From: Acidobacteriota bacterium | GTDB lineage: Bacteria > Acidobacteriota > UBA6911 > RPQK01 > CBDBID01 | Assembly: GCA_965205565.1 (NCBI GenBank) | Contig: CBDBID010000040.1 | Coordinates: forward strand, 111,451-175,450 | Reading direction: 5' to 3' | Length of the DNA: 64,000 bases | Part shown: in pieces, positions 1-64,000 of the stretch | Numbering within the stretch: position 1 is the first letter of the stretch | How the letters are laid out: each line of letters begins with the position of its first letter | The notes under the pieces: generated by a model | Database searches by the model: none | The model's input: the letters and a program-made list of their open reading frames with translations, nothing else | Told to the model about the DNA's origin: nothing | Made by a program: the position numbers and the translations under genes

Positions 1-306
1 TCAAGGACTACTATCGGCTGCTTCCACCCCCTCAGAGTGATGCTGCCTGGGATGCTGCCCAGTTTTGTGACGGTTCGGAGCGGGGCGTCGTTTTCATGTT
101 CCGCTACGCTGGACTCCAGAATTTGAATTCCATTGTTCTTCGCTCACTCGATGCCGATCGGCGATACCTGTTTGAGGACGAGGGCTCCGGTGAAAGGCGC
201 ATGCTCACCGGTGAAGAAGTCCTGACTGAGGGCCTGAAGGTCCGGCTGGCCCCCAACTCGGCCCGTCTTTTTTCCTACCACTCGGTCTGAGAATTGATGT
301 TTTGAG

Positions 307-854
307 TTGAGGAAGGAATCGGTGATCGCACGCGAGTCAGGGTTGGCAGAGCAAGTTCAAGCCTTCAGATCCCGAATTTCCATTTCAAGCGGCGTTGGTC
401 TCATTGGCTGGTTGACGGCCGCCGGGCTGGCCGGGGGCGCGATTCGTGGATATCAGCTAAGGAGCCAGATCCTGGCCGACGATGAGTGGCATGCCGTTCA
501 CAAACTGCTCGACGACGGTTACTTGTCCATCGCTATCGATTTTGGTTTTTACAACCACTCCATCGGTCTGACGCTCTTCTACCGTCTCATGGCCGACACT
601 TCGGTGTGTCGGAGCTGGTGATGCGATTGCCGTCGCTGGTCTGCGGCCTGGCAACCATTCTGGTGTTGCCTCTGTTTCTACGCCCACAGGTAGGATCGCG
701 CTCGGCCGTCTACCTTAGCTGGTTGTTGGCCATCTCTCCCATTCACATTTTTTACTCTCGTCTGGCGCGTCCCTACAGCCTCACTTTGTTGGGTACGGTG
801 GTGGCCCATGGCCCTGTAGTAGTAAAACTGCTTCTGAAAGGAGGGGATCTGTGA
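307..854 (+). pseudogene. N-terminal fragment of an ArnT/PMT-family (GT39/GT83) membrane glycosyltransferase, split over two frames and truncated
   Basis: The overlapping ORFs 307-621 and 486-854 carry TM-rich N-terminal motifs of this family (RLPSLVCGLATILVL...SPIHIFYSRLARPYSL); only ~140 aa are present before the SDR gene starts. Confidence 0.3.
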
Positions 855-1621
855 AGGGTACGATTTTCGATCTCAGCGGTAAGGTGGCGTTGGTGACGGG
901 AGGGAGCAAAGGTATCGGTAAGGCGATCGCTCACGCCTTTGCCGCAGCGGGAGCCGAGGTCGTCATCTGCAGTCGCCATCAGGATCAGCTGGAGGCTGCT
1001 TTGGACGAAATCGAAGACGACCTGGGCGTGCGGGGGCGCTATTTCGTGGCCGACGTCTCGAGACGGGGGGAGTCGGAAGCTTTGGCTCGCTCAACCCTGG
1101 AGGTGGCCGGCAGAGTGGACATTCTGGTCAACAATGCCGGCAGCAACGTCCCCGAGAGCATCGACCAGGTCAGGGATCAAAACTGGGATCGCATTCTGGA
1201 GCTGAATCTCAACTCTTGCATGGCCCTGACTCGGGCACTCTCTCCCCAGATGAAGGAGCGCCGGTGGGGTCGGGTCATCCACATCTCTTCGATCATGGCT
1301 CTCTCTTCCAACGCGCAGCGCAGCGCTTACAGCGCCACCAAGAGTGCACTCGTCGGGATGGCACGAGCCAGCGCGCTGGATCTGGGTCCGGACAAGATCA
1401 CGGTCAACTGCATAGCTCCGGGTCCCTTCTTGACGGATCTGGCGAAACAGGTTCTCTCCGAGGAGGAACGCACCAGCCTGGCCGCAAGAACGGCCCTCGG
1501 GCGGTGGGGCGATGTCCGGGAGCTGGCGGGGCCGGCTCTGCTGCTGGCCAGCGAGGCGGGCAGCTACATTACAGGTTCGGTTCTGGTGGTCGATGGGGGG
1601 ATTCTCTGCCGGGTCTTCTAA
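851..1621 (+). CDS. SDR-family NAD(P)-dependent oxidoreductase (FabG-like)
   Basis: GTG start; TGGSKGIGKAIA Rossmann motif, NNAG motif, catalytic S...YSATK; 256 aa; TAA stop. Confidence 0.85.
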   Translation: MKGTIFDLSGKVALVTGGSKGIGKAIAHAFAAAGAEVVICSRHQDQLEAALDEIEDDLGVRGRYFVADVSRRGESEALARSTLEVAGRVDILVNNAGSNVPESIDQVRDQNWDRILELNLNSCMALTRALSPQMKERRWGRVIHISSIMALSSNAQRSAYSATKSALVGMARASALDLGPDKITVNCIAPGPFLTDLAKQVLSEEERTSLAARTALGRWGDVRELAGPALLLASEAGSYITGSVLVVDGGILCRVF

Positions 1622-1681
1622 CCCGGCGTGTCACGCTGTCTGGTCGTGTGGAGGCGCCCCAAGAGCGGGTGACCCCACCTC

Positions 1682-1927
1682 CTACCAGACCATGCGCACG
1701 ACCCGGTAGGTGTTCTGCAGGAAGTCCCGGGCTTTTTTCTCGGCCGTCTCCCGATCAGCCGCAGCGAAGCGGTACGGTACCCCGCCTCTACCCAGCAACA
1801 GGCAGGTATCCGACGCCTGCTCGAAGCTGAGGCCCAAATAGCCCACCCAGGTTTTCTCTTCCCGGGTGGTCCGGATCTCGACCCTGACGGCCCCGGCGAT
1901 GTCGGGCATCTGGATGTCGAATTTCAT
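1682..1927 (-). CDS. hypothetical small protein (81 aa)
   Basis: Clean ORF between the SDR gene and the TPR gene; no recognisable motif. Confidence 0.3.
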   Translation of the reverse strand: MKFDIQMPDIAGAVRVEIRTTREEKTWVGYLGLSFEQASDTCLLLGRGGVPYRFAAADRETAEKKARDFLQNTYRVVRMVW

Positions 1928-1937
1928 CGCGGGTGGT

Positions 1938-3137
1938 TCAATCGCCGAGGGAAGGAGCCGATTGGATGATCTCCTCGCGACGCCAGGTCGTGAGCTGGTA
2001 CCGCAGCTGACCGGCGAACGGAAGGTCCGGCTCCAGCCGCAGGAGGTGTCGATATTCGGAAGCCGCCTGGGTAAAGTTGCCCTCCTGGGCGTGGATGGAG
2101 CCCATCAAAAAATGAATCAGTGGGTAACGCCTCGCCTCCCGGCTCTGACTGACCTTCAAAGCCGACTTTTTGGCGGCCCCCAACTTTCCCAGGTAGTAAT
2201 TGGCCACGCCGTGATAGTAGTAAGCTTCCATGGTTTCCGGGTCCAGCTCGAGGATTCGAAGCGTTAATTCATCGACCTCCTCCCAGCGGTTGTCCCGGAA
2301 GTCGAGAGCCGCCGTGGAAAGGCATGGAGGGATGTAAGCCGGATCTGAACTCAAAGCCTTGGAGAAAGCTTCTCGAGCACCCTCCTGGTCTTCTTTGGAA
2401 AGGCGGAGTTGTCCCAGCATCTGCCAGGCTGCGGCGAACTCGGGGTACACCCAGACCGCTTTCTCCAGTTCCTTTATTGCCCTGGGGTAACTGCTGGCCT
2501 TGTTCCGGGCCAACTCTTTTCGAGCCTTCCAGTAGGCCTTGCGCGCTTTCCTAGGTGCGGCCAGGGTGTTCAGGCTGACCATGGTGTCTTGTACATCGGT
2601 CCGACGCGTCAGCAGGATCGTGCCTACATTCGGCGAGTCCCAAGCGGATCGGCTCGCTAGTTGCAGAGTGTCGGACCGAAAACCTCCCAATAGAGCCCTG
2701 ATTTCACAGCCGCTCATATTGACTCGTGTGCCGCTGACCTCGAAGTCGCTCAGAGCGGTGATTCCGAACTGGCTGATGGCCGGCTTTCTGGCACTGGCGT
2801 CCATGACGGCCGATCTCTCGTTCCCCAGCTGAAAGCTGAATCCACCGTCCGCGGACGTATAGGTCTGGGAGCGGATCTCGAAGTTGCAGAGCAGCTCCAC
2901 CTTCACCGGTTCGGGCGGTGGATTGTCGTCTTCCAGTACCACCTTGCCCGACAGCAGCAGTAGCTTTGCAAAGGATTGCCGGTTGCGCCGCCACTCTTCT
3001 TGCTGGCGAGGGTCGGGCCTCGCCCCGGGTGTGGAAGGTTGACGCCGGGAGGGTGTTTGTGGTGCCTGGGCCAGGCCGGATTCGAGAACCAAGGGAAGCC
3101 ACAGAACCCAGAAAAGCCGAAGACCCTTGCTGACCAT
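1938..3137 (-). CDS. secreted TPR-repeat protein
   Basis: N-terminal signal peptide MVSKGLRLFWVLWLPLVLESGLAQA; TPR-like helical repeats toward the C-terminus (AYYYHGVANYYLGKLGAAKK...). Confidence 0.65.
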   Translation of the reverse strand: MVSKGLRLFWVLWLPLVLESGLAQAPQTPSRRQPSTPGARPDPRQQEEWRRNRQSFAKLLLLSGKVVLEDDNPPPEPVKVELLCNFEIRSQTYTSADGGFSFQLGNERSAVMDASARKPAISQFGITALSDFEVSGTRVNMSGCEIRALLGGFRSDTLQLASRSAWDSPNVGTILLTRRTDVQDTMVSLNTLAAPRKARKAYWKARKELARNKASSYPRAIKELEKAVWVYPEFAAAWQMLGQLRLSKEDQEGAREAFSKALSSDPAYIPPCLSTAALDFRDNRWEEVDELTLRILELDPETMEAYYYHGVANYYLGKLGAAKKSALKVSQSREARRYPLIHFLMGSIHAQEGNFTQAASEYRHLLRLEPDLPFAGQLRYQLTTWRREEIIQSAPSLGD

Positions 3138-3366
3138 ACTCGATTCCTACACCTGAGATGACTGTTGAGCCGGATCGTACAACAAAGGCAGCCTGGGGTC
3201 TATGCCTTCGTACCCCATTTCATAAATACGGTCACGTTTGTGGCGAGCGCGACGGTGTTGAGGGAGAGACAAAGCTATCGGCCCGGAGGTCGGCCGCCAG
3301 GATCCCTCAAGGCCAGGAGTGGGTTTGCCCGCCCTCTGGAACCGTGACGCAAACAAGTGGCATAGG

Positions 3367-3396
3367 TTGACTTTTCCCGCACCGGAGGCGTAATTT
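3367..3396 (+). promoter_or_regulatory. candidate sigma70-type promoter (TTGACT-18 nt-TAATTT) upstream of the Tat-signal gene
   Basis: ttgacttttcccgcaccggaggcgtaatttcg lies ~50 nt upstream of the ATG at 3448. Confidence 0.2.
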
Positions 3397-3447
3397 CGAA
3401 GTAGTCGGAAATTCCTTCGGTGCGGCGAATGCGGCGGGAGCAAACTC

Positions 3448-4443
3448 ATGGAAGAAAATCCGAAAAACCTTTGCTGTGACGGTGAAACTAAGCGGGGCCG
3501 GCGGCAGTTTCTGACATCCGTCGGAACCATCTTCCTGGCGGCGGGAATCGATGGGTTGGTGAGTGGCAAGGAGGTTGCGGCGACTCGCGCGGCCTCAGAC
3601 TCGGATGAAACGCTGGTCAAGGCCCTTTTCGATACCCTGACTGCCGAGCAGAGAAAGATTGTGGTCTTACCCTGGAACGACCCCAAGCAGCGTTTTATCA
3701 GTGCCAATTGGAAGGTGACCGGACCCTCTATCGGCAGTGATTTCTACACCAGGGAGCAGCAACATCTCATCGACCGGATCTTCCGGAGCGTCACAAGTCT
3801 GGACGGCTACGAGCGCTTTCTTAGACAGATGGAGGAGGATTACGGCGGATTCGGTTCCTATTCCATGGCCATCTTTGGCCAGCCCGGTACGGGACAGTTT
3901 CAGTGGGAAATGACGGGGCGTCACCTGACCATCCGGGCCGACGGTGACAGCGTTGAAAAGTCGGCTTTTGGAGGTCCCATCGTCTATGGTCACGGCGTCG
4001 GCCATTCGATCCCCGGTTTGCCGGGGAACCTTTTCTACCACCAGTTGAAAAAGGCCAATGAAGTCTTTGGTGCCTTCGATGGAAAACAGCGAAAACGGGC
4101 GCTGCTGGCTCTGGCGCCCGCGGAAGATCAGGTTCCAGTGCAAGGTGAGCGGGGAGCCTTCCCCGGAATTCCCGTGAGGGATCTTTGGCCCGATCAGAAG
4201 ATGCTGGTGGAAGAGACCATGCAGGTGATTCTGGCGCCTTACCGCTCAGAAGACGTTGCCGAGGCTCTCGCACTACTGAAGCAGGGCGGCGGTTTCGAAA
4301 GTCTTCATCTGGCCTTTTACGAAAGCGATGATCTGGGTGAAGACCAGGAGTGGGAGATCTGGCGCCTGGAGGGTCCGACTTTCGTTTGGCATTTTCGAGG
4401 CTCTCCCCATGTCCACACCTATGTCAACATTGCCCGGGTTTGA
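3448..4443 (+). CDS. hypothetical exported protein with a twin-arginine (Tat) signal
   Basis: N-terminus ...RGRRQFLTSVGTIFLAAGIDGL matches the Tat motif RRxFL followed by a hydrophobic stretch; 331 aa. Confidence 0.6.
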   Translation: MEENPKNLCCDGETKRGRRQFLTSVGTIFLAAGIDGLVSGKEVAATRAASDSDETLVKALFDTLTAEQRKIVVLPWNDPKQRFISANWKVTGPSIGSDFYTREQQHLIDRIFRSVTSLDGYERFLRQMEEDYGGFGSYSMAIFGQPGTGQFQWEMTGRHLTIRADGDSVEKSAFGGPIVYGHGVGHSIPGLPGNLFYHQLKKANEVFGAFDGKQRKRALLALAPAEDQVPVQGERGAFPGIPVRDLWPDQKMLVEETMQVILAPYRSEDVAEALALLKQGGGFESLHLAFYESDDLGEDQEWEIWRLEGPTFVWHFRGSPHVHTYVNIARV

Positions 4444-4512
4444 AGGTTGGCCCCGCCCTGCCGGCTCAGCCCAATCCGGCCCCCGAATCCCCGCAAAGGG
4501 GAGGAGAAAGGC

Positions 4513-5079
4513 ATGACCTGGATACGAACCGTTTCCTACGCTCAGGGGGGGGCTCGGCTCAAGAAGGCCATGGATCGGCTACGAGAACTCTACCCTCCAG
4601 AGTACGATCTGCCCGTTCAAGAGGCCGGGCAACGGCAGGAGAGCGTGGTGGCGGTACATAGCTTGATTCCTGATGCTCTCTATCATGCTCTGGCGACTCA
4701 CGGTGTCCTGCTGTCTCCCGAGCTGCCGCTGAGCCGGGCGCAACAGGAGATGATCTCCACGGTGGTCTCGGTTCAGAATCGGTGCTCCTTTTGAATCGAA
4801 TCTCACGCAGAGTTTCTGCGTCAAGTTAGCCTGGACGAACCACTGGTCAAAGCTCTGCAGGAAGATTACCGATCGGCGCCGATTTCCGATCGGGACCGGA
4901 TGATGCTGGATTACGTAGTCCAGCTGACCAAGGATGCCACCCGGATTTCGCGACAGGATCATCACAAATTGGGTCAGGCGGGCTTCGAGGAGCGAGCCAT
5001 CCTGCAGATGACCCTGATTGCCGCTTGGTTCAATTACATCAACCGAGTCGCCGATGCCCTGGGCGTCGGCCGGCCTTAG
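4513..5079 (+). CDS. AhpD/carboxymuconolactone-decarboxylase (CMD) family peroxidase-related protein; candidate selenoprotein with in-frame UGA at 4792-4794
   Basis: GGAGG RBS then ATG at 4513. The reading frame continues unbroken across TGA 4792-4794 to TAG 5077-5079. The motif NRCSF-[TGA]-IESHAEF puts the TGA at the second Cys of the family's CxxC...H redox motif. The C-terminal region ([18 protein letters not shown]) is typical CMD. Confidence 0.6.
4805..4821 (+). promoter_or_regulatory. SECIS-like hairpin (ACGCAGA-GUU-UCUGCGU) starting at the 11th nt after the UGA
   Basis: Perfect 7-bp stem with a 3-nt GUU loop, preceded by a 10-nt spacer after TGA 4792-4794; total 17 nt. Confidence 0.45.
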
Positions 5080-5153
5080 TGCTCCCTACCATAGATACGG
5101 GCATGTTTGCGGAGGGGGTTTGGGAGGTGAGGTCGAGGAGCGAGGAGGAGGCG

Positions 5154-5222
5154 ATGGCGGGGCACCGTAACCAGCCTTGCCCGTGCGGCAGTGGCAAAAA
5201 GTTCAAGAGGTGCTGCGGGTGA
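5154..5222 (+). CDS. micro-ORF encoding a 22-aa SEC-C metal-binding motif peptide (MAGHRNQPCPCGSGKKFKRCCG)
   Basis: GAGGAGG RBS directly upstream of the ATG; the peptide is essentially a complete SEC-C motif (CPCGSGKK[FY]KxCCG); its stop overlaps the queC GTG start (GTGA). Confidence 0.25.
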   Translation: MAGHRNQPCPCGSGKKFKRCCG

Positions 5223-5908
5223 AGCGGGACACGGTCTTGGCCTACAGCGGAGGCCTGGATTCGACGACCCTCTTATATCTGCTGCACTCCCAGGGATGTC
5301 GTCTCCGGGCCTTGGGCGTTCATTACGGGCAGCGGCACCAGAAAGAGTTACGGGCTGCCGAAAGTCTGTGCCGGGAGTTGCAGGTGGAATTTCGCCGGGT
5401 GGATCTGTCGTCGCTGAGCCCGTTGCTGGCTGGTAGTGCCTTGACGAGTGGGGAGGTCGAGGTGCCGGAGGGGCACTATACGGACGAAAGCATGGGGCAG
5501 ACGGTGGTCCCCAACCGCAACATGTTGTTGCTCTCCGTCGCCATCGCCTGGGCGGTCAGCGCCGGGTCCGGCAGCGTGGCCTACGCGGCCCATGCTGGAG
5601 ACCATGCCGTATACTCGGATTGCCGACCGGAGTTCGTGGAAGCCATGGACCAGGCGGCCGCGCTCTGCTCTTACGCGCCGGTCCGTATCTTGCGGCCCTT
5701 CATCCACAAGACCAAAGCCGAAATCGTGGGCCTGGGACATGAACTGGGCGTGCCCTTCGAGCGCACCTGGAGTTGTTACCAGGGGCGGGACCTGCACTGC
5801 GGGCGATGCGGAACCTGCTCGGAACGAGCGGAAGCGTTCCTTCTGGCCGGTGTCCCCGATCCGACAGTGTATCGGTCGTCTCCCCCGATCCTGGGGGAGC
5901 GCCCGTAA
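5219..5908 (+). CDS. queC: 7-cyano-7-deazaguanine synthase QueC
   Basis: GTG start giving VKRDTVLAYSGGLDS (PP-loop SGGxDS); C-terminal zinc-binding CxxC...CGRCGTC. Confidence 0.85.
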   Translation: MKRDTVLAYSGGLDSTTLLYLLHSQGCRLRALGVHYGQRHQKELRAAESLCRELQVEFRRVDLSSLSPLLAGSALTSGEVEVPEGHYTDESMGQTVVPNRNMLLLSVAIAWAVSAGSGSVAYAAHAGDHAVYSDCRPEFVEAMDQAAALCSYAPVRILRPFIHKTKAEIVGLGHELGVPFERTWSCYQGRDLHCGRCGTCSERAEAFLLAGVPDPTVYRSSPPILGERP

Positions 5909-6084
5909 ATCTCCCCGCTGATCGCCAGTTCTCACGGGAGTCGGGGACGGGCAGTCGGATCGGCCAGAATCACAGGTTGACTCTCCACTGTTCCGATCAT
6001 TGCAATAAAGGGGTGGTGCCGCGCAGCCGATTCGAAGGCTTGCGGAGCCAAATCGTAAGGAGAGTGAACAGCTGGATTGGGATT

Positions 6085-7125
6085 ATGGAATGGCTTGTTT
6101 TGCCGGCCGCTGTGGTGGCCCTTTTCGGAGTCCTGGTGCTGGCTGGAGTCCTCTACCAGATGGTGGGAAGCCGGAGGGACCGATCCCGGTATCCGCCCAC
6201 GGGGCGCCTTGTCGAGGTCAGTTCTCACCGGCAGCACATCCACTGCCTAGGACGGGGCAGTCCCGTCGTGGTCTTCGATTCCGCACTGGCTGCTTCAAGC
6301 TTGAGTTGGTGGCAAGTTCAGCCTCAGGTAGCCCGCTTCACGCGAACCCTGAGCTATGACCGGGCAGCTTCGGGTTGGAGCGAGGCCGGGCCTCTTCCGA
6401 GGACCGTCGACCGCCTCGTGCAAGAACTGCGGCTGCTCCTCAAGGCTTCCGGCGAGAACCCTCCCTATGTGCTGGTGGGACATTCCTATGGGGGGCTCAC
6501 CCTGCGCCTGTACGCATCCCGCTATCCAGGCGAGGTGGCAGGAATGATTCTGGTGGACCCAGCTGATCCGAAGGAATGGCTGAATCCGGATGCGGAGCGG
6601 GGAGAAACATTGGAGGTCGGAGCCCGGATGGCTCGCCGAGGAGCCCTTCTGGCTCGTCTCGGTGTTGCCCGACTGATAGGTGACCTGGCGGCCTGCGGAG
6701 CCTTGAGCCGGGCTCGACAAATGGCATCCTGGGCGGGTCTCGGAATCTTGCAGGCACAGGAGACCCGGCTGGTGGCTCCTCTGGCCAAGCTTCCCTTGAA
6801 ATTGCGGTTGGTCGGCCGAACCTTCTGGACACGTCCCGAATTCTTCGAGGCCCTGGCCAGCCAGATTGAACACCTACCCGCCGGCGCTCGGCAGGTCGAT
6901 GCCATCGGTGATCACGGAGATGTGCCCCTGGTCGTGCTGACGGCTGCGGAATCTCCGATGGATAAGCGGCGAGCGCACCAGGCGATGGCCGCTCTTTCTT
7001 CCAGCGGGCGCCACCTGCTTGCCTCGACCCGCAGTCACTGGATCCCCATCGAGGAGCCGCAGTTGGTGATCCGGACTGTCCAGGAAGTGGTGGAGGAGGC
7101 CCGCCGCAAGTCGAGAAGCTCCTGA
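6085..7125 (+). CDS. alpha/beta-fold hydrolase
   Basis: N-terminal TM helix; nucleophile elbow GHSYGG; 346 aa from the ATG at 6085 (the ORF-track start at 5773 is probably upstream read-through). Confidence 0.7.
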   Translation: MEWLVLPAAVVALFGVLVLAGVLYQMVGSRRDRSRYPPTGRLVEVSSHRQHIHCLGRGSPVVVFDSALAASSLSWWQVQPQVARFTRTLSYDRAASGWSEAGPLPRTVDRLVQELRLLLKASGENPPYVLVGHSYGGLTLRLYASRYPGEVAGMILVDPADPKEWLNPDAERGETLEVGARMARRGALLARLGVARLIGDLAACGALSRARQMASWAGLGILQAQETRLVAPLAKLPLKLRLVGRTFWTRPEFFEALASQIEHLPAGARQVDAIGDHGDVPLVVLTAAESPMDKRRAHQAMAALSSSGRHLLASTRSHWIPIEEPQLVIRTVQEVVEEARRKSRSS

Positions 7126-7615
7126 TCCGAGGGAGTCAGCGGGTGGTCCGAAGGGGTTCAGGCAGCGGAGCTGGGAAATTCCTCAGGCTTGCGGAGATCG
7201 CGAAAAATGTCACTTCTGGGCTCAGTTGTTTGGTGTTTTCAGAAGACTCTGCTATTACCGGGTCCAACGTGGAGTCTGAGGGCCGAATCCTTCCGGGCGG
7301 GGGTTTCTCTTTCTTCAGTACCCGAGGACGGGTCGTCGGGAACTTTTTTGCGACTCTACGCCATTTCTGTCATCCTTCCATCATGAACCAGGGGTGTTTT
7401 GTGTTTTGCTGGCTCGGGAGGGTGGTGAGATTTTTCCCATTCGGGTTTGATCTGAATTCTAGTTCCAGCGCGGCGCTGGAAGCCCGCCACCAGGATGCTG
7501 AAGCCATTTGAGTCGTTGGCCGGCCCGGCGAGAGATCAGAGCTTCTCGGTAGGGGTGATTTAGTCGAAACGAGCGAGCGGGATTGATTAACGGCTTGAAA
7601 ATCTTAACTATTTAG

Positions 7616-9254
7616 CCGACATTCCTCATATCAACTTCGGATGTGAGTTCCTCTGACCTCTACATGATGAATGATCAAAACCTATCAGTCCCCCAACCTT
7701 GAATCAACCGTTCCTTCCCCATCCTTCGGCTGAAAAGGGCCTGTGATCACTGGTTTTCAAGATGCTTTTGGCAAAATCTGATAATCGGAGACACCTCTCC
7801 AGTTGCTCGATCAGAAACACTGAACGCTAAGCTGTACTCCATCTCAATCGGTCAATCCGAGACAATAGCTCGGCCCATATCTCCTGGCTTACCGCGACCT
7901 CCGCCATCTGAAATGTGACGATCCGGCTATGCCAAACTACCTTCGCTCCGATCTTGATCAGCTTAGTCAATAGGCTGCGAAGGGACCAGTGTTTGATGCT
8001 TCTAGGGAGGACCAGCCGCCGCAGGAAATTGCCCAGGTTATAGGCCAAAACGAACAGACCCAACCTCACCTGATTCGGGACAAAGCGCTGGCAGGACAGC
8101 CGTGTCCAGTTCAACGCATACTTGCCTTCCTTGATCCACTGCTCGACGGTGCCACGCCCATTGTAAAAGTGAACCACCCCTGGAGCTTGCGCGCTCATAT
8201 TGGTCACGATGAAACCGACTCTCGGAAAGAGTTCGCCGCGATGCCACTCGACCTTGGCAATCACCCGTCGAGGCCGGTCCCAACTGGCGGCTTGATAGCT
8301 GAAATCGGCAAACCAGACGACGGGTTTTCGGGGTGGACGACCCACTGGCCGGGTCAGCAGGTGTTCAATCTTTTCTTGAAGCACCTGGTTGGCGGGAAGC
8401 CGGATGGCATACAAAAAGCCTTTCTTCTCCAGGTATTGATAAATCTCCGGCTTGGCGAAGGCGGCATCCCCCCGAAAGTATTTGCGGACTTTCTTCTTCT
8501 CGTAGCGAGCCACGATTGGTTCCAGTAGCTCCTTCCAGCGATCCGCGCTGTGAACGTTGCCGGGGCGAAGCAAGGCACCTTCGCAATCTCCGAACTGGTT
8601 AAAACAAAACAGGGGATGGTAGCAGGTGCATCCAAAATGGCCGTTGTAGGCAGAGTCTTCTTGCTCGCCATGGACCGGGCTGGCTGAACTGTCCATATCC
8701 AGAATGATTCGTCGATGAGCGGTCTTCTCCAGTGCTCGTTCCACCCATTGGCCATTGACTTCCGAAAGGGCTTTGAGGTTGTCCTTAACAGACAGCATCT
8801 GGGTCTCAAATCGACCCATTGTGTTGGCACTGGCGGCATTCTTCTTGTCGATCTTCTTTCCAGTGATCCTCCGCATAGTCGGATCCACCGATAAACGATG
8901 ACCATCGTTGACATCTTCATAGCCAGCCAGGCGGCTGTATACTGATTGGCGCAGCAACGACGCGAGGTGGTGCTGGATGTTGCGCCCGGTCCGCGAATCG
9001 TCAAAAACTGAGGGTACACTATCGAATAAAGCCAACGCCTCGTCCAGGTCACGATAGGCGAGAAGTCCGGCATCCGATGTGACCTTTGCCCCATGAAATT
9101 CAAGCCTCAGACTGCCATCAATACCAAGCTTCATACCTTCACCCTTTGGGTTAGCCATTTCTTGCCCTCTTTCATAGATTATATCTGCTGTAATTATAAT
9201 GGGTTAGGGTGATATAGGGAGGCACGATGAGTGTCCCATATGGTGAATGGGGAT
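7616..9254 (-). mobile_element. IS1380-family insertion sequence, copy 1 (intact, ~1.64 kb)
   Basis: Terminal IRs GACATTCCTCATATCA (7616 end) and CCCATATGGTGAATGGGGA (9254 end); near-identical copies at 50945-52403 and a decayed one at 39395-40500. Confidence 0.8.
7827..9158 (-). CDS. IS1380-family DDE transposase (443 aa)
   Basis: Family-typical N-terminus ...KVTSDAGLLAYRDLDEALALFD and length; copy at 51040-52191 is identical apart from a C-terminal deletion and 2 aa substitutions. Confidence 0.8.
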   Translation of the reverse strand: MANPKGEGMKLGIDGSLRLEFHGAKVTSDAGLLAYRDLDEALALFDSVPSVFDDSRTGRNIQHHLASLLRQSVYSRLAGYEDVNDGHRLSVDPTMRRITGKKIDKKNAASANTMGRFETQMLSVKDNLKALSEVNGQWVERALEKTAHRRIILDMDSSASPVHGEQEDSAYNGHFGCTCYHPLFCFNQFGDCEGALLRPGNVHSADRWKELLEPIVARYEKKKVRKYFRGDAAFAKPEIYQYLEKKGFLYAIRLPANQVLQEKIEHLLTRPVGRPPRKPVVWFADFSYQAASWDRPRRVIAKVEWHRGELFPRVGFIVTNMSAQAPGVVHFYNGRGTVEQWIKEGKYALNWTRLSCQRFVPNQVRLGLFVLAYNLGNFLRRLVLPRSIKHWSLRSLLTKLIKIGAKVVWHSRIVTFQMAEVAVSQEIWAELLSRIDRLRWSTA

Positions 9255-10186
9255 TAAATGCAGTGGCTTCCCCCAAAGTTCGGCGGCAGATCCGATTTTA
9301 CAGACTTGATGTTGAGCCGGACGAAACTGGCCATCCACAATCTGTAGATTTCCGAGAGGTTCTCAAGAAGATCGGTCGATTGCAGTTCCGACTCGGGGAG
9401 CGGTATTTGGATCTCAGTGGCGGTCAGATATTGTGCGTCTGGCCAGAGAAAGAGCAATTGAAGTCGAAACCACCACGATTGAGGTTAGGCACCGTCAGGC
9501 AGCAAGATTTACCTCAACTTGAGGACCACGGGAGGATATCTCCTCTTCGATTACAAAGCCAACAGGGCATCGTAGAACAGACGCATGTAGTCTTTTTTGA
9601 CGATGGCATTGTCGGAGTTGAGTTCAACTTTCATGGTCCACGGATTAATAGACTGGGGAGGTACTTATATGTTAGATTTCCTCATGATCTCCCCAAAATA
9701 AACTTCGACATAATTCTGAACTAGGATATCGATAAGAAGCTGGAGCATCTCCAGGATATTCATCTGGTACAATTCCGCTCAAGACGTGGTTATACAGACA
9801 GTGTGAGGCGTGCATCAGAGAGTCTTCCATCTGCTTTGCAGCAGATGGAAGATGCCGTGAGTCCTCCTGTAATAGACATTATTATGAGAAACGAACTCCG
9901 ATCCCGCAAGAGTTTAGGGAAGGCAGTCCTCGATTGGGTACGAGAGATAGCGGGAACTCCTAGCTCTCTTGAGGAGCTCGATGTTTTCAAGGTTAAAGGG
10001 ACCGATGATAGGACTGGAAGGGTTGAAAACTTTGATTTCTTAAGTGATCGATTTGTGGCTACGAAAACTGTCCATCTACAACTCGACACCCATAGAGGAA
10101 TAAAATCTGGTGAGATGTACGATGCCATCAGTGAATCTCACGCAGAGTTGAAAGATTCTCTAAATCAAGCGGCCAGTTTGTCATGA
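9255..10186 (+). pseudogene. AT-rich gene remnant: N-terminally truncated by the IS1380 insertion and carrying an internal TAG (9722-9724)
   Basis: A single frame is open from the IS end to 10186 except for one amber codon; ~45-50% GC against ~60% background; no recognisable domain. Confidence 0.4.
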
Positions 10187-10281
10187 GCACTATAATATCC
10201 TTATACCAGCGTCACTTTATGGTCGTAGACCTAATTGGATCAATGCTCTTGGCGGTGCTGATTTGGGTGGAACACAGATAC

Positions 10282-11734
10282 CTAGCAGTCCGTGGTGGAA
10301 GTACGTTTTCTGAGCTCAGGTGGTACCCACCGGTGGAAGCAGCGAAGGGGTCGCTGAGGTGGGTTTTTCGGGCCAAGCAGCCGGAATCAGTCCGAACAGG
10401 CCCTTAAGACGCTTGAACAGCGACAAAATCAGTAGCATTAGGGCGCAAATCCGCCCCTGCAGACCCCGCGGCGTTCCCACACCCAGGCTCTGACGCATCA
10501 GCATCCCCAGATTGAAGGCGCTCACCTGGATCAGCAGTCGCTTCAACACATTCTCATGTCCCCGTACATGCAGCCGTCTCATCCCTCCGCTCCCGTACAG
10601 ATGCGCACAGGGTCGCTCCAGCTGCTCTCCTCGTTGCTGCAGCAGCCGCTGCCCTCGCTCTCCCCGGATGCGCCGCCGATTCGCATACACCGCTTCCTGC
10701 CCCTGCCGGTCTCCTCGCCAGCGTCGCTTCCCTCGCCTCGGTTCGCTCACATAGCTGCGCAGTCCCACCGCATCCAGGTCCACCATCCGCTGCGTGCTGT
10801 GATACCCCTTGTCGGCCACCACCTCTTCGATGCCTCGTCCCTCCGGCAGCGCTTGTTCCACCTTCTCGACCGCTTCCGTCAGGGTCTTCACCATGGTCTG
10901 CGTGTCCCCTTGATCGGCTCCCTGTACCGTCACCGAGACAATCGCTCCGGTCTCCAGATCCACTGCATGCTCCGCCTTGTGCGCCAGGTGCGTCCGCCCG
11001 TCCTTCATTCTGGTAATCCGCGCATCCGCATCATGCGGGTGCTTCCAAACCCGGTTCGATCCTTTGCCCGTGCGCTTGCGGTCCAGTTTGGCCAGATCTT
11101 CCCGTCGCGGCGTCTCAATCCCGGAGGCTTTCGCCAGCTCCATCAAAAACTCTTCATACCCCTGCTCGCTGTCCCGGCGCACGATGCTGCGCAGCGCTGC
11201 ATTCGCTTCCAGCGTAGTGGCATCGATGCCGATCGTCTTGCCCCGCAGCAGGCCGCTCGCCCCGATCCGCTTCAGTACCCAGTCAAAGACTGCTTCGTGG
11301 GTAGCCACATCGATCAGTCGCCGGGTTCGGGAGATCGTGGAGTGATCAGACGGCGACTCGCTCAGTTTCAATCCCAGAAACTCTCGCAGTGCCAGAGAAT
11401 CAGCTGCTCTCCAGGCTATTCCTCGTTCCGATCCGATCCCTTCGAAATACCCCACCAGCAGCAGCCGAAAGTACACTCCCGGAGCCAGGCTCGGTCGCCC
11501 CATCTTGTCTGCATAGAACTTCGCACACAGTCCCTCCACGAAGTCGTCAAAACCGTGTTCGTTGAAAAGGCCATTCAGTCTTTCGTAGAAGGGATGGCCG
11601 GCGGTGCGGGGCAGCTCACTGGTGGCGACCCACAGGTCTTCTTGCTGTCGACGTTTCTTTTTCCCCATTGCCATGGGGTCAGTCTAGTGTCGCTGTGTGA
11701 CCCCTTATCCTCGACTTTCACCACGGGCTGCTAG
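10282..11734 (-). mobile_element. IS5/IS1182-family insertion sequence, copy A (1453 bp)
   Basis: Imperfect 20-bp IRs CTAGCAGTCCGTGGTGGAAG / CTTTCACCACGGGCTGCTAG; second copy at 41235-42686 with >99% identity. Confidence 0.8.
10316..11674 (-). CDS. IS5/IS1182-family transposase (452 aa, DUF772 N-terminal domain + DDE)
   Basis: FYADKMGRPSLAPGVYFRLLLVGYFEGIGSERGIAWRAADSL is the InsH-N/DUF772 signature; ADKGYHS DDE region. Confidence 0.8.
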   Translation of the reverse strand: MAMGKKKRRQQEDLWVATSELPRTAGHPFYERLNGLFNEHGFDDFVEGLCAKFYADKMGRPSLAPGVYFRLLLVGYFEGIGSERGIAWRAADSLALREFLGLKLSESPSDHSTISRTRRLIDVATHEAVFDWVLKRIGASGLLRGKTIGIDATTLEANAALRSIVRRDSEQGYEEFLMELAKASGIETPRREDLAKLDRKRTGKGSNRVWKHPHDADARITRMKDGRTHLAHKAEHAVDLETGAIVSVTVQGADQGDTQTMVKTLTEAVEKVEQALPEGRGIEEVVADKGYHSTQRMVDLDAVGLRSYVSEPRRGKRRWRGDRQGQEAVYANRRRIRGERGQRLLQQRGEQLERPCAHLYGSGGMRRLHVRGHENVLKRLLIQVSAFNLGMLMRQSLGVGTPRGLQGRICALMLLILSLFKRLKGLFGLIPAAWPEKPTSATPSLLPPVGTT

Positions 11735-11853
11735 GACTCATACCCCTCGTTACATCCTTCTCTGATAATCACCAGACTCTCTATGGCACTCTGGCTTCTG
11801 TATGTGGGTCTCTTCTGGGCTTTGTTATCACTTCTGTATCGATAATATTTTCG

Positions 11854-12114
11854 TTGTCTCCTCGGAAATCTTTTCGGATGCTCACTGATTCAGGCCATCA
11901 TCAAACCCTTTTTGCCGTCTACTTTAACTCGGTCTTCTTCCTGGCTTTTGCCACGGTCTGGGCACTGGTGGGGGTTCTTTTTGACACTAGACTTTCACCA
12001 TCTCCGTGGATTACATGCATGATGTTGGGGTTGACTGTGGTAGTGGTATTTCGAATATACCGCTGTATCTGGATCCTTAAGCAGATGGTAGGTATCACAC
12101 TACGATCCTATTAG
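11854..12114 (+). CDS. hypothetical small membrane protein (86 aa, 2 TM)
   Basis: AT-rich ORF lying exactly between the IS1182 end and the IS1595 transposase stop; may be spurious. Confidence 0.2.
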   Translation: MSPRKSFRMLTDSGHHQTLFAVYFNSVFFLAFATVWALVGVLFDTRLSPSPWITCMMLGLTVVVVFRIYRCIWILKQMVGITLRSY

Positions 12115-13062
12115 TCACATACTCCCCACTAAATCCTTATACCGCAAACGTTTCCCGTCCATGCCCTTCGCTACTGAGGCCATCTGGTCAATGGTATCCA
12201 AGGATCGGATGTTGTGCCGACCGGAGAACTCATTGACATACCGCTGCAGGTGCTTCTCGCTCATGCGGTGGTAGGTTCCGTAGTAGCCACGCTTCAGGAG
12301 CGCCCAGAAGCTCTCAATCCCGTTGGTGTGGGCCTGTCCCTTGACAAATTCACGGACGCTGTGACGGACGGAACTATGCTCGAAATCCAGCCAGAGCCGA
12401 TTGTAACCGCTGTGATCGTCCGTGTAGACCGTTGATCCTGGCTTGACTCGCTCCTGGATAAATCCTTCTAGTTCTTCCTGGGTGGTTCCCTGGATGACTG
12501 TGGCACTGACACGGTTGGTTTCACGATCCTTGACGCCAGCGACCGGAATCTTGCCCACGCCCCCACGACCAGCGTGAAGCCTCTTGCTAGGATGCTTGTT
12601 CTTCTCCTTGCCGCCGATGTACGTTTCGTCCACTTCGACCGGGCCGGAAAGGATCTTGTCGCCAAAGTCGAACCCTTCCCGTATGCGCTGCATCATGTGC
12701 CAGGCTGATTTCTGAGTGATGCCGAGTTCCCGGTGGACCTTCATGCTGGAGATGCCTTTGAGGTTGGTGGTCGCCATGTAAAGGACTATGGCCCAGTCCC
12801 GAATGCGGATGTTGCTGGAATGCATGGCCGTACCCTTGCGGACGCTGAAGTACTTCCGGCAATCCTTGCAGCGGTAGGGCATGGTTTTGTGATTGACTCG
12901 TGAGTACCTTTTGGACTCGCAATCAGGGCAGTGGATTCCGTTAGGCCATCTCTGCTCCTCAAACCACTTCTCAGCGGCTTCATCGGTTGGGAAAATGTCG
13001 AATAACTCTGTGATCGTCAGCCCTTTGCGGTCGGACCTTACGGGTGCTTTTGCCTTCTTCAT
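12115..13062 (-). CDS. IS1595-family (ISXO2-like) transposase
   Basis: N-terminal zinc ribbon CPDCES...CKDCRKYFS plus DDE region VEVDETYIGGKEKNKH; Met start at 13062 (MKKAKAP...), 316 aa. Confidence 0.75.
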   Translation of the reverse strand: MKKAKAPVRSDRKGLTITELFDIFPTDEAAEKWFEEQRWPNGIHCPDCESKRYSRVNHKTMPYRCKDCRKYFSVRKGTAMHSSNIRIRDWAIVLYMATTNLKGISSMKVHRELGITQKSAWHMMQRIREGFDFGDKILSGPVEVDETYIGGKEKNKHPSKRLHAGRGGVGKIPVAGVKDRETNRVSATVIQGTTQEELEGFIQERVKPGSTVYTDDHSGYNRLWLDFEHSSVRHSVREFVKGQAHTNGIESFWALLKRGYYGTYHRMSEKHLQRYVNEFSGRHNIRSLDTIDQMASVAKGMDGKRLRYKDLVGSM

Positions 13063-13250
13063 GGAAACTATAGTACCATGATAGTCTGACAGTTTTGGAA
13101 ACTTAGGTATATAATTCCCATTCTTTTTGTCATCGCATCTCCAGGCACTTCGCCAGGCCATGGACCCCTGGGTCAAACATGCCCGAACCCGGGAAGAAAG
13201 GACCGCCGAACTACAGAGACATTTGACGGTACTGCCCAAGGGTTCGGTGA

Positions 13251-14616
13251 AAAAGATCCAGGATGCCTGCCAGACCGGTACCTAGTACACATATTCATAT
13301 CCTGGCTCATGGCGTTCCTTTCAAAGAAGGCGATGAGACCAACTATGGACTGGCTCTGCACGACGATCACGAGCCCACCAAAGCCGACGTCGTCCCCGGA
13401 AATCGATTGGCGACACTGCTGAGACCTCAGATCGAACGACGGGGGGGAGAATTGGCCTGTCCGAGTGTCGTAACCATCGCCAGCTGAGACAGCGGAAACG
13501 TGGGTTCGGTGGTCGGCGCCGGCGCCAGCGTCGCTCATGCCCTACACGAGTCCGGCATCCCTTTGGTGGTGTCTTTCCAGTTTCCACTGTCCTGTTCCGG
13601 TTCGGTTGTTCTCACCCAGTCACTGTACGAAGGTCGTCTGGCGGGATCTGACCCACGCCGGCTGGTGGATAAGACCAGACGGCTTCTGAAGACCCAGGTT
13701 TCGAAAAGCCATGATTGGGCCGGTTTGGTCGCGTACGCGTCGTTGCCCACGGACATTGAGCAGAAGATCGCCGAGGCACGCATTCAAGCGGGCCCATGAC
13801 CGGATGGAAGCGGCCCTAAATCACGCCTACAGGCAGCTAAAGAGCATACCTCAAGATACCGTTAGGGAGTCACCTGCCGAGAATCTGAAGCTTTACCAGG
13901 GGTTACAAGACCGATTGACCGGGGCCCGCCAGCGTTTACTGGAGTTTCTGAACATCGAAACGGATGGTCGACGACGCTCTCAGATTGAACAGAAACTGGG
14001 CAGCACTCGGAAACGTCTGGCTGAAGTACTGTGGAGGACATCCGGGGTCAAGAGCGGGGATGTCTTCGGGGATGCTCTCACTCAAGCGCTCGACAACCTA
14101 GTTAAAGCCAAAAGACATTACGGGGAGGCTTTCCACGAGGACGAATCTCAGATTTGGATTCTGGTTCAGGCGCTTTCTCTGCGAACCGTTCGGGAAGGAG
14201 GCGGGATCGAAGAATTCGATTTGCAAAAATGGCGCATGGCAGAGGCGGTTTCCTTGCATCAGGCCGAGAGCGACGATACTACCACTAGGCGCTGGGCCTA
14301 CGGAAACCTCATCGAGCTGTACCTGATGGTCTCGTTCCATCCGTTGCTAGATGACTTGGATAGTCTGGGGTATGCCTCGATCCTCAATGTATTCTCGGAA
14401 GAACAGGCTCAAGTTCGGGCCAGGGGTTTTTTCGAGATGGCCGGCCAGGATGCCTTTGAAGTCATCGTGACGAAAATGCAGGTACGGCGCTACCTGGGCC
14501 TGTTTCCGTCTCTGGCGGACTTGTTGCCCCAAGGGGATCCCAATGCAGGACGATGGGAACATGTAAAAGCGTCGGCTGAAACGATTGTCCACCTGCTATC
14601 CGGTGAAAGTGAGTAA
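13251..14616 (+). pseudogene. CHAT (caspase-like) domain protein remnant, truncated at the 5' end by the IS1595 element
   Basis: IHILAHGVPF...ELACPSVV matches the CHAT His/Cys dyad context; an in-frame TGA at 13485-13487 and a frameshift near 13750 follow; the upstream frame is closed by stops at 13224 and 13248. Confidence 0.4.
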
Positions 14617-14928
14617 CCGGTTCGTCGTGCAACTCGTCCCAACTCCTTAATGGCTCGGGGTTTTGGGATCAAGCTGGACTACGGCCAGACCCACATGACG
14701 TCTATCTTACCCCTCTTCACCCTTACCTCTTAAGGTCCGGTTCTATCCGGTTCTGTCAATTCCACCTGTCTGAACGAGCCAGATCGCTCTCAAGCCAGAA
14801 GGGGTCTTGAAGAACCCCGGAATGAATCGTTGCGAGGAAGATGGATTTGTAGAAGAGGCAAGAAAAGTCTTAATGTGGGGGAAGAGAGAATCTCAACAGT
14901 CCTGGATCAGTGTTGATGGGAGGGTGGC

Positions 14929-15333
14929 ATGGCAACCATACGTGTGATGGAAGAGAGGGAGGCCGAGGGGCGGGTTCGGGAGATCTTCGAAGAGATCAAG
15001 AAAACCAAAGAGATTGATTTAGTGCCAGCCATCTGGCGGGCGCTGGCGAATCATCCCGGCCATCTGGAAGTGACCTGGAAGAAACTGAAGGGAATCATGC
15101 ACGAGTCCAGTCGACTGGACCTGAAGACCAAGGAGATGCTGGCCCTGGCGGTATCCATTACCAACGGTTGCACCTACTGAATCCATTCCCATACAGTCGC
15201 CGTGAAGCGGCTTGGATTGGATAATAAAGGGTTGGGCGAGCTGATCGCGGTGATCGACCTATTTAATGGTTTGAACCGAGTGGCCGATGGCTACCAGCTG
15301 GAGCCGGACGTGGTACCTGCTCTGGAAGATTGA
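14929..15333 (+). CDS. AhpD/CMD-family protein, paralogue 2; candidate selenoprotein with in-frame UGA at 15178-15180
   Basis: Frame continuous across the TGA to the TGA at 15331-15333; motif ITNGCTY-[TGA]-IHSH parallels NRCSF-[TGA]-IESH of the 4513 gene; C-terminus LGELIAVIDLFNGLNRVADGY is CMD-like. Confidence 0.5.
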
Positions 15334-15420
15334 GAAACTTCCTAAGGGCACCTTTCCAGCCAACCTGCTGGTGGCAAGACTGCCGGGAACGGAATCCGAA
15401 GGAGAACGACGATCGATAAG

Positions 15421-16383
15421 ATGCTTCCATTTTTTCCCCTTCTTCTTTTCACCCTGAACCTGGTGGCTGAGCAACAACCCATGTTTCGGGTGGAAACTCG
15501 GCTCATCCGGGTCCCGGTGACCATTCTGGACCCCACCGGACGGACTCTGAATTCTCTCACTCGGGAGCATTTCCAACTGCTGGACGAGGCGGAGTCTCGT
15601 CCGATCGAAAACTTCGTTCTGGACGCCACGCCGCTGCACATCGTCCTGTTGCTGGACTGCAGCGCCAGCGTCCAGTCAGAAATCGAAGAGATCAAGGACA
15701 CCGCCTATCAATTTTCTACCTCTTTCGGCAGGGAGGACCGATTCGCGCTCATCACCTTCTCAGATGAAGTGCGGGTCGTGCAGCGTTGGACCAATAGCCG
15801 GCGCCGGATCAGAAAGGCCCTGGGCAAACTCAAGGCGGGCTACAGGACTGCCCTATACGATGCCCTCTCGGGATCGGCGGTGGAACTTCTGCGAAGGGTG
15901 GCGGGCAAAAGGGTGATTATCGTCTTGACCGATGGGCTGGATAATGAAAGCCAGGCCAGTTATGAAAAGGTGATCGAGAATTTGATCCGCCAGAATATCT
16001 CTCTCTATATCGTCAGCCGGACGCGGCTGGTCGGTCCCGAGGTAGCCAAGAGCGACCGAGTGGAATTTCTCAACCAGGTGATGAAAAATGTGCTGGGAGA
16101 AGATGGAGATTTCGTCGATGCTTTTTTCAAGCAAAAGGAAGCGGCCCTGATTCAGCTGGCTCAAGCGACTGGGGGGCGCGCTTTTTTCCCGAAAAAGTTG
16201 GAGGAACTGGCAAGCAGCTACCGGCAGCTGGCGCATGAATTGAGGACCCAGTATCTATTAACCTTCCGGCCTCCGGCGGTCTCCAATAAAGCCTTTCGCT
16301 CCATCCGGGTCATCTGCACCGAACCGGTGAAGAAGGTGTACTACCGCGATCACTACTACTGGTCTCCTCCGCACTCCCAATAG
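15421..16383 (+). CDS. VWA-domain protein of the 'VWFA-related Acidobacterial domain' type
   Basis: Signal/TM N-terminus; vWA MIDAS-like region LLLDCSASV...ITFSDEV...LTDGLDNES; 320 aa. Confidence 0.75.
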   Translation: MLPFFPLLLFTLNLVAEQQPMFRVETRLIRVPVTILDPTGRTLNSLTREHFQLLDEAESRPIENFVLDATPLHIVLLLDCSASVQSEIEEIKDTAYQFSTSFGREDRFALITFSDEVRVVQRWTNSRRRIRKALGKLKAGYRTALYDALSGSAVELLRRVAGKRVIIVLTDGLDNESQASYEKVIENLIRQNISLYIVSRTRLVGPEVAKSDRVEFLNQVMKNVLGEDGDFVDAFFKQKEAALIQLAQATGGRAFFPKKLEELASSYRQLAHELRTQYLLTFRPPAVSNKAFRSIRVICTEPVKKVYYRDHYYWSPPHSQ

Positions 16384-16521
16384 GGCCTGGGAGCCCTGAC
16401 GAAAGGGGCGGTCCGCTCGCCCAGACCATTGCACCGGATTGTTCGTACAGGCCACAGTTCAACTCTCCCTTTCGTAATTTTTCCCATCTCAATCGTTGTA
16501 GCGTCGAGGTAGAGGCCTACG

Positions 16522-18909
16522 ATGATTCTTGTGCGTCGCTTCCTGCTTTTCCATCCCAGTCTCGTTTTGGCCGTGATCCTGGTGGCAATCCGGGTCGGAT
16601 GCGGCCAGTCAGAGCCCCCGAAAATGGTGTTGGATCTGGATCGACCGGCAGAAGTGATCGGATGGGTGTGCAGTGGCATCGAGAAGCTGCCGGGACGAAT
16701 CGATCTCGACTTGAAACCAATTTCGGTGTCTCAAGCGGCGGTGAGTGTCCAGTATCCCTACCGAGTGCGACTCTCCATCTACTCCTCAGGGACGCCAGGT
16801 CGGGAATTTTTCGACCCGCCCTTGGAGTATGGAGAGGTGGTGCGTCTTCACACGTTCCTGCGGGAGCCGCCCTGTACGCCCTTCCCGGAACGCTCAACCA
16901 ACGTCAGCTCTGATTTCAAGAGGGAATCCTTCATACCATCCGCTTGAAGTCGCCTCTTCAGATCGAGCGCCTGGGACGCCATCAGGGAACCCCCCTCCTG
17001 AGGCCCATCTTTCAGCACACAGGACAGTCCGAAGAGTTTTGTGAGAAGGCAGTTAGTCCGGATAGATTGAAGTTAATTCTAAGTGTCTTTCTGGGTCGCA
17101 AGAAGGTACTGGAAGAGTCGGACCGGCCGTTGATTAAGCGTCTGGGCATCTTTCACCTTTTTGTGGTATTGGGCTTTCACGTTACCGTCCTGCGTTCTCT
17201 TTTTCATCTGATGTTTCGTCCTCTGGGCCCATGGCGATTGTGGTTGTCCTTGGCAGGAATGTGGATGTACGTGTGCGTGACCGGTGCCGGGGTCTCAACG
17301 GTTCGGGCCGGAATCATGGTCACGGTGTGTACTATCTGCTGGGCCTGGGTGGCTTACGCTATCGGTTCCTGAACATCGTGGGGCTTTCGGCCTGCGTTGT
17401 TCTCCTCTTGTGGCCGAACAGCGTCTTCCATCCTGGTTTCCAGTTCTCTTATCTATCGGTCGGCGCCCTGGGCACCATCGCTTTTCCGAGGCTGCGGTCG
17501 TTCCGAGCGATGATCCACGGATTCACCGCGGCCTTTGCAGACCGGATCTTGGTAGGCCGAACTGGGGAAAATAAAAAACGGCGCAAGGCTCGATAATGGT
17601 TGGAGGAGGTGGCGGAGTTCTGGCCTGTGTCTTTTCGGCGAGGGTTTCCCGTTGTCGCTGCAGTGTTCTACCGGGTCTGGAGCCTGGTGATTTGTACCCT
17701 TTCGATTCAATTCATGACACTCCCTTTGAGTCTCTATTACTCCAACGCGTGGGGCTTTTCTCTGATTGTTTCGAACCTGTTCCTGATTCCCTTTTTTCTG
17801 CTTTTTGTCTTCAGCTGTGCGCTGCTTTTTGGGGTGTTCTGGTTGCCGGGAGGACAGTGGCTGGCGGCCCTGATCGATGCCTTCGGGTTGGGGCTGTCAG
17901 CTGCTAGTCGGCTGCTGGACAGCTGGGGAGGCCCGTCATATTTTCCACAGCCCGAGGCGTGGCAGCTGATCCTGTTCTATTTCCTGCTGGTGGCAATCTA
18001 TTTTCTGCAAAGACGGTGGTTGCGCTGGCTGGCTGTTGCTGCCCCCGCCCTTCTTCTGATGTCCGTCCCGGTCAAGATCCACCCAGCGGGCCGGCTCACG
18101 ATCACCATGTTGGATGTGGGGCAAGGCGAATCTATTCACGTGCGCTATCCGGATGGAAGCGATGCTCTGGTCGATATTGGTGGCCGGCCGCCCCTAGGCG
18201 ACCATTCGAGAGACTTCGTGGGAGAGCGGGTACGAAGGCTGCGCTACGTCCTTTTGACCCATCCGCACGCCGACCACGTGCAGGGTTACGAATTCGTACG
18301 AGGGCGTTTCCGATCGGCCAGCTGTTCTTCCATGAGTACTCTGCTCAGTACGAACCGTCTGCCAGCATGGATTGTTTGCGAGCGGGTGATGGCTTCGTGA
18401 TTGCCGGCGTGGAGCATTCCGTGCTGCATCCGGCGATGACATGTACAGTCCAACCCAGGTCCGATACCAATAATGCCGCGCTGGTGTTCTTGCTGCGGTA
18501 TGGGGGATTCTCGATGCTCTTCACGGGTGACTTGGAGGTCGAGGGCGAGAGAGCACTACTCTCGCGGCTGAAACCGGTTACGGTGTTGAAGTCGCCTCAT
18601 CATGGAAGCAAGTCCAGCAATACAGGAGATCTTCTACGTCGCAGCCACCCGGAAGCGATTCTGATATCGGCGGGCCGGGACAATGTTTTCGATCACCCCT
18701 CTCGTGCCACTCGCTTGCGGTTTCGCCAGCTCCGCATTCCCTTTTTCGTCACCTCGGCATGGGGATCGCTTCGGGTGGAAACCGATGGCGAGCGCTGGCG
18801 GCTTCTTCGCTACAGCCGCGCGGCGGACCGTTTTCTGGAGATTCCGTTGAAAGACGGAGTTTTATGTCAAACGCTTAGCTCCAGCAGGCTAAAGTCGGGC
18901 AGATCATAG
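16522..18909 (+). pseudogene. comEC: ComEC/Rec2 competence channel protein, split over >=4 frames
   Basis: Membrane competence domain (LGIFHLFVVLGFHV...) and metallo-beta-lactamase domain (ITMLDVGQGESIHV...LLTHPHADHVQG ... SPHHGSKSS) are found in the consecutive overlapping ORFs 16522-16947, 16944-17372, 17231-17596, 17600-18400 and 17959-18909; the frameshifts could be sequencing errors. Confidence 0.55.
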
Positions 18910-19586
18910 AGCTGACGGATCTTGCGTTCCAGATAGCTGTTCTGCAGACGAGCATAGCTGGCTTTGGACAGATGCTTGCGATACAGCTTGAGTTCTTTGC
19001 GCACTTCGATCTTAAGTTGGTCAACCTGCTTTGCTGGAAGTTGCTCGCGAAGATCATCAGCCAACCTACGCGCAAGCTGGTTCAAGTCCTGATCCAGCTC
19101 CCGATAATCGCGTTCTGGATGGGCAGCCACTTCCTTTTCCAGGGACTCCAGGCGACGGGCCCCTCGAGTAAATGCATCACCTGTTTGGCGCTCCAGAGTC
19201 TTCCTCAATTCTTGCAGATGATCCAGGACCTGTCGGGGGGCGAAAGGAGCAGCGGGGGTGGATACTGGCGAGGGTGAGGTGGCGCCTACCATGGCCCGCT
19301 GGTACTCCTCAAAAGCTTCCGAGACGGCCGGGTGACAGTAAAAAAGGGTGGTGGGTGATTTGCCGCGCCTCTTTTCCGCTGCTTCAAAACTGCGGTCGAT
19401 TCCACGAAGCGCGATGTGAAGCGGAATGCCCTCGTCCTTCCACAACTCGATCAAGCACCAATCCAGGGGCGAGATCAGAAGGTTTTTGGATCGTTTTTTG
19501 ACAAAATACTCTTCCACTTCCGTGAAATAGTTAAAGTAATTTTTCAATCTTCTGGTCCCCGCCTCGGTCAACCCGCCGCCGAACAC
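18867..19586 (-). CDS. hypothetical protein (239 aa)
   Basis: Clean ORF between comEC and coaX; no confident motif. Confidence 0.4.
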   Translation of the reverse strand: MFGGGLTEAGTRRLKNYFNYFTEVEEYFVKKRSKNLLISPLDWCLIELWKDEGIPLHIALRGIDRSFEAAEKRRGKSPTTLFYCHPAVSEAFEEYQRAMVGATSPSPVSTPAAPFAPRQVLDHLQELRKTLERQTGDAFTRGARRLESLEKEVAAHPERDYRELDQDLNQLARRLADDLREQLPAKQVDQLKIEVRKELKLYRKHLSKASYARLQNSYLERKIRQLYDLPDFSLLELSV

Positions 19587-19589
19587 TTC

Positions 19590-20372
19590 TCAAGAGGTTC
19601 TCAGTCCTCCCGAGCGAGCCCATTCGTCGCAGAGGTACAGCCCTTGGAGAGTCAGATTTTCCTCGACAGAGTTGATCTGGCTGGATTCTTGACCGATCAG
19701 CGCGGCCAGTCCACCGGTTGCCACGACATAGCATTTCCCCATTTCTTTTTTCATGCGGACCAGGATACCGTCGACCAGGCTCACGTATCCGAAATAGATC
19801 CCGGATTGCATGCTAGTCACTGTGGAGTTCCCGATGACGCGGGAGACTCGCTTCACTTCGATGCGCGGCAGTTTGGCGGCTCTGGCAAACAGGGCTTCTG
19901 TAGATATTCCGATGCCAGGGGCGATGATTCCTCCCAGGTATTCGCCCAGCTTGGAGATGGCATCAAACGTAGTAGCCGTGCCGAAGTCGACCACAACGGT
20001 GGGACCTCCAAACGATCGGAAGGCCGCCAAAGCATTGACGATCCGATCCGCACCGACATCGGAGACGGGTTCGTAAAGGATGGGCATTAGATCCTGTTGG
20101 AGAGGATCGACGAAGAAGGGTTGCAGTCCGAAGAATTCGGTAGCAACCCGTGCAAAGCATTCGTTCAAGGGGGGGACGACCGAAGAGATGGTAATGGCCG
20201 TCACCCGCTGGCTTTCCAGGTTGGCCAGAGAAAAGAAACGATCGATCAGGACGGCGTATTCTTCCGAGGTGGTTTGCCTGCGGGTAGCTACGCGCCAGGA
20301 TCTGACCAATCTCTTGCCCTGGAAAACTCCGAGCACGATATTGGTGTTTCCGACGTCGATGACGAAGAGCAT
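19590..20372 (-). CDS. coaX: type III pantothenate kinase
   Basis: MLFVIDVGNTNIVLGVF N-terminus and overall ASKHA/Bvg-accessory-factor family pattern; 260 aa. Confidence 0.85.
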   Translation of the reverse strand: MLFVIDVGNTNIVLGVFQGKRLVRSWRVATRRQTTSEEYAVLIDRFFSLANLESQRVTAITISSVVPPLNECFARVATEFFGLQPFFVDPLQQDLMPILYEPVSDVGADRIVNALAAFRSFGGPTVVVDFGTATTFDAISKLGEYLGGIIAPGIGISTEALFARAAKLPRIEVKRVSRVIGNSTVTSMQSGIYFGYVSLVDGILVRMKKEMGKCYVVATGGLAALIGQESSQINSVEENLTLQGLYLCDEWARSGGLRTS

Positions 20373-20406
20373 GGAAGGTTCTCCGGCGAGCTGGTGGAGG
20401 TTGCCC

Positions 20407-21954
20407 CTAGTGACGGAAATGCCGCCTGCCGGTGAAGACCATGACTAGATCTTTTCCGTCCGCCATTTCTACGATCTCCGGGTCGCGGACGGAGCCTCCT
20501 GGCTGAATGATTGCCTGAATGCCGGCTTGCGCGGCGGCCTCGACACCATCGGTGAAAGGGAAGAAGGCATCACTGGCCATGACCGCACCGGTGACCGGTT
20601 GCTGAGCCTTCTCGGTTGCCAGGCGTACTGAATCCACACGGCTCATCTGTCCGGCTCCGATCCCCACGGTCTGGCCATTGTGGGCGATCACGACGGCGTT
20701 GGACTTGACGTGCCTGCAGATGGTCCAGGCAAATTTTAATTCCGCCAGGATGGTTTCGTCGGGAACCCGGCGAGTCACTATCTTCCAGCTGTCGGATTCT
20801 TCTTGATGACCGTCTCGATCCTGAACCAGGAAGCCCCCAGTCACCTTCTTGAAGTCCAAAGGCTCGGGCAGGTTCCGCGTCGGAGCGATTTCCATGACGC
20901 GCAGATTCTTCTTCCGAGCGAAGATCTCCCGAGCTTCTTCATGATAGCCGGGGGCGATGACCGCTTCCACGAAGAGGGCGGCCATGGCCGTTGCCGTATC
21001 CCGGTCAACGGAACGGTTGAATCCGATCACAGACCCGAAGGCGGAAACCGGATCGCAGGCCAGAGCCTTTTCATAGGCGGCTAAAGGTGTTTCTCCCATG
21101 GCCGCGCCGCAGGGGTTGTTGTGTTTGATGATGGCGCACATGGACGGATGCTCAAAATCACAGCAAACCTGCCAGGCGGCTTCCAGATCCAGGTAGTTGT
21201 TAAAGGACAGCTCCTTGCCCTGCAGCTGCGCTGCCGCTACCAGTCCTCTGGTGGGTAACCGAGAAGCATAGAGTGCCCCCCGCTGGTGAGGGTTCTCCCC
21301 GTAACGAAGCAGCGTCTGGCACTCCAGTTTCAGATGGATTACCGGGGGCAGCTCTTCGGGTTCTCCTGCGGTGTTCTGGAAGTACTCGGAGATGGCTGCG
21401 TCATAGGCGGCGGTGTGCTGAAAAGCCCGGGTGGCGAGACGCTGACGCGTCTTCATCCCGGTCTGCGCGGAGTTGGTTTGCAGTTCCTCGATCAGCCCGT
21501 CATAGTCAGAAGGATCGATCAGCACCGTCACGTGCTGGTGATTCTTGGCGGCGGCGCGGATCAGGGTGGGTCCCCCAATGTCGATCTGTTCAATCGCTTC
21601 GGACGGTTGAATGTCTGGTTTGGCCACCGTCTCTGCGAAAGGGTAGAGATTGACCACCACAAGTCCGATGGGCGGAATCTCCTGATCACGAAGGACCTGG
21701 AGGTCGTCCTCGTGATCCTGACGTGCCAGGATGCCCGCGTGAATACGCGGGTGAAGGGTCTTGACCCGACCTGCCAGTATTTCGGGAAAACCGGTGTGTT
21801 GAGAGACGAGGGTGACGGGAACGCCCGCCTTCTGGAGGGCTCGGGCGGTGCCTCCTGTCGACAGAATCTGGATTCCCAGCCCGGCCAGAGAAGCGGCCAG
21901 TGCTTCAATACCTCTCTTGTCGGACACGCTTAGAAGCGCTAGTTCAATACCCAT
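20407..21954 (-). CDS. purH: bifunctional AICAR transformylase / IMP cyclohydrolase PurH
   Basis: MGIELALLSVSDKRGIEALAASLAGLGIQILSTGGTA (MGS-like domain) followed by the AICARFT domain; 515 aa. Confidence 0.9.
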   Translation of the reverse strand: MGIELALLSVSDKRGIEALAASLAGLGIQILSTGGTARALQKAGVPVTLVSQHTGFPEILAGRVKTLHPRIHAGILARQDHEDDLQVLRDQEIPPIGLVVVNLYPFAETVAKPDIQPSEAIEQIDIGGPTLIRAAAKNHQHVTVLIDPSDYDGLIEELQTNSAQTGMKTRQRLATRAFQHTAAYDAAISEYFQNTAGEPEELPPVIHLKLECQTLLRYGENPHQRGALYASRLPTRGLVAAAQLQGKELSFNNYLDLEAAWQVCCDFEHPSMCAIIKHNNPCGAAMGETPLAAYEKALACDPVSAFGSVIGFNRSVDRDTATAMAALFVEAVIAPGYHEEAREIFARKKNLRVMEIAPTRNLPEPLDFKKVTGGFLVQDRDGHQEESDSWKIVTRRVPDETILAELKFAWTICRHVKSNAVVIAHNGQTVGIGAGQMSRVDSVRLATEKAQQPVTGAVMASDAFFPFTDGVEAAAQAGIQAIIQPGGSVRDPEIVEMADGKDLVMVFTGRRHFRH

Positions 21955-22141
21955 GAGATCTCTCCGCCGAGCAGCAAGAGCTCATACTAGTGTTGACCCC
22001 TGTCAAAGTCCAGGTGACACGTGGCATGTGGTCCGGGGGGAGCAAAGACCGGAAAAAGGGGAAGAAAAAAGTCCGGGCAGTGTCTCAGTTTGATTAATCG
22101 GCCTATTGTGTCTGCCCGGCAGTAAGTGGTAGGCTCTGTCC

Positions 22142-22369
22142 ATGGCAAGAGGACCGAAAGGCGAATGGAGGCCCACAGACCCGTTAGCATGCGCTGTGCA
22201 TTGCGCGAAGTTGGCTACAGGTGAGATTCAAGAGACCCACTCAGATCCCAACCAGGTGGCCACCCGCAACCGCGCCAGCAAGAGCGGCAAGGCCCGCGCC
22301 GCCTCTCTCTCACCGAAGAGGCGTAGCGAAATTGCTAAGGCTGGTGCGAGTGCTCGGTGGGACCGATAG
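22142..22369 (+). CDS. hypothetical small basic protein (75 aa)
   Basis: Lies at the edge of a lower-GC insert and converges on the PIN gene; no motif. Confidence 0.25.
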   Translation: MARGPKGEWRPTDPLACAVHCAKLATGEIQETHSDPNQVATRNRASKSGKARAASLSPKRRSEIAKAGASARWDR

Positions 22370-22370
22370 A

Positions 22371-22889
22371 TCATTTATCGTGCTGCCCCTTGAGAACCAC
22401 ACCGAACAAGGGACCATAAATAGACTCGTCCGGGACAATAATCTCCAGCGTCCTACCGTCACGACACTTAACCTTGCCGTTTAACCCTAACAAATCATTC
22501 CCGTCGTAGGTGTGCATTGCGTCAGAGTTCCAATATAAAGCCGTAGCTAGGTGTATGGCGTCCGGAGCTTTCTTGAGTTCTTCATGTTCTCTAAGAAGCT
22601 TCCGTGCGTTATCGGCTACTATGTGATCTAGGTCCGCCAAGATCACATGCTGCTGCCGAAACATTTCAGATATTTCGGTTTCTTTCGTGTCGGACAGTGG
22701 CTTTGCGTCATTTTGCTCGCACTTCTTCTTGAACACTTCTACTTGACTAAGCACAGACGTAAGTATCTCGCATGATCCATTCTCCGCCCTGGACCATACC
22801 TCACGCAAAGCTATGTACTTCTCTGTCTCCCGATTCAACAGTCCAAGCCATGCACAAGCATCCCAATAATATCTTTTTGTTTCTGGCAA
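22371..22889 (-). CDS. PIN-domain protein (VapC-like nuclease fold)
   Basis: Four acidic residues spaced as in PIN domains (YYWDACAWL..., ...QVEVF..., PDAIHLATALY, TYDGNDLL); start overlaps the stop of the upstream 276-aa gene; ~50% GC. Confidence 0.5.
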   Translation of the reverse strand: MPETKRYYWDACAWLGLLNRETEKYIALREVWSRAENGSCEILTSVLSQVEVFKKKCEQNDAKPLSDTKETEISEMFRQQHVILADLDHIVADNARKLLREHEELKKAPDAIHLATALYWNSDAMHTYDGNDLLGLNGKVKCRDGRTLEIIVPDESIYGPLFGVVLKGQHDK

Positions 22890-22890
22890 T

Positions 22891-23721
22891 CTATTCGCCC
22901 CACAGGTCGGCTAGATGTCGTTGCGGCGATTGGCCCCCAGTGGGGTCAGCTATGTTATCAATATCAACTTCACCAACTGTCACAGGGTGAATCTCGTCCA
23001 CTGTTAGTTGTGCAATCTTTCCGGTGCCTTTTCTCTCGATCGTTCCTGATACGATGCAACGCTGGCCTGTCCAAACTTCTCCCCAGTTGTGTTCCGTGCC
23101 GATCTGTTCTACACGATCATTGGGGATCACACATAAAATCTTCTCTCCCGATATGCGATGCAATAGCTTGAAGGCTGGCTTGCCATAGTGTTTGATCGCT
23201 TCGATTACCTTACCCTCAATAGTGCCTAGATTTTTGATGGGCAAATATTCAGCCGAAAACTCGCTGTGGCTGATAACATCTAAAGCAGCTTCAGCACGAT
23301 CAGTAACGAGTTCCAGCGGAGCTTTGTTATCTAATAAAACCACATCGGTTTGGGAGACTCCATTAACATTTCTCTCAAGCCAGCCTTTAAGCCTATTCCT
23401 AGTGCTTGAAGTAGTCCAATCTGGCAATGCGCGGTCTTCCAATACAGCACTAAGAAGTTCGTAGCATCGTTCCCTTGCTTGACGAGCATCTGACTCGATA
23501 TCCGGCCACTCCTGCGGATTGGCGCTGGCAGCTTCTGCAACCGTTCTAAATGGGCTACTCATGGTTGCACTTACAAGACACCACTTTAATTTCGAGCGCG
23601 CATCGTCAATAGAAGAAGCAACGACTAACTCAATAGAATCGAGAACCTGCTGCATGGCGTCTTGAACAGTCATGACCCCGCCTTCGCGAGCATGGACGAT
23701 AATTGTAATTCTCTCAGCCAT
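22891..23721 (-). CDS. hypothetical protein (276 aa), co-operonic partner of the PIN-domain gene
   Basis: Ends 1 nt before the PIN gene start; low GC; no recognisable domain. Confidence 0.45.
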   Translation of the reverse strand: MAERITIIVHAREGGVMTVQDAMQQVLDSIELVVASSIDDARSKLKWCLVSATMSSPFRTVAEAASANPQEWPDIESDARQARERCYELLSAVLEDRALPDWTTSSTRNRLKGWLERNVNGVSQTDVVLLDNKAPLELVTDRAEAALDVISHSEFSAEYLPIKNLGTIEGKVIEAIKHYGKPAFKLLHRISGEKILCVIPNDRVEQIGTEHNWGEVWTGQRCIVSGTIERKGTGKIAQLTVDEIHPVTVGEVDIDNIADPTGGQSPQRHLADLWGE

Positions 23722-23941
23722 TTTGCCTCATACTTTTACAAACACCTTGCAATTCACCGTCGATTCCGTAACTCTCCTGTCCGGCCCGAGCCGACTCAGG
23801 ATCACTTGCGAATTGCTCTCAACGTCGGACAACCTGGACGTGGTTTTCGTTCTCAACAAAGTTTAGGAAGCCGCGGGAAAATAATAGCACAGAGCTCACC
23901 GACAGGTTGACGGCTATGCTTGCAGATGTTATACTTTAATT

Positions 23942-24814
23942 ATGAACAAGCTCCCGGCAAAGAGGCGGGCCAAGATCATTCGGTTGCTGGTCGAGGGTGC
24001 TTCGCTCCGCTCTATAAGCCGGATCGAGGATGTCTCAATCAACACCGTCTCCAAGCTGTTGGTCGATGCGGGTGAGGCGTGCGTGAACTTCCACAACAAC
24101 CATGTGCAGGGCGTGAAGGCCAAGCGCATCCAAGTAGACGAGATTTGGCAGTTCTGCTACGCGAAGGAGAAGAACGTGGATAAGGCCAAGGCCGCGCCGG
24201 AGGGATCGGGCGACACATGGACCTGGACAGCGATTGACGCCGATTCCAAGCTGATCGTTTCATGGTTGCTGGGAGAGCGCGACAGCCGCTCCGCCTATCA
24301 CTTCATTGCGGACCTGGCCGAGCGGCTCACCGATCGCGTGCAACTCACCTCAGACGGCCTCGGCCTCTACAGGTGGGCCGTGGAGTGGGTGTTCGGATCG
24401 GACGTCGACTACGCCCAGCTGGTGAAGATTTTCGGTGCGCCCGTCGAGGGAGAGAAACGCTACAGCCCCGCCACCTGCAAGGGCACCAAGCGATCCGCCG
24501 TGATGGGCAACCCCCACCCCGACCACGTCTCCACTTCCTATGTCGAGCGGCACAATCTGACCATGCGGATGTCGATGCGCCGGTTCACACGCCTGACAAA
24601 TGCGTTTTCTAAGAAACTGCGGAACCATGCTCTCGCGCTCGCGCTATACTTCGTCTACTACAATTTCTGCCGGATTCACAAGACGCTTCGCATGACACCG
24701 GCTATGGCCGCTGGCCTCACGACCCAACTGCACGATGCAGAATGGATCGTTGGATTGGTAGACGCACGAGCACCTAAGCCAGCGAAGCCCGGACCGAAGG
24801 GGCCTAGAAAATAA
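23942..24814 (+). CDS. IS1-family (single-ORF type) transposase
   Basis: N-terminal HTH (RRAKIIRLLVEGASLRSISRIEDVSINTVSKLL), DDE region DEIWQFC...WTWTAIDADSKLIVSW, C-terminal YNFCRIHKTLRMTPAMAAGL typical of IS1 InsB. Confidence 0.6.
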   Translation: MNKLPAKRRAKIIRLLVEGASLRSISRIEDVSINTVSKLLVDAGEACVNFHNNHVQGVKAKRIQVDEIWQFCYAKEKNVDKAKAAPEGSGDTWTWTAIDADSKLIVSWLLGERDSRSAYHFIADLAERLTDRVQLTSDGLGLYRWAVEWVFGSDVDYAQLVKIFGAPVEGEKRYSPATCKGTKRSAVMGNPHPDHVSTSYVERHNLTMRMSMRRFTRLTNAFSKKLRNHALALALYFVYYNFCRIHKTLRMTPAMAAGLTTQLHDAEWIVGLVDARAPKPAKPGPKGPRK

Positions 24815-25069
24815 TCAAACTGAGACACTACCAAAGTCCGAGCAACCTTGACTTCTCGGGAGTGCGTGTCTATAGTTTAGCGCGCTCGGGGATTCTGGGG
24901 GTGTCGGGGAGGAGTATCCTACCGTTGGAAGCAGAGCAGCGAGGCTCGAACTTCCTTCAATAATATCATAGGTGGTTTTGTTGCCGCTATCCGGCAGCCT
25001 GCGCGGAGGGTCGCCCATAAGGGCGGTGCAGCTTGGGGCAGGAGGGGCAGACCTGCAAGGGGATGTGTG

Positions 25070-25303
25070 ATGAAGAAATCGGGTAAGGTCAAGTGGTTCA
25101 ACAACGCCAAAGGCTATGGATTCATCGAGCATGAAGAAGTGGAGGCCGACATCTTCGTCCACTACTCCGCGATCCAGGGAGAAGGGTATCGCACGCTCAA
25201 GGAAGGCGAGGAAGTCGAGTTTGCATTGAAAAAGGGTCCCAAGGGACCCCAGGCAGAGAATGTAGTACGGCTTTTCTTGGGCGAAGTGGAAGTAGCCGGC
25301 TAG
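25070..25303 (+). CDS. cspA: cold-shock protein (CspA family)
   Basis: [23 protein letters not shown]...[10 protein letters not shown]: RNP1/RNP2 cold-shock domain. Confidence 0.85.
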
Positions 25304-25451
25304 CAGATTCCCCCTCCCAAGTCCACATCCCTTAGACCGCTCTCTTATCGGGAGTGTTGCAAAAGAGCGGCACCGTGGGAGAGAAGCGGAGTCCATCCAC
25401 TGGAAAGCCGCTACGGGGCTGCCTTTCGTTCTCAAAGTCGTCACGGCTATA

Positions 25452-26885
25452 ATGGCCCCTGTGGCGAACCCCACCCAGGCGTTACGCTCTCTCCCCTCCG
25501 TAGACGAGGTCCTGCGGCGCAGTGCCGTCAAGAAACTGCTGCAATCCCACGCCCGAGATCTGGTGGTTCGCATCGTCCAGGAGCGCCTGGAAGAGCTGCG
25601 CACGCTGGTTTTGAGCCAGCATCTGGACGAGGCCGCGCTGGAGTCGCGTCTGGCGAATCTGGACGGGTGCATCAGTGCTTGCTTGAGAAAATATCTTATC
25701 CCGTCGTTGCACAAGGTGGTCAATGCCACAGGTGTGATCGTTCATACCAACTTGGGCCGGGCCCCCATGGCGGCTCCCGCGGCGGCCAGGTTGGAGGAGA
25801 TCGCCAGATCCTACTCGACGCTGGAGTACGATCTGGAGAAGGGTGATCGAGGGCATCGGGACCGTTATTTCGAGCAGCGAATGATGCAAGTTCTGGGATG
25901 TGAGGCCGCCACCGTCTGCAACAACAATGCCGCCGCGGTTTTCCTGCTCGTCAACACCCTGGCCGCCGGCAAAAAGGTGCTGGTGAGTCGAGGTGAGCTG
26001 ATCGAAATCGGAGGGTCTTTCCGCATTCCCGACATCCTTCGAAGTAGTGGTGCTGTCCTGAAAGAAGTGGGGACCACCAACAAGACCAGGACCTCGGATT
26101 ACCGGAACGCCATCGACGAGGACACGGCTCTCATCTTACGGGTTCATCCGAGCAATTACCGAGTCGTAGGATTTACGGCGAGGCCCCGTTTGAAGGAATT
26201 GAGCGAGCTGGCGCGGGAACGGAACCTGTATCTCATCAAGGATGCGGGAAGTGGTTACCTTTTCCCGATTTCCCACTCAGTCTTGGGTCGCGAACCAACC
26301 ATCCAGTCGGTCCTGCAAACGGGGGTTGATGCCGTGTGTTTCAGCGGCGACAAATTACTGGGGGGGCCACAGTCCGGCGTGGTGGTAGGAAAAAGGGATT
26401 TGATTGATCGCCTCCGCGACAACCCTCTGATGAGAGTTTTCCGTGTGGACAAGATGACTTACGCTGCGCTGGACTCGACGCTGCTGGAATATCTCAAGGG
26501 AACGGCGGCGCAAACAATCCCCGTCCTGCGCATGCTATCGCTTTCGGTCGAAGAGCTGGAGCATCGAGCCAGGGGGATACAAGAACAGCTCGATTCGCGC
26601 GTTTTTGAAACTTGTCTGCGAGCGGGGGCCTCGGTAGTGGGCGGTGGAGCCGCCCCGGAAGAATCGATCGACACCAGGCTACTGGCTATCCGCTGGCCAG
26701 CCCATTCAGCCCACGACTTGGAGCAAGCGCTGCGCCACCAGGATCCTCCGATCCTGGCACGTATCGGAAAAGATCAATTGCTGCTGGACTTGCGAACCGT
26801 CTTGCCGGAAGAAGACCCAATCGTGGTAAAGGCCTTCTCGAGACTGGCCAATAGGCGTGAGGATCCCGTTCACACAAGCGGTTGA
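25452..26885 (+). CDS. selA: L-seryl-tRNA(Sec) selenium transferase (selenocysteine synthase) SelA
   Basis: LPSVDEVL N-terminus, VVNATGVIVHTNLGRA, CNNNAAAVFL...SRGELIEIGGSFRIP, PLP-lysine region FSGDKLLGGPQSG; 477 aa. Confidence 0.85.
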   Translation: MAPVANPTQALRSLPSVDEVLRRSAVKKLLQSHARDLVVRIVQERLEELRTLVLSQHLDEAALESRLANLDGCISACLRKYLIPSLHKVVNATGVIVHTNLGRAPMAAPAAARLEEIARSYSTLEYDLEKGDRGHRDRYFEQRMMQVLGCEAATVCNNNAAAVFLLVNTLAAGKKVLVSRGELIEIGGSFRIPDILRSSGAVLKEVGTTNKTRTSDYRNAIDEDTALILRVHPSNYRVVGFTARPRLKELSELARERNLYLIKDAGSGYLFPISHSVLGREPTIQSVLQTGVDAVCFSGDKLLGGPQSGVVVGKRDLIDRLRDNPLMRVFRVDKMTYAALDSTLLEYLKGTAAQTIPVLRMLSLSVEELEHRARGIQEQLDSRVFETCLRAGASVVGGGAAPEESIDTRLLAIRWPAHSAHDLEQALRHQDPPILARIGKDQLLLDLRTVLPEEDPIVVKAFSRLANRREDPVHTSG

Positions 26886-26944
26886 GATTTTTGCCGTGTC
26901 GGGCTATTGCCGCTGTGGGGGTGATCCGCTCATGAATGAGTTTT

Positions 26945-28298
26945 TCAGAGTTGGCGAAGGGCCAGGTTGGCGGCGATCTGCAGGGGATCCCACAGTGTGC
27001 CGTAGGGTGGTGCGTAGGCAAGGTCCAGCTGAGAAAGCTCCCAAACCGTCATTCTGGCCGTCAGGGCGGCAACCAGGGTGTCGATCCGCTTGGCTACGGA
27101 ATCGTTTCCGGCGATCTGACCGCCCAGAATACGCCCGTCTCCTCGATCGAAGATCAATTTGACGTGCATGGGACCGGCGTCCGGATAATAGCGGGCCCGG
27201 TTGCGATCGGTCACGTAAACAGAGCTGGCTGCGAAACCGGCTTTGTAGGCCTGACGCAGGGTCAGACCGGTGCGGGCGACAGCGAGTTGGAAAACCTTTT
27301 CCAAGGAGGTCTCCAGGCTCCCCGCGAAAGATGCTGGTTTGACCGGCCAGATTTTCCCCCACGACGCGCCCCTGCTTGGCGGCTGTGGTACCCAGAGATG
27401 AGAAGATCGGCTGTCCGGACACCTGGGAGACGGTCTGTGCGCAATTGCCGGCCGCATACACACCTCCGGTTCGAGTTTGCCCGCGTTCGTCAACCCAGAT
27501 AGCTCCGCTCATCCCGCAAGGGATTCCAGACCGCTCCGCCAGTGCGGTGTTGGGATCTATCCCGACGTCGATCACCGCGAGGCCCACGGGGCGGACTTCG
27601 GGGCCCACCTCTACAGCCTGGACCGCTCCGTTCAGACCAGCCAGTTTCCTGACTCGTGTTTCCAGGACTAGGTCGATCTGGTTTCGTCTCAGCTCCTCCT
27701 GGATAAGCTCGGCGATCTCCTCGTCCACCTGGTTAAAGACGTGCGGATTGCGCTCGACCAGGAGCACCTCCAAGCCCAGAGTGCGCAGGGCGTGGGCCAT
27801 CATGAGGCCAATGTAGCCCCCACCCACGATCACCGCGCGACGCAGCTTGTTTCGCTTGATGGCATTCCGGATGCGGATACCGTCTTCCAAACGGCTGACG
27901 GTAAACACGTTCTGCAAGCGGAGACCGTCGATGTCGGGTACTCTGGGGACGTAACCGGTGGCGATGACGATTTTCCGGTAAGGGATCTCGAATGACTTTT
28001 CCGAGCGCAGGTCGGTGCAGGCAACCAGGCTGCGGCCCGTGTAAATCTCATCCACGCGGACGTTGGTGCGGGATAGGATGCCGCGCTCGGTCCGGAGACG
28101 CTCCGGTGAAAAGGAGATGAGTCGTTCGTGTTCCCCGACCATCCCGGAAACGTAGTAGGGCAGACCACAGATGCTGTAGGAGATAAAGGGGCTGGCTTCC
28201 AGGAGGGTTATCTCCAGATTGGGATCAAGGCGCTTGGCACGGCTGGCCGCGGTCATCCCGGCTGCATTTCCGCCGATCACCACGATACTTTCGCCCAT
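26945..28298 (-). CDS. FAD-dependent pyridine nucleotide-disulfide oxidoreductase (NADH oxidase / CoA-disulfide reductase family) with an apparent 1-nt frameshift near 27342
   Basis: N-terminus MGESIVVIGGNAAGMTAA...SICGLPYY (redox Cys); the C-terminal dimerisation domain (YYPDAGPMHVKL...GRILGGQIAG) is in the +1 frame (ORF 26945-27493); the switch lies between ENLAG and KPASFAGSL. Confidence 0.6.
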
Positions 28299-28506
28299 GA
28301 CGCACAGATCTTACCAGAGGTCGGATCCAGGGGACTCAGGGGCCGCTTTTCCAACCCGTGAAGCGCGCGAAAAGGTTGAAAACGATCCGGTGCGGCCAGA
28401 TCGAATCGAGCCTTGCCGGATTGTGTGTGCGTCGTGTGGGCAGGACGCGTTGGCACGGCGGGGAAATTCTGCTAAGCTCGGAAACTCTTTTAGGGGTGTA
28501 CAGAAT

Positions 28507-29463
28507 ATGAAAAGGTGGTTATTTCTGAGCCTGCTGGGCTTTATTCTGTTTCCTGTTTTTGGACAGGAGACCCCCATAGGGCCGCGATGGTGGCCTTCGG
28601 AATGGGGTGCCGAGGACGAACGGGGCGCCGTGAACCGTATTACCCCCGAGAAGGTGGCTCAGGCGGCCCGACTGGTCCAGTCTGGCCAGGTCTACTCTCT
28701 GGGCCGCGTCTATGAGTCCGGGATGCCCATGGCCGGGAAACGTCACTACAAATTGACCATCCCCGGATCGCCCTCGTTCCCGCCTGACGGAGAAAATCAA
28801 ATCGTTGGTCACGACGAGAGCGTCAGCGGCGAGATCGGGCAAGTGGGAACCCAGTTGGATGGATTGGGGCATGTGGGTGTCCAACTGTCGGACGACGCCT
28901 ATTTTTACAACGGGATCAAACTGGCCGACATGGCGGACGGCTACGGGCTCAAGAAACTGGGAGTCCAGAACGTAGGTGTCTTTTTTACCCGTGGAGTGTT
29001 GATCGACGTGGCCTCCTCCAAAGGCGTGGATCGGTTGAAGGTGGGCGATAAGATCGGGGTCGCCGACCTGGAGAAAGCCCTCGCAGAGCAGGGTACTCAG
29101 GTGCAACCGGGCGACGTCGTTCTAATCCGGACCGGACACGGCAAGCTGTGGATGAAGGATAACGCGGAGTACAACCGGGGAGCGCCCGGAATTGATCGCG
29201 AATCAGCCCTCTGGTTGATTCAGAAGAAAGTCGCCTTGGTCGGTGCCGACACCTGGCCCATCGAGGTTGCCCCGACAGAGGATCCGGAACGTCCTTGGGA
29301 GATCCACCAGTGGTTTCTTGTGAAAAACGGCATCTACCTGCTGGAAAACCTGGATCTGGAGGCGCTGGCTGGGGACAAGGTTTGGGAGTTCGCCTTCATC
29401 TTCTCACCCCTGCGCTTGCAGGGGGCTACGGGCTCTCCCGGTAACCCGATTGCGGTGAGATAA
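28507..29463 (+). CDS. secreted cyclase-family protein (kynurenine formamidase-like, PF04199)
   Basis: Signal peptide MKRWLFLSLLGFILFPVFG; cyclase-family H/D motifs (QLDGLGHVG..., IRTGHGKLW, GADTWPIE). Confidence 0.65.
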   Translation: MKRWLFLSLLGFILFPVFGQETPIGPRWWPSEWGAEDERGAVNRITPEKVAQAARLVQSGQVYSLGRVYESGMPMAGKRHYKLTIPGSPSFPPDGENQIVGHDESVSGEIGQVGTQLDGLGHVGVQLSDDAYFYNGIKLADMADGYGLKKLGVQNVGVFFTRGVLIDVASSKGVDRLKVGDKIGVADLEKALAEQGTQVQPGDVVLIRTGHGKLWMKDNAEYNRGAPGIDRESALWLIQKKVALVGADTWPIEVAPTEDPERPWEIHQWFLVKNGIYLLENLDLEALAGDKVWEFAFIFSPLRLQGATGSPGNPIAVR

Positions 29464-29836
29464 GCCGGCCCGTTGGCCAAGGCACCAGGGACGGGACACA
29501 TCGATTTTTCTGGAATTGATCCGGACCCTGGACTCGATGGAGTTTGGGGACTACCTGTCGCTCGATTGTGTCCCCGGCAAACCCGATTGGAAGACCCTGC
29601 TCACCCGCTCCATCGCCTTCATGAAGCAGGTCGAGGAAATGGTAGCCTTTCAAAAACAACTGGCTTCGGCGAATTGAGAGTGACCTTCGCCAGCTCGATC
29701 CGGAAGGCAGCTGGAAGAGGGTTCCGGTATGAGGCCCCGGGTGCTGTTCTGAAAACCAGAGGAGTCGTTAAACCACTCGGATTCTGGGATACTTCCGAAT
29801 TCTCGGAAGGGAAATCCCGTCACCTTTTTTCCTATT

Positions 29837-30892
29837 GTGAAACCGAACATGATCAAGAAAAGTCAAGCAGAGCTGCAAAATTTAGCCAGCCACATCCTTG
29901 AAGCAGCCGGCGCTGAGACCGGTCATGCGGAGATGGTAGCCCAGCATTTGGCACTGGCCAATTTGAGCGGTGTGGACACCCATGGCGTGTGGCATCTGTC
30001 CGGATACGTCAAAGGCCTGAAATCCGGGGAGATTCACCCCTCAGCAAAGCCTTCCATCCTGAAGGAAACGCCGACGTCCGCCCTGGTGACCGGGAATTGG
30101 ACTTTCGGACATGTGGCGGCGCACGTCGCTACGGAAGTGGGAATGGATAAGGCCGACTCAGCCGGGATCAGTGTGGTGGGTCTGGTGCAGTCCCATCATA
30201 TTGGTCGGCTCGGACACTTTGCAGAGATGGCAGCCCGACAAGGCTTGATTTCCATGATCTGGGCGGGAGGGCAGGGCAGATTGAAGCCGGCGGCGGTACC
30301 TTACGGTGGGAGTGAACGGCTGCTGCACACCAATCCGATCGCTCTGGGTATGCCGGCTGGCAACGAACCTCCGTTCATAGCAGACTTCGCCACCACCGCG
30401 GCTTCGGGAGTGAAAATCGACAACGCCTACCGGAGGCGGGAGTCGCTGCCGGAAGGTTGGATCGTCGACAGAGAGGGCAATCCAACCACCAATCCGGCTG
30501 ATTTTTTCGACGGTGGTGCTCACCTGCCGTTTGGATCCCACAAGGGTTACTCGATCATGCTGGCGGCGGAGGTCTTGGGAAGGATCTTTACCGGGGCGGA
30601 TGCCTTCTCGGATCCAAACTGGTGCAGCGACATCATGCGCAACCAGGGGGTGAGTTTTTTCTTTGTCCGCACCGACCTGTTTCAAGAACCGCAGCAGTAC
30701 CAGCGTCTGGCCGATGAACTGGGAAACCAGATCCGGACCAATGCTCCGGCTCCCGGTTTTTCTGAGGTCATGGCCCCTGGAGGTCCTGAGGTCCGGGCCC
30801 GAGCGGAGCGAGCTCGGGACGGGATTCCTGTGGCCGAAGATATCTGGAAAGACCTGGTCAAATTGTCCGAAACCCTCAACCTGCAGATCTGA
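29837..30892 (+). CDS. Ldh_2-family (malate/L-lactate/sulfolactate dehydrogenase type 2) oxidoreductase
   Basis: GVDTHGVWHLSGY, SHHIGRLGHFAEMAA and the overall Ldh_2 pattern; 351 aa. Confidence 0.7.
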   Translation: MKPNMIKKSQAELQNLASHILEAAGAETGHAEMVAQHLALANLSGVDTHGVWHLSGYVKGLKSGEIHPSAKPSILKETPTSALVTGNWTFGHVAAHVATEVGMDKADSAGISVVGLVQSHHIGRLGHFAEMAARQGLISMIWAGGQGRLKPAAVPYGGSERLLHTNPIALGMPAGNEPPFIADFATTAASGVKIDNAYRRRESLPEGWIVDREGNPTTNPADFFDGGAHLPFGSHKGYSIMLAAEVLGRIFTGADAFSDPNWCSDIMRNQGVSFFFVRTDLFQEPQQYQRLADELGNQIRTNAPAPGFSEVMAPGGPEVRARAERARDGIPVAEDIWKDLVKLSETLNLQI

Positions 30893-31280
30893 GCGATGTC
30901 CAGAGACGCGCAAAACCCGTCGCGAGCCTTTTTTGGAGAACGGGCCGCCCCTCTGAACGGAAGATTGCACGGCCGTTCAAGGCGGGGTATCGTTCTTGCC
31001 GACGTTTCGTTAGTGGAGATCCTGCTCGGTTTTGGACAGGATCTCTTGGAGTCTCCGCTCCCTTAGAGGGCGTCACGAAAGGCGGATTAGGCGAACTATG
31101 ACGGAGCTACGGTCGTGAGACCGCAGATGTAACCTGTTGATTATGGATTAGTTCCTCTGCAATCTTACCAATTTCAGCTCTGATCTCCGCACCACTTGGA
31201 GGTGCTCAGGAGGCCTTTTTCGACACCCTCTTACGCGAGAGTCACCACAAAGATGGGTTGGCCGACCTTGAAGCGGTGGC

Positions 31281-33077
31281 GTGACGACTACGGGTCGCTC
31301 TATTAGAATCTTCCACCCATTCTTAGCCTGGTCGAGCGGACCGCGCAGAAAGAGGAAATGGCCCTTGCCTCGAGTGTTCCATCTGGCAATCTTCAGTCTT
31401 CTACTCCTACCCCCCGCTTCGGGATTTCCCTTCGCAGGCCAGCAGGAGGAAAAGATTGACTTCGTGGATCTTTCCCTGCCTGTGGCTTCCGACTACCCGG
31501 CCACCTGGCCCACTGGCATGCCCATTTTCCAGATCAATCACTACCTTCGCATCGGTCCTTCAAGTCCCTACAACAGCGACATCCTGGTCATCGACCCAAA
31601 CACCGGAACTCAGCTTGACGTGCCACCCCACTCCATCCCCGAGCCCGGGTCAGGTCTCCCCAATGGGGGACCGTTGGGACTGGCTTACACCGACACGATT
31701 CCGGCCTGGCAGTTCGGTGGTGAAGCCTGTGTAGTCGACGTTCGAGAATTACTGGACCAGAGTGAGCCGGGGCATAGCAGTCTCATTCGAAAGACGCATC
31801 TTCTGGAATGGGAGGCCAAGCACCGTCCCTTTCAATTCGGAGACGTGGTTCTCTTTCACAGTGGCTACAGCGACCGCTACTACAAGCGCTTTCCCGCAGG
31901 ACGCCGCTTCGTCGCAGATCCGGTGGAGGGAAAGGCTCCGGCCTGGCCGGGACCGCATCCGGAGGTGATGGAATATCTGGCCTCCCGCAAGGTGATGACA
32001 CTGGGTACGGACGGCGCGAGCATGGGGCCCTTGCCCGATCTGGCTGAGCCGTCCCATCTGGCGGGTCTGCAACATGGCATGATCTGGACGGAGAGCGCCA
32101 CTCAGCTGGGGCGCCTTCCAGATCGCGGAGCCTTTTACTGCATGCTGTTTCCCAAACATCGCGCCAGCCCCACCAGTGAAGGAAGGGCTTTTGCTATCGT
32201 GGGAGATCCACTGGCTGGCTGGCTCATCGAAAGATTTCGGGAGAAAAAAGTGGTGGATCTCTCAGTGGTCCTGGCTCAAGATTTGCCGGTTTCCTGGCCG
32301 GGACGGGGCGCGGGGCGACACCGTCAGGCCTATCTTCGAATCCCGTTCGGAGAGAATCCGGTGGTTGGAAAGCCTTCCGAAACCCACATGTTGGACAGCC
32401 ACAGTGGCACTCACCTGGTGCCCCCAACCTACGCCTTGCCTCATTATCCCCCCAATACAAAAGTCAAAAACTATGATTCGGTAGTGAACGCCTGGATCAA
32501 GGACCACGAAAGGAAGTACGGCCCCCTTCCCGTCAGTCAGACCACTGCGGACAAGGTCCCGATCCAGCAGACCTCAGGTTGGGCTCGTGTGCTGGATGTC
32601 CGGGAGCTGGTAGGCACGACCCGCCCGGAAAGCTGGCCGGCTTCCCCCCGGGTGACGCCGGATCATCTCCGGGCATTTGAGCAGCGATCCGGAGAGTTGA
32701 AAGTGGGTGAGATCGTCATTTTCTCGAGTGTTTATAGCGATGAGAAGTGCACCCGGCAGATGCCCAAGGGGCAGTCTTGTATGGTGGATCCTCTCAATGG
32801 GAAGAGCGAGGGCTGGCCTTCTGTCAGTGCCGAAGCAATCGTTTATCTGGCGGAGAAGGGAATTCGTTGCGTTGCCACTGACGCGCCCACCTTGGGGGGT
32901 GTTAACCCCCGCCAGGCGTTGATGACCTACTGGGCTCTGGGCAGTCGGGGAATGGTAGCGGTGGAGTATCTGACCAACGTCGGCCAGCTGCCCGAACGCG
33001 GCTATTTTCTATTTGCGGCGGCCAAGGTGTTGGGTGCGCACGGGGCCCCCGGACGGGCTATTGCTGTGCATGATTGA
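31281..33077 (+). CDS. secreted protein with two tandem cyclase-family (PF04199-like) domains
   Basis: Signal-peptide-like VFHLAIFSLLLLPPASG (the true start is possibly the GTG near 31369); HxGTHxD-like motifs in each half (QLDVPPHS..., DSHSGTHLVPP). Confidence 0.55.
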   Translation: MTTTGRSIRIFHPFLAWSSGPRRKRKWPLPRVFHLAIFSLLLLPPASGFPFAGQQEEKIDFVDLSLPVASDYPATWPTGMPIFQINHYLRIGPSSPYNSDILVIDPNTGTQLDVPPHSIPEPGSGLPNGGPLGLAYTDTIPAWQFGGEACVVDVRELLDQSEPGHSSLIRKTHLLEWEAKHRPFQFGDVVLFHSGYSDRYYKRFPAGRRFVADPVEGKAPAWPGPHPEVMEYLASRKVMTLGTDGASMGPLPDLAEPSHLAGLQHGMIWTESATQLGRLPDRGAFYCMLFPKHRASPTSEGRAFAIVGDPLAGWLIERFREKKVVDLSVVLAQDLPVSWPGRGAGRHRQAYLRIPFGENPVVGKPSETHMLDSHSGTHLVPPTYALPHYPPNTKVKNYDSVVNAWIKDHERKYGPLPVSQTTADKVPIQQTSGWARVLDVRELVGTTRPESWPASPRVTPDHLRAFEQRSGELKVGEIVIFSSVYSDEKCTRQMPKGQSCMVDPLNGKSEGWPSVSAEAIVYLAEKGIRCVATDAPTLGGVNPRQALMTYWALGSRGMVAVEYLTNVGQLPERGYFLFAAAKVLGAHGAPGRAIAVHD

Positions 33078-33187
33078 GGGGAACCCTGCCTGCGCGGCGC
33101 GTTAGCTGAGGCCGCTGGTACATTCGAAAGGAAGAGACTGATTTTGGAGGGTAGGCGTCCCCGAGGGAACGGGTCTGCGCCTGCTCC

Positions 33188-33961
33188 TCAATCCAGATCG
33201 GCGATCACCGGCGCGTGGTCGGAGGCGGTCATTCCTTCCTTCTTCTTGCGATAATCCCGGTCGATCTCAATGCGCTCTATACGGTTCGCCAGAGCGCGAG
33301 TCATCAGCAAGAAATCGATGCGCAGACCCTGGTTCTTGTGAAAGGCGCCGGCTCGGTAGTCCCACCAGGAAAAGGCCTGTTTGTTTGGGTGGCGAAGGCG
33401 GTAGGCATCGATCAGCCCCCAATCCAGAAGCCATTTGAACCGGGACCGTTCTGCTTCGGTGTGAAAGATCTGGCCCTGAAAACGATCCTCGTTCCAGGAG
33501 TCCAGGCCGCTGGGGCAGATGTTGAAGTCTCCGCACAGGATGAAGGGATCCGCGGCAGAGCCGTCTTGCTCCAAGTAAGTGGCCAAACCGTCGAGCCAGG
33601 CGAGCTTACGTCCAAACTCTTTGTCATCCACGTGACGGCCGTTCGGGCAGTACACCGACACCACGCTGGTTCCTCCTGCGCTGGCACCGATCAGGCGCGC
33701 CCCCAAATGTTCCTGACCAGGTAGCCCCAGCTGGCTGGGCTTCATAGGCTTTGAACTCAGAATGGCAACTCCATTCCACGTTTTTTGGCCGTGGCTGAGG
33801 GCTGAATACCCTTCGGCCGCGAGATCCTCGTGAGGGAACTTTTCGTCGGCTAGTTTCAGTTCCTGGAGGGCCACGATGTCGGGTCGTCGCGCCCGCAGCC
33901 AATGAATCAGGAAGTCAAAGCGAGCCTGGAGTCCGTTGATGTTCCAAGTGGCAATCCGCAT
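33188..33961 (-). CDS. xth: exodeoxyribonuclease III
   Basis: MRIATWNINGLQARFDFL...IVALQE...SDHAPVIADLD; 258 aa from the Met at 33961 (the ORF-track start at 34222 over-extends). Confidence 0.85.
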   Translation of the reverse strand: MRIATWNINGLQARFDFLIHWLRARRPDIVALQELKLADEKFPHEDLAAEGYSALSHGQKTWNGVAILSSKPMKPSQLGLPGQEHLGARLIGASAGGTSVVSVYCPNGRHVDDKEFGRKLAWLDGLATYLEQDGSAADPFILCGDFNICPSGLDSWNEDRFQGQIFHTEAERSRFKWLLDWGLIDAYRLRHPNKQAFSWWDYRAGAFHKNQGLRIDFLLMTRALANRIERIEIDRDYRKKKEGMTASDHAPVIADLD

Positions 33962-33993
33962 GGGCGTGACCGTGTCGCAGGAGCCGATCCAGG

Positions 33994-35004
33994 CTAGGGG
34001 CTTCTCACCTGATCGCCCACCTGGACGCCACTGCCGGAAATCAAGGTGCCCACTGAAAAGGCCTCTCCCACCTCGGTGATGCGGAGCTGGCCAACGGCTG
34101 CGGTTACTTCTCGTAGCACCTTTCCGCTGGCGGGATCTTTGGTGGTTCGCGTCACCCGGAGAATGTCCAAAACGGAATCCTGTTCGATTCCGTGATCGCT
34201 GCCTACGTTCAAGGTAATCCAAGAGGCATCCACGTCCGCCACCAGATCTCGGATCTCAATCTTGGTGGCCGCTATCCGATCGTTGAGTTTGACCAGTTGT
34301 GAGGAAAGATCTCCGACCGCGGAGGTCACAGCTTCGCCTAGAATGGTTTCACGAAAGTCGCTGCTGCTCATGCTCACGCCGCCAGCTCCGAATCCACCCC
34401 CACCGGCTCCCACGCCGGCCAGAAGTAATCCACTCCTTTCGGACAGTCCGGTTCCCTTGGCGACCGCTAGGATTTCGCCAGTATTGACATCCACCATGCG
34501 GGCGTCCACGGCGACCTTGGCCTGCCCCTTCTGAGTGCCGAACTTGCCGCCGCCGAAGCCACCGAAACGCCCCCCGAGGCCGCCAATGCTGAATCCTTTT
34601 TTCTCGGTTCCAAATTGAGTGATGCTGCCTACAATAATGGCGGTTACTCCCAGAATCTTGCCGATCTGGGCGGCGCTCGTCGGGTTGGCGCGTTCGCTGT
34701 TGGAAAAGTTCTGCTCGGCCAGAACGGCATCGAGCCGCTTGCGTTCGATCACGCTATAGGTTCCGTCCGTGACCAGTTCGGTCACGATCATATCGGAGAT
34801 TCCCTTACCGATGTCCCAGGTGCCCTCCCACCAGCGCTGAACGGTGGCGTAATCGAAATCAAGGATGGCAACTCTCTTTCGCGGCGAAGCAGCACCCAGA
34901 GCCAGGGTACTTGCCACCGCTACCATCAGCCAGGTTGCTACAATTCTTCTCAAAGCATCACCTCCTGAATGTGAAGAGAATCCGAGTCTGAGTGCCATGG
35001 GCAA
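33994..35004 (-). CDS. CsgG-family (curli-type secretion channel-like) lipoprotein
   Basis: RVAILDFDYATVQ...GKGISDMIVTELVTDGTYSVIERKRLDAVLAEQNF is the CsgG signature; Gly-rich linker and extra C-terminal domain. Confidence 0.6.
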   Translation of the reverse strand: MPMALRLGFSSHSGGDALRRIVATWLMVAVASTLALGAASPRKRVAILDFDYATVQRWWEGTWDIGKGISDMIVTELVTDGTYSVIERKRLDAVLAEQNFSNSERANPTSAAQIGKILGVTAIIVGSITQFGTEKKGFSIGGLGGRFGGFGGGKFGTQKGQAKVAVDARMVDVNTGEILAVAKGTGLSERSGLLLAGVGAGGGGFGAGGVSMSSSDFRETILGEAVTSAVGDLSSQLVKLNDRIAATKIEIRDLVADVDASWITLNVGSDHGIEQDSVLDILRVTRTTKDPASGKVLREVTAAVGQLRITEVGEAFSVGTLISGSGVQVGDQVRSP

Positions 35005-35061
35005 CCTCGGAACATCTTCAGTCGTTCCTCGTCTCGTCCGCTGAAGTGCATCCCTAGCCTT

Positions 35062-35636
35062 TCAGCGGATCCATTTTAGTCTTCCGCTTTGGAAGAGTAG
35101 GGAAAAGCTCGAGTATTTCCAAACCTGTTTCGTGCCTACTGGGCTTCTCTCCAGAGGGGTTCCCACCGCCAACGCTACCTCCTCACCGGTCATGCCCTCT
35201 GAAAGCCGCCGGGACTCTGTGAGGTCGGACCAGGCCTCTTCGGGAAAGGTTTCACGGTCCTTCCATTGCTCGACGAAGCGCGCACTAGTGGAAGGCTCTT
35301 TCTGCCAGGCGCGCCAAGCGTAGACTGAGGACACCCATGGGGTCCAGCTGCTCCACCCAAAGAAGGTGCGGCCGCGCTGCCCTGCAAAACGTTTTTCCTT
35401 GAAAGAACGCGATGAACCAAAGAGTCCTACAGGCCCCCCACCGCGGAAGAAGGCGCCCCCGAACAAAGAGAAAGGGGATCCGAGAAATCCGATTCCCAAC
35501 CGGCCTCTTTCCAAGCTTGAATCCAGCGGTTGCCCTTGATGCTAACCCGGCTCTGGGCGGGCAGTAAGGTTCCGGTAAGGAAAAGGAGTGCGATCGCAAG
35601 GATCAGTTTCTGCTTCATGGCAGCGCGCGTGTTCAC
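35062..35636 (-). CDS. small exported protein, BamE/SmpA_OmlA-like C-terminus, split over two frames
   Basis: Signal peptide MKQKLILAIALLFLTGTLLPAQS (frame A, 35427-35636); GMTGEEVALAVGTPLERSPVGTKQVWKY (frame B, 35062-35514). Confidence 0.3.
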
Positions 35637-35926
35637 GTTAACATAGATTCGAAAGCGCCATCAATTGTTCAATTGTCTCAATTGTGGCTCCAAAAAGTGG
35701 GATCCGAGGGGAGTCTCCAACCGCGAACTGCTGAGGAGCCATACGTCTGATAGGCTCTCGCCGAAAAACGCTAGAGGATGAGGGTTAAGATTTGTGGAAT
35801 GACCAGGGCAACGGACGCTTGGGTAGGGTCTCATTTTCTGTGTGCGGCAGAAACAATTTCCGGTCCTGATGGTATCTTACAGCAGGAGGTAATTTGATGA
35901 TAGCGTTATAACTCCGTCGCCTAAAA

Positions 35927-36577
35927 TTGACCCCTCTCTTTGCCTGTTACTTTGGCCTTCTTCCCTTGCTTTTCGCACAAGCGCAGGCAACGGAGAAAAG
36001 AGCTGAGCCAGAGTCTCAGGGCGATCGACCATCACACCCTTATCTGGGAGATCACGGCCGAAGGATGGCTGAATTTGGTGGCCAAGGCCCAAGGCTATTG
36101 TTGAGGGCACTTCGCAGTCAAAAGCTTCAGAAAGAGTTGAGCCTCACCGAGGAACAGCGTACCAAGCTTGAGGATTTTGGTTTCAACGCCGCCAAAACGA
36201 TGATTGAACAACGGGCTGCCATACAGGTTCAACGGTTGAAACTGCATCGCTTGATGGCCAGTGAGAATCCGGACCGAGGTGCGATTGACCAGACTCTGAA
36301 CAAGATCGCCGAGACTCGTGGTTCCTTGTCGCGTTCCCTTGTGAACTCCTTTTTGGATGCTCGAAACGTCCTCGCTGAAGAGCGCGGGACAAACTGCGGC
36401 AGCTTATGCGCAAGAAGATGCGCCAGCGATTTCACCAGCGTGAGCGCAGAAAACATTTTAGGGGCCGCCATCCAGCTCCGCCGCCCGAGCCACCTGGTCA
36501 GTGAAGGTCCAACAAACCCTGCATGTCCCGTTGCAGGCGCATCCCTTGCGAGGCGAGCCATTGGAGTCTGCGCTTGA
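35927..36577 (+). CDS. Spy/CpxP-family periplasmic protein (LTXXQ motif)
   Basis: Signal peptide; LSLTEEQRTKLEDF; the C-terminal ~50 aa look frame-shifted. Confidence 0.45.
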   Translation: MTPLFACYFGLLPLLFAQAQATEKRAEPESQGDRPSHPYLGDHGRRMAEFGGQGPRLLLRALRSQKLQKELSLTEEQRTKLEDFGFNAAKTMIEQRAAIQVQRLKLHRLMASENPDRGAIDQTLNKIAETRGSLSRSLVNSFLDARNVLAEERGTNCGSLCARRCASDFTSVSAENILGAAIQLRRPSHLVSEGPTNPACPVAGASLARRAIGVCA

Positions 36578-36855
36578 GGGCCAAGTGTGCCGGCGTCACG
36601 GTGCCTCACCTTAGGCAAGTCTGGAAGGCGGCGGATCTGAGACCGCACCGGATCAAGACTTTAAAGATCAGTACCGATCCGAACTTCTCCTAGAAGATCA
36701 TCGGCATCGTGGGCCTGTATCAACGCGACCGGTGGGACTCCTAATTTCCCCGCCTTTCATCTTGACTGCTCTCCGTTTGTGGGCCAACCTTTCAAATCTC
36801 TCAACACCGCTGGCGCCTGAGCTGGAGAAACAATCCTGAATCGTGGAAGAGGTAG

Positions 36856-37309
36856 ATGGCCAGAAGCCTGATGCTCATTGCAGCTGCGACCTTTATCATC
36901 GCTCCGCCGTCCCCGACACCCAAGGCCGGGGAGGAAACTTTGGCTGAGAGCAAGAAGGTGGAACGAATTGCAATTACGGAACTCAAGAAGAAGCTTGACG
37001 GTGGCGTAAAAATTCCTCTTGATTGATGTCCGAGAGGATTGGGAATTGGAAGAACATGGGGCGATCCCGGGTGCCCTTCACATCCCCGTGGGCGAGCTCG
37101 ACGACCGGATGAAGGATATTCCCAAGGGTGTCGGCATCGTCTTCTACTGAATGGGTGGAGGGCGCGCGTCGCGCGCCGCCGAGAAGTTCATCAAGGCCGG
37201 CTACAATACTGGTCAGTTTTGTGGCCTTCGCGACTGGAAGAAAGACGGTCAGGAAGTCGTCGAGAAAGTGGATCGGCCGCCAGCAGGACCGATCCAGCCA
37301 GAAAGATAG
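36856..37309 (+). CDS. single-domain rhodanese (sulfurtransferase) with TGA at the active-site Cys position (candidate selenoprotein) and a +1 frameshift in an A5 run
   Basis: ATG 36856 with signal-like N-terminus. The frame switches at AAAAA 37008-37012 (A5 -> A4 restores DGGVKFLLIDVREDWELEEHGAIPGALHIPVGEL). IVFY-[TGA 37148-37150]-MGGGRASRAAEKFIKAGY places the TGA exactly where the rhodanese catalytic Cys (CRSGxR loop) sits. Stop is TAG 37307-37309. Confidence 0.55.
37161..37177 (+). promoter_or_regulatory. SECIS-like hairpin (GGCGCGC-GUC-GCGCGCC) starting at the 11th nt after the UGA
   Basis: 7-bp stem, 3-nt GUC loop, 10-nt spacer after TGA 37148-37150; identical architecture to the hairpin at 4805-4821. 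Confidence 0.45.
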
Positions 37310-37321
37310 CTAACCCTCAAT

Positions 37322-38071
37322 TCATGGCTCATCTGTGTCTGGGTGCCGGAGAGATGACCGACCTGTGCTTTGGCAGGTCGCTGCTGCCTCCAACAACTCC
37401 CTCAGCTTCCTGAGTGCCGCTTCCTGTCTGCCCTGAATGGTCGACGCGGGAATTCCCGTTTCCCTTGAAACTTCTGCTCGTTTCCGCTCACTGACGTCGA
37501 ATTCAATGGCCTGCTGCTGGTAGCTAGGAAGAGACTTCACGGTTGGCAGCATGCTGAGATCGTAGAGTTCAAGCCGCTCTCGGCGCTCCAGAACGGCATG
37601 CGGGGATTCGTCTAAGGCGCCTATCAGCTCTCCGTCGCTTTCTAGCCGGGCTGTGCCACTTTCAGGTAGCCGGCGATGACCATGACGAGTACGCCCAGCA
37701 TGATGGTGATGCGCAACCAAAGTTTCGCGTTTTGCCGGATACGCTCGAACGCTGCGGCTCTTCCGGTAAGTGCGGATCTCAAGGAAAAAGATGCCAAACG
37801 CGAGAAGGATTTTGATTCCCATAAGTGTGTTGTATAGCGTGTCTCCGCGATGCTCGGGAAGCGAAACGACAAGGTAATTGTAGAATCCGCTGGCGAGAAA
37901 CAGCACGATACCGATCATGACAACGACCTTCCATCGGCCCATGATGTGCCCTCGCAGGGCCTGCTGTTCCTCCTCCGGCAGCTGCGTTGCGGCGGGCATC
38001 AGCACAAAGCGCATGAAGATGCTTCCCCCCAGGACAACAATCGCGGTGGCAACGTGAACGACACGGGACAC
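37322..38071 (-). CDS. 4-TM membrane protein fused in frame to a sigma-70 region-4-like HTH (possible fusion artefact of an ECF sigma gene)
   Basis: The N-terminal 130 aa are hydrophobic helices; the C-terminus LPSYQQQAIEFDVSERKRAEVSRETGIPASTIQGRQEAALRKLRELL is a typical sigma region 4. Confidence 0.3.
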   Translation of the reverse strand: MSRVVHVATAIVVLGGSIFMRFVLMPAATQLPEEEQQALRGHIMGRWKVVVMIGIVLFLASGFYNYLVVSLPEHRGDTLYNTLMGIKILLAFGIFFLEIRTYRKSRSVRAYPAKRETLVAHHHHAGRTRHGHRRLPESGTARLESDGELIGALDESPHAVLERRERLELYDLSMLPTVKSLPSYQQQAIEFDVSERKRAEVSRETGIPASTIQGRQEAALRKLRELLEAAATCQSTGRSSLRHPDTDEP

Positions 38072-38203
38072 AATGTCCAGAGCTTCCGTCCGATTTCTCC
38101 TTGCAGCGGCAAGCTCATCTTGTGAGAAATCGCCGAGAGCTACAATATCGGCTCATCTGCCGAGGAGTGGCGGGAAGAGAAGTCCGCCTTTCCAATCCAA
38201 AGG

Positions 38204-38900
38204 GTGAGCAAGGAAGCGACGGAAAATATTCGGCTCGTTCCAGACGACGATGACGAAATCTTGGCTCCTGGGGGTGTCTACCCGCCACTCCTATCGAACA
38301 AGTCGATGACGGTGGATGCCGTCTGCGTTAGCGTCAGGCGGTTTCCTTTCTGGAACCGCGATTGCATCGTACGACACCTTCCGAATCTTCGCACCTGATG
38401 AGTACGCTGGAGTAAAAGTGCCCCTTTACGCACTCTGGAAGAAGAAGTGGGAAAGACGGGGACTACCGCCATCTTCCAAAATCGGCAAGCTGGTGGTGAT
38501 CGTAGCATCGACGGTGCGCTGATTTCACAGACCCAGACGATTTCGTGTTTTGCCGAGCTGACGGCAGCCCACTGGACACTGATTTGCTTCGCCGAACGGG
38601 GATCTACCCGGCACTGGAAAAGGCGGGAATCCCCTTCAAGAAACGCGCGAGCGGGTGTCATGCCTTTCGGCACCTCGTGGCCAGCATTATTCACGAGGCT
38701 AGGGGGAGTCTGAAGCTGGCCCAAAGTCAGTTGGGTCATTTCTACGACTAGCGACATCTACACGCAAGTGGTACGACCGAGAGCTGGAGAAGTTTTCTTC
38801 CGCTCTGGATCGAGCACTGGGTCAGGGTAATGACGTTGTAGAAATATTGATACGACGAAGAAATTGGTACCAGCTCGGTGCAGTAAATATCAACTCAAGA
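38204..38900 (+). pseudogene. tyrosine recombinase (phage-type integrase) remnant, multiply frameshifted
   Basis: Catalytic C-terminal motifs HAFRHLVAS...LAQSQLGH then, in other frames, TTSDIYTQV / WYDRELEKF. Confidence 0.45.
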
Positions 38901-38926
38901 TCCATGGAATCCAAGGGTTAAGCGTT

Positions 38927-38960
38927 AGCGCCCGACAGGATTTGAACCTGCGACCTTTGG
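38927..38960 (-). other. 3' fragment of a tRNA gene (variable loop-T arm-acceptor 3' strand), probable integrase attachment-site remnant
   Basis: Minus-strand AGGTCGCAGGTTCAAATCCTGTCGGGCGCT has a perfect T arm and acceptor 3' strand but no matching 5' acceptor strand or anticodon arm; directly downstream of the integrase remnant. Confidence 0.4.
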
Positions 38961-39394
38961 TTGCGTAGTCAAACGGGAGGGCCGCGACGGCCCTCCCATA
39001 TTTCACTGCACACTAAGCGGATGCAGTGTACTTGCAGAAACACTAGCCAATCCTCCCAGTCAGCCTGAGTCAGCTGGAATAAGCCTGAGTCATGTCCTGA
39101 CTGGCACATTTCTTAGCCCATTTCTAGGCCCCCGCCCCCCCCGCTTGGGGCTGCCTTTCCACCAGCTTATATACGTTTTGGCACACAGGCGTCAGTGACC
39201 AATTTCGAGCAGTGGAGGTCAGTGCTGTTCCTGTCTACAATGCGGATCAATCACCCGCGTGCGGTCTGCTAACGAGAGCGAGGGGTGACCATCTTCTGGA
39301 AGGAACAGGCTCGGAGAAAGAGCATGAAAGAGAAAAGCAGCCGCCTGATAGTCATCTTCACTGCGTTGATTCGGGTCACTCTGATGGTAGTAGA

Positions 39395-40500
39395 GTTGAA
39401 TCCGCATTCACCATATGTAGCCCGACATCTGCTTCCTTGTAATCTATATAACTATCTATAAGTAAAGAAGATATGGAGAATAAATGGAGCAAGAAATGGC
39501 CGACCCCAAGGGTCAGCGTTTGAAGCTTGGTTTTAATAGTAGTTTAAAGCTGGAATTTGATGCGAACTAAGGTCACTTCGCATGCCGGGCTCCTCGCCTA
39601 TCGGAGCCTGGATAAATCCTTAGGTCTATTTGATCGTGTACCTTCCGTTGTTCAGGATCTGCGGACCGGGCGTAACGTCCAGCACGACCTTCCGGCCATG
39701 CTACGCCCCGGTAACGTGCACAGTTCGCGGATGGCTGGAAGGAGCTGCTGGAACCGATCGTCAAACTTGTTCCGAGTCGAAAACCGTCCTGGCAAATACT
39801 TTCGCGGGGATGCCGCTTTCGCCAAGCCGGAGATCTGATGAATGCCTGGAGGAGAAGGGCTTCTTGTATGCCATCCGGCTTCCGGCCAATGAGGTGCTTC
39901 AGGCAAAGATTGAAACCCTGCTAACCCGGCTCGTGGCTTGCCCACCCAGAAAGCCCATCGTCTGGTTTGCCGATTTCACCTATCCAGCCGCCAGTTGGGG
40001 CCGGCAATCTGTCGGGTCATTGCCAAGGTGGAGTGGCATCGCGGGGTCCGCTTTACGAGAGTCGGTTAAATCGTGACCCATCTGAACGCACAAGCCTCCG
40101 GGTTGGTTCACTTTTACAATAGACGTGTCACGGCTTCGAGCAGCGGATCAAGAATAGGCAAGTCTTCCCTGAATCTGGTCCAGAACTGTCCTGCCATGCG
40201 CCCTGTCCCGAATCATGTCAGGTTGGCCCTGTTTGTCTTGGCCTCTCGGATTGACCGCTTGAGATGGAGTACGGCTTAAGCGTCGAGTGTTTCCGACCAA
40301 CGCAGGTGGAGAAGTGTCTCCGCTTATCGGATTTTGCCAAGATGACCTGGAGAATCGAGGGATCAGAGGCCTTTTTCAGCCGACCCATGAGGGCAAACAC
40401 TTGCTCCTTCTGGTCGGAGCTGGCTGATAGGTTTTGATTTCCACCACGGTTGAGACCCGAAGAAGGTTCAGTCACAGGCTGATATGAGGAATGTCGGTTG
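39395..40500 (+). mobile_element. IS1380-family element, decayed copy 3 (frameshifts and internal deletions)
   Basis: 5' IR-like GAATCCGCATTCACCATATG; transposase fragments MADPKGQRLKLG..., KVTSHAGLLAYRSLDKSLGLFD, FLYAIRLPANEVLQAKIE, ...VLASRIDRLRWSTA; 3' tail identical in type to copies 1 and 2 (ends ...GATATGAGGAATGTCGGTT). Confidence 0.65.
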
Positions 40501-41059
40501 ATAGCAGTCATGCCATTTGGTTTTGCTTCTCCCCAGCTACTAGTCTCTTTCTCGTTCAATTTTTCGCACAGCTGTGCTGACGTCATCGCCTTTGGATTGT
40601 CAGCTTCCTCAACGGCTTGTTTCAGATCACGGAGATGCAACGTCCCCAAATCTTCAGCGTTTCGATACCACCCAGGGCTTCTGCGGCATTCAGTGCCATG
40701 TCCTCGCACCCTGCAAGCTTGGCTATGGTGAACGCAGTGCCCCAGTTATCACAGGGCCTATCAGGCAACCACTCCGGTCGTGAAGCATCGCGTTGGGCAG
40801 TCTCAAATGCTTCCTTGAGATCATCGGTCCAACGCTTGATTTTCTGAGCTAATACAGCACCCGCTTTTACGTACACATTTGAATTACAAGGTTCTATCTT
40901 CTCGGCCTTGGGCTTCTTTTGAAGTTCGATAACCAGAGAGCAGTCCATGAGCGTGGCAGCGAGTGGTTTGATTGAAGCTATAGCGCGTGAGACCGTACGC
41001 ATCATATGTTTTAATCTAGTCGTTATCCTTACGGCTGATCCGGCGAACTTTTTGGTCAT
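40501..41059 (-). pseudogene. hypothetical gene truncated by the IS1380 copy-3 tail and carrying one frameshift
   Basis: Two overlapping minus-strand ORFs (40622-41059 and 40218-40709); the second runs into the IS tail sequence. Confidence 0.3.
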
Positions 41060-41234
41060 TGATATATCGCCGCATTTATAAGCCTAACCATTTCTTGATT
41101 GCCATATCTTCCAGAAAGTTGCTCGCCTTCATCGATAAGAAAAGTCGGATGGCTTTGTTCATTGAGCCTAAATAAGACAGCAGTTGTAATTCCTGCGCTC
41201 ATCTATTCAAATCAGGTCTTGTACAAACTAGCTC

Positions 41235-42686
41235 TAGCAGTCCGTGGTGGAAGTACGTTTTCTGAGCTCAGGTGGTACCCACCGGTGGAAGCAGCGAAGG
41301 GGTCGCTGAGGTGGGTTTTTCGGGCCAAGCAGCCGGAATCAGTCCGAACAGGACCTTAAGACGCTTGAACAGCGACAAAATCAGTAGCATTAGGGCGCAA
41401 ATCCGCCCCTGCAGACCCCGCGGCGTTCCCACACCCAGGCTCTGACGCATCAGCATCCCCAGATTGAAGGCGCTCACCTGGATCAGCAGTCGCTTCAACA
41501 CATTCTCATGTCCCCGTACATGCAGCCGTCTCATCCCTCCGCTCCCGTACAGATGCGCACAGGGTCGCTCCAGCTGCTCTCCTCGTTGCTGCAGCAGCCG
41601 CTGCCCTCGCTCTCCCCGGATGCGCCGCCGATTCGCATACACCGCTTCCTGCCCCTGCCGGTCTCCTCGCCAGCGTCGCTTCCCTCGCCTCGGTTCGCTC
41701 ACATAGCTGCGCAGTCCCACCGCATCCAGGTCCACCATCCGCTGCGTGCTGTGATACCCCTTGTCGGCCACCACCTCTTCGATGCCTCGTCCCTCCGGCA
41801 GCGCTTGTTCCACCTTCTCGACCGCTTCCGTCAGGGTCTTCACCATGGTCTGCGTGTCCCCTTGATCGGCTCCCTGTACCGTCACCGAGACAATCGCTCC
41901 GGTCTCCAGATCCACTGCATGCTCCGCCTTGTGCGCCAGGTGCGTCCGCCCGTCCTTCATTCTGGTAATCCGCGCATCCGCATCATGCGGGTGCTTCCAA
42001 ACCCGGTTCGATCCTTTGCCCGTGCGCTTGCGGTCCAGTTTGGCCAGATCTTCCCGTCGCGGCGTCTCAATCCCGGAGGCTTTCGCCAGCTCCATCAAAA
42101 ACTCTTCATACCCCTGCTCGCTGTCCCCGCGCACGATGCTGCGCAGCGCTGCATTCGCTTCCAGCGTAGTGGCATCGATGCCGATCGTCTTGCCCCGCAG
42201 CAGGCCGCTCGCCCCGATCCGCTTCAGTACCCAGTCAAAGACTGCTTCGTGGGTAGCCACATCGATCAGTCGTCGGGTTCGGGAGATCGTGGAGTGATCA
42301 GACGGCGACTCGCTCACTTTCAATCCCAGAAACTCTCGCAGTCCCAGAGAATCAGCTGCTCTCCAGGCAATTCCTCGTTCCGATCCGATCCCTTCGAAAT
42401 ACCCCACCAGCAGCAGCCGAAAGTACACTCCCGGAGCCAGGCTCGGTCGCCCCATCTTGTCTGCATAGAACTTCGCACACAGTCCCTCCACGAAGTCGTC
42501 AAAGCCGTGTTCGTTGAAAAGGCCATTCAGTCTTTCGTAGAAGGGATGGCCGGCGGTGTGGGGCAGCTCACTGGTGGCGACCCACAGGTCTTCTTGCTGT
42601 CGACGTTTCTTTTTCCCCATTGCCATGGGGTCAGTCTAGTGTCGCTGTGTGACCCCTTATCCTCGACTTTCACCACGGGCTGCTAG
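41235..42686 (-). mobile_element. IS5/IS1182-family insertion sequence, copy B (1452 bp)
   Basis: Same IRs as copy A; 4 aa differences in the transposase; same orientation as copy A (direct repeats ~29.5 kb apart). Confidence 0.8.
41268..42626 (-). CDS. IS5/IS1182-family transposase (452 aa)
   Basis: Near-identical to 10316-11674. Confidence 0.8.
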   Translation of the reverse strand: MAMGKKKRRQQEDLWVATSELPHTAGHPFYERLNGLFNEHGFDDFVEGLCAKFYADKMGRPSLAPGVYFRLLLVGYFEGIGSERGIAWRAADSLGLREFLGLKVSESPSDHSTISRTRRLIDVATHEAVFDWVLKRIGASGLLRGKTIGIDATTLEANAALRSIVRGDSEQGYEEFLMELAKASGIETPRREDLAKLDRKRTGKGSNRVWKHPHDADARITRMKDGRTHLAHKAEHAVDLETGAIVSVTVQGADQGDTQTMVKTLTEAVEKVEQALPEGRGIEEVVADKGYHSTQRMVDLDAVGLRSYVSEPRRGKRRWRGDRQGQEAVYANRRRIRGERGQRLLQQRGEQLERPCAHLYGSGGMRRLHVRGHENVLKRLLIQVSAFNLGMLMRQSLGVGTPRGLQGRICALMLLILSLFKRLKVLFGLIPAAWPEKPTSATPSLLPPVGTT

Positions 42687-43073
42687 GAGAGTAAGAAGGT
42701 TTGACTTTCCACACCCCGAGGTAGGACTAATAACGGTATCTCTGTCGTCGTCAGCCTTCTTGATTGGGGACAAATCTATCAATTTCTTCCCGGAACCAAG
42801 TAACCACTACCCAAAGAGCCACCAGTGTCGAGCCGGTAACTGTTCCATATACATATACGAGCCAAACCATTCACTGATGTTCTTTCAAAACGAGAGGAGC
42901 CTTCGACAGGATTCGGATAGGGGGTAACAGGGGGGACTGCGTCATCGTGCTTAAGGGCTTTGCGCTTCAGGCATGCTTAATAGCTGGCGTCCACCAGTCG
43001 AGCAGGCGCATCCACGCCACCCTCTTTTAGAGCGTCTATTGCTCCGAGAACGCAGTATCTCGCGACCTAAATT

Positions 43074-43099
43074 GGGTAACTACTTACTTGACATACCAA
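43074..43099. repeat. left terminal inverted repeat of the IS1595-family unit
   Basis: GGGTAACTACTTACTTGACATACCAA; reverse complement present at 46829-46854. Confidence 0.7.
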
Positions 43100-43125
43100 A
43101 ATAACCCTGCTATTATTGTCTCATC

Positions 43126-44079
43126 ATGAGGTATCCAAAGTCATTAGTTGAGGCTGTCCGGTTCTTTTCAGACTTTGAGCGTTGCCGCCAATACATGGTG
43201 AAACTTCGCTGGCCCGACGGCAAGGTGACTTGCCCACGGTGCGGCGGGGATCGAGTCAAGTGGCTGGCAAAGGCTCGGGTATGGAAGTGCTACGCAAAGC
43301 ACAAGCAGCCCACCTTCACGCTCAAGACGGGAACGATCTTCGAGGAATCTCCTATCGGTCTGGACAAGTGGACTACGGCAATCTGGCTGGTCGCAAATTG
43401 CAAAAACGGGATTTCTTCTCTTGAGATGGCCCGCCATCTGGGAGTGACCCAGAAGACGGCATGGTTCATGAATCACCGCATCCGCAAGGCCATGCAGGAC
43501 GGGTCGTTCGTCAAGCTGGGCGGAGAGATCGAAGTCGATGAGACATTCATCGGTGGAAAGGCTCGCAATATGCACGTCTCCGCAAGGAAGCGCCGGATCA
43601 CTGGCACTGGCGGGAAGGACAAAACCGCCGTGCTGGGAATGCTGGAACGAAACGGAAGGGTCCGAACTTCCGTGATAGAGGATCGTAAGAGGCGGACCAT
43701 CCATCCCCAGGTCCGTGACCAGGTGGAGGCCGGTTCCGCACTCTATTCCGATGAGTTACTTTCATACGAAGGGCTGGCATCCGATTACGCCCACCAGGTC
43801 ATCAATCACGCAGTCGAATACGTCAGGGGTGAGGTTCATACCAATGGCATGGAGAACTACTGGTCGCTGCTCAAGCGCGGCCTCAATGGAACCTATGTCT
43901 CGGTCGAGCCGTTTCACCTGTTCCGTTACCTAGCAGAGCAAGCCTTCCGGTTCAACAACCGCGAGGCTGAGGGTGGAGACTTCGAGCGTTTCTCGATTGC
44001 GATGGCACAGGCAGTTGGTCGCAGGCTTACTTATGACGAACTGTCGGGGAGGGCACCTAGTCAAGCGACGGTTAACTAA
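43126..44079 (+). CDS. IS1595-family transposase (317 aa)
   Basis: Zinc ribbon CPRCGGDRVKWLAKARVWKC and DDE region EVDETFIGGKARNMH; diverged from the 12115-13062 copy. Confidence 0.75.
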   Translation: MRYPKSLVEAVRFFSDFERCRQYMVKLRWPDGKVTCPRCGGDRVKWLAKARVWKCYAKHKQPTFTLKTGTIFEESPIGLDKWTTAIWLVANCKNGISSLEMARHLGVTQKTAWFMNHRIRKAMQDGSFVKLGGEIEVDETFIGGKARNMHVSARKRRITGTGGKDKTAVLGMLERNGRVRTSVIEDRKRRTIHPQVRDQVEAGSALYSDELLSYEGLASDYAHQVINHAVEYVRGEVHTNGMENYWSLLKRGLNGTYVSVEPFHLFRYLAEQAFRFNNREAEGGDFERFSIAMAQAVGRRLTYDELSGRAPSQATVN

Positions 44080-44338
44080 GAAGGAGTCCGAGAGGCAGGG
44101 TCGCGGGAAGCGCCGCGACCGCTAAAGATTGATTTCATCACTGTTTGGAATCTTCTGAACGCCTCCGGCCCTTCGATCATGTTCAGCTCACTTGCCGATT
44201 TCTTGGCCTTCTGCTGAGAAGATGAGCGACTGGTACTCGCCTTAGCTTCTCTTTGCCGTGGTGGTCTTCCCAAGCGATCCTCCTCTCGAAGCAACTTTCC
44301 CCAAGAAAAGTGCATCTTACACTTTTTCAGGGAGGTTT

Positions 44339-45154
44339 TCAATCATGGGTACCGCTTTCGCAACCAAAGACCTTGGAATCAAACTCGCCAATGATCTCGG
44401 AGACACGTGTCCAGGTTTTCCAGAGAAGTTGTACAAGGTTCCATCTAACCCCGGAGACAAGGTGGAACTTCTCAAACCCTACCGAGAAGCAAGGATATGC
44501 CTTTATCTCCTCGTCCGCTCGGCCAACGGGGAACGTTCCAAAAATCACCTCATCTTCTTTCAGCAACGCGTTCCCGTCCACGTGGAACAGCGGTGTGCTC
44601 TTGTTCCCTGTGTGTGCGGCCAATGTGCCGAACACAATAAGCGTTGTGGGGATGATTCTATGCTTGTCGGTGTTGTGGAGTTCTCTGAGAACCCAGAGCA
44701 TATCATCGTGCGGGGCACGGGGGATTCGTTCGTAAGGCTGTTCCCTCTCTATGAGAGATGCTTGGAGCGGGGATACACCTTCTATCATTCCGCCCGATCT
44801 GGATCTATACCCGCTCCTGGTTTTGAAGATGGGAAACTGGAGTCTTCCCTCTTTCTGGAGATCAAGACTGGGTTCGTTCAAAAGCACGATCTGATGAACG
44901 AGATGGTCAAGACTAGATCGCAAGTGGTACAGGGCCTCCCCGGCCAACAAGACGATATTGATATCGAGCTTGAAGCTGGGGTTTCTGACTGCGGTAAGCG
45001 TTACGGCGGGACTCCCTTTCTCCGATTTTTCATCGACTCGGATGGTGTATGGTTCACGCTTTGTAAGCTGGTCAAGGTGCCCATTCAGGTCGTTGATTAT
45101 GGTTTTGGCCCGTTCAATTTTGAGGCGGATTCCTTCTAGCGGATCAATCATCAC
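44339..45154 (-). CDS. hypothetical passenger protein (271 aa), co-operonic with the methyltransferase-HNH gene
   Basis: Its start overlaps the MTase stop (ATGA, 45151-45154); contains RELHNTDKHR (possible HEPN-like Rx4-6H); is fully overlapped by an antisense 293-aa ORF. Confidence 0.4.
   Translation of the reverse strand: MMIDPLEGIRLKIERAKTIINDLNGHLDQLTKREPYTIRVDEKSEKGSPAVTLTAVRNPSFKLDINIVLLAGEALYHLRSSLDHLVHQIVLLNEPSLDLQKEGRLQFPIFKTRSGYRSRSGGMIEGVSPLQASLIEREQPYERIPRAPHDDMLWVLRELHNTDKHRIIPTTLIVFGTLAAHTGNKSTPLFHVDGNALLKEDEVIFGTFPVGRADEEIKAYPCFSVGFEKFHLVSGVRWNLVQLLWKTWTRVSEIIGEFDSKVFGCESGTHD
44345..45139 (+). CDS. alternative antisense ORF (264 aa from the ATG at 44345) overlapping the 271-aa gene
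   Basis: GGGAGG RBS 8 nt upstream of the ATG; a stop-free stretch of ~290 codons in ~50% GC DNA is unexpected by chance. Confidence 0.25.
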   Translation: MGTAFATKDLGIKLANDLGDTCPGFPEKLYKVPSNPGDKVELLKPYREARICLYLLVRSANGERSKNHLIFFQQRVPVHVEQRCALVPCVCGQCAEHNKRCGDDSMLVGVVEFSENPEHIIVRGTGDSFVRLFPLYERCLERGYTFYHSARSGSIPAPGFEDGKLESSLFLEIKTGFVQKHDLMNEMVKTRSQVVQGLPGQQDDIDIELEAGVSDCGKRYGGTPFLRFFIDSDGVWFTLCKLVKVPIQVVDYGFGPFNFEADSF

Positions 45155-46801
45155 TCAAAAAGGCTCGGATTCATCTCGTGTTCCCGCCGGATCTTCCGCA
45201 TGATCGGGTTCTCTCTTTCTGAATCCGCCATGTAGCCCAGCTTCTTGTTCTGCCTTCTCAGTCCGATCAGCGTTAGCGTGTTGCTCTTGAGCCGGTTGCA
45301 CGGGCTGCAGAGCAGAATCCGGTTTGACAGTTCGTTCGAGCCGCCGTCCGAGCGCGGCTGCCGGTGGTCCAGTTCCAGGTAACGGGGATCGTCAAACTTC
45401 CGGTCGCACCCCTGGCACTTGGGGCCGTGCTCGATGATGAGCTGGTGAAACATCGCCGTCCGGCTGAGGGTGGATTCTCTCGGCTCGTGCTTGGAGTATT
45501 TCACCTTGAGGAATGGGGCCGCAATCTGTCCGTCATCGGTGCGCTTTGGGGTCCGCTTACGATAGTAAATCTTATCGAACGCAAGCTTGTCCCTAGCGTG
45601 TCCCTTCACCTCAAAATACTCTTCCCTGAATCTGTCCAGAACTACCTCATGCGCCCTGTCCCAAATGTCAATGCCTACCCATTGGCGATCAGCCAACTCA
45701 GCCGCAACGCAGGTAGTCGCACAGCCACAGAAGGGGTCAAGCACCATGCTTCCCTTCTTGGAGCTGGCTTGGTTGATTCGGTTGTAAAGGGTTAGTGGCT
45801 TCTGTGTTGCGTAGCCGGTGCTTTCATCTTTCCCGGCAGGTGCAATGTCGGTCCACAGATTGGGAACGGCTTGTTGCGGAATGCCTTGCAAATAGCGTTT
45901 GAGTCTCGGCTTTCCGTTGCGTGTCCAGTGTATTAACCCTACCTTGTCTAGTGCGTGGCACTTGCCGAGTTGGTCAAGTTTGCTGTAGCCGCTTCCCAAC
46001 AAGTCTTTTTCCCAATCTGGCAGTTTCGATATTTGCGGTGGCGCCCATGCTCTCCCGGCTGGCGGCGGCATGTCATTGAACGCCCTATAAGCCTCTTCGC
46101 TGCCCGCCTTGCCGCCGCTTAAATCAGTTGTTGTAAATCGTCCGCGCTCATCTTTTTGGGTGTAAAGAGCATCAATCTGATCTTCTGTCATGGGCGTATA
46201 GTCTCCCCTGAAAACGAACTTGCCGCTTTTCGGGTAGAACAGGATGCAATCCGTGATCGCTTCGTACTTGCGAATGGACAGCGGGTGTGCGTTGGTGCGT
46301 CTCCAAACAATCTCATTCTTGAAGCTCTTCCACCCGAATATCGCATCCATAGATCGCCTTGAGGTAGTGGCTGGCCGTGGGGTCGCAGTGGAGGTACAGC
46401 GAACCGGTAGGCTTTAACACGCGGTGCATTTCCAAGAGCCGCACGGCCATGAAACACAGAAAGGCTCCCATGTCTGACCCAACTTCCTCCCTGGACCGTT
46501 TCAGGTTCTTCTTGGTCTGTCTCATGTAGATCGCGTTAGCCGCGTCAATCACTTCCCAGACAGGAGGGAAATCGTCTTTGATCTTGTCCACCCAGTCTTG
46601 ATGCACGTCCCGATCCCAGGACCAGCGGTCCTGAAATCGTGCACCCTGTGCTAGGCTGTCGGGCGTGGCGTGAAAGTCTCGACCCTTGTTGAACGGTGGA
46701 TCGGTGGCGATGAGGTCCACGGTCCCGCTGTTCATGGCACGAAGGAACAACAGGTTATCGCCGTGGAATAGAGTGCGGTTTTTCCAGTTGGCTGTAGGCA
46801 T
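45151..46801 (-). CDS. N4/N6 DNA methyltransferase (PF01555 type) fused to a C-terminal HNH endonuclease domain; frameshift in the 46313-46350 overlap
   Basis: N-terminal part (46313-46801): DLIATDPPFN (motif IV). C-terminal part (45151-46350): DPFCGCATT (motif I) then ELDHRQPRSDGGSNELSNRILLCSPCNRLKS (HNH). The two ORFs overlap by 38 nt in different frames. Confidence 0.6.
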
Positions 46802-46828
46802 CCCAGAAGGGATGCTAGACTAGGTATG

Positions 46829-46854
46829 TTGGTATGTCAAGTAAGTAGTTACCC
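46829..46854. repeat. right terminal inverted repeat of the IS1595-family unit
   Basis: TTGGTATGTCAAGTAAGTAGTTACCC is the reverse complement of 43074-43099. Confidence 0.7.
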
Positions 46855-46930
46855 TAAATTGTCTAGACTTTCTGCTTCCTTTTTCACATCAAGCAAATAG
46901 GCTTCTACTTTATCGATGTCCAAGGTTTTC

Positions 46931-47764
46931 TTATCCAAAGTGGTGTTTCTTCTTCTCGTTAAGGAAAGCACCAATTTCCCCAGGTTGGTAAGGGACAACA
47001 GCGCCTATTGTCCCGGGGGCGTAACGAGAAAGACTGGCAGAGATTGTTTCGATTTCATGATCTTGAATTGGCGGATCAACATGGTATTTCTTGATTATGA
47101 GAAGACATTCGAAGATTGCCTCTCGACACAGACCTACCCTTCGAAGCGTTCCTCCGATACTAGTAAGTGTTGCGTTTCTCTTGCCCTTGGAGATCATCCC
47201 TTTCTCTCCGCTTATTACTTGTCTAGCGGGTGCTTCCAACAAAAGCGGGAGCAGGAAACCACGCAGAGGAGCTAATCGGACTTTATTAGCCCATTGATAT
47301 TTATTTCCATTAACATGAACTGAAGGCGGAACCACGACGTAGCCACCCTCACCACGGACGTCTATCCGCTCTCGGAATCCTGTCTTGTTGCGGATCAATT
47401 GGCCTTCGGGATACTCGAAAAACAGCTGTGATCCTCTTCCAGTTTTCTGTTCCAGGGTTTCGGGAAACCTACCCAGCTCGTTTTGTAATTCGTAGAAAGC
47501 TTCTTGTCGATCAATATCTAGAACCACTAAACCTGAAGCCTCTCCTGTAGGCATTCCGATGTTCGCTTTAGGCCATTGCTCCAACCAATCTTTTATGACT
47601 GATGCGTCACAAGTGGCGTCTTTTAACCCTCGGCTTGTCAGCGGGTGCTTTCCTGGACTTGAGCACTTCGCCTTTCCACAGGAACAGGCTCTGTCCTCAG
47701 GCCAGTAGAGAGGAAGAATTAGCTTTCCCTTCTTGGCGTATTTAAGTGCTTCCTTGAATGTCAT
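46931..47764 (-). CDS. bifunctional DNA primase/polymerase (Prim-Pol) N-terminal domain protein
   Basis: LPLYWPEDRACSCGKAKCSSPGKHPL...ANIGMPTGEASGLVVLDIDR matches the PF09250 pattern; typical of plasmids, phages and integrative elements. Confidence 0.55.
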   Translation of the reverse strand: MTFKEALKYAKKGKLILPLYWPEDRACSCGKAKCSSPGKHPLTSRGLKDATCDASVIKDWLEQWPKANIGMPTGEASGLVVLDIDRQEAFYELQNELGRFPETLEQKTGRGSQLFFEYPEGQLIRNKTGFRERIDVRGEGGYVVVPPSVHVNGNKYQWANKVRLAPLRGFLLPLLLEAPARQVISGEKGMISKGKRNATLTSIGGTLRRVGLCREAIFECLLIIKKYHVDPPIQDHEIETISASLSRYAPGTIGAVVPYQPGEIGAFLNEKKKHHFG

Positions 47765-48108
47765 TTCTTCGCTAGAGGCTTTAATAGAGATCCTGGGTTG
47801 AGCGACTTTAGCTTTGCTGGTGTTGTTTCCAGCGCTGTAGAGAACTTCTCTATTTCTTTGTTTTCGGCTTTGATATGTCCGTTTTCAATCAATGAATTTT
47901 TTAAGAGGGGATGCCAGTCTTTTCAGCCAAGTCCCACTGCGTCAGGCCAGCCCAGTGTCGAGCGACTTTTAATGATTTCATGCCTCCCATTACATCCAAT
48001 ATAGGGGTTAACAGCAAACTAATTTGTTAGTAATTATAAGAAAATAACGGATATCCGGAACTATCCGGCCCTAAGTCCGGCCCTGCTGGTTAAAATCGAT
48101 GGGAAGGG

Positions 48109-48609
48109 TTACGAGGAGGTAGATTCACCACGTTTCGCAAGAAGCTTTAGGAGGGACTCTGATTTAATTGAACCAGTAGGGAGTTTCTCTAGTTTTCCCT
48201 GTTTCTCAAGCTTACGGATCCACCTAGTTCCAACGCGGAGGCGCTCAGCAGCCATCACCTGAGTAACCTTGAAATCCACTTGAAGACTCTGATCTATCTC
48301 CCGCATGCGATCATTGTTTACGGATTTGTATCGACCTAGCTCATTTGGCAGTTCTTGTTTTATGGCTACCGACAGTGCTCGAGCGTTCTCGTCAGTACGT
48401 ACTCCTTCTTCTCTAAGATTTCGGTCTGTGTCACTCAGTAGTTTGTCGAAGCAGTATTGTGCACTGAATCTATCAATAGGTATTTTTTCCATGAAGATAT
48501 GCCCGCCAGTCACTTTCAAAGTGGTCCACATTCCAAACTGTACTGATCTCTTTAAACCACTTGTCGAAGGTGTAGTTGAGCATAGCTGGGTTGCTTGATA
48601 GCTCTTCAT
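48109..48609 (-). CDS. hypothetical protein with C-terminal HTH (excisionase/MerR-like)
   Basis: VTQVMAAERLRVGTRWIRKLEKQGKLEKLP resembles a DNA-binding HTH; AT-rich. Confidence 0.35.
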   Translation of the reverse strand: MKSYQATQLCSTTPSTSGLKRSVQFGMWTTLKVTGGHIFMEKIPIDRFSAQYCFDKLLSDTDRNLREEGVRTDENARALSVAIKQELPNELGRYKSVNNDRMREIDQSLQVDFKVTQVMAAERLRVGTRWIRKLEKQGKLEKLPTGSIKSESLLKLLAKRGESTSS

Positions 48610-48861
48610 AAGTAATGGGGAATCCAGGGGGTCTATTATCTGCTTTTATACTGAACCCATACACCACCGCCACTCTCGTGATATTACGCACTAACCAATG
48701 AAAATCTGGCTTGTTAGGACGATCATCTACCATTTGCTATCCCCTGCCGCACAAGGGTTAGCCCCACAGCCAGTGCAGCGATCTAACCGGAGAGGATAGA
48801 TCTGACTATGGGGCCTTCAGAACACCTAATTAGACTGCCTGTTACTTAAATTCTATCGCTT

Positions 48862-49542
48862 CTATTTATTTGTCCCTCCCTCCTTTTGATCCGGGTTGAT
48901 CCAGGTTCTGAGAATCTGGCCGGAAGAAAAGACCGGACACTTCTTCTTCAGGTATTGAAGTCCAAGGGCATGATTTTCCTCACTTCGAGAGGCTACCGCG
49001 TCTTCGACAATCACCGGGTAATAACCGTGCTGGATCATGTCCACGGCTGTCTTGAGCACGCACCCGTCCGTCTCGCAATCCATCAATAGCAAACTTTTAA
49101 GGCCACGGCTTTTCAGCATATTATCCAGAGAAGTATTGTAGATGGCGCTGGCTCGGCTTTTCTAAATCACCATATCCTCAGCTCTGGGAGCAAGCTCGTC
49201 GACGGTTTGGGCTTCCCAGCTACCCTCCACCACATCGGAGATCCACTCCTGAGCCGAGTGCAGGAGCAGGTTAGGCCCGTCCACCAGCGTCAGGCCACCA
49301 CGATTCCTGTGAACGAACTCAGCGTAGCTTATGAGCAGTCCCAACCGGCGGCCCGCTCCCAAAATCCTGGCGATAGTGGAGATGATCCTCTGGATTCCCG
49401 AAATGTCGGTCCGATGCCTAGCATAGCCTCCCCGCTGGTCTGCAATTTCGTTCTGCATATCGATCACCAGGATGGCGCTGGAGTCAGGATTAACCAGTTC
49501 TTCCAGACTGTTCAAGACCTCTACTGCGTGGATTGTGATCAT
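48862..49542 (-). pseudogene. isochorismatase-family hydrolase interrupted by a single in-frame TAG (49162-49164)
   Basis: SAILVIDMQNEIADQRGGY (N-terminal part) and LLLMDCETDGCVLKTAVDMIQHGYYPVIVEDAVAS (C-terminal part with catalytic Cys) lie in the same frame separated only by an amber codon. Confidence 0.55.
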
Positions 49543-49679
49543 AGGATTTCTCCGTTTGAGTAATGAGTAAATACTCGGCGGCCAACTCCGCAATGTGAAA
49601 TGAGAGACCAGAGGAGAAAGCAAGACACAATTCGGAAAAGACAAAGTTGAGGGCTAGTAGAGGAAGCAATTTATCCCCG

Positions 49680-50168
49680 TTAATAATTCTTTCCCTTCGG
49701 CTTCCACTCACGTGATAGCCGTTGTGCCTCAGAAATCTGTTCCTGAGTCATATTCTTTTCTAGTTCGTTGAGCACCTTGAGGGTCCGTTCTCTGGCGTTG
49801 TCTTCAGTGAAGTTGGAGACACCTAAATTGTGCCACATGTATGCAAGTAAGTAATCTCTGGGGACTCCTCCGCCTTTGGCGTACATCACCCCTAGGTTAT
49901 ATTGAGCGTGGGCAATACCTTGATCAGCAGCCTGGTACCACTTAGTACCTTGATCAGCAGCCTTGCGGTACCACTTAACGGCTTCCTTGTAGTCTTTGGG
50001 GACTCCTTGGCCGTCGTGGTACATTGCCCCTACTACAAATTGGGCCAGGGCGTCACCTTGTTGAGCAAGGCGGAGTTGGTACTCGAAGAATTCACTTTGG
50101 GCATAACCGCCTGCCCCAAGAATCACCAGTGTCAGAAAGAAAAAGGGCAGCTTGCGTAGAGTGGCCAT
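49680..50168 (-). CDS. Sel1-repeat (SLR/TPR-like) secreted protein
   Basis: Signal peptide; repeats with A..G...A...LG.MY..G.GV..DY.EA..WY.KAA.QG; internal 23-bp tandem duplication at 49931-49975. Confidence 0.6.
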   Translation of the reverse strand: MATLRKLPFFFLTLVILGAGGYAQSEFFEYQLRLAQQGDALAQFVVGAMYHDGQGVPKDYKEAVKWYRKAADQGTKWYQAADQGIAHAQYNLGVMYAKGGGVPRDYLLAYMWHNLGVSNFTEDNARERTLKVLNELEKNMTQEQISEAQRLSREWKPKGKNY

Positions 50169-50323
50169 GAGCTAACCTCAAGCACACATTGGGTATTTAC
50201 AGTTGAAAATAATCCTAGCAGCCAGCAGTGTGAAGGTCAAACCGGGCTAAAGAAGGCTAACCAAAGGGCATTTAGCAAGCGGGACAAATTTGGGAAAGGA
50301 AAAGTTGAAGAAGGATAAATATA

Positions 50324-50806
50324 TTAATTAACCTTCTTAGATTCTACTTCAACAATCATCGTATCAACATTGGGGTCAAAGCTTTCAGCAATCGATCTTG
50401 CTCGTTCGCTCGGAGGGAGAAGAAAAATAGGCATTTCTCGCTTAGCGTCGGATTTCTTTTCTAACAAACCATTGATCTTGGCGAGCAGTTCGTAGTTCGC
50501 ACGGAGCTCCTTCCCAGCACTCAAACAAATCCTCAGATCACCGTTCTCCCGTGCCTTCCTAAGAATCTCTTGGAATACATCCTCTAGAGCAACGATCTTC
50601 CCTAGTAACCTGTCCGCATGAGTTAGCTCTCCAGCCTTCTCTGCTTTCGCTACAGTCTTTGCTAAGTGTTGGTTCTTGTGACGCTGTAGGGCAGATGTAG
50701 ACAAACGATTCCGTGCCGCTATCTCCCGCAAAGGTTCTCCATTGACCAAGGAAAGCTCGATGGATTCTTTGTTTTCGTGGATACAAACACTACATTTCTG
50801 AGCCAT
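50324..50806 (-). CDS. hypothetical zinc-ribbon/HTH protein (phage small-terminase- or regulator-like)
   Basis: N-terminal CSVC...LSTSALQRHKNQH; no confident family. Confidence 0.3.
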   Translation of the reverse strand: MAQKCSVCIHENKESIELSLVNGEPLREIAARNRLSTSALQRHKNQHLAKTVAKAEKAGELTHADRLLGKIVALEDVFQEILRKARENGDLRICLSAGKELRANYELLAKINGLLEKKSDAKREMPIFLLPPSERARSIAESFDPNVDTMIVEVESKKVN

Positions 50807-50944
50807 ATTTGTTAGGGAATTATAGTGCCACGGAACGACATGTTACGGATGCGTGTCAAATATGGTTGTTTACCGAGAAAACAATACTGCTCCAATAAAA
50901 AACGGGGTCAAGGTATAGAGGAGAGATCCTGAAAGGGCATATAA

Positions 50945-52403
50945 TCCCCATTCACCATATGGGACACTCATCGTGCCTCCCTATATCACCCTAACCCATT
51001 ATAATTACAGCAGATATAATCTATGAAAGAGGGCAAGAAATGGCTAACCCAAAGGGTGAAGGTATGAAGCTTGGTATTGATGGCAGTCTGAGGCTTGAAT
51101 TTCATGGGGCAAAGGTCACATCGGATGCCGGACTTCTCGCCTATCGTGACCTGGACGAGGCGTTGGCTTTATTCGATAGTGTACCCTCAGTTTTTGACGA
51201 TTCGCGGACCGGGCGCAACATCCAGCACCACCTCGCGTCGTTGCTGCGCCAATCAGTATACAGCCGCCTGGCTGGCTATGAAGATGTCAACGATGGTCAT
51301 CGTTTATCGGTGGATCCGACTATGCGGAGGATCACTGGAAAGAAGATCGACAAGAAGAATGCCGCCAGTGCCAACACAATGGGTCGATTTGAGACCCAGA
51401 TGCTGTCTGTTAAGGACAACCTCAAAGCCCTTTCGGAAGTCAATGGCCAATGGGTGGAACGAGCACTGGAGAAGACCGCTCATCGACGAATCATTCTGGA
51501 TATGGACAGTTCAGCCAGCCCGGTCCATGGCGAGCAAGAAGACTCTGCCTACAACGGCCATTTTGGATGCACCTGCTACCATCCCCTGTTTTGTTTTAAC
51601 CAGTTCGGAGATTGCGAAGGTGCAATGCTTCGCCCCGGCAACGTTCACAGCGCGGATCGCTGGAAGGAGCTACTGGAACCAATCGTGGCTCGCTACGAGA
51701 AGAAGAAAGTCCGCAAATACTTTCGGGGGGATGCCGCCTTCGCCAAGCCGGAGATTTATCAATACCTGGAGAAGAAAGGCTTTTTGTATGCCATCCGGCT
51801 TCCCGCCAACCAGGTGCTTCAAGAAAAGATTGAACACCTGCTGACCCGGCCAGTGGGTCGTCCACCCCGAAAACCCGTCGTCTGGTTTGCCGATTTCAGC
51901 TATCAAGCCGCCAGTTGGGACCGGCCTCGACGGGTGATTGCCAAGGTCGAGTGGCATCGCGGCGAACTCTTTCCGAGAGTCGGTTTCATCGTGACCAATA
52001 TGAGCGCGCAAGCTCCAGGGGTGGTTCACTTTTACAATGGGCGTGGCACCGTCGAGCAGTGGATCAAGGAAGGCAAGTATGCGTTGAACTGGACACGACT
52101 CTCCTGCCAGCGCTTTGTCCCGAATCAGGTGAGGTTGGGTCTGTTCGTTTTGGCCTCTCGGATTGACCGCTTGAGATGGAGTACGGCTTAAGCGTCGAGT
52201 GTTTCTGACCAAGTGGGTGGAGAAGTGTCTCCGCTTATCGGATTTTGCCGAGATGACCTGGATAATCGAGGGATCAGAGGCCTTTTTCAGCCGACCCATG
52301 AGGGCAAACACTTGCTCCCTGGTCGGAGGGCTGATAGGTTTTGATTTCCACCACGGTGAGACCCGAAGAAGGTTAATCACAGGCTGATATGAGGAATGTC
52401 GGT
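50945..52403 (+). mobile_element. IS1380-family insertion sequence, copy 2 (internal ~180-bp deletion at the transposase 3' end)
   Basis: Same termini as copy 1 (TCCCCATTCACCATATGGG ... GATATGAGGAATGTCGGTT); the transposase lacks the 60 residues LAYNLGNF...AELLS present in copy 1. Confidence 0.8.
51040..52191 (+). CDS. IS1380-family transposase, C-terminally deleted variant (383 aa)
   Basis: Identical to the 7827-9158 product apart from a 60-aa deletion and 2 aa substitutions. Confidence 0.75.
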   Translation: MANPKGEGMKLGIDGSLRLEFHGAKVTSDAGLLAYRDLDEALALFDSVPSVFDDSRTGRNIQHHLASLLRQSVYSRLAGYEDVNDGHRLSVDPTMRRITGKKIDKKNAASANTMGRFETQMLSVKDNLKALSEVNGQWVERALEKTAHRRIILDMDSSASPVHGEQEDSAYNGHFGCTCYHPLFCFNQFGDCEGAMLRPGNVHSADRWKELLEPIVARYEKKKVRKYFRGDAAFAKPEIYQYLEKKGFLYAIRLPANQVLQEKIEHLLTRPVGRPPRKPVVWFADFSYQAASWDRPRRVIAKVEWHRGELFPRVGFIVTNMSAQAPGVVHFYNGRGTVEQWIKEGKYALNWTRLSCQRFVPNQVRLGLFVLASRIDRLRWSTA

Positions 52404-52820
52404 TTGAAGCAACGGTTCTTATCGACCGCCTGCGAGCAGAACCCTTGGGGTGAGCACGTGGCTCTCCAGCGAATGCAGGCCCACTGGGGTGTGCACTCCA
52501 GCAGCTCGAACTCATCGTAGCCGGGTGTGTTGCCCAGATAGCTCAGCACGGCTTCTACATCGTCGTCACTGGGGTTGTGGATGGCTGCCACCTCTTCGAT
52601 CATCGACCGCTCCAGCTCAAAACCGCCTGGCGACACCCCGGAACACCTTTGGGATTGCTCAGATCATCGTCCACCAGGTCACGGCCCAGTTCGGTTCAAT
52701 GTTCTTCATGCGGGACTTTGTCTTCGTGAACTCCATTTACCGGGGAAAAGACTATATAGTCTTTTTTGTAGGGGTTTGGACTGATTAGAAACGGAACAAC
52801 GGGTAAATTAAACTCCCGTT

Positions 52821-53150
52821 CTATTCCCGTTCTTTTCGGGACCAGCGGTCCTCGTTGAGGGCTTTGATGACGGCTTCCTTCAGAAAGGTGTCATCCTGCA
52901 CTTCAACCCAGGTACAGCTGAACAGACTTTTTCGCCTGCGCCTTACGATTGGAGAGGGAATCAACTCGAAGTCGAGGTTACGGAGTAGATCGTAGAATAT
53001 CTCGGTGTCGTAGAAATCCCTCTTCTTTTTGATGTGTTTTCTGACTATCCTCTTTCGGATCCTAATTTCCTTAACCGGTTTCCTCCCGGCCTTGCGAGGG
53101 ACGTCCCGCTTGAGGCCCCTTAATAGCTTTCTGATTTCCCTCTCACTCAT
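52821..53150 (-). CDS. hypothetical highly basic small protein (109 aa)
   Basis: Lys/Arg-rich N-terminus; AT-rich; start overlaps the stop of the upstream 172-aa ORF (ATGA). Confidence 0.3.
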   Translation of the reverse strand: MSEREIRKLLRGLKRDVPRKAGRKPVKEIRIRKRIVRKHIKKKRDFYDTEIFYDLLRNLDFELIPSPIVRRRRKSLFSCTWVEVQDDTFLKEAVIKALNEDRWSRKERE

Positions 53151-53665
53151 GTTGTGGAGATACTGGGCTTCGTCCTCGAAAAAGGGATATCAGCAGCCCT
53201 CATCTCAGTGTGATGGACCATTCGCTCAAGGCTTCGATGAAGAGTTGTCTTAACCTGCTCAAAGACCCACGAAAAGAACTCTATCCCGGGAGTTCCTGGG
53301 CCGGACCAAGCCTTTCGATACGCCTCAATTTCCGCCTTCAGCCGCTTCTCTGTCGATCGTCTCCAGCCCTTGACATCAATCGAGTTATCTTTGACCCATC
53401 CCTCAGACTCCTCTTCAAACTGAAATTGCTCCCTTGCTTCGTCAAGCAAATCGCTGAGATGGCCTATGTCGAGCTTTTGGAGAAAGAAGGAATCTTGCTG
53501 GGCAGTCGAGTTTGATTGAAGGATCGCGTAGATGAGATCTGGGTCGGGGGAGGAAAAACTGAAAGAAGATGGTACTTCAGAATCGATGCTTTCGAGCGGA
53601 TCTTTGCTCGGGCCCTTAGACTTGTGCTTAGCCACTTCGACCCCTCCTGCAAGGGCCGGCCCCAC
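53147..53665 (-). CDS. hypothetical protein (172 aa)
   Basis: AT-rich ORF co-oriented with 52821-53150; no motif. Confidence 0.3.
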   Translation of the reverse strand: MGPALAGGVEVAKHKSKGPSKDPLESIDSEVPSSFSFSSPDPDLIYAILQSNSTAQQDSFFLQKLDIGHLSDLLDEAREQFQFEEESEGWVKDNSIDVKGWRRSTEKRLKAEIEAYRKAWSGPGTPGIEFFSWVFEQVKTTLHRSLERMVHHTEMRAADIPFSRTKPSISTT

Positions 53666-53729
53666 AGCCAGCCAGAGGATCCAACTTATGAAGCTGGCTC
53701 TGGCTGTGAGACCAAGTCTTTCGCTATAG

Positions 53730-53885
53730 AACCAACATTCCTCATATCAGCCGGTGATGAACCTTCTTCGGGTCTCACCGTGGTGAATAATCAAAACCTA
53801 TCAGCTCTCCGACCAGGGAGCAAGTGTTTCCCCTCATGGGTCGGCTGGAAAAGGCCTCTGATCCCTCGATTATCCAGCACCTCCG
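53730..53885 (-). repeat. solo fragment of the IS1380-family 3' non-coding tail
   Basis: AACCAACATTCCTCATATCAGCC...GGCAAACACTTGC matches 7616-7830, 40290-40500 and 52195-52403. Confidence 0.6.
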
Positions 53886-54070
53886 CTCGCGAGAGTGGAG
53901 AGCTTCTATCTACCCGGCCTTCCCGAGGATAGACGCGACAGCCGGGGTTGCTCTTTAAGGGGCTACTGAAGCCGGGCAAAAAATGCACCCTATGCGCACC
54001 CTGGACCAATTGGGCTCGACGGGAGCAGATCAGGAGATTCCCCTAAAGTATTGAAAATATTAAAGAAAGA

Positions 54071-54147
<77 letters not shown>

Positions 54148-54205
54148 ACTCTTGGCGAGTTGACCGGCCAAAGCTCAGCCGGCTTGGCAGCGCTTATTGT
54201 ACTGA

Positions 54206-56110
54206 CTAGCTGGTCAATGCGTCCAGCAATTCCTGATTGACCGTGATTCGATCCTGGTTGCGCAGCTGTTCGATGACGTTCTGGATGTAGGACTGGAAAA
54301 AGGCGTCTCGCTTCTGCTGCCCCAGCTCTTCACCCAACTTGGCCTTCTCCGCCTCCAGCTTCCGCTCATCCAGCTGGCTTTTCTGCACCACCTGGAAGAC
54401 CACGTACTTCCTGGCCACCTGTACCGGCGGGCTGATCTCGCCGATGTCCATGGTGAAGGCCCGGTCGTGCACCAGAGGAGAGAACTTCAAAGTGTCATCA
54501 ATGGTGGCACCCTTCTTGAAAAATCCAGTGGTGGTCAGGGGCAAACCTTCCTCTTTGCTCAATTCTTCAAACCGGTCTTCCTGGCGCGCTTTCCGGGAGA
54601 ATTGGAAGGCCTTTTCCCGGGCCAGCTCGTGCCCTTTTCCGGAGCGATAATCCTCGCGTATCCGATCGAGCACATCTTCAAACCGGGCCATCTCCAAGGG
54701 CCGGATATCGAGCAGTTCAGCCACCAGGTAGGTGCCGGTTGCCGAGTACGGGTCAGTCGTCTGGCCCTTGGTGAGATTGAAGACTCGTTGATTGAAGTCG
54801 CTGCGAACGTACAGACCAGGAATGGGATCGGCCAAGCCGAAATAATCCGACTCCCGAACGGCCAGGTCATGGCTTTGGGCTGCCTCCTCCAAGGAGGTGC
54901 CGCTCTTGAGCTGGCGGGAGATCTGGTTGGCCACCTCTTTGGCCTGCTGGGAAGCCAGCTCCTGACGCAGCTGAAATTCTGCAATGGGCCGACGCTGGTT
55001 GGCATCGAGATGGGGCGCCTCGACCACCTGGATGATGTGGAAACCGAACGGGGACCGGACCAGATCGCTGATCTGACCCGGCTGCAGCGAGAAGGCCACC
55101 TCCTCGAATTCGGGAACCATCTTTCCACGCCCGAAAAATCCCAGATCACCTCCGGCTTGGGAGCTGGCCGTGTCCTCCGAGTACTGGCGTGCCAGCTGGC
55201 CGAAGTCCTTTCCTGAGCGAGCTTCTTTCAGGATGCGACGGGCCTTCTTCTCCAACACGGCTTCCTGGGCTTCATCTGGCACCCGGACGAGGATGTGGCG
55301 GGCCCGCACCTGAAGTGTGTCGGTGACGTCGGCCAGACGACTCTGAATCTGATCTTCGGTCACTTCGACCCGTTCGGGATCGATGGGGACACGCACGAAC
55401 TTGATCTTGCGCTGTTCCAGTTTTCGGTAGGCCTCCCGTCTCTCCTCGAAGAACTCCCGTAATTCCTCCTGGCCGATCCGGTCCGGCACCATGTTTTCCG
55501 TGTCGATGGAGATATAGCGCACTTTCACCTGCTGGTTGCGATTGGCAAACTCCTGTAGCACCTCGTCCGGGGTGATGAGGATGCCGTCGGTGAGAACACT
55601 CATCAGTTTGCGCCTCAGCAGCTCACGGCGAGTATTCGCTTCGAATTCCTGGACGGTCAGGTGGTTGGCCTGCAGGATGCGCTCGTATTGAGTCACTCCG
55701 ACGAACTGGCCGTTGTTCTGAAAGACGGGATAGGTGCTGATGTGGCGGGCGATCTCTTGAGGTGTGGTTTGGATGTTCAACTTCTGGGCCTCGGCCAGGA
55801 TGGCGTACTCGCCGATCAGCTGACTGATGGTTCTCTGCCCGATCCCCAGCTGCTTGACGATTTCCGGGTCCTGCTGGTCCAGCTTATAGGTCTGGCGGTA
55901 GACCTCGTACAGGCGGGCGTAGGAGCGGTGAAATTCCGCCACGGTAATCGGATTGCCATCCACCATGGCCACCTGATTGCTCTCCAGCCCCTGTCCGATT
56001 CCGGTCGGGGTGTCTACGAACAAGAGGAGCATTCCGGCACCCAGGGTCAGGATCACCAACCAGAGAATCCACTTAAGACCTTGGTGCTTTTTTCGAAAGA
56101 GTGCTAGCAT
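54206..56110 (-). CDS. ppiD: periplasmic chaperone / peptidyl-prolyl isomerase PpiD
   Basis: N-terminal TM anchor, SurA-like domain, parvulin PPIase domain (ARHILVRV...GGDLGFFGRGKMVPEFEEVAFSL...FGFHIIQV); 634 aa. Confidence 0.75.
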   Translation of the reverse strand: MLALFRKKHQGLKWILWLVILTLGAGMLLLFVDTPTGIGQGLESNQVAMVDGNPITVAEFHRSYARLYEVYRQTYKLDQQDPEIVKQLGIGQRTISQLIGEYAILAEAQKLNIQTTPQEIARHISTYPVFQNNGQFVGVTQYERILQANHLTVQEFEANTRRELLRRKLMSVLTDGILITPDEVLQEFANRNQQVKVRYISIDTENMVPDRIGQEELREFFEERREAYRKLEQRKIKFVRVPIDPERVEVTEDQIQSRLADVTDTLQVRARHILVRVPDEAQEAVLEKKARRILKEARSGKDFGQLARQYSEDTASSQAGGDLGFFGRGKMVPEFEEVAFSLQPGQISDLVRSPFGFHIIQVVEAPHLDANQRRPIAEFQLRQELASQQAKEVANQISRQLKSGTSLEEAAQSHDLAVRESDYFGLADPIPGLYVRSDFNQRVFNLTKGQTTDPYSATGTYLVAELLDIRPLEMARFEDVLDRIREDYRSGKGHELAREKAFQFSRKARQEDRFEELSKEEGLPLTTTGFFKKGATIDDTLKFSPLVHDRAFTMDIGEISPPVQVARKYVVFQVVQKSQLDERKLEAEKAKLGEELGQQKRDAFFQSYIQNVIEQLRNQDRITVNQELLDALTS

Positions 56111-56284
56111 TTACAGCTCTTTTCCGTATATCATTCGGAGTCCGTTTGAACCTCGGAACGAACATTATAGCATGGGGTCTGAGACCTCACGGTTCCGTGT
56201 CCGTAGCGAAGTCCTTGAGGTAGCGAGGGGAAACCGGTCATCCATGCCCAGCAGGATGCCCAGAAGAAGAGTTTGGGTCAATAG

Positions 56285-57310
<1,026 letters not shown>

Positions 57311-57320
57311 GTAAACCTCC

Positions 57321-58130
57321 ATGATCAAGACCGAGCAGCCCCGCCCCCTAGCTTCGTTGGCAACTCTGGCGGTGGTGCATTTGCTGCTACTGTCGCTACA
57401 GCTGCGTACCCCGGAGGGCCAGGTGATCTTGCGTTCCTGGACTCTTTCCGTCTTCATTCCTGTGAGTATGGCCGTTCATCTGCTGGCCGAGCAAACCGAA
57501 ACCGCCGTGCAGAAGTATTTGTTGCTCAGCGGCGCTCAGCAGGAAAATCAGCTCCTCCGGATGGAGAATCGACAGCTCAAAGTGCGATTGGTCCAACTGC
57601 ATGCCGTCGAGGAGTTGGTGTCGCGAAGCGCCGATTATCAGTTACTGAGAAGGCAGTACTTGTTTGACACCGTGGTGGCAGGAGTGGTGTGGAAAGGCTC
57701 TCTCGGCCAGGCTGAACGGATTCTGATCAATGCCGGAATGCGTCACGGAGTGGGCAAGGATGCTGCTGTCTTGGCGCCCGAAGGGATTGTGGGGCGGGTG
57801 CGGACCAGCTCGGCTCTGGGAGCCGAAGTGGAACTGATCACGAGCCCGGGCGCGGCCGCTGGCGCCGTGCAAAGAGGGTCTCGTTTGCAGGGAATCATTC
57901 AGGGGAACGGGTCGGCTTTGCTCGAGTGGAACTTCATTCCCAATTACGAAAGGGTCCCCGTGGGAGAGATCGCCTTCACCTCGGGAACAGACCAGATCTA
58001 CCCGAAAGGGTTGCCGATCGGACGAATCGTACTCTCGGAAAAGGGACCCAGCGTTTATCGCAGGATCCTGGTGAAACCTTTCGTGGATTCGGGTCGCCTC
58101 GAAGAGGTGATTGTGGCCTTGGAAAGGTGA
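57321..58130 (+). CDS. mreC: rod shape-determining protein MreC
   Basis: N-terminal TM, coiled-coil, C-terminal beta domains; gene order after mreB. Confidence 0.75.
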   Translation: MIKTEQPRPLASLATLAVVHLLLLSLQLRTPEGQVILRSWTLSVFIPVSMAVHLLAEQTETAVQKYLLLSGAQQENQLLRMENRQLKVRLVQLHAVEELVSRSADYQLLRRQYLFDTVVAGVVWKGSLGQAERILINAGMRHGVGKDAAVLAPEGIVGRVRTSSALGAEVELITSPGAAAGAVQRGSRLQGIIQGNGSALLEWNFIPNYERVPVGEIAFTSGTDQIYPKGLPIGRIVLSEKGPSVYRRILVKPFVDSGRLEEVIVALER

Positions 58131-58716
58131 AGCCGCTGCGGACATAGGGGGAAGCGAGGCAGAGCATTGTTGTCGGGAGCAATCCAGCAAAGGAAGGGGA
58201 GGGAATGGATTGAATCGGACGATACGGGGTGCCGAGTTACTACTGCTGGCAGCCGCTACCATCGCTTACGACCTGATCATCTCCCAGTTCCTGACAGGGG
58301 CCGGGTATCTGGACCTGTCGCTGGTCTTTACCCTCTACATTGGATCCTACTCACCGCCCGTCAAAACTGCGATTTGCGGTACCGCCTTGGGTTTGCTTCA
58401 GGACGCACTCCCCTCGGGTCTATACCTGGGTCTGCACGGCTTCACCAAGACCGTCCTTGGATTCGGGGCCGCCAAGCTGAGCCGTTGGATCGTTTGGGAT
58501 CGCATTGCCATCTGCTCCCTGGTCGTAGGCCTCCTCAGCTTGCTGGACCGTTTGATCGCCCAGCTTTTGCTGAAGCTGGGAGACCAACCCTTTTATCGAG
58601 GATTCTGGTCCGACTGGATGGTGGGAGGGATCGTCACGGGGCTGGCCGGAAGTCTGCTGTTCCGGTTGCTGGATCGAATCCGGACTCGGCCCAAATGGTG
58701 GCGAGAGGAAAACTAG
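58111..58716 (+). CDS. mreD: rod shape-determining protein MreD (true start probably an internal TTG/ATG)
   Basis: Polytopic membrane protein following mreC; overlaps the mreC end. Confidence 0.55.
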   Translation: MWPWKGEAAADIGGSEAEHCCREQSSKGRGGNGLNRTIRGAELLLLAAATIAYDLIISQFLTGAGYLDLSLVFTLYIGSYSPPVKTAICGTALGLLQDALPSGLYLGLHGFTKTVLGFGAAKLSRWIVWDRIAICSLVVGLLSLLDRLIAQLLLKLGDQPFYRGFWSDWMVGGIVTGLAGSLLFRLLDRIRTRPKWWREEN

Positions 58717-58749
58717 CCGCCGGCACCAGAGCTGGCACCCGGTAGAGCC

Positions 58750-60585
58750 ATGCCGATTTTCCAGGATAATCGTCCGGTTCTGAATCGTTTGAAGTGGGTC
58801 CGGATGATCCTCATCCTGCTTTTCGCCTTGCTGGTAGGTCGACTCTGGCAGCTGGGGATTCTCCAGCACGACCGCTACCGGGCCCTGGCGGAGCGCAATC
58901 ATGTGCGCACTATCCCTCTACTGTCGCCGCGGGGTTTGATCTACGATCTCGACGGCCGGGTGCTGGTGGACAACGTCTACGGCTGGAACCTGGTCCTGTT
59001 CAAGGACGAGATGCAGGATCTGGATGCGACGCTGCAGTTTCTGGAACGGGGGCTGCAAGTGGATCCGCAACGGCTACGAGAACGGCTGGAACAGGTCCGC
59101 AACTACGCCCTGTACCAGCCGGTGGTGATTAAAGAAAACCTCTCCATCGAGCAGATCTCCTATTTTCTCTCCCACCAGTCCGAATACCCGGAATTGAAGA
59201 TCTTCCGACAGCCAAGGCGCATTTACCGGTACGCCAAGACAGCGGCCCATGCGCTGGGCTACGTTGGAGAAATTTCTCCGGAGGGATTGGCTCTTCCCCA
59301 GTTCCGGGACAACAAGCCGGGCGACATCGTGGGGAAATACGGTCTGGAACGACAGTACAATCGCCGCCTTTCTGGGAAGGACGGATACCGTCGGGTGCTG
59401 GTCAACAGCTTCGGAAAAACGCTTTATGAACTTGACCGAACGGATCCGGTGGAAGGGAAAGAGCTACACCTCACCCTCGACCTGGACCTGCAAATGATCG
59501 CCGAGGAAGAGCTGGCCGATAGTCCCGGCGCCATCTTCGCCTTCAACCCCACCCAGGGCGAAGTGCTGGCGATGGCCAGCAATCCTGCCTTTGACCCCAA
59601 CAGTTTTGCCACCCACGTCAGCCAGCGGGAGTGGGAAGTCCTGGTCAATCATCCAGATCACCCCTTTCAAAATCGAGTCATCCAGAGCAGTTTCTCTCCG
59701 GGTTCCATCTTCAAGGTGTTTGTGGGTCTGGCTGGGCTGGAAAACGGCATCGTCGACCGCCACACCACAGTGGTCTGCAGCGGGTCGGCCATCCTCTATG
59801 GACACGAGTTCCGTTGCTGGAAAAAAGAAGGCCACGGCGAAATCTCTCTGCAAAGAGCGATCCAGGTTTCCTGCAATGTTTATTTCTATCTGCTGGGTCA
59901 GAAGCTGGGGATCGAACACATCTCTCGATTCAGTCGTAAACTGGGACTGGGCGTGCGCACGGGCATCGAACTGGCCGGAGAGGCGAAAGGTCTGATCCCG
60001 TCCGTGGAATGGAAGCGCCAGACCACGGGAAGACCCTGGTATCCAGGGGAGACCATCTCGGTGGCGATCGGGCAGGGGCCCCTCAATATCACCCCCATCC
60101 AATTGGCTCGCGCCGTAGGGGTCATTGCCACGGGACAAACGCCCCAGCTGCACCTGCTAAAAGATCAACGGCAATCCCAACCGCGTCTCAGGCCGGCCGA
60201 GGAATTTTATTCCGAGAATCTGACGCTGGTGCGAGAGGCGATGTGGAAGGTGGTGAAATGGGGCACCGGCCGGGCCGCCCAGGTGCGCGGGTTCGAGGTT
60301 TGCGGGAAGACCGGCACCGCTCAAATCATCAGCCGGGCCACCCAATCGAGACTTTCGGCAGAGGGCGAAAGGCGATTCCGACCCAACGCCTGGTTCGTCG
60401 GTTTCGCCCCGCACGACGCTGCCGAGATCGTGGTGGCGGTGATCGTGCAGCGGGGAGGTTCCGGCGGGAGTGTAGCGGCTCCCATCGCCGGCCGAATCTT
60501 TCAGGAATACTACAAGAAATACAAAGTCCGGGCTTCTCCCATGCTGGAAGCGACCTGGAAAGTAGACCCCTCTAAATCCTCCTAA
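58750..60585 (+). CDS. mrdA: penicillin-binding protein 2 (peptidoglycan D,D-transpeptidase MrdA)
   Basis: TM anchor, dimerisation domain, transpeptidase motifs SxxK (FSPGSIFK) and SxN (SCNVYFY); 611 aa. Confidence 0.85.
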   Translation: MPIFQDNRPVLNRLKWVRMILILLFALLVGRLWQLGILQHDRYRALAERNHVRTIPLLSPRGLIYDLDGRVLVDNVYGWNLVLFKDEMQDLDATLQFLERGLQVDPQRLRERLEQVRNYALYQPVVIKENLSIEQISYFLSHQSEYPELKIFRQPRRIYRYAKTAAHALGYVGEISPEGLALPQFRDNKPGDIVGKYGLERQYNRRLSGKDGYRRVLVNSFGKTLYELDRTDPVEGKELHLTLDLDLQMIAEEELADSPGAIFAFNPTQGEVLAMASNPAFDPNSFATHVSQREWEVLVNHPDHPFQNRVIQSSFSPGSIFKVFVGLAGLENGIVDRHTTVVCSGSAILYGHEFRCWKKEGHGEISLQRAIQVSCNVYFYLLGQKLGIEHISRFSRKLGLGVRTGIELAGEAKGLIPSVEWKRQTTGRPWYPGETISVAIGQGPLNITPIQLARAVGVIATGQTPQLHLLKDQRQSQPRLRPAEEFYSENLTLVREAMWKVVKWGTGRAAQVRGFEVCGKTGTAQIISRATQSRLSAEGERRFRPNAWFVGFAPHDAAEIVVAVIVQRGGSGGSVAAPIAGRIFQEYYKKYKVRASPMLEATWKVDPSKSS

Positions 60586-60595
60586 GGGACCGCCA

Positions 60596-61684
60596 GTGAC
60601 CGTCCAAAACCAACTGCGTCACTTCGATTTTCCCGCTTTCGCGACGGCGCTGGCGCTCTCGGGATTCGGTCTGTTGGGGATCTACAGCTCGGGCATCCAG
60701 GGTGCCTCTGGCGATCTGTTCCTCCGACAATCGGCCTGGATCCTGATCAGCGTTCTGATCTGTTTCCTCTTCCTGTCCCTGGATTACCATCTGTTCGTTA
60801 CTCACGCCTTCCTGCTCTACGGGGCCTGCCTCGTCTTACTGACGGTGACGCTTTTTTTCGGGACAGAGGTTCACGGGAGCAAGAGTTGGATCAAGCTGGG
60901 ACCAGCCGGGTTCCAGCCATCGGAGCTGGGCAAGATCGTGCTGGTCCTGGCCATTGCGCGTTACCTGGAGGAGTTCTCAGGAGCGCATCTGAGGATCGGA
61001 AACCTATTGGTTTTGACCGCCTTGACCGCGATCCCCGCCGGCCTGGTCATCGCCCAGGGGGACCTGGGCACCGCCCTGATGTATTTCCCGATCCTCATGG
61101 GGATGGCTCTGGTGGCCGGGATGAGGGCCCGCTCCTTGCTGGCCATCCTGTTGATGATCGTGATTCTGGCGCCGCTTGGATGGGTGTTCCTGGCGGATTA
61201 TCAGAAACAGAGAATCCGGGTCACCTTGGATCCCAGTCTAGACCCACAGGGAGTGGGCTATCAGACCCGGCAAGCCGAAATCGCCATCGGATCGGGAGGG
61301 CTGGCCGGGAACGGTTTCGGACGGGGACTGCAGAGTCAGTTAGGCTTCGTACCGGAAATCCAAACCGATTTCGTCTTCGCTCTGGTAGGCGAAGAGTTGG
61401 GCTTCCTGGGCGCGGCCTTCGTACTGCTGCTGTATCTACTGCTTTCGCTCCGGCTGATTTCGATCGCCGAGGGCGCCCGCGATCGGTCGGGAATCCTGGT
61501 CGCCACGGCGGTCTCCATCATGTTGTTCTCCCATGTGGTGATCAACGTCGGAATGGTGGTCGGTCTGCTGCCTCCCATCGGAATACCGCTGGTCTTGCTC
61601 AGCTATGGTGGATCTTCCACGCTGACCACTTTTGCCGCGATTGGGATCGTCTTGGGCATCCACAAGCGGCGGTTCGTCTACTGA
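60596..61684 (+). CDS. rodA: peptidoglycan glycosyltransferase RodA (FtsW/RodA/SpoVE family)
   Basis: 10-TM SEDS protein; conserved GSGGLAGNGFGRG and C-terminal ...LLSYGGSS; 362 aa. Confidence 0.85.
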   Translation: MTVQNQLRHFDFPAFATALALSGFGLLGIYSSGIQGASGDLFLRQSAWILISVLICFLFLSLDYHLFVTHAFLLYGACLVLLTVTLFFGTEVHGSKSWIKLGPAGFQPSELGKIVLVLAIARYLEEFSGAHLRIGNLLVLTALTAIPAGLVIAQGDLGTALMYFPILMGMALVAGMRARSLLAILLMIVILAPLGWVFLADYQKQRIRVTLDPSLDPQGVGYQTRQAEIAIGSGGLAGNGFGRGLQSQLGFVPEIQTDFVFALVGEELGFLGAAFVLLLYLLLSLRLISIAEGARDRSGILVATAVSIMLFSHVVINVGMVVGLLPPIGIPLVLLSYGGSSTLTTFAAIGIVLGIHKRRFVY

Positions 61685-61764
61685 ATCCCGTGGGATGTCT
61701 CCCGCTGCGCTGAGTCGGATTCTCCCCTCTGACTGAGACCCGCTGGTGTCAGATTGGACAGCTT

Positions 61765-62053
61765 GTGGTAGATCCATTTACGGAGAGGAGTGAATTGAGC
61801 GAATTTCGATTGGGGGAGATCCCCCCCCTCCCCGAAGGGCTATCGAGCCGGCAATCGGGAGGGGTCGGAGGAGACGAGGGAGCAAGTCCTGGAGGACATC
61901 CTGGAGTCTTTCGCCCCCGACCAGTTCGAATGGAGAGTTTCCAGACGCTCCCCAAGGAGAGCGATTCCCAAACACGTCAAGATCACTCTGCTCACCGCAG
62001 TTGGGGTGCTCGGCATCTGTGTCATGCAGGTGATTCATGGCAAGAGGAGTTGA
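61765..62053 (+). CDS. hypothetical small protein with C-terminal TM helix; apparent frameshift at a C8 homopolymer (61811-61818)
   Basis: MVDPFTERSELSEFRLGEIPP in one frame continues as ...EQVLEDILESFAPDQFEWRVS...ITLLTAVGVLGICVMQVIHGKRS in another frame after the CCCCCCCC run. Confidence 0.25.
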
Positions 62054-62117
62054 GGTGTCCAGCCCCGCCACCGACAGCAGTCAGAGAATGGTGCGTCCTG
62101 GAGCGCTGCCCACAAGA

Positions 62118-63011
62118 ATGTCTGGGCGGTTGGGGTCGGAAAAGGGGGAACCGGCAAGACCTTTGTGGCGTCCAGTCTGGGCCTGCACCTGGCGCGCGAA
62201 AACATCGATGTGGTGATGGTCGACGCCAACCTCGGCGCTCCCAATGCACACACCTTCCTGGGCGTACAGCATCCCCGGATGACGCTGGCGGATTTCATAT
62301 ACAAGAAGGTGCCCAACCTCAGCGATGTCCTGACCGACACACCCTATCCCCGATTGCAACTGGTGGCTGGCTCGAACCGGCGTCTCTATATGGCCAATCT
62401 AGCCTACTTCCAGAACCAGAGGCTGCTGCGCCATATCAAATCTCTCGATCAAACTCACACCATCGTGGACACTGGGGCCGGGACCTACTTCAACTGCATC
62501 GATTTCTTCCCGATCTCCGATCTGGCGATCCTGGTCGTCAATCCCAATCCTGCTTCCATCGAAAACGCCTACCAATTCCTGCGCTCGGTAACTCTTCGCA
62601 TTCTGAAGTTCAGCATTCGGCGCAATGGAATGTCGGATCTCGTCAAGGAGGCCACCGAAGGCGCCAACGGGATTCCGGAATCCATTAATAGTCTCCTGGA
62701 ACTCGTGAAACGGTGCGACCAACACCAAGCCGAAGTCTTGCTTGGCTCTCTGGAGCAGTTTCAGCCCTGCCTGATCATCAACAAGGTGCGGGGGGCGAAA
62801 CGATGCCTTGTTGGAACGGTCCATGGCGCAAGTCGTGGAACGGCACTTGGCGGTCCGCCTCCATTACGTGGGAATGGTGCCCTACGACCTAGACATCGAA
62901 GACTGCATGAAGAGCTTCACTCCCTATGTCCACCCTGTTGCCTCAAGTAGAAAAGTGCCCAAAAGAGGATTCGTTGCCTCAACTAAAAAGTACCTCAAGT
63001 GTGACCCGTAG
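62118..63011 (+). CDS. MinD/ParA-family P-loop ATPase (two apparent homopolymer frameshifts)
   Basis: Deviant Walker A AVGVGKGGTGKTF...VVMVDANLGAPN; adding one G in the G-run near 62126 gives MSGAVGVGKGG... from the ATG at 62118; dropping one G from the GGGGGG run near 62788 joins NKVRG to RNDALLERSMAQVVERHLAVRLHYVGMVPYD. Confidence 0.55.
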
Positions 63012-64000
63012 TGGTAAGGGCGGTGGACGGTGCCGGACCGCTTTGCTTTTTCGCCGTCAGGTCCAACAGTTTTTCCTGCAACCGAACGATCTCCCGGTGC
63101 AGCTGAGCTGGGTTCAGTTGTCGGTATTGCGCTCTCAGTTGTCGCTTCCAGCTGGCCGAAATTCTCCACTGACTCCAGAACGCGTTGATAGGGAGTCCTT
63201 GCGGGCGAGTAGCGTTTGGCCACCCGGCTGCCTCGGCGCACCTTCTCTTGCAGCTTCTGCGAGGGCAAGAAGAAGTTCACGTACAGGCGAAGCTGCTCGT
63301 ACAGCTGGTTGAGCAACTCGACTTCGGCCGGCGTGTCGTAGCGAGCGTAACCCACATAACGCCGTAGATGGTTGTTGATGAACTCCGATCCGTTGTCCTA
63401 GTCCAGGCCTAACAAGGGAAAGGGCAGACGCTGGCGCACCTGCTGGATGGCCTCAAAGACCCAGACCTGCGCTTTGTTTTTCACCGCCGCCAGTTCGGTC
63501 CAGCCCGTCGACACATCCGTCAGATCTAACGTCTGAGCATAGTCGCCTCGCGCTCGACCTCCCTCGTGGGCCACCAGGCCCACCTCCACACCCCTGCCAA
63601 ACCACACCCTCCGGCCGGAATGGCGCAACAGCCGCGCGGCATAGCGGCGCTGGTAGCCCGTCGCCTCCACAAACCCGTCGAAGATCGCTCCTTTGTCCTT
63701 CTTCCTCCCCCTCTGGTACTCCTTGGCAAACGCCTTTACCAAGACCCGTCACTCCGACATCGTTAGCCTCTTGCTTGGACCCCTTTTCATGGGGCCTCTT
63801 CCTATCCCATTTCGGACACTTTTTTATATGAGGCAAAGATCCCCTTTCTGGCACTTTGATAGTGAGGCAATGCGCGGCCTTGCATCCCCATTCGAAAACC
63901 AGTTACGCTTTGCGGGTCATTCTGGACCGACTGGTGGCACATCACAAGCCGCCAGCAACGGGTAGAGATTCGTGAACTTGGAGAAGCTGACTTTATATGA
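62924..64000 (-). pseudogene. rve-type (integrase core, DDE) transposase of an unidentified IS, interrupted by an in-frame TAG (63398-63400); runs off the window edge
   Basis: LLGLD-[TAG]-DNGSEFINNHLRRYVGYARYDTPAEVE... with TPYQRVL in the C-terminal tail; the TAG falls in the conserved xDNGSEF catalytic segment. Confidence 0.45.

Follow-up and report, generated by a model that had tools for sequence, protein, structure and literature searches.

The rhodanese gene at positions 36856–37309 on the plus strand of the 64-kb stretch of DNA analysed here (the window) is very probably a recently inactivated selenocysteine (Sec) gene, that is, a young pseudogene in a decaying region rich in insertion sequences (IS). 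This reading is drawn from a single-nucleotide insertion that is found in four assemblies and absent from relatives, within an open reading frame (ORF) that is otherwise undamaged. The Acidobacteriota rhodanese clade to which the gene belongs is itself, on comparative evidence, a genuine selenoprotein family with a hairpin past the UGA as its SECIS, as judged from: (i) the position of TGA in the catalytic Cys column, (ii) the contrast between Sec and Cys forms in the presence of the hairpin, (iii) frozen synonymous sites, (iv) a dN/dS of 0.18 past the UGA, and (v) the occurrence of selA and further UGA-containing genes in the window.

Gene layout and the catalytic UGA

A Shine–Dalgarno-like sequence, GGAAGAGG (36845–36852), can be read directly 3 nt 5′ of the ATG at 36856, in a region conserved in the two closest intact relatives, L001 (on a 4.57-Mb ENA contig) and L002 (on a short scaffold), whose N-terminal products P0012 and P0011 were 81% and 86% identical to the query, respectively, in the protein search. 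A consensus scan returned no sigma-70-like promoter upstream of the gene. The 5′ part of the coding sequence (36856–37006, frame 1) encodes a signal peptide, predicted from the sequence pattern (MARSLMLIAAATFIIA...), together with the initial helix of the domain (ERIAITELKKKLDGG); alignment shows that homologues have this rhodanese N-terminus in common with the window gene. A frame-shifting T is inserted at 37007, and the frame-1 ORF encodes MARSLMLIAAATFIIAPPSPTPKAGEETLAESKKVERIAITELKKKLDGGVKIPLD and ends at a premature TGA (37024–37026) after 56 residues. The rhodanese reading resumes in frame 2 (37008–37147; KFLLIDVRE...GVGIVFY) as ...LIDVREDWELEE...GVGIVFY, in full (F)LLIDVREDWELEEHGAIPGALHIPVGELDDRMKDIPKGVGIVFY, followed by a TGA at 37148–37150, by MGGGRASRAAEKFIKAGYNTGQFCGLRDWKKDGQEVVEKVDRPPAGPIQPER, and by the stop codon TAG at 37307–37309. 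The part of the coding sequence 3′ of this TGA (37151–37309; MGGGRASRAAEKF...IQPER) is conserved in full-length Cys homologues.

With the frame repaired and Cys placed at the UGA, the 150-residue protein matches the rhodanese model PF00581 of Pfam with 50 bits against a cut-off of 22.2 (E=4.5e-13), and the rhodanese structure 6mxv of the PDB with E=2e-16, in keeping with the rhodanese assignment of the first-pass annotation, which had proposed this comparison as a check. The same annotation had placed the TGA where rhodaneses carry their active-site Cys, and the alignments bear this out: the catalytic Cys of 6mxv, of 3nta, of PF00581 and of the Cys-form homologues all fall in the column of the window TGA, which is residue 98 of the repaired protein. 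The six-residue active-site loop, U-M-G-G-G-R (UxxGxR), is of the CxxGxR type, with UGA and no Cys codon at the catalytic position.

The protein search with the repaired query yielded 346 homologues, many of them 93–104 residues long and ending in ...VFY, which corresponds to a gene-caller stop at the TGA. Dozens of deposited Acidobacteriota proteins of 93–97 residues, named ‘rhodanese-like’ or ‘hypothetical’, constitute the N-terminal two-thirds of selenoproteins of ~145–150 residues. Other homologues, such as P0001–P0004 and P0006–P0010, have Cys and are full length, with the C-terminal half in common. A further homologue, P0005, has Trp in the catalytic column, as expected for a TGA translated under another genetic code. 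At the DNA level, in related loci drawn from 185,579 species genomes and JGI metagenomes, the catalytic codon is TGA in 71 of 81 loci, or 60 of 69 distinct sequences, and TGC or TGT in the remainder. The TGA-form loci come from Terriglobia, Vicinamibacterales/Vicinamibacteria, Solibacteraceae, ‘Binatia’, and unbinned contigs or metagenomes.

Comparison of the window with its relatives demonstrates coding constraint past the UGA: the 52 C-terminal residues align with the full-length Cys homologues, and dN/dS over this part is 0.18 for the comparison with L001, the closest intact relative. The frame from ATG to UGA, broken in the window by the T at 37007, is uninterrupted in L001, in L002, and in 22 genome loci whose tblastn matches run from query residues 1–8 to residues 147–150. 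These comparisons strongly support a single-domain rhodanese in which the window UGA encodes a catalytic selenocysteine.

A hairpin that accompanies UGA

Downstream of the UGA, a spacer of 10 nt (37151–37160) is followed by the hairpin at 37161–37177, in which GGCGCGC (37161–37167) and GCGCGCC (37171–37177) form seven G-C pairs around the loop GUC (37168–37170), and which has a folding energy of –12.9 kcal/mol when folded alone. Only seven perfect hairpins with a 7-bp stem and 3-nt loop occur in the whole 64-kb window (1.1e-4 per position), and two of these lie exactly 10 nt past in-frame TGAs, in the rhodanese gene and in an AhpD-like gene (ACGCAGA-GUU-UCUGCGU, 4805–4821). Given that the window holds just seven such hairpins, two with this spacing are more than chance would produce, and the common architecture of the two elements recognized in the first-pass annotation (10-nt spacer, 7-bp stem, 3-nt loop) is confirmed.

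Among the relatives, the hairpin takes one of two designs. Class A, which includes the window, has a 10-nt spacer, the stem GGCGCGC/GCGYGCY and the loop G-N-N; class B, found in Vicinamibacteria, has a 14-nt spacer, a stem of 7–8 bp (GAGCUCC/GGAGCUC) and an 8-nt loop. These differing designs in two orders could help to define the recognition rules of SelB outside Proteobacteria and Firmicutes. A full 7-bp hairpin at one of the two fixed registers is present in 59 of the 60 distinct UGA forms and in none of the nine Cys forms (Fisher p=1.8e-10), even though six of the nine Cys forms encode the same GGRASRAA peptide without the hairpin (for example L025, GGC AGA GCC TCG CGA GCT). The family therefore offers a clean natural experiment, in which GGRASRAA is encoded with a frozen hairpin under UGA and without a hairpin under UGC or UGU.

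The pattern of synonymous sites within class A points in the same direction. The hairpin is kept in 45 of 46 distinct UGA-form sequences, and the fourfold-degenerate third positions within it are nearly fixed (GGG in 46/46, CGC in 45/46, GCG in 46/46 and xxG in 46/46), whereas all four bases are found at the fourfold sites that immediately flank it. The first base of the loop is G in all 46 sequences, although this too is a fourfold-degenerate site. Two third positions in the 3′ arm vary, and are nearly always C or U opposite G, the sole exception being an A in L015. Overall, 99.7% of class-A stem cells are paired, compared to 14–73% in slid controls; of the 36 variant cells, 35 are one-sided changes that preserve pairing by wobble (G-C to G-U), and one breaks its pair. 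The class-A pair count contained no double-sided compensatory change. Support for the stem consequently comes from conservation, the synonymous freeze and the contrast between Sec and Cys forms, and not from covariation. A strict covariation test, in which double-sided changes were absent, added nothing to conservation. Taken as a whole, the comparisons demonstrate selection on the hairpin at the RNA level only where the codon is UGA, and they uphold the earlier identification of 37161–37177 as a bacterial SECIS. Binding of the rhodanese hairpin by SelB is what such an element would predict.

A search with the Rfam SECIS families, a SECIS model having been put forward in the first-pass annotation as a further check, gave no match at the gathering threshold across the whole window and none at E<=10 in 37100–37260. 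Curated models cover the short SECIS hairpins of bacteria poorly, and this null result thus says little. The single Rfam match at E<=10 in 37100–37260 was a chance one, to a viral pseudoknot (E=5.4). An extended lower stem, in which the UGA pairs with a downstream UCA, was predicted for the window and some relatives; it is not conserved, and was not counted as part of the element.

These elements suggest how the gene would operate in the intact relatives. There, it would encode a small, probably exported, single-domain rhodanese with a catalytic selenocysteine. The ribosome would meet the UGA at the U-x-x-G-x-R active-site loop, where the 17-nt hairpin (GGCGCGC-GNN-GCGYGCY, with its invariant loop-opening G) may bring SelB and Sec-tRNA(Sec), allowing Sec insertion and translation of the remaining 52 codons. 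The protein would then be exported, with Sec probably acting as a persulfide-type carrier in sulfur transfer. In the lineage of the window, the T at 37007 shifts the frame into the stop at 37024–37026 after 56 residues, and the Sec codon is never reached in frame.

Origin of the frame break

The first-pass annotation recognized a frame break in the N-terminal half and assigned it to one extra A in a run of five (37008–37012). The break is real and lies close to that position, at 37007, but the extra base is a T. The closest intact relatives L001 and L002 read GGCG-AAAAATTC (GGC GAA AAA TTC CTC, encoding G E K F) where the window reads GGCG-T-AAAAATTC (GGC G-T-A AAA ATT); because both relatives also have the A5 run, five As are the native state. 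In addition, removal of the T restores the family consensus GEKFLLIDVRE, whereas removal of an A gives GVKF, with a Val that occurs in no homologue. The insertion places a TAA in the downstream frame, and in the upstream frame it brings the reading to the TGA at 37024–37026.

The same T is present in three other assemblies (L083, L084 and L085), which are 98.5–99.5% identical to the window over 2–4 kb, and the identical frameshifted 56-residue product has been called in these three assemblies (ERZ26167216 ctg410013_5.67x, ERZ25068861 contig_82 and ERZ25067264 ctg788872_7x). The L084 gene is the same as that of the window. The L083 copy has a synonymous change (CGA to CGC), and the L085 copy has AAT to AAC as well as AAG to GAG, which replaces a nearly invariant Lys (K90E). 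Further single-nucleotide polymorphisms (SNPs) surround the gene in L083 and L085, and IS3 elements occupy differing positions among L083–L085, with an insertion ~115 nt 5′ of the ATG in L085. Since the same T recurs in four assemblies, two of them with SNPs of their own, and is missing from L001 and L002, a real and inherited mutation common to the four is the most likely explanation.

Apart from this T, the ribosome-binding site, UGA, hairpin and C-terminus are intact, with no other lesion in the ORF. The annotation had regarded a genuine A5 run accompanied by further lesions as the sign of decay; the A5 run is genuine, but the further lesions did not appear. The absence of other damage counts to some extent against decay, as it would mean that inactivation was very recent, or else that the frameshift is bypassed or not genuine. 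The 52-residue C-terminal ORF is not on record as a called gene. We also considered a compensating indel upstream, and rejected it: the only other indels relative to L001 are one of 3 nt 5′ of the ATG and an in-frame one of 21 nt.

An error in sequencing or assembly, with an intact and functional Sec-rhodanese in the organism, was the reading favored in the first-pass annotation, as a homopolymer error rather than gene decay. The undamaged remainder of the gene is compatible with such an error, as are the low coverages given in contig names (5.67x and 7x) and the other private 1-nt insertions nearby, one of which disrupts a DUF2269-like gene left whole in the sister assemblies. However, the error would have to consist of an added T beside a native A5 run and not of a change in the length of that run, and to recur in four assemblies, two of which are distinguished from the window by intragenic SNPs of their own. 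Systematic miscalling of the base is itself unlikely, since L001, which has the same local context and a similar style of contig naming, was read without the T, as was L002. Moreover, no intact allele of the window lineage was found by the protein search among 5.8 billion clustered proteins, in which the best N-terminal match was 86% identical. The homopolymer explanation thus gives way to an inherited insertion, and we regard error of any kind as unlikely. The four sequences with the frameshift were all assembled from metagenomes, some at 5.7–7x coverage. Over the 2 kb downstream, the window also has four 1-nt insertions that are private to it and not of the homopolymer kind, and these reflect either local decay or local errors in the consensus.

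Considerably less likely again is dual recoding, in which tRNA-Lys would slip by +1 on GUA-AAA-A (from AAA to AAA) to give ...GGVKFLLIDVRE..., and Sec would then be inserted at the UGA, preserving some expression. The T insertion does create a site for perfect +1 re-pairing of the P-site tRNA-Lys, to which the slip would be confined by the TAA lying just upstream in the new frame, and bypass would explain why the ribosome-binding site, UGA, hairpin and C-terminus, with everything downstream intact, are kept in four assemblies. Yet the site is without a stimulatory element, AUU, the 0-frame codon in the A site, is a sense codon, and no such site exists in other members: the 60 UGA forms are single-frame matches from 4 residues before the UGA to ~10 after it, and the 22 genome loci are covered by tblastn from residues 1–8 through 147–150. 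The slip would also place Val at a position where no homologue has Val, and the K90E change in L085 affects a nearly invariant residue. A run of five As is too short for efficient transcriptional slippage, which likewise counts against recoding.

Slightly less probable than such a slip is a restart at the TTG at 37019 (MIDVRE...), from which an ORF runs in the same frame as the UGA and the C-terminal region and would yield a leaderless, cytoplasmic Sec-rhodanese of ~96 residues; no Shine–Dalgarno-like sequence precedes 37019, however, and three features kept by every homologue would be lost from the product: its signal peptide, the conserved ERIAISELKKKL helix and a portion of beta-strand 1 (FLLIDV). 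Finally, although the frame is already broken and the gene has remnants for neighbours, and TGC is one substitution from TGA, the idea of an ordinary nonsense mutation of TGC or TGT in a decaying gene, with a hairpin arising by chance from GC-rich Arg and Ala codons, appears effectively refuted by the Sec/Cys contrast and the frozen synonymous sites, with TGA standing at this position in 60 distinct homologues from several Acidobacteriota orders with conserved downstream coding, the hairpin in 59 of 60 UGA forms and in none of nine Cys forms (the same peptide being encoded by most of these), and a background hairpin rate in the window of 1.1e-4 per position. With recent inactivation as the preferred reading, the window gene is best annotated as a frameshifted pseudogene rather than silently ‘repaired’.

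Relationship to known selenoproteins

Sec-containing rhodanese-related sulfurtransferases were described from the Sargasso Sea in 2005 (PMC1088965), and a 2026 review distinguishes five rhodanese selenoprotein forms, two of which (forms 2 and 4) possess a UxxG motif (PMC13188914); the first-pass annotation had accordingly been right to treat these enzymes as a known selenoprotein family. One criterion for bacterial selenoproteins is a stem-loop directly past the UGA whose small apical loop contains a G (PMC1088965). The window gene resembles the UxxG rhodanese selenoproteins in its single PF00581 domain, in Sec replacing the catalytic Cys, in a U-M-G-G motif that fits UxxG, in the existence of Cys homologues, and in a stem-loop with an apical-loop G directly past the UGA. 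The clade of the window may correspond to form 2 or form 4, and is characterized by its mainly Acidobacteriota distribution, its N-terminal signal-like peptide and its Pro-rich C-terminal tail; the window copy stands apart in being frameshifted. The representatives named in the review (MBM9537886.1 and MCY3690685.1) are absent from the accessions of the ten clusters that were looked up.

The comparison with Sec-rhodaneses suggested at the outset succeeded for the UxxG motif, but not for the curated models, two of which scored far below their cut-offs. NCBIfam NF041203 (rhodanese_LYCAU), likewise a small rhodanese-domain selenoprotein, was the best Sec-specific NCBIfam match (E=4.2e-9); membership was rejected at 36.1 bits against a cut-off of 115, and the motif is VFY-U-xGGGR (Y-U-M-G) and not LYCAU/CxU. 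NF045694, the TsoB rhodanese/DsbD fusion, was rejected at 21 bits against a cut-off of 805, the window protein being a single domain of 150 residues. Given that no curated Sec-specific NCBIfam model covers it, that its public annotations are truncated, and that it uses two SECIS designs, the Acidobacteriota-wide and apparently exported VFY-U-xGGGR clade may form a distinct subfamily, a proposal that we consider more probable than dual recoding in the window. The window gene would be a new member of an already known type of rhodanese selenoprotein, perhaps within a subfamily that has not been curated.

The minimal SECIS of Escherichia coli fdhF is a 17-nt upper stem-loop that lies 11 nt after the UGA and is bound by SelB. 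The window hairpin is similarly an intracoding element of 17 nt with a G in its apical loop, and starts 10 nt past the UGA. It differs from the fdhF element in its perfect 7-bp G-C stem, its 3-nt loop (GNN) and the lack of a bulged U, and the clade has no conserved lower stem (predicted in some members only). The Vicinamibacteria relatives depart further from fdhF, with their 14-nt spacer, 7–8-bp stem and 8-nt loop.

Selenocysteine genes and genomic surroundings

Two further UGA-containing genes are found on the plus strand of the window. An intact AhpD-like gene (TIGR01926; 4513–5079), scoring 111 bits against a cut-off of 81.8, encodes CSF-UGA-IESH with the TGA at 4792–4794, and its hairpin starts after the same 10-nt spacer; AhpD-like selenoproteins are a known family (PMC1088965). 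This CxxU protein has the same geometry of spacer, stem and loop as the rhodanese gene, and differs from it in its unrelated fold and intact gene. A CMD-family gene (14929–15333; PF02627, E=5e-15) encodes NGCTY-UGA-IHSH, with the TGA at 15178–15180 and a hairpin at 15195–15212. An intact selA, encoding an L-seryl-tRNA(Sec) selenium transferase of 477 residues, lies at 25452–26885 on the plus strand (PF03841, E=1.9e-137; PF12390, E=8.9e-10). No tRNA-Sec occurs in the 64-kb window, and neither SelB nor SelD is among the ten largest ORFs scanned. The rhodanese gene illustrates how a selenoprotein can be lost when an IS-rich region decays, in a genome whose Sec trait is otherwise retained (selA and two intact Sec genes).

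Upstream of the rhodanese gene lie a Spy/LTXXQ-like ORF and then an IS630-like fragment with an in-frame TAG (region 36523–36750). Downstream, on the minus strand, a gene for a DUF2269-like membrane protein is fused in the window to a sigma-70 region-4 fragment as a result of a window-private T insertion at 37777; the DUF2269-like gene is intact in L083–L085 and in L001. Phage-integrase fragments lie beyond it, and the rest of the window contains several IS copies. A repeat scan of 35.5–39.5 kb returned only short chance matches. The gene neighbourhood in relatives consists mostly of transposases and unrelated genes and provides no informative synteny; there, too, the Sec-rhodanese gene is usually flanked by transposases.

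Divergence and insertion sequences at the rhodanese locus

Comparison of the rhodanese gene (36856-37309, plus strand) with its counterpart in L001, the closest intact relative, revealed a very uneven synonymous divergence, with dS rising from 0.10 in the part 5' of the UGA to 0.52 in the part 3' of it, which may reflect a recombination breakpoint within the gene. In addition, the Sec-rhodanese of L001 carries a tandem duplication of 21 nt (~6040-6085; CTGCCGTCCCCGACATACAAG twice, encoding LPSPTYK twice) in its signal-peptide/linker region.

The rhodanese locus is a hotspot for IS elements. Upstream of the gene, reading of the sequence identified a transposase-like remnant (36523-36750, plus strand; ...RPHRIKTLKISTDPNFS*KIIGIVGLYQRD..., with an in-frame TAG) that is putatively IS630-like, and just downstream, at ~36727, homology to L001 and to L002, a second close intact relative, starts. 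In L085, one of three sister assemblies (L083-L085) sharing the frameshifting T at 37007, an IS3-family element (HTH_Tnp_1 + rve; ~610-1865) has inserted ~115 nt before the start codon of the rhodanese gene, at the equivalent of window position ~36741, and L083 possesses an IS3 copy farther upstream of the gene.

Relative to the three sister assemblies, the window carries four private, non-homopolymer 1-nt insertions downstream of the rhodanese gene, at 37777 (T), 38772 (T), 38850 (A) and 38925 (T), and its private substitutions form two clusters (37683-37779 and 38695-39021). The T at 37777 shifts the frame of a DUF2269-like membrane protein gene, unbroken in L083-L085 and L001, so that this gene and a remnant of sigma-70 region 4 are joined in a single ORF of 249 aa (37322-38071, minus strand). 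Local decay, recombination or consensus error could each account for these insertions and substitution clusters.

SECIS design and public annotation

The Vicinamibacteria-type Sec-rhodaneses (L027-L040, L057, L102, L103 and L107; motif VFF-U-NxGGRxSRAAELF) differ from the window rhodanese gene in SECIS design: their spacer is 14 nt long, the stem is GAGCUCC/GGAGCUC and the loop comprises 8 nt (CGGGCUGC). Their hairpin was remodelled while the peptide was kept similar. Among the proteins retrieved with the frame-repaired rhodanese, the deposited clade members P0011-P0120 are all truncated at the Sec codon, leaving 93-97 aa named 'rhodanese-like domain-containing' or 'hypothetical', or given unrelated names (SseA, hydroxyacylglutathione hydrolase), and P0005 has W at the Sec position.

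Other features of the window

An intact selA (25452-26885, plus strand; Pfam E=1.9e-137) encodes an L-seryl-tRNA(Sec) selenium transferase of 477 aa; no selB adjoins it in the window, and no tRNA-Sec was found within these 64 kb. The third candidate selenoprotein gene, of the CMD family (14929-15333, plus strand; PF02627, E=5e-15), has a TGA at 15178-15180 in the context NGCTY-TGA-IHSH, a CxxU motif. Its 6-bp hairpin (AGUCGC-CGUGAA-GCGGCU, 15195-15212) starts 14 nt 3' of the UGA and is nested in a longer predicted stem (z=-2.6).

Elsewhere, a DUF772/DDE_Tnp_1 transposase gene of 452 aa occurs twice on the minus strand (10316-11674 and 41268-42626). A DDE_Tnp_1_4 element likewise appears to be present in two copies (7827-9158, minus strand, and ~51040-52191, plus strand), because the peptide context at 8367(-) is identical to that at 51831(+).

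Follow-up and report, generated by a model that had tools for sequence, protein, structure and literature searches.

An IS1595-family element and its copies

The window, i.e., the whole stretch of 64,000 nucleotides that was analyzed, contains a 3.8-kb unit (43075-46853) that lies between perfect 25-bp inverted repeats and is flanked by the 8-bp duplication CTAAATTG. Within the repeats are a transposase gene on the forward strand and, on the reverse strand, a small ORF, a gene encoding a 271-aa protein, and a gene encoding a methyltransferase fused to an HNH nuclease (Table 1). The unit inserted ~70 bp downstream of a Prim-Pol gene. This site is part of a low-GC island that adjoins tRNA-Ala and also hosts several other IS elements. 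A search of viral contigs for the empty target site found nothing, and no uninterrupted allele was therefore seen.

Table 1. Features of the 3.8-kb unit, in window coordinates.
Feature	Position	Strand	Basis or remark
Left 8-bp target-site duplication CTAAATTG	43067..43074	.	Identical to 46854-46861
Left terminal inverted repeat GGTAACTACTTACTTGACATACCAA	43075..43099	+	Recurs inverted at 46829-46853, all 25 bp matching
IS1595-family DDE transposase, 317 aa, apparently intact	43126..44079	+	Pfam and NCBIfam profiles
Small ORF, at most 88 aa, C-terminal motif MIEGPEAxxRFxxxMKxI	44076..44342	-	Motif shared across elements
271-aa passenger, HEPN-like helical core and variable beta-rich C-terminal part	44339..45154	-	ATG at 45151 is the probable start
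C-terminal 399 aa of the fusion: target-recognition region, AdoMet-binding motifs, HNH nuclease	45151..46350	-	Pfam profiles
One additional base (coding-strand T), frame shifted	46351	-	1-nt gap in the alignment to L004
N-terminal methyltransferase part, catalytic motif TDPPF; ORF continues out of frame to 46313	46352..46801	-	Pfam profile
Right terminal inverted repeat	46829..46853	-	0 mismatches to the left repeat
Right 8-bp target-site duplication CTAAATTG	46854..46861	.	Read from the sequence

Matches to the repeat GGTAACTACTTACTTGACATACCAA were found twice in the window, as compared to 0.00 expected from 100 shuffles. A preliminary description of this DNA had reported perfect inverted repeats of 26 bp and an 8-bp direct duplication. 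The duplication is indeed present on both sides and the repeat pair is perfect, but its length is 25 bp, as the supposed 26th base (43074/46854) is the last and the first base of the duplication, respectively. A 26-bp repeat combined with a 6-bp duplication was rejected because in two sibling elements, L094 and L096, whose flanking base is not G/C, the duplication still matches at 8/8 positions; with duplications that end in A or begin with T, these siblings place the start of the repeat at GGTAAC and the length of the duplication at 8 bp.

The transposase matches the IS1595 catalytic domain DDE_Tnp_IS1595 (PF12762; 1.1e-42, 146 bits, cut-off 27), the N-terminal zinc ribbon (PF12760; residues 18-57, 1.4e-8, 35 bits, cut-off 25.4) and the NCBIfam model transpos_IS1595 (NF033547; 1.2e-58, 198.5 bits, cut-off 75), all above the cut-offs, in agreement with its earlier designation as IS1595-type, and it has the same length in the related elements L001 and L004. 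The zinc ribbon is listed as a feature of the IS1595 family that is absent only in the IS1016 group (PMC8101967). The ends of the element read GGTAACTAT, and the transposase contains the stretches GMENYWSLLKR (E-x6-K) and EQAFR. In the ISfinder table, the ISNwi1 subgroup has the end consensus ggnnatTAT and a DDEK (+ER4) catalytic signature. We take the ends and the E-x6-K of the window element to fit this group consensus, and the ISNwi1 group with passenger genes in ISfinder is presumably its likely subgroup.

Three related copies (L001, L004, and L005) are present on other contigs, with identical ends and gene order and with different 8-bp duplications (CCAATTAG, CTTTATAG, and CTTCCAAG, respectively). 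As four copies share ends and gene order and differ in their duplications, the whole unit transposes together with its cargo, i.e., it behaves as a “transporter IS” (tIS): the same set of passengers, unrelated to transposition, lies inside the repeats at four sites. The preliminary description had proposed an IS1595-family unit with passenger genes that moves as a whole, and the search that it recommended for the same repeat-bounded unit elsewhere thus found three related copies. These 3.8 kb are a genuine IS1595-family insertion sequence that is probably still mobile.

The same ends as in the window element were found not only in these copies but also in L086-L098. These sibling elements are 2.6-3.8 kb long and have the same repeat and transposases that are ~65% identical. 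Terminal inverted repeats with an 8-bp duplication, by which IS1595 elements are recognized, were thus seen in the window, in the three related copies, and in six siblings, the last number representing six of the seven siblings with both ends on the contig. Their cargo consists of DUF3800, a HEPN-like protein, a GIY-YIG-like protein, or a Dam methylase with a 435-aa ORF. The small ORF (44076-44342) has no match in Pfam, NCBIfam, or PHROGs. Its C-terminal motif adjoins the 3' end of the transposase gene in L001, L004, and L005 and is also present in siblings with other cargo (L087, L089-L096, and L098), and is, judging from this recurrence in sequence, a conserved backbone feature of the element.

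The methyltransferase-HNH fusion and the 271-aa protein

The methyltransferase-HNH gene is split in the window into ORFs of 162 aa (46313-46801) and 399 aa (45151-46350). The former covers positions 1-64 of the N6_N4_Mtase profile (5.7e-8), and the latter covers positions 66-217 (1.1e-21) as well as the HNH domain PF01844 (2.7e-12), in which the catalytic and zinc-binding residues are intact (CxxC...DH...N...CxxC). The N-terminal methyltransferase part is 96.7% identical to residues 1-149 of P0060, an intact protein of 548 aa, to which the 399-aa part is 97% identical. Global alignment with the intact L004 gene contains one 1-nt gap, at 46351, and removal of this base yields a frame of 549 aa; the intact alleles are 548 aa in L004 and 549 aa in L005. 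Therefore, the module as sequenced is not intact, and the window copy is not the intact methyltransferase, with catalytic and AdoMet-binding motifs, that a type II restriction-modification (RM) system requires. The N4/N6 methyltransferase-HNH fusion named in the preliminary description does have both domains and is unbroken in L004; the window gene itself is broken. The frameshift could be an assembly or sequencing error rather than a real insertion. Programmed frameshifting at 46351 was rejected as unsupported, because the site lacks a slippery sequence and the gene of the closest relative is in frame. PADLOC recognizes the methylase only, through its methylase models, with no restriction-enzyme model matched. 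The fusion family has >3,600 matches, and a literature search for methylase-HNH fusions by that name found no paper.

The methylase stop codon and the start of the 271-aa ORF share bases in TGATG (45149-45153), so that the translational coupling suggested earlier is plausible. A long antisense ORF (44258-45139) was rejected as a real gene because the conserved family motifs and the homologs are located on the minus strand. The depletion of antisense stop codons is weak.

The 271-aa protein belongs to a family of about 20,750 clusters at 50% identity. The profile searches that had been proposed for it returned no family: the window protein, the divergent L004 allele, and 42 family members have no match in Pfam, NCBIfam, PADLOC, or PHROGs, and a Pfam search of the 42 members at E<=1 gave noise only. 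Likewise, the family profile had 0 matches to PDB sequences, a Foldseek search against the PDB gave nothing significant, and profile comparison found no relationship to the sibling cargo proteins in L096 and L089. Exact look-ups of the window protein and of P0004 returned no identical record. Searches by tblastn found no match in phage records and, in plasmids, only two weak Streptomyces matches that are annotated as hypothetical. No paper on this family was found in the literature that was searched.

The family contains an R-x4-H motif (RSxLDH), of which R79 is kept in 177/179 members and H84 in 158/179 (88%; Y in 12 and Q in 4), and a separate D-K-H triad (D163-K164-H165) that is 97-99% conserved. 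The fold has two insertions, an additional beta-hairpin and a beta-rich domain.

Two independent modules or one system

Compared with L004, the window element is 94-98% identical in DNA elsewhere, whereas the partner proteins are only 32% identical; compared with L001, the partner is shared (82%), but the target-recognition region of the methylase is not. As judged from these alignments, the modules have been reshuffled between otherwise near-identical elements by recombination. In addition, the fusion is found without the 271-aa partner: in L099 its neighbors are housekeeping genes, and in L100 it is part of a different IS1595 unit. The window unit is, very probably, an IS1595-family tIS whose cargo consists of two independent modules and not of one system.

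A single IS-delivered RM or abortive-infection (Abi) system, in which the 271-aa protein would serve the methylase-HNH protein as effector or as specificity partner, is unlikely in our assessment. It would agree with the location of both genes on the same strand, with their stop/start overlap (TGATG in the window, a methylase-partner overlap of 29 nt in L004), with the order of methylase-HNH then partner that is kept in 4/4 units, and with a 271-aa homolog inside a type I RM operon (L002). However, only 2 of the best 80 genome loci of the 271-aa family have any methyltransferase match, as opposed to 24 in which an IS1595 transposase directly adjoins the family gene; the fusion occurs alone or in an IS1595 unit without the partner, as in L099 and L100; methylase-HNH proteins that are 97% identical are paired with partner alleles that are only 32% identical; and target-recognition regions and partner alleles are reassorted independently of each other. 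The view of the 271-aa protein as a dedicated partner of the methylase is therefore not supported. What stands of the defense cargo of RM or Abi type suggested in the preliminary description is that a methylase-HNH fusion and a HEPN-like protein look like conflict or defense genes, a character to which the homolog in the type I RM operon and the intact HNH residues also point; the dedicated two-gene system is not supported, given the scarcity of methyltransferases at the family's loci, the solitary fusions, the partner swap, and the frameshift. It is worth noting that the conserved order and the overlapping stop/start codons in all four units would also fit functional coupling.

An equally doubtful alternative is that the 271-aa protein is not cargo but an accessory or retention factor of transposition, e.g., a regulator, a target-choice factor, or a retention nuclease. 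The unannotated, large 271-aa family does recur inside IS1595-type elements, which also fits the preferred view of it as an independent passenger. The adjoining transposases among the best 80 loci are 31-58% identical, and in at least 15 loci from several phyla a repeat pair with a perfect 8-bp duplication encloses the transposase together with the family gene, always inside the terminal repeats; most of these are two-gene elements of ~2-2.4 kb. One repeat-bounded unit of 1,066 bp (L049) even contains the family gene alone. Against an accessory role, siblings with identical repeats hold other cargo instead, and the 271-aa protein is therefore dispensable for transposition. Moreover, 56 of the best 80 loci have no adjacent IS1595 transposase, the remaining immediate neighbors are heterogeneous, and one homolog resides in the type I RM operon mentioned above; among these loci, the gene is found both in tandem with the transposase gene and convergent to it; and the C-terminal half is variable, which is more typical of a conflict protein and its sensor or target-recognition part.

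Finally, a chance juxtaposition of a plain 1-kb IS1595 element and resident genes, with a distal repeat that is solo or belongs to another copy, has its sole pointer in the other IS elements close by in the window and is refuted, since the transposase is not followed by an internal right end, the duplication flanks the full 3.8 kb, and the same full unit sits on three other contigs with its own 8-bp duplications.

For the preferred reading, that of a tIS with two independent modules, family knowledge suggests that the DDE transposase, with its N-terminal zinc ribbon, would recognize the 25-bp terminal repeats and insert the whole 3.8-kb unit at AT-rich sites resembling CWWNNWWG, duplicating 8 bp. 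The 271-aa protein would be the hallmark passenger of the IS1595 clade of the window element, presumably one that acts, under certain conditions, as a nuclease-type toxin or as an abortive-infection effector to the benefit of the element. The N6-adenine methyltransferase-HNH fusion, a single chain, would have been added in the lineage of the window element and would act as a self-contained restriction-modification or addiction-like module, with its specificity in its own target-recognition region. The window copy would have been inactivated by the 1-nt insertion, or would only seem so as a result of a sequencing error. As a more tentative proposal, the 271-aa family might be the signature companion of an entire clade of IS1595 elements, namely a nuclease-type effector with an R/D/H and D-K-H center and a hypervariable sensor, carried by the IS for anti-phage abortive infection or for retention.

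Comparison with known systems and significance

The tIS of the IS1595 family were reportedly described by Siguier, Gagnevin and Chandler in 2009. Both the tIS concept and the IS1595 features have been published (TnCentral preprint 10.1101/2021.05.26.445724; PMC8101967), and the types of passenger cited include transcription regulators, methyltransferases, and resistance genes (PMC11891212). Like these elements, the window unit, at 3.8 kb, combines a single DDE transposase with a zinc ribbon, short terminal repeats, an 8-bp duplication, and inner passengers. It differs in that no paper was found on either of its cargo families and that the 271-aa protein has no named HMM model. The window element is thus a further member of a known element type, with cargo that has no assigned function.

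Transposon-like RM units with inverted repeats and 8-bp duplications were reported by Furuta, Abe and Kobayashi 2010 (PMC2853133). A Neisseria example has 26/26-bp repeats together with a duplication of 8 bp, and one gene there has a transposase motif; the same paper also documents that target-recognition domains vary between alleles. The window element resembles these units in having methylase and nuclease genes in a compact, repeat-bounded unit with an 8-bp duplication. Unlike them, however, it has an intact transposase that can be assigned to a family, its mobility is backed by four copies, its methylase and nuclease form one beta-class HNH polypeptide instead of a type II pair or a type IIG enzyme, and it holds a second, unrelated passenger.

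HEPN toxins and Abi proteins comprise HEPN-MNT toxins such as SO_3166, LsoA/RnlA, and Abi-type HEPN proteins. Like them, the 271-aa family is associated with mobile elements and occasionally with RM operons, and its R-x4-H motif may correspond to theirs. By contrast, the 271-aa protein has neither a HEPN HMM match nor a significant Foldseek match in the PDB, its H84 is less conserved than the separate D-K-H triad, and its fold deviates from HEPN by the inserted beta-hairpin and beta-rich domain. Nor does an MNT or other cognate antitoxin gene adjoin the 271-aa gene; the compact ~2-kb elements consist of the transposase and 271-aa genes only.

Overall, the window element is a clean, well-documented case at the border between IS and transposon, in which an IS backbone of 1 kb carries exchangeable conflict genes from one soil bacterium to another. 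It brings into view two abundant and apparently uncharacterized families, the methylase-HNH fusion and the ~260-aa HEPN-like family (about 20,000 clusters). Should one of them prove to function in immunity or addiction, few self-mobile carriers of such functions would be smaller than the compact ~2-kb elements with a transposase and a 271-aa gene, which would also lend themselves readily to laboratory tests. If the tentative reading of the 271-aa family as a signature companion is correct, a simple IS would widely spread a new single-gene module of immunity or addiction.

Ends, copies and setting of the unit

The window contains exactly two copies of the 25-mer GGTAACTACTTACTTGACATACCAA (0 expected by chance), one in each orientation at the two ends of the unit, and the 8-bp duplication CTAAATTG lies on both sides, as the preliminary description had reported. 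Its 26-bp inverted repeats are indeed perfect but 25 bp long, the 26th base being the G and C of the duplication. In sibling elements, which share the terminal repeat and carry other cargo, duplications ending in A (L094) or beginning with T (L096) still match at 8/8 positions, which places the repeat start at GGTAAC and gives a duplication length of 8 bp. The duplications of the four main units and the siblings are consistent with an AT-rich palindromic target of the approximate form CWWNNWWG. Domain matches confirmed the IS1595-type transposase.

Three more full units (contigs L001, L004, and L005), each with its own duplication, were recovered elsewhere. The 271-aa protein has its closest homolog (P0001, 82% identical), and the methylase-HNH its closest full-length relatives (P0060, 97%; P0061, 80%), on these other metagenomic contigs, and gene order is the same on all three. 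Because four complete units were inserted independently, each with its own 8-bp duplication, the unit is established as a transporter IS (tIS), and a chance juxtaposition of an IS with resident genes is ruled out. Later insertions are also seen: in L001, a second, degenerate GC-rich IS1595-family element (about 5645-6750, duplication AAAGAATT) lies inside the methylase gene, and in L005 the repeat and the methylase gene are separated by an IS5-like element.

The term transporter IS was first coined for IS1595-family elements carrying passenger genes. A later survey limits tIS to the IS1595 and IS66 families (10.1101/2021.05.26.445724), the IS1595 family features are summarized in PMC8101967, and Furuta et al., 2010 (PMC2853133) reported transposon-like RM units in which 26-bp repeats and 8-bp duplications accompany a transposase-like gene. 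The window unit is another example of these already described kinds, IS1595-family tIS or transposon-like RM units. Our literature search found no paper describing either the methylase-HNH or the 271-aa family, and both cargo families are uncharacterized.

The unit is placed in a low-GC stretch (0.48-0.50 at 46-52 kb vs. 0.56-0.60 elsewhere) that resembles an integrated mobile element in which IS insertions have accumulated, and is followed by the housekeeping genes for a SurA-like PPIase and MreB. Sel1-repeat and isochorismatase-like ORFs are also found in this island. A second IS1595-family transposase in the window, 36% identical, lies beside a second IS5/IS1182-like copy; terminal repeats were looked for around this transposase and not found.

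Features of the unit, related units, sibling elements and surroundings
Feature	Position	Strand	Remarks
Terminal inverted repeat, left	43075-43099	+	exact 25-mer match
Terminal inverted repeat, right	46829-46853	-	exact 25-mer match
8-bp duplication CTAAATTG	43067-43074 and 46854-46861		bases flanking each end
Transposase, 317 aa	43126-44079	+	IS1595 DDE domain 1.1e-42, zinc ribbon; NCBIfam transpos_IS1595 1.2e-58
Small ORF	44076-44342	-	
271-aa ORF	44339-45154	-	
Methyltransferase-HNH region	45151-46350 and 46313-46801	-	two ORFs of 399 and 162 aa
Related unit, L001	5191-10018		same repeats, own 8-bp duplication CCAATTAG
Related unit, L004	7951-11666		same repeats, own 8-bp duplication CTTTATAG
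Related unit, L005	6284-11791		same repeats, own 8-bp duplication CTTCCAAG
Sibling cargo, L094 and L095			DUF3800 proteins
Sibling cargo, L096			protein with weak HEPN match
Sibling cargo, L087			GIY-YIG-like ORF and 299-aa ORF
Sibling cargo, L090			Dam-type methylase and 435-aa ORF
IS5/IS1182-like element	41268-42626		beside unit
Prim-Pol gene	46931-47764		same low-GC region
DUF3631 fragment			same region as unit
IS4-like transposase	51040-52191		same low-GC region
tRNA-Ala	54072-54147		beside low-GC island (46000-54150)
Second IS1595-family transposase and second IS5/IS1182-like element	12115-13239 and 10316-11674	- and -	

A frameshifted methylase-HNH gene and separable cargo

The anatomy first proposed was largely right, except that the methylase is broken in this copy: both domains of the methyltransferase-HNH fusion are encoded, but the Pfam N6_N4_Mtase profile breaks off after its position 64 and resumes at position 66 where the 399- and 162-aa ORFs meet, and thus the gene is frameshifted, which had been missed. 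Global alignment of the region with the intact L004 gene located one extra base at window 46351, along with one in-frame 3-nt indel close to the start and 31 substitutions (codons hit: 12 synonymous, 14 non-synonymous). Without the extra base, a 549-aa protein is regained with TDPPF, the C-terminal AdoMet-binding region and a complete HNH motif, and the frameshift is thus either very recent or an assembly error. TDPPF is a motif IV of the N6-adenine type. The L004 and L005 genes are intact (548 and 549 aa). The nested IS of L001 lies within 1-9 nt of the same codon boundary as the window insertion (HYIKEL|MDAVFG versus HYLKAI|MDAIFG), and in both copies an ATG-started C-terminal ORF with the target-recognition region and HNH stays open. 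The L001 site is AT-rich, in keeping with the targets that such elements prefer; the closeness may be coincidence or selection, and we treat it as an unexplained coincidence.

The methylase-HNH family (>3,686 matches, mostly about 500 aa, PF01555 and PF01844) also occurs apart from the 271-aa partner. P0071 is encoded by a solitary gene amid metabolic genes, and the gene for P0062 is part of another IS1595 unit (L100 5325-8660, perfect 25-bp repeat GGGAATTATAAAGAAAGGTTGACAA) with a small ORF and a truncated transposase, in which neither a clean duplication nor a 271-aa homolog was found. The fusion is thus autonomous as well and separable from the partner. Between units, the window and L004 are 94% identical in the transposase part and 98% in the methylase-HNH part at the DNA level, whereas the segment with the 271-aa gene is unalignable, the two proteins sharing only 32% identity over the N-terminal 167 residues, with the same motifs. 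The window and L001 have the 271-aa gene in common (82% protein identity), but their methylase target-recognition regions are too diverged for blastn to align. Partner allele and methylase specificity region therefore reassort independently, which speaks against recognition of one and the same DNA sequence by partner and methylase. The proposal of a single methylase-nuclease-partner defense system is not supported, since each cargo gene forms a module separable from the other.

The repeat sequence of the window unit was found on 13 metagenome contigs, with transposases about 65% identical. Siblings with both ends on the contig measure 2.6-3.8 kb, and 6 of these 7 have 8-bp duplications, the exception being L089 (the same element as L092). 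L093 is also among the siblings with other passengers. The motif MIEGPEAxxRFxxxLKxxLS of the small ORF (window 44079-44200, minus strand; variant M(I/L)EGxEAxxRFxxxLKxxLS), for which family searches gave no match, adjoins the transposase 3' end and is found in most related elements regardless of cargo (L087, L089-L096, and L098), and therefore the small ORF is part of the element backbone.

The 271-aa family

The AlphaFold model of the 271-aa protein is confident (pLDDT 90, pTM 0.87). Long helices form both termini, and RSSLDH lies on a second long helix; the model also contains a beta-hairpin, several short helices and a region rich in beta structure (171-227). Foldseek found no match in the PDB, and two unnamed viral proteins in BFVD share the whole fold (E 1.6e-9, TM 0.59). 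Most genomic matches span residues 1 to about 170 only, and thus the C-terminal beta-rich part is the variable part. Across 179 family members, R79 (99%), D83 (98%) and D163-K164-H165 (97-99%) are conserved. In the possible Rx4-6H motif suggested previously, H84 is conserved at 88%, and described HEPN profiles gave no match to the family; overall, we read the protein, with moderate support, as a putative HEPN-like nuclease-type effector with a variable sensor.

A 293-aa ORF (window 44258-45139, plus strand) runs antisense and exactly in register across the whole 271-aa gene and recurs in all four units (L001 7980-8831, L005 9743-10543, and L004 despite its divergent allele); the public gene caller chose it over the 271-aa gene in L005. 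The sense gene has 0-1 TTA, CTA or TCA codons vs. ~5 expected from neighboring genes, a weak depletion.

A profile built from 42 homologs matched 20,750 cluster representatives with E<=1e-3, of which 16,493 also pass E<=1e-10, members among the matches listed being mostly about 250-290 aa. Scanning one genome per species located the family at 263 loci, most of which belong to soil Acidobacteriota, Chloroflexota, Actinomycetota, and others. In 24 of the best 80, the homolog directly neighbors a transposase of the IS1595 family with 31-58% identity to that of the window, and only 2 of the 80 gave any match to a methyltransferase. At least 15 of the 80 have a repeat pair, of the GGnAAnTAT...CTTGAC or the CACACATATCCC type, and a perfect 8-bp duplication around the transposase and 271-aa-family gene, most of these elements being 1.9-2.4 kb. 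Other immediate neighbors are mixed, including type I S subunits (3), other transposases, HTH proteins and housekeeping genes. In a type I RM operon (L002 4563-14253), which also holds DUF3037 and HipA_2 genes, hsdR and hsdS are separated by the homolog P0007 (46% identical). In L049 (4084-5149), a 271-aa-gene homolog alone, without a transposase, occupies a 1,066-bp unit with 16-bp inverted repeats (2 mismatches) and the perfect 8-bp duplication GGGGATTG, which may be a non-autonomous cassette.

Based on the transposase adjacency and the loci bounded by repeats and duplications, the 271-aa family is itself a recurrent passenger of IS1595 elements. This large unannotated family carried by IS1595 elements is the best lead from our analysis.

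Follow-up and report, generated by a model that had tools for sequence, protein, structure and literature searches.

Do two open reading frames that lie on opposite strands of the same DNA represent one gene or two? The question is raised by about 800 bp of the window, by which we mean the whole stretch of 64,000 nucleotides analyzed here. An earlier note on this DNA had described two fully overlapping antisense ORFs, a GGGAGG ribosome-binding site in front of the plus-strand ORF and a minus-strand start that overlaps the stop codon of a methyltransferase gene. Our analysis confirmed this arrangement, with one refinement: the minus-strand ORF more likely starts at ATG 45151 than at GTG 45154, because the homologue in L083 begins with MIDPLEG.

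Both ORFs reside in a complete IS1595-family transposon of 3,779 bp (43075..46853). It is bordered by terminal inverted repeats of about 30 nt (43075-43103 and 46825-46853, 97% complementary) and by the 8-bp target-site duplication CTAAATTG, which can be read directly from the flanks at 43067-43074 and 46854-46861. The plus strand encodes an IS1595-type transposase of 317 aa (43126..44079; DDE_Tnp_IS1595 PF12762, E=1.1e-42; Zn_ribbon_IS1595 PF12760, E=1.4e-8), whose gene is convergent with the minus-strand gene of the pair and located upstream of the plus ORF on the same strand. Fusion of the plus ORF to the transposase was ruled out, as all plus frames of the spacer contain stops. An N6/N4 DNA methylase with a C-terminal HNH nuclease is encoded on the minus strand (45151..46801; Pfam N6_N4_Mtase and HNH, PADLOC MTase_II). 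This gene is frameshifted in the window, with a 1-nt insertion at 46352 (ORFs 46801-46313 and 46350-45151), and intact with 549 aa in the 99.3% identical L001 contig.

Directly after the minus-strand gene of the pair follows a small conserved ORF of up to 88 codons (44076..44342, minus strand; C-terminal part ...ELNMIEGPEAFRRFQTVMKSIFSGRGASRDPASRTPS). It is conserved at the amino-acid level in L082, L083, L084, L165, L166 and L167 and has no Pfam match. The resulting order of methylase-HNH gene, HEPN-like gene (the minus-strand member of the pair) and small ORF is operon-like, and in other elements of the convergent type the HEPN-like gene is also followed by an analogous small ORF (...EYxxFExALKKVLSVPxSxIKxKLxAEKRKR...). 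Both terminal repeats contain an inward-facing TTGACA -35 box. In the left repeat, a candidate promoter read from the sequence combines TTGACA (43088-43093) with TATTAT (43111-43116) at a distance of 17 nt; the candidate inward promoter of the right repeat consists of TTGACA (reverse complement of 46835-46840), 17 nt and TAGCAT (reverse complement of 46812-46817). A terminator-like site was not found between 43950 and 45350, nor was a promoter on the plus strand beside the plus ORF. A tblastn search against PLSDB plasmids returned nothing, and a JGI metagenome scan contained no relative above 40%.

The minus ORF (44339..45151) runs from ATG 45151 to TGA 44341-44339 and encodes a 270-aa protein of a very large uncharacterised family. 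Its ATG overlaps the TGA (45153-45151) of the upstream methylase-HNH gene in the form ATGA. The search for relatives yielded 59 homologues at first and then at least 21,077 clusters at 50% identity, and the AlphaFold model of the protein predicts a HEPN-like helical bundle with a pLDDT of 90.9. Residues that are invariant in the family are present in 30/30 IS1595-linked genes. Within the segment R79-S80-S81-L82-D83-H84, the arginine is found in 123/124 genes and the histidine in 107/124, and S80 is nearly invariant, so that the protein carries the R-x4-H motif with a polar residue after R that is typical for HEPN proteins. In the predicted structure, on which this placement is based, the motif is situated inside a 29-residue helix (65-93), about 9 residues before the helix end, whereas the HEPN definition places it where helix 3 ends and the loop to helix 4 begins. 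N-T-D-K-H forms a second invariant motif. Database comparisons did not assign the family: none of 45 members had a Pfam match at E<=1, profile searches of the minus protein against NCBIfam, PADLOC and PDB sequences gave no match (including none to a described HEPN family), Foldseek found nothing in the PDB with the model as query, and a cluster look-up yielded no names.

The commonest neighbour of genes of this family is an IS1595 transposase (10/66 upstream, 3/69 downstream), and inverted repeats enclose the transposase together with the HEPN-like gene in L024, L036, L048, L075, L103 and L140. IS1595-type insertion sequences thus repeatedly carry the minus gene as an accessory gene. In the minus frame, dNN/dSN is 0.28-0.57. 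There is no doubt that the minus ORF is a gene; it is ancient, codes for a strongly conserved protein and is the primary one of the pair. The suggestion that the region might be non-coding and structured is rejected, since a protein with deep conservation is encoded in the minus frame.

The plus ORF (44345..45139, 264 codons) extends from ATG 44345, or alternatively GTG 44258, to TAG 45137-45139 in a frame that is open from position 44246, and mirrors codons 5-270 of the minus gene. It is this ORF that the public annotation calls: P0060 (NCBI/ENA) is 100% identical to the plus product and the sole gene called at this place in L001, and gene callers settled on the plus ORF both here and in four relatives. 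At such loci, the callers switch strand from contig to contig. Only five homologues of the plus product were found, each at least 54% identical, and no distant ones. The AF2 model, built from only 5 sequences, has a pLDDT of 36 and no confident fold, and the Pfam search gave no match for the plus product or for the mirror ORFs of 26 diverse loci. Searches of NCBIfam, PADLOC and PDB sequences likewise yielded nothing for the plus frame.

How unusual is such an open mirror? In the two frames, codon position 2 faces position 2 and position 1 faces position 3 (the "-1" or sas13 frame), and consequently every codon of the plus frame reads as the reverse complement of a single minus codon. A stop in the mirror frame needs a sense TTA, CTA or TCA, and the expectation of three stops per 64 codons used in the earlier note is therefore the wrong null. 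Together, these three account for 1.44% of codons in 10 window genes confirmed by Pfam and for 2.4% in four genes of the element and its island. The probability of zero stops in 265 codons is thus about 0.02 with the usage of the window genes or about 0.001 with that of the element and island genes, not about 1e-6. To call the stop-free stretch very unlikely by chance was an overstatement, and the pair is still an outlier. The remaining two antisense frames of the minus gene contain 12 and 15 stops, other long or Pfam-confirmed genes in the window have 3-16 antisense stops each, and nearly open mirror frames in the window are restricted to the minus gene and an IS5-like transposase gene. The checks proposed for separating the frames (codon usage, GC3 and plain dN/dS) failed to tell them apart: GC content by codon position is symmetric in both frames, the codon-usage log-likelihoods are alike (0.107 vs 0.074 bits per codon), and the Nei-Gojobori dN/dS values of deep pairs differ only slightly (minus 0.38-0.53, plus 0.53-0.66).

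A signal emerged from the comparison of family members that are linked to IS1595 transposases with those that are not, a split which was noticed post hoc. No internal antisense stop was present in 26/30 non-redundant IS1595-linked genes (reduced to <60% identity, median identity 26%), compared with 35/94 non-linked ones. The proposed search for homologues in which one frame is repeatedly broken had two outcomes: non-linked relatives, of which 59/94 have at least one internal stop in the frame equivalent to the plus ORF, mark the minus frame as the conserved one, whereas the IS1595-linked relatives point the opposite way. When sense codons <=9 are disregarded, 31/34 linked genes are open. Genes with an open mirror occur in Acidobacteriota, Alphaproteobacteria, Actinomycetota, Chloroflexota, Gemmatimonadota and others.

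In the linked set, 66.9 TTA, CTA and TCA codons were expected and 8 observed (Poisson 1e-19). The three are the most depleted of all 59 codons (TTA 0.06x, TCA 0.13x, CTA 0.15x), followed by CCA with 0.75x. GC3 is 0.62 in linked and non-linked sets alike, and other NNA codons as well as out-of-frame TTA, CTA and TCA are equally frequent in both. The 36 transposase genes of the same loci contain 4.0 TTA/CTA/TCA codons each and are hence not depleted; controls from the flanks were likewise normal. Within the close clade, the plus frame is open in all intact relatives, and 0 of 59 independent new Leu or Ser codon states are TTA, CTA or TCA (P=1.1e-4). Three other causes of the deficit were rejected. 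Avoidance in the sense mRNA at the level of codons or tRNAs disagrees with the undepleted other NNA and rare codons and the normal out-of-frame counts, a confounding effect of GC3 or codon bias with the identical GC3, the lack of correlation between dNN/dNS and GC3 (rho 0.09) and the persistence of the effect in matched comparisons, and shared ancestry with the low identity within the set and with the fact that the linked genes do not form one clade. Purifying selection purges stops from the mirror frame of IS1595-linked members by avoidance of TTA, CTA and TCA.

Besides being open, the plus ORF of the close clade keeps its own Shine-Dalgarno sequence, ATG and TAG. The start signal (44330..44347) comprises the Shine-Dalgarno-like GGGAGG at 44330-44335, a 9-nt spacer and ATG 44345-44347. 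GGAGG or AAGGAG together with ATG (TTG in L084) is kept in the window, L082, L083, L084, L165, L166 and L167, and the intergenic DNA around it is poorly conserved. As the minus ORF ends about 20 nt earlier in L083, L165 and L167, the C-terminus of the minus protein cannot explain this conservation. At the other end, the TAG stop (45137..45139) reads as CTA on the minus strand, a rare codon that specifies Leu5 in the PLxGI motif of the minus protein, and CTA is kept at this position in 8/8 close relatives. Many distant IS1595-linked genes have their sole antisense stop at sense codon 2-9, and distant elements possess an ATG just past the sense stop, often preceded by a purine-rich run resembling a Shine-Dalgarno sequence. 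The mirror ORF of L024 starts inside the right terminal repeat.

To estimate constraint on the plus product, we used our own OLGenie-like implementation of dNN/dNS for the sas13 frame. Ratios for the plus frame were 0.30-0.59 in the close clade and 0.52-0.83 in transposase controls. Open pairs had 0.45 compared with 0.68 for broken pairs (Mann-Whitney p=1e-5, also with matched GC3); the test uses non-independent pairs and has a baseline well below 1 in this frame. In the comparison of the window with L082, identity is 88% in the plus frame and 82% in the minus frame, an inverted substitution pattern that is in part due to mosaic history, with 94-99% identity over 400 bp and 80-88% in the flanks; our reading draws on other pairs as well. 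In deep pairs of the close clade, dS shows no clear reduction in the minus gene (0.6-0.8) relative to the transposase (0.5-1.1). Apart from mirror images of the sense motifs, no conserved columns specific to the mirror were detected, and the choice of the third base is scattered at invariant sense residues. At equal sense identity, the identity of the mirror frame is in slight excess in linked genes (0.184 vs 0.173 in non-linked ones). Taken together, the comparisons suggest a weak but detectable amino-acid constraint on the plus protein.

Based on the comparative evidence, we think that the 800 bp probably constitute a sense/antisense gene pair in an IS1595-family transposon, whose plus ORF is maintained by selection and likely to be translated. 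Of the possibilities raised before, the idea that one real gene constrains the other describes the minus ORF correctly as the primary ancient gene, but misses that the mirror frame itself is kept open in the IS1595-linked relatives. Expression of both frames gains real comparative support from the frame-specific depletion in these relatives, from the start and stop signals conserved in close relatives and from a dNN/dNS lower than in lineages with a broken frame. The plus mRNA would arise by read-through from the candidate promoter of the transposase gene, situated in the left terminal repeat, which we propose because the plus ORF shares the strand of the transposase and no terminator lies between them. 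A nonsense mutation in the plus ORF would presumably be harmful to the element, and the benefit could stem from the plus protein itself or else from the act of translation. In the latter case, ribosomes could prevent Rho-dependent termination of a long transcript that runs antisense to the putative toxin gene, and the HEPN-like gene would then be silenced whenever the transposase is expressed.

Would the minus gene alone suffice to explain the locus? The plus frame would then be a plain shadow, left open by the rarity of TTA, CTA and TCA, and the annotation would have taken the wrong strand. Such a view benefits from the -1 geometry, which makes long mirror ORFs far commoner than originally assumed, and it agrees with a plus product devoid of distant homologues, fold and Pfam match, with the broken mirror in most relatives outside IS1595 elements and with the absence of residue conservation specific to the mirror. 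However, it leaves unexplained a 7- to 16-fold deficit that is specific for codon and frame and extends over 30 genes of such low identity, despite unchanged GC3 and normal adjacent transposase genes, and it accounts neither for the conserved Shine-Dalgarno sequence, ATG and TAG nor for the lower dNN/dNS of open lineages. This explanation is strongly disfavoured, and we judge it to be quite improbable.

Another idea is that only openness matters and the peptide is a by-product. Translation would keep a long antisense or read-through RNA, originating at the inward promoter of a terminal repeat and in this element passing through the transposase gene, intact against Rho-dependent termination, and either this RNA or convergent transcription would repress the HEPN-like gene. 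Strong selection against stops combined with at most weak sequence constraint in the mirror frame speaks for this idea, and the poorly predicted fold of the plus product, the inward -35 box in each terminal repeat, the stretch from transposase to plus ORF without terminator and the L024 mirror ORF that begins within the right repeat are in line with it. The difference in dNN/dNS between open and broken pairs nevertheless hints that residues matter, as does the better conservation of the plus frame in the comparison of the window with L082, and we regard a pure by-product as unlikely. Finally, the plus ORF could be the only real gene and the minus ORF an artefact, or the region could be structured non-coding DNA or RNA. 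The choice of strand by the gene callers and the similar codon-usage scores would be compatible with this, but full-length homologues of the minus frame number in the thousands and are diverged, with residues that stay invariant, its model has a pLDDT of 91, its dNN/dSN is 0.28-0.57, and its ORF is translationally coupled to the methylase gene. For practical purposes, this last explanation is refuted.

As a tentative and rather doubtful extension, IS1595 elements of several phyla might bear an ancient two-strand gene that combines a putative HEPN-like toxin with a functional mirror partner. The partner could be a protein, encoded on the antisense strand, by which the sense protein is regulated or neutralised, or a translated antisense transcript that toggles between two states of the element, "transposase on" and "accessory gene on". 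If the two-strand reading is true, no other antisense overlapping gene known in prokaryotes would come near it in breadth of conservation, and transposons would possess a new kind of addiction or regulatory module. A complete mirror frame of 265 codons, from which stops were purged at about 26% identity across phyla, offers a deep, replicated natural experiment, and a simple laboratory test is possible by placing stops in one frame through changes that are silent in the other. The locus also brings to light a protein family that is very large (at least 21,000 clusters at 50% identity) but has no Pfam model, and the public annotation of this genome names the wrong strand, or at least only one of the two.

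Which known systems does the locus resemble? The IS1595 family includes the subgroups ISNwi1+ and ISNha5, which have passenger genes and 8-bp duplications. The element in the window shares with such passenger-bearing members the zinc-ribbon DDE_Tnp_IS1595 transposase, the inverted repeats, the 8-bp duplication and extra genes between the repeats. Literature searches on passenger genes of IS1595, on ISNwi1 and on antisense ORFs within insertion sequences gave no description of the HEPN-like gene or its mirror. Shadow ORFs are spurious long ORFs opposite real genes and are commonest in the -1 frame. The plus ORF has the same frame relation, lacks independent homologues and makes gene callers hesitate over the strand; in contrast to a shadow, which decays at the rate of TTA, CTA and TCA as in the neighbouring transposases and many non-linked members, it does not decay.

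HEPN RNases and toxins include HepT/MntA, RnlA/LsoA, AbiV and Csm6; they are defined by an R-x4-6-H motif, in which R is followed by a polar residue and which lies where helix 3 ends, and by a four-helix up-down bundle of two alpha-hairpins (Anantharaman et al., 2013, PMC3710099). The minus protein is similar in its invariant arginine, which is followed by a polar residue and has a histidine four residues on, and in its occurrence in mobile, conflict-type loci. It differs in having no match to a Pfam HEPN profile or, with Foldseek, to the PDB, in a motif that the model places inside a long helix, in extra beta-sheet elements and in the N-T-D-K-H motif.

Long antisense overlapping genes in bacteria are still contested, and the accepted cases are young and confined to a species or genus. 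The present pair has the same architecture as these cases, a long ORF wholly antisense within a genuine "mother" gene with position 2 facing position 2, and likewise displays a depletion of stops beyond codon usage and an OLGenie-type dNN/dNS that tends to lie below controls. Published examples are olg1 (957 nt, in tle3) and olg2 (1536 nt, in PA1383) of Pseudomonas aeruginosa, both long antisense genes in the -1 frame (Kreitmeier et al., 2022, PMC8850804), and the antisense overlapping genes of E. coli O157:H7 together with HIV-1 asp, which is cited there (PMC9927249). The published bacterial cases are young, overprinted, limited to species or genus and backed by Ribo-seq and mass spectrometry. 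Unlike them, the probable pair described here belongs to a mobile element, its mirror ORF extends over the entire mother gene, and the open mirror spans several phyla at a median identity of 26%.

Two fully overlapping antisense open reading frames had been described in the earlier note, and we found both as stated. The plus ORF starts at GTG 44258 or ATG 44345, the latter preceded by GGGAGG at 44330-44335, and stops with the TAG at 45137-45139. The minus ORF begins at GTG 45154 or ATG 45151, overlapping the stop codon of the methylase-HNH gene upstream, and ends with the TGA at 44341-44339. Both frames have common codon boundaries, with position 2 opposite position 2 and position 1 opposite position 3, so that the reverse complement of each minus codon is one plus codon and a stop appears in one frame only where the other reads TTA, CTA or TCA. 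The null of the earlier note (three stops per 64 codons) was too harsh, since only these codons can close the frame. Across ten window genes with Pfam confirmation they account for 1.44% of codons, and across four genes belonging to the element carrying the pair and its island for 2.4%, which gives a probability of about 0.02 to 0.001 for 265 codons without a stop. The remaining two antisense frames contain 12 and 15 stops. Pfam-confirmed and other long window genes have 3-16 stop-complement codons each, and a nearly open mirror frame (the frame antisense to the gene) was found within the window only for the minus gene and one IS5-like transposase. The pair is an outlier among the window genes.

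The IS5/IS1182-like element is present in two copies (10282-11736 and 41234-42688) with 8 mismatches between them. Its 452-aa minus-strand transposase (DUF772 and DDE_Tnp_1 in the 99.3%-identical contig L001) is mirrored by a 392-aa plus-strand ORF, likewise in the -1 frame. Neither TTA nor CTA nor TCA occurs within the initial 411 codons of the transposase (P ~0.003 at 1.44% per codon), making this the second IS gene of the window with an almost complete mirror ORF.

Neither product of the pair matched Pfam, NCBIfam, PADLOC or PDB sequences. For the minus product, 59 full-length homologues were collected (lowest identity 26%), and a profile from 45 homologues matched, at E<=1e-3, 21,077 clusters (clustering at 50% identity), 5,501 of which reach E<=1e-30. 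Reference (species-representative) genomes contain 300 relatives, and the phyla represented include Acidobacteriota, Chloroflexota, Planctomycetota, Actinomycetota, Proteobacteria and others. Invariant in the alignment are R79, L82, D83, F107, P108, Q139, P140, D163, K164 and H165, and the AlphaFold2 model is confident (pLDDT 90.9, pTM 0.88). Taken together, homologue depth, invariant residues and model indicate that the minus ORF is certainly a real, ancient gene. The family (proteins P0001-P0203; loci L002-L164) is very large and is covered by none of the Pfam, NCBIfam or PADLOC models. A Foldseek search of the model against the PDB gave no match, none of the HEPN profiles matches the protein, and the R-x4-H motif is positioned in the model within a long helix and not at the end of helix 3. 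As these points argue against simple HEPN membership, the predicted protein is labelled HEPN-like.

The pair sits in an intact IS1595-family transposon. Its terminal inverted repeats of 29-30 nt (43075-43103 and 46825-46853) are both flanked by an 8-bp target duplication, CTAAATTG, and enclose four genes: the plus-strand IS1595 transposase (43126-44079) and, on the minus strand, the methylase-HNH gene, the HEPN-like gene and, directly following it, a small conserved ORF (44342-44076). The methylase-HNH gene is a single intact gene of 549 aa in L001 and is split into two ORFs in the window by a 1-nt insertion at 46352 (CCATAGATC versus CCATGATC, 46313-46350); it is a recent pseudogene, or the insertion is an assembly error. 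The small ORF has no Pfam match. Its conserved part reads ...MIEGPEAFxRFQxVMKSIxSGRGASRDP... in the close clade and ...EYxxFExALKKVLSVPxSxIKxKLxAEKRKR... in other convergent-type elements, and a small ORF also follows the family gene on the same strand in L048, L074, L102, L103, L130, L140 and L152. It could encode a partner for the HEPN-like protein, such as an antitoxin or a regulator.

Each terminal repeat contains an inward-facing TTGACA. On the left, a 17-nt spacer separates it from a TATTAT ahead of the transposase ATG; on the right, a spacer of equal length separates it from a TAGCAT ahead of the methylase ATG. A conserved inward TTGAC(A/T) -35-like box (TAC-TTGAC-A/T) is found in the repeats of this element and of L024, L036, L048, L075 and L140; in some IS1595-type repeat copies ATG replaces TTG in one arm and forms the start codon of an inward ORF. 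The plus ORF lies 265 nt downstream of the transposase on the same strand, and neither a terminator-like site between the two nor a promoter of its own was found.

The same layout is repeated in the close-clade loci L082, L165 and L166 and partly in L083 and L167. For distant family members, the IS1595 transposase is the commonest neighbour (10/66 upstream, 3/69 downstream), and in L024, L036, L048, L075, L103 and L140 the repeats enclose only transposase and HEPN-like gene. The minus ORF is thus a real gene in an IS1595 transposon, and IS1595-type insertion sequences carry it repeatedly as an accessory gene, a role for which we found no description in the literature. The region at about 44000-54000 has a G+C content of 0.46-0.53 versus 0.55-0.63 elsewhere in the window and is probably an acquired island; it contains the transposon, a Prim-Pol gene (46931-47764) and, according to the L001 gene table, isochorismatase-like and Sel1-repeat genes.

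At least one mirror-frame stop is present in 56 of 78 distant homologues, an early result favouring a mere shadow of the minus gene. The close clade has five intact sequences (51-83% identical), every one of them with an open mirror frame. The sole stop-complement codon is a CTA for Leu5, at the same site throughout, which is the TAG of the plus ORF, and new independent Leu/Ser codon states include TTA, CTA or TCA in 0 of 59 cases (P=1.1e-4, computed with the element's own codon usage). At the plus-ORF start, GGAGG or AAGGAG and the ATG are conserved but not the surrounding spacer, and in three relatives this SD-like run and the ATG fall past the end of the minus ORF. The comparison shows conserved putative start and stop signals for the close-clade mirror ORF.

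Of the family genes within 600 nt of an IS1595 transposase, 31 of 34 have an open mirror frame when stops at sense codons <=9 are ignored. After reduction to <60% identity (n=30, median pairwise 26%, not a single clade), 26/30 of these linked genes had no internal mirror-frame stop, compared to 35/94 non-linked genes. Only 8 stop-complement codons were observed versus 66.9 expected from codon choice in non-linked family genes (Poisson 1e-19), and TTA (0.06x), TCA (0.13x) and CTA (0.15x) were the most depleted of 59 sense codons, followed by CCA (0.75x). The two sets do not differ in GC3 (0.62) or in how often they use other NNA codons (0.151 and 0.154), and out-of-frame TTA/CTA/TCA trinucleotides are not depleted. 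As a control, 36 transposase genes of the same loci contain 4.0 stop-complement codons each, with zero in only 3. An open mirror frame occurs in 6.4% of similar-length flanking ORFs versus 23% of the whole family; the share in members for which no transposase neighbour was seen also lies far above the 6% in control genes. For a deficit specific to codon, frame and gene, selection against mirror-frame nonsense is the only explanation we can offer. The stop depletion is a strong, replicated result, and it shows that selection keeps the mirror frame stop-free in IS1595-linked relatives.

The mirror ORF of distant elements usually starts at an ATG 2-14 codons past the sense stop, often preceded by a purine-rich run (in L024 the ATG is inside the terminal repeat), and its end is at most a few codons away from where the sense gene begins. 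In the three IS1595-adjacent genes with a broken frame (L028, L055, L092), the transposase is divergent and upstream. The same holds for L066 and L068, yet their frames are open, as are all those with a co-directional upstream (15) or convergent downstream (14) transposase. The divergent neighbours may be unrelated insertions.

The plus product has only five homologues, each at least 54% identical, and its model, built from an alignment of only five sequences, reaches a pLDDT of 36; mirror products of 26 diverse loci gave no Pfam match. In NCBI/ENA, P0060 is 100% identical to the plus product and is the sole gene called at the site of the pair in L001 (6001-6795). The protein collection lacks this genome's minus protein (best match 82% identical), so that public annotation names the plus strand: the NCBI/ENA gene calls include the plus ORF alone and leave out the conserved gene on the minus strand. 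In other contigs the minus strand is called in some and the plus strand again in others, and protein databases therefore contain both products of the same DNA.

Evidence for selection on the plus protein sequence itself is mixed. At invariant sense residues the third base follows no common pattern; for a given sense identity, IS-linked genes show hardly more mirror-frame identity than the others (0.184 versus 0.173); and 26 aligned mirror products revealed no conserved column beyond reflections of sense motifs. In deep close-clade pairs, the minus gene and the transposase have similar dS values (0.6-0.8 and 0.5-1.1, respectively). Using our own implementation of the published OLGenie-type estimate for this frame, plus-frame dNN/dNS in the close clade was 0.30-0.59, with 0.52-0.83 for transposase controls. 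When all pairs of family genes sharing 45-95% identity were compared, the median was 0.45 with both genes open (36 pairs) and 0.68 with both broken (17 pairs; Mann-Whitney p=1e-5, pairs non-independent), a difference unaffected by GC3. When the window is compared with its nearest relative, conservation is higher in the plus frame (identity 88% versus 82%; synonymous codon changes 21 versus 8), in a pair with a mosaic history. Weak extra constraint is unsurprising, because the genetic code holds mirror residues in the same class if the sense residue is kept.

We consider it probable that the plus ORF is a translated overlapping gene maintained by selection, whatever the role of its product. Its mRNA in this element would most likely arise by read-through from the transposase, and truncation of the ORF would harm the element. 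The product may act as a protein, or its translation may merely shield a long antisense RNA. The narrower version, in which translation serves only to prevent Rho-dependent termination of a long RNA antisense to the HEPN-like gene, appears unlikely; it would make transposase and accessory-gene expression mutually exclusive. That the plus ORF is a functionless shadow, as the many broken frames of distant homologues had suggested, is rather improbable, since the open close clade, the open IS1595-linked relatives and the gene-like ends of the mirror ORF fit it badly. Readings with a plus gene only, or with non-coding DNA, leave no place for the ancient minus gene and are very hard to believe. Stops can be placed in one frame by changes silent in the other, which offers a simple test of function.

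Among known kinds of gene, the pair comes closest to long antisense overlapping genes that use the -1 frame, for example olg1 and olg2 of P. aeruginosa (PMC8850804). These were verified by Ribo-seq and mass spectrometry; the plus ORF described here is a putative gene. While olg1 and olg2 are young and restricted to a species or genus (PMC8850804), the open frame described here is retained across several phyla, down to about 26% identity. In further contrast, this frame resides in an insertion sequence and spans the whole mother gene.
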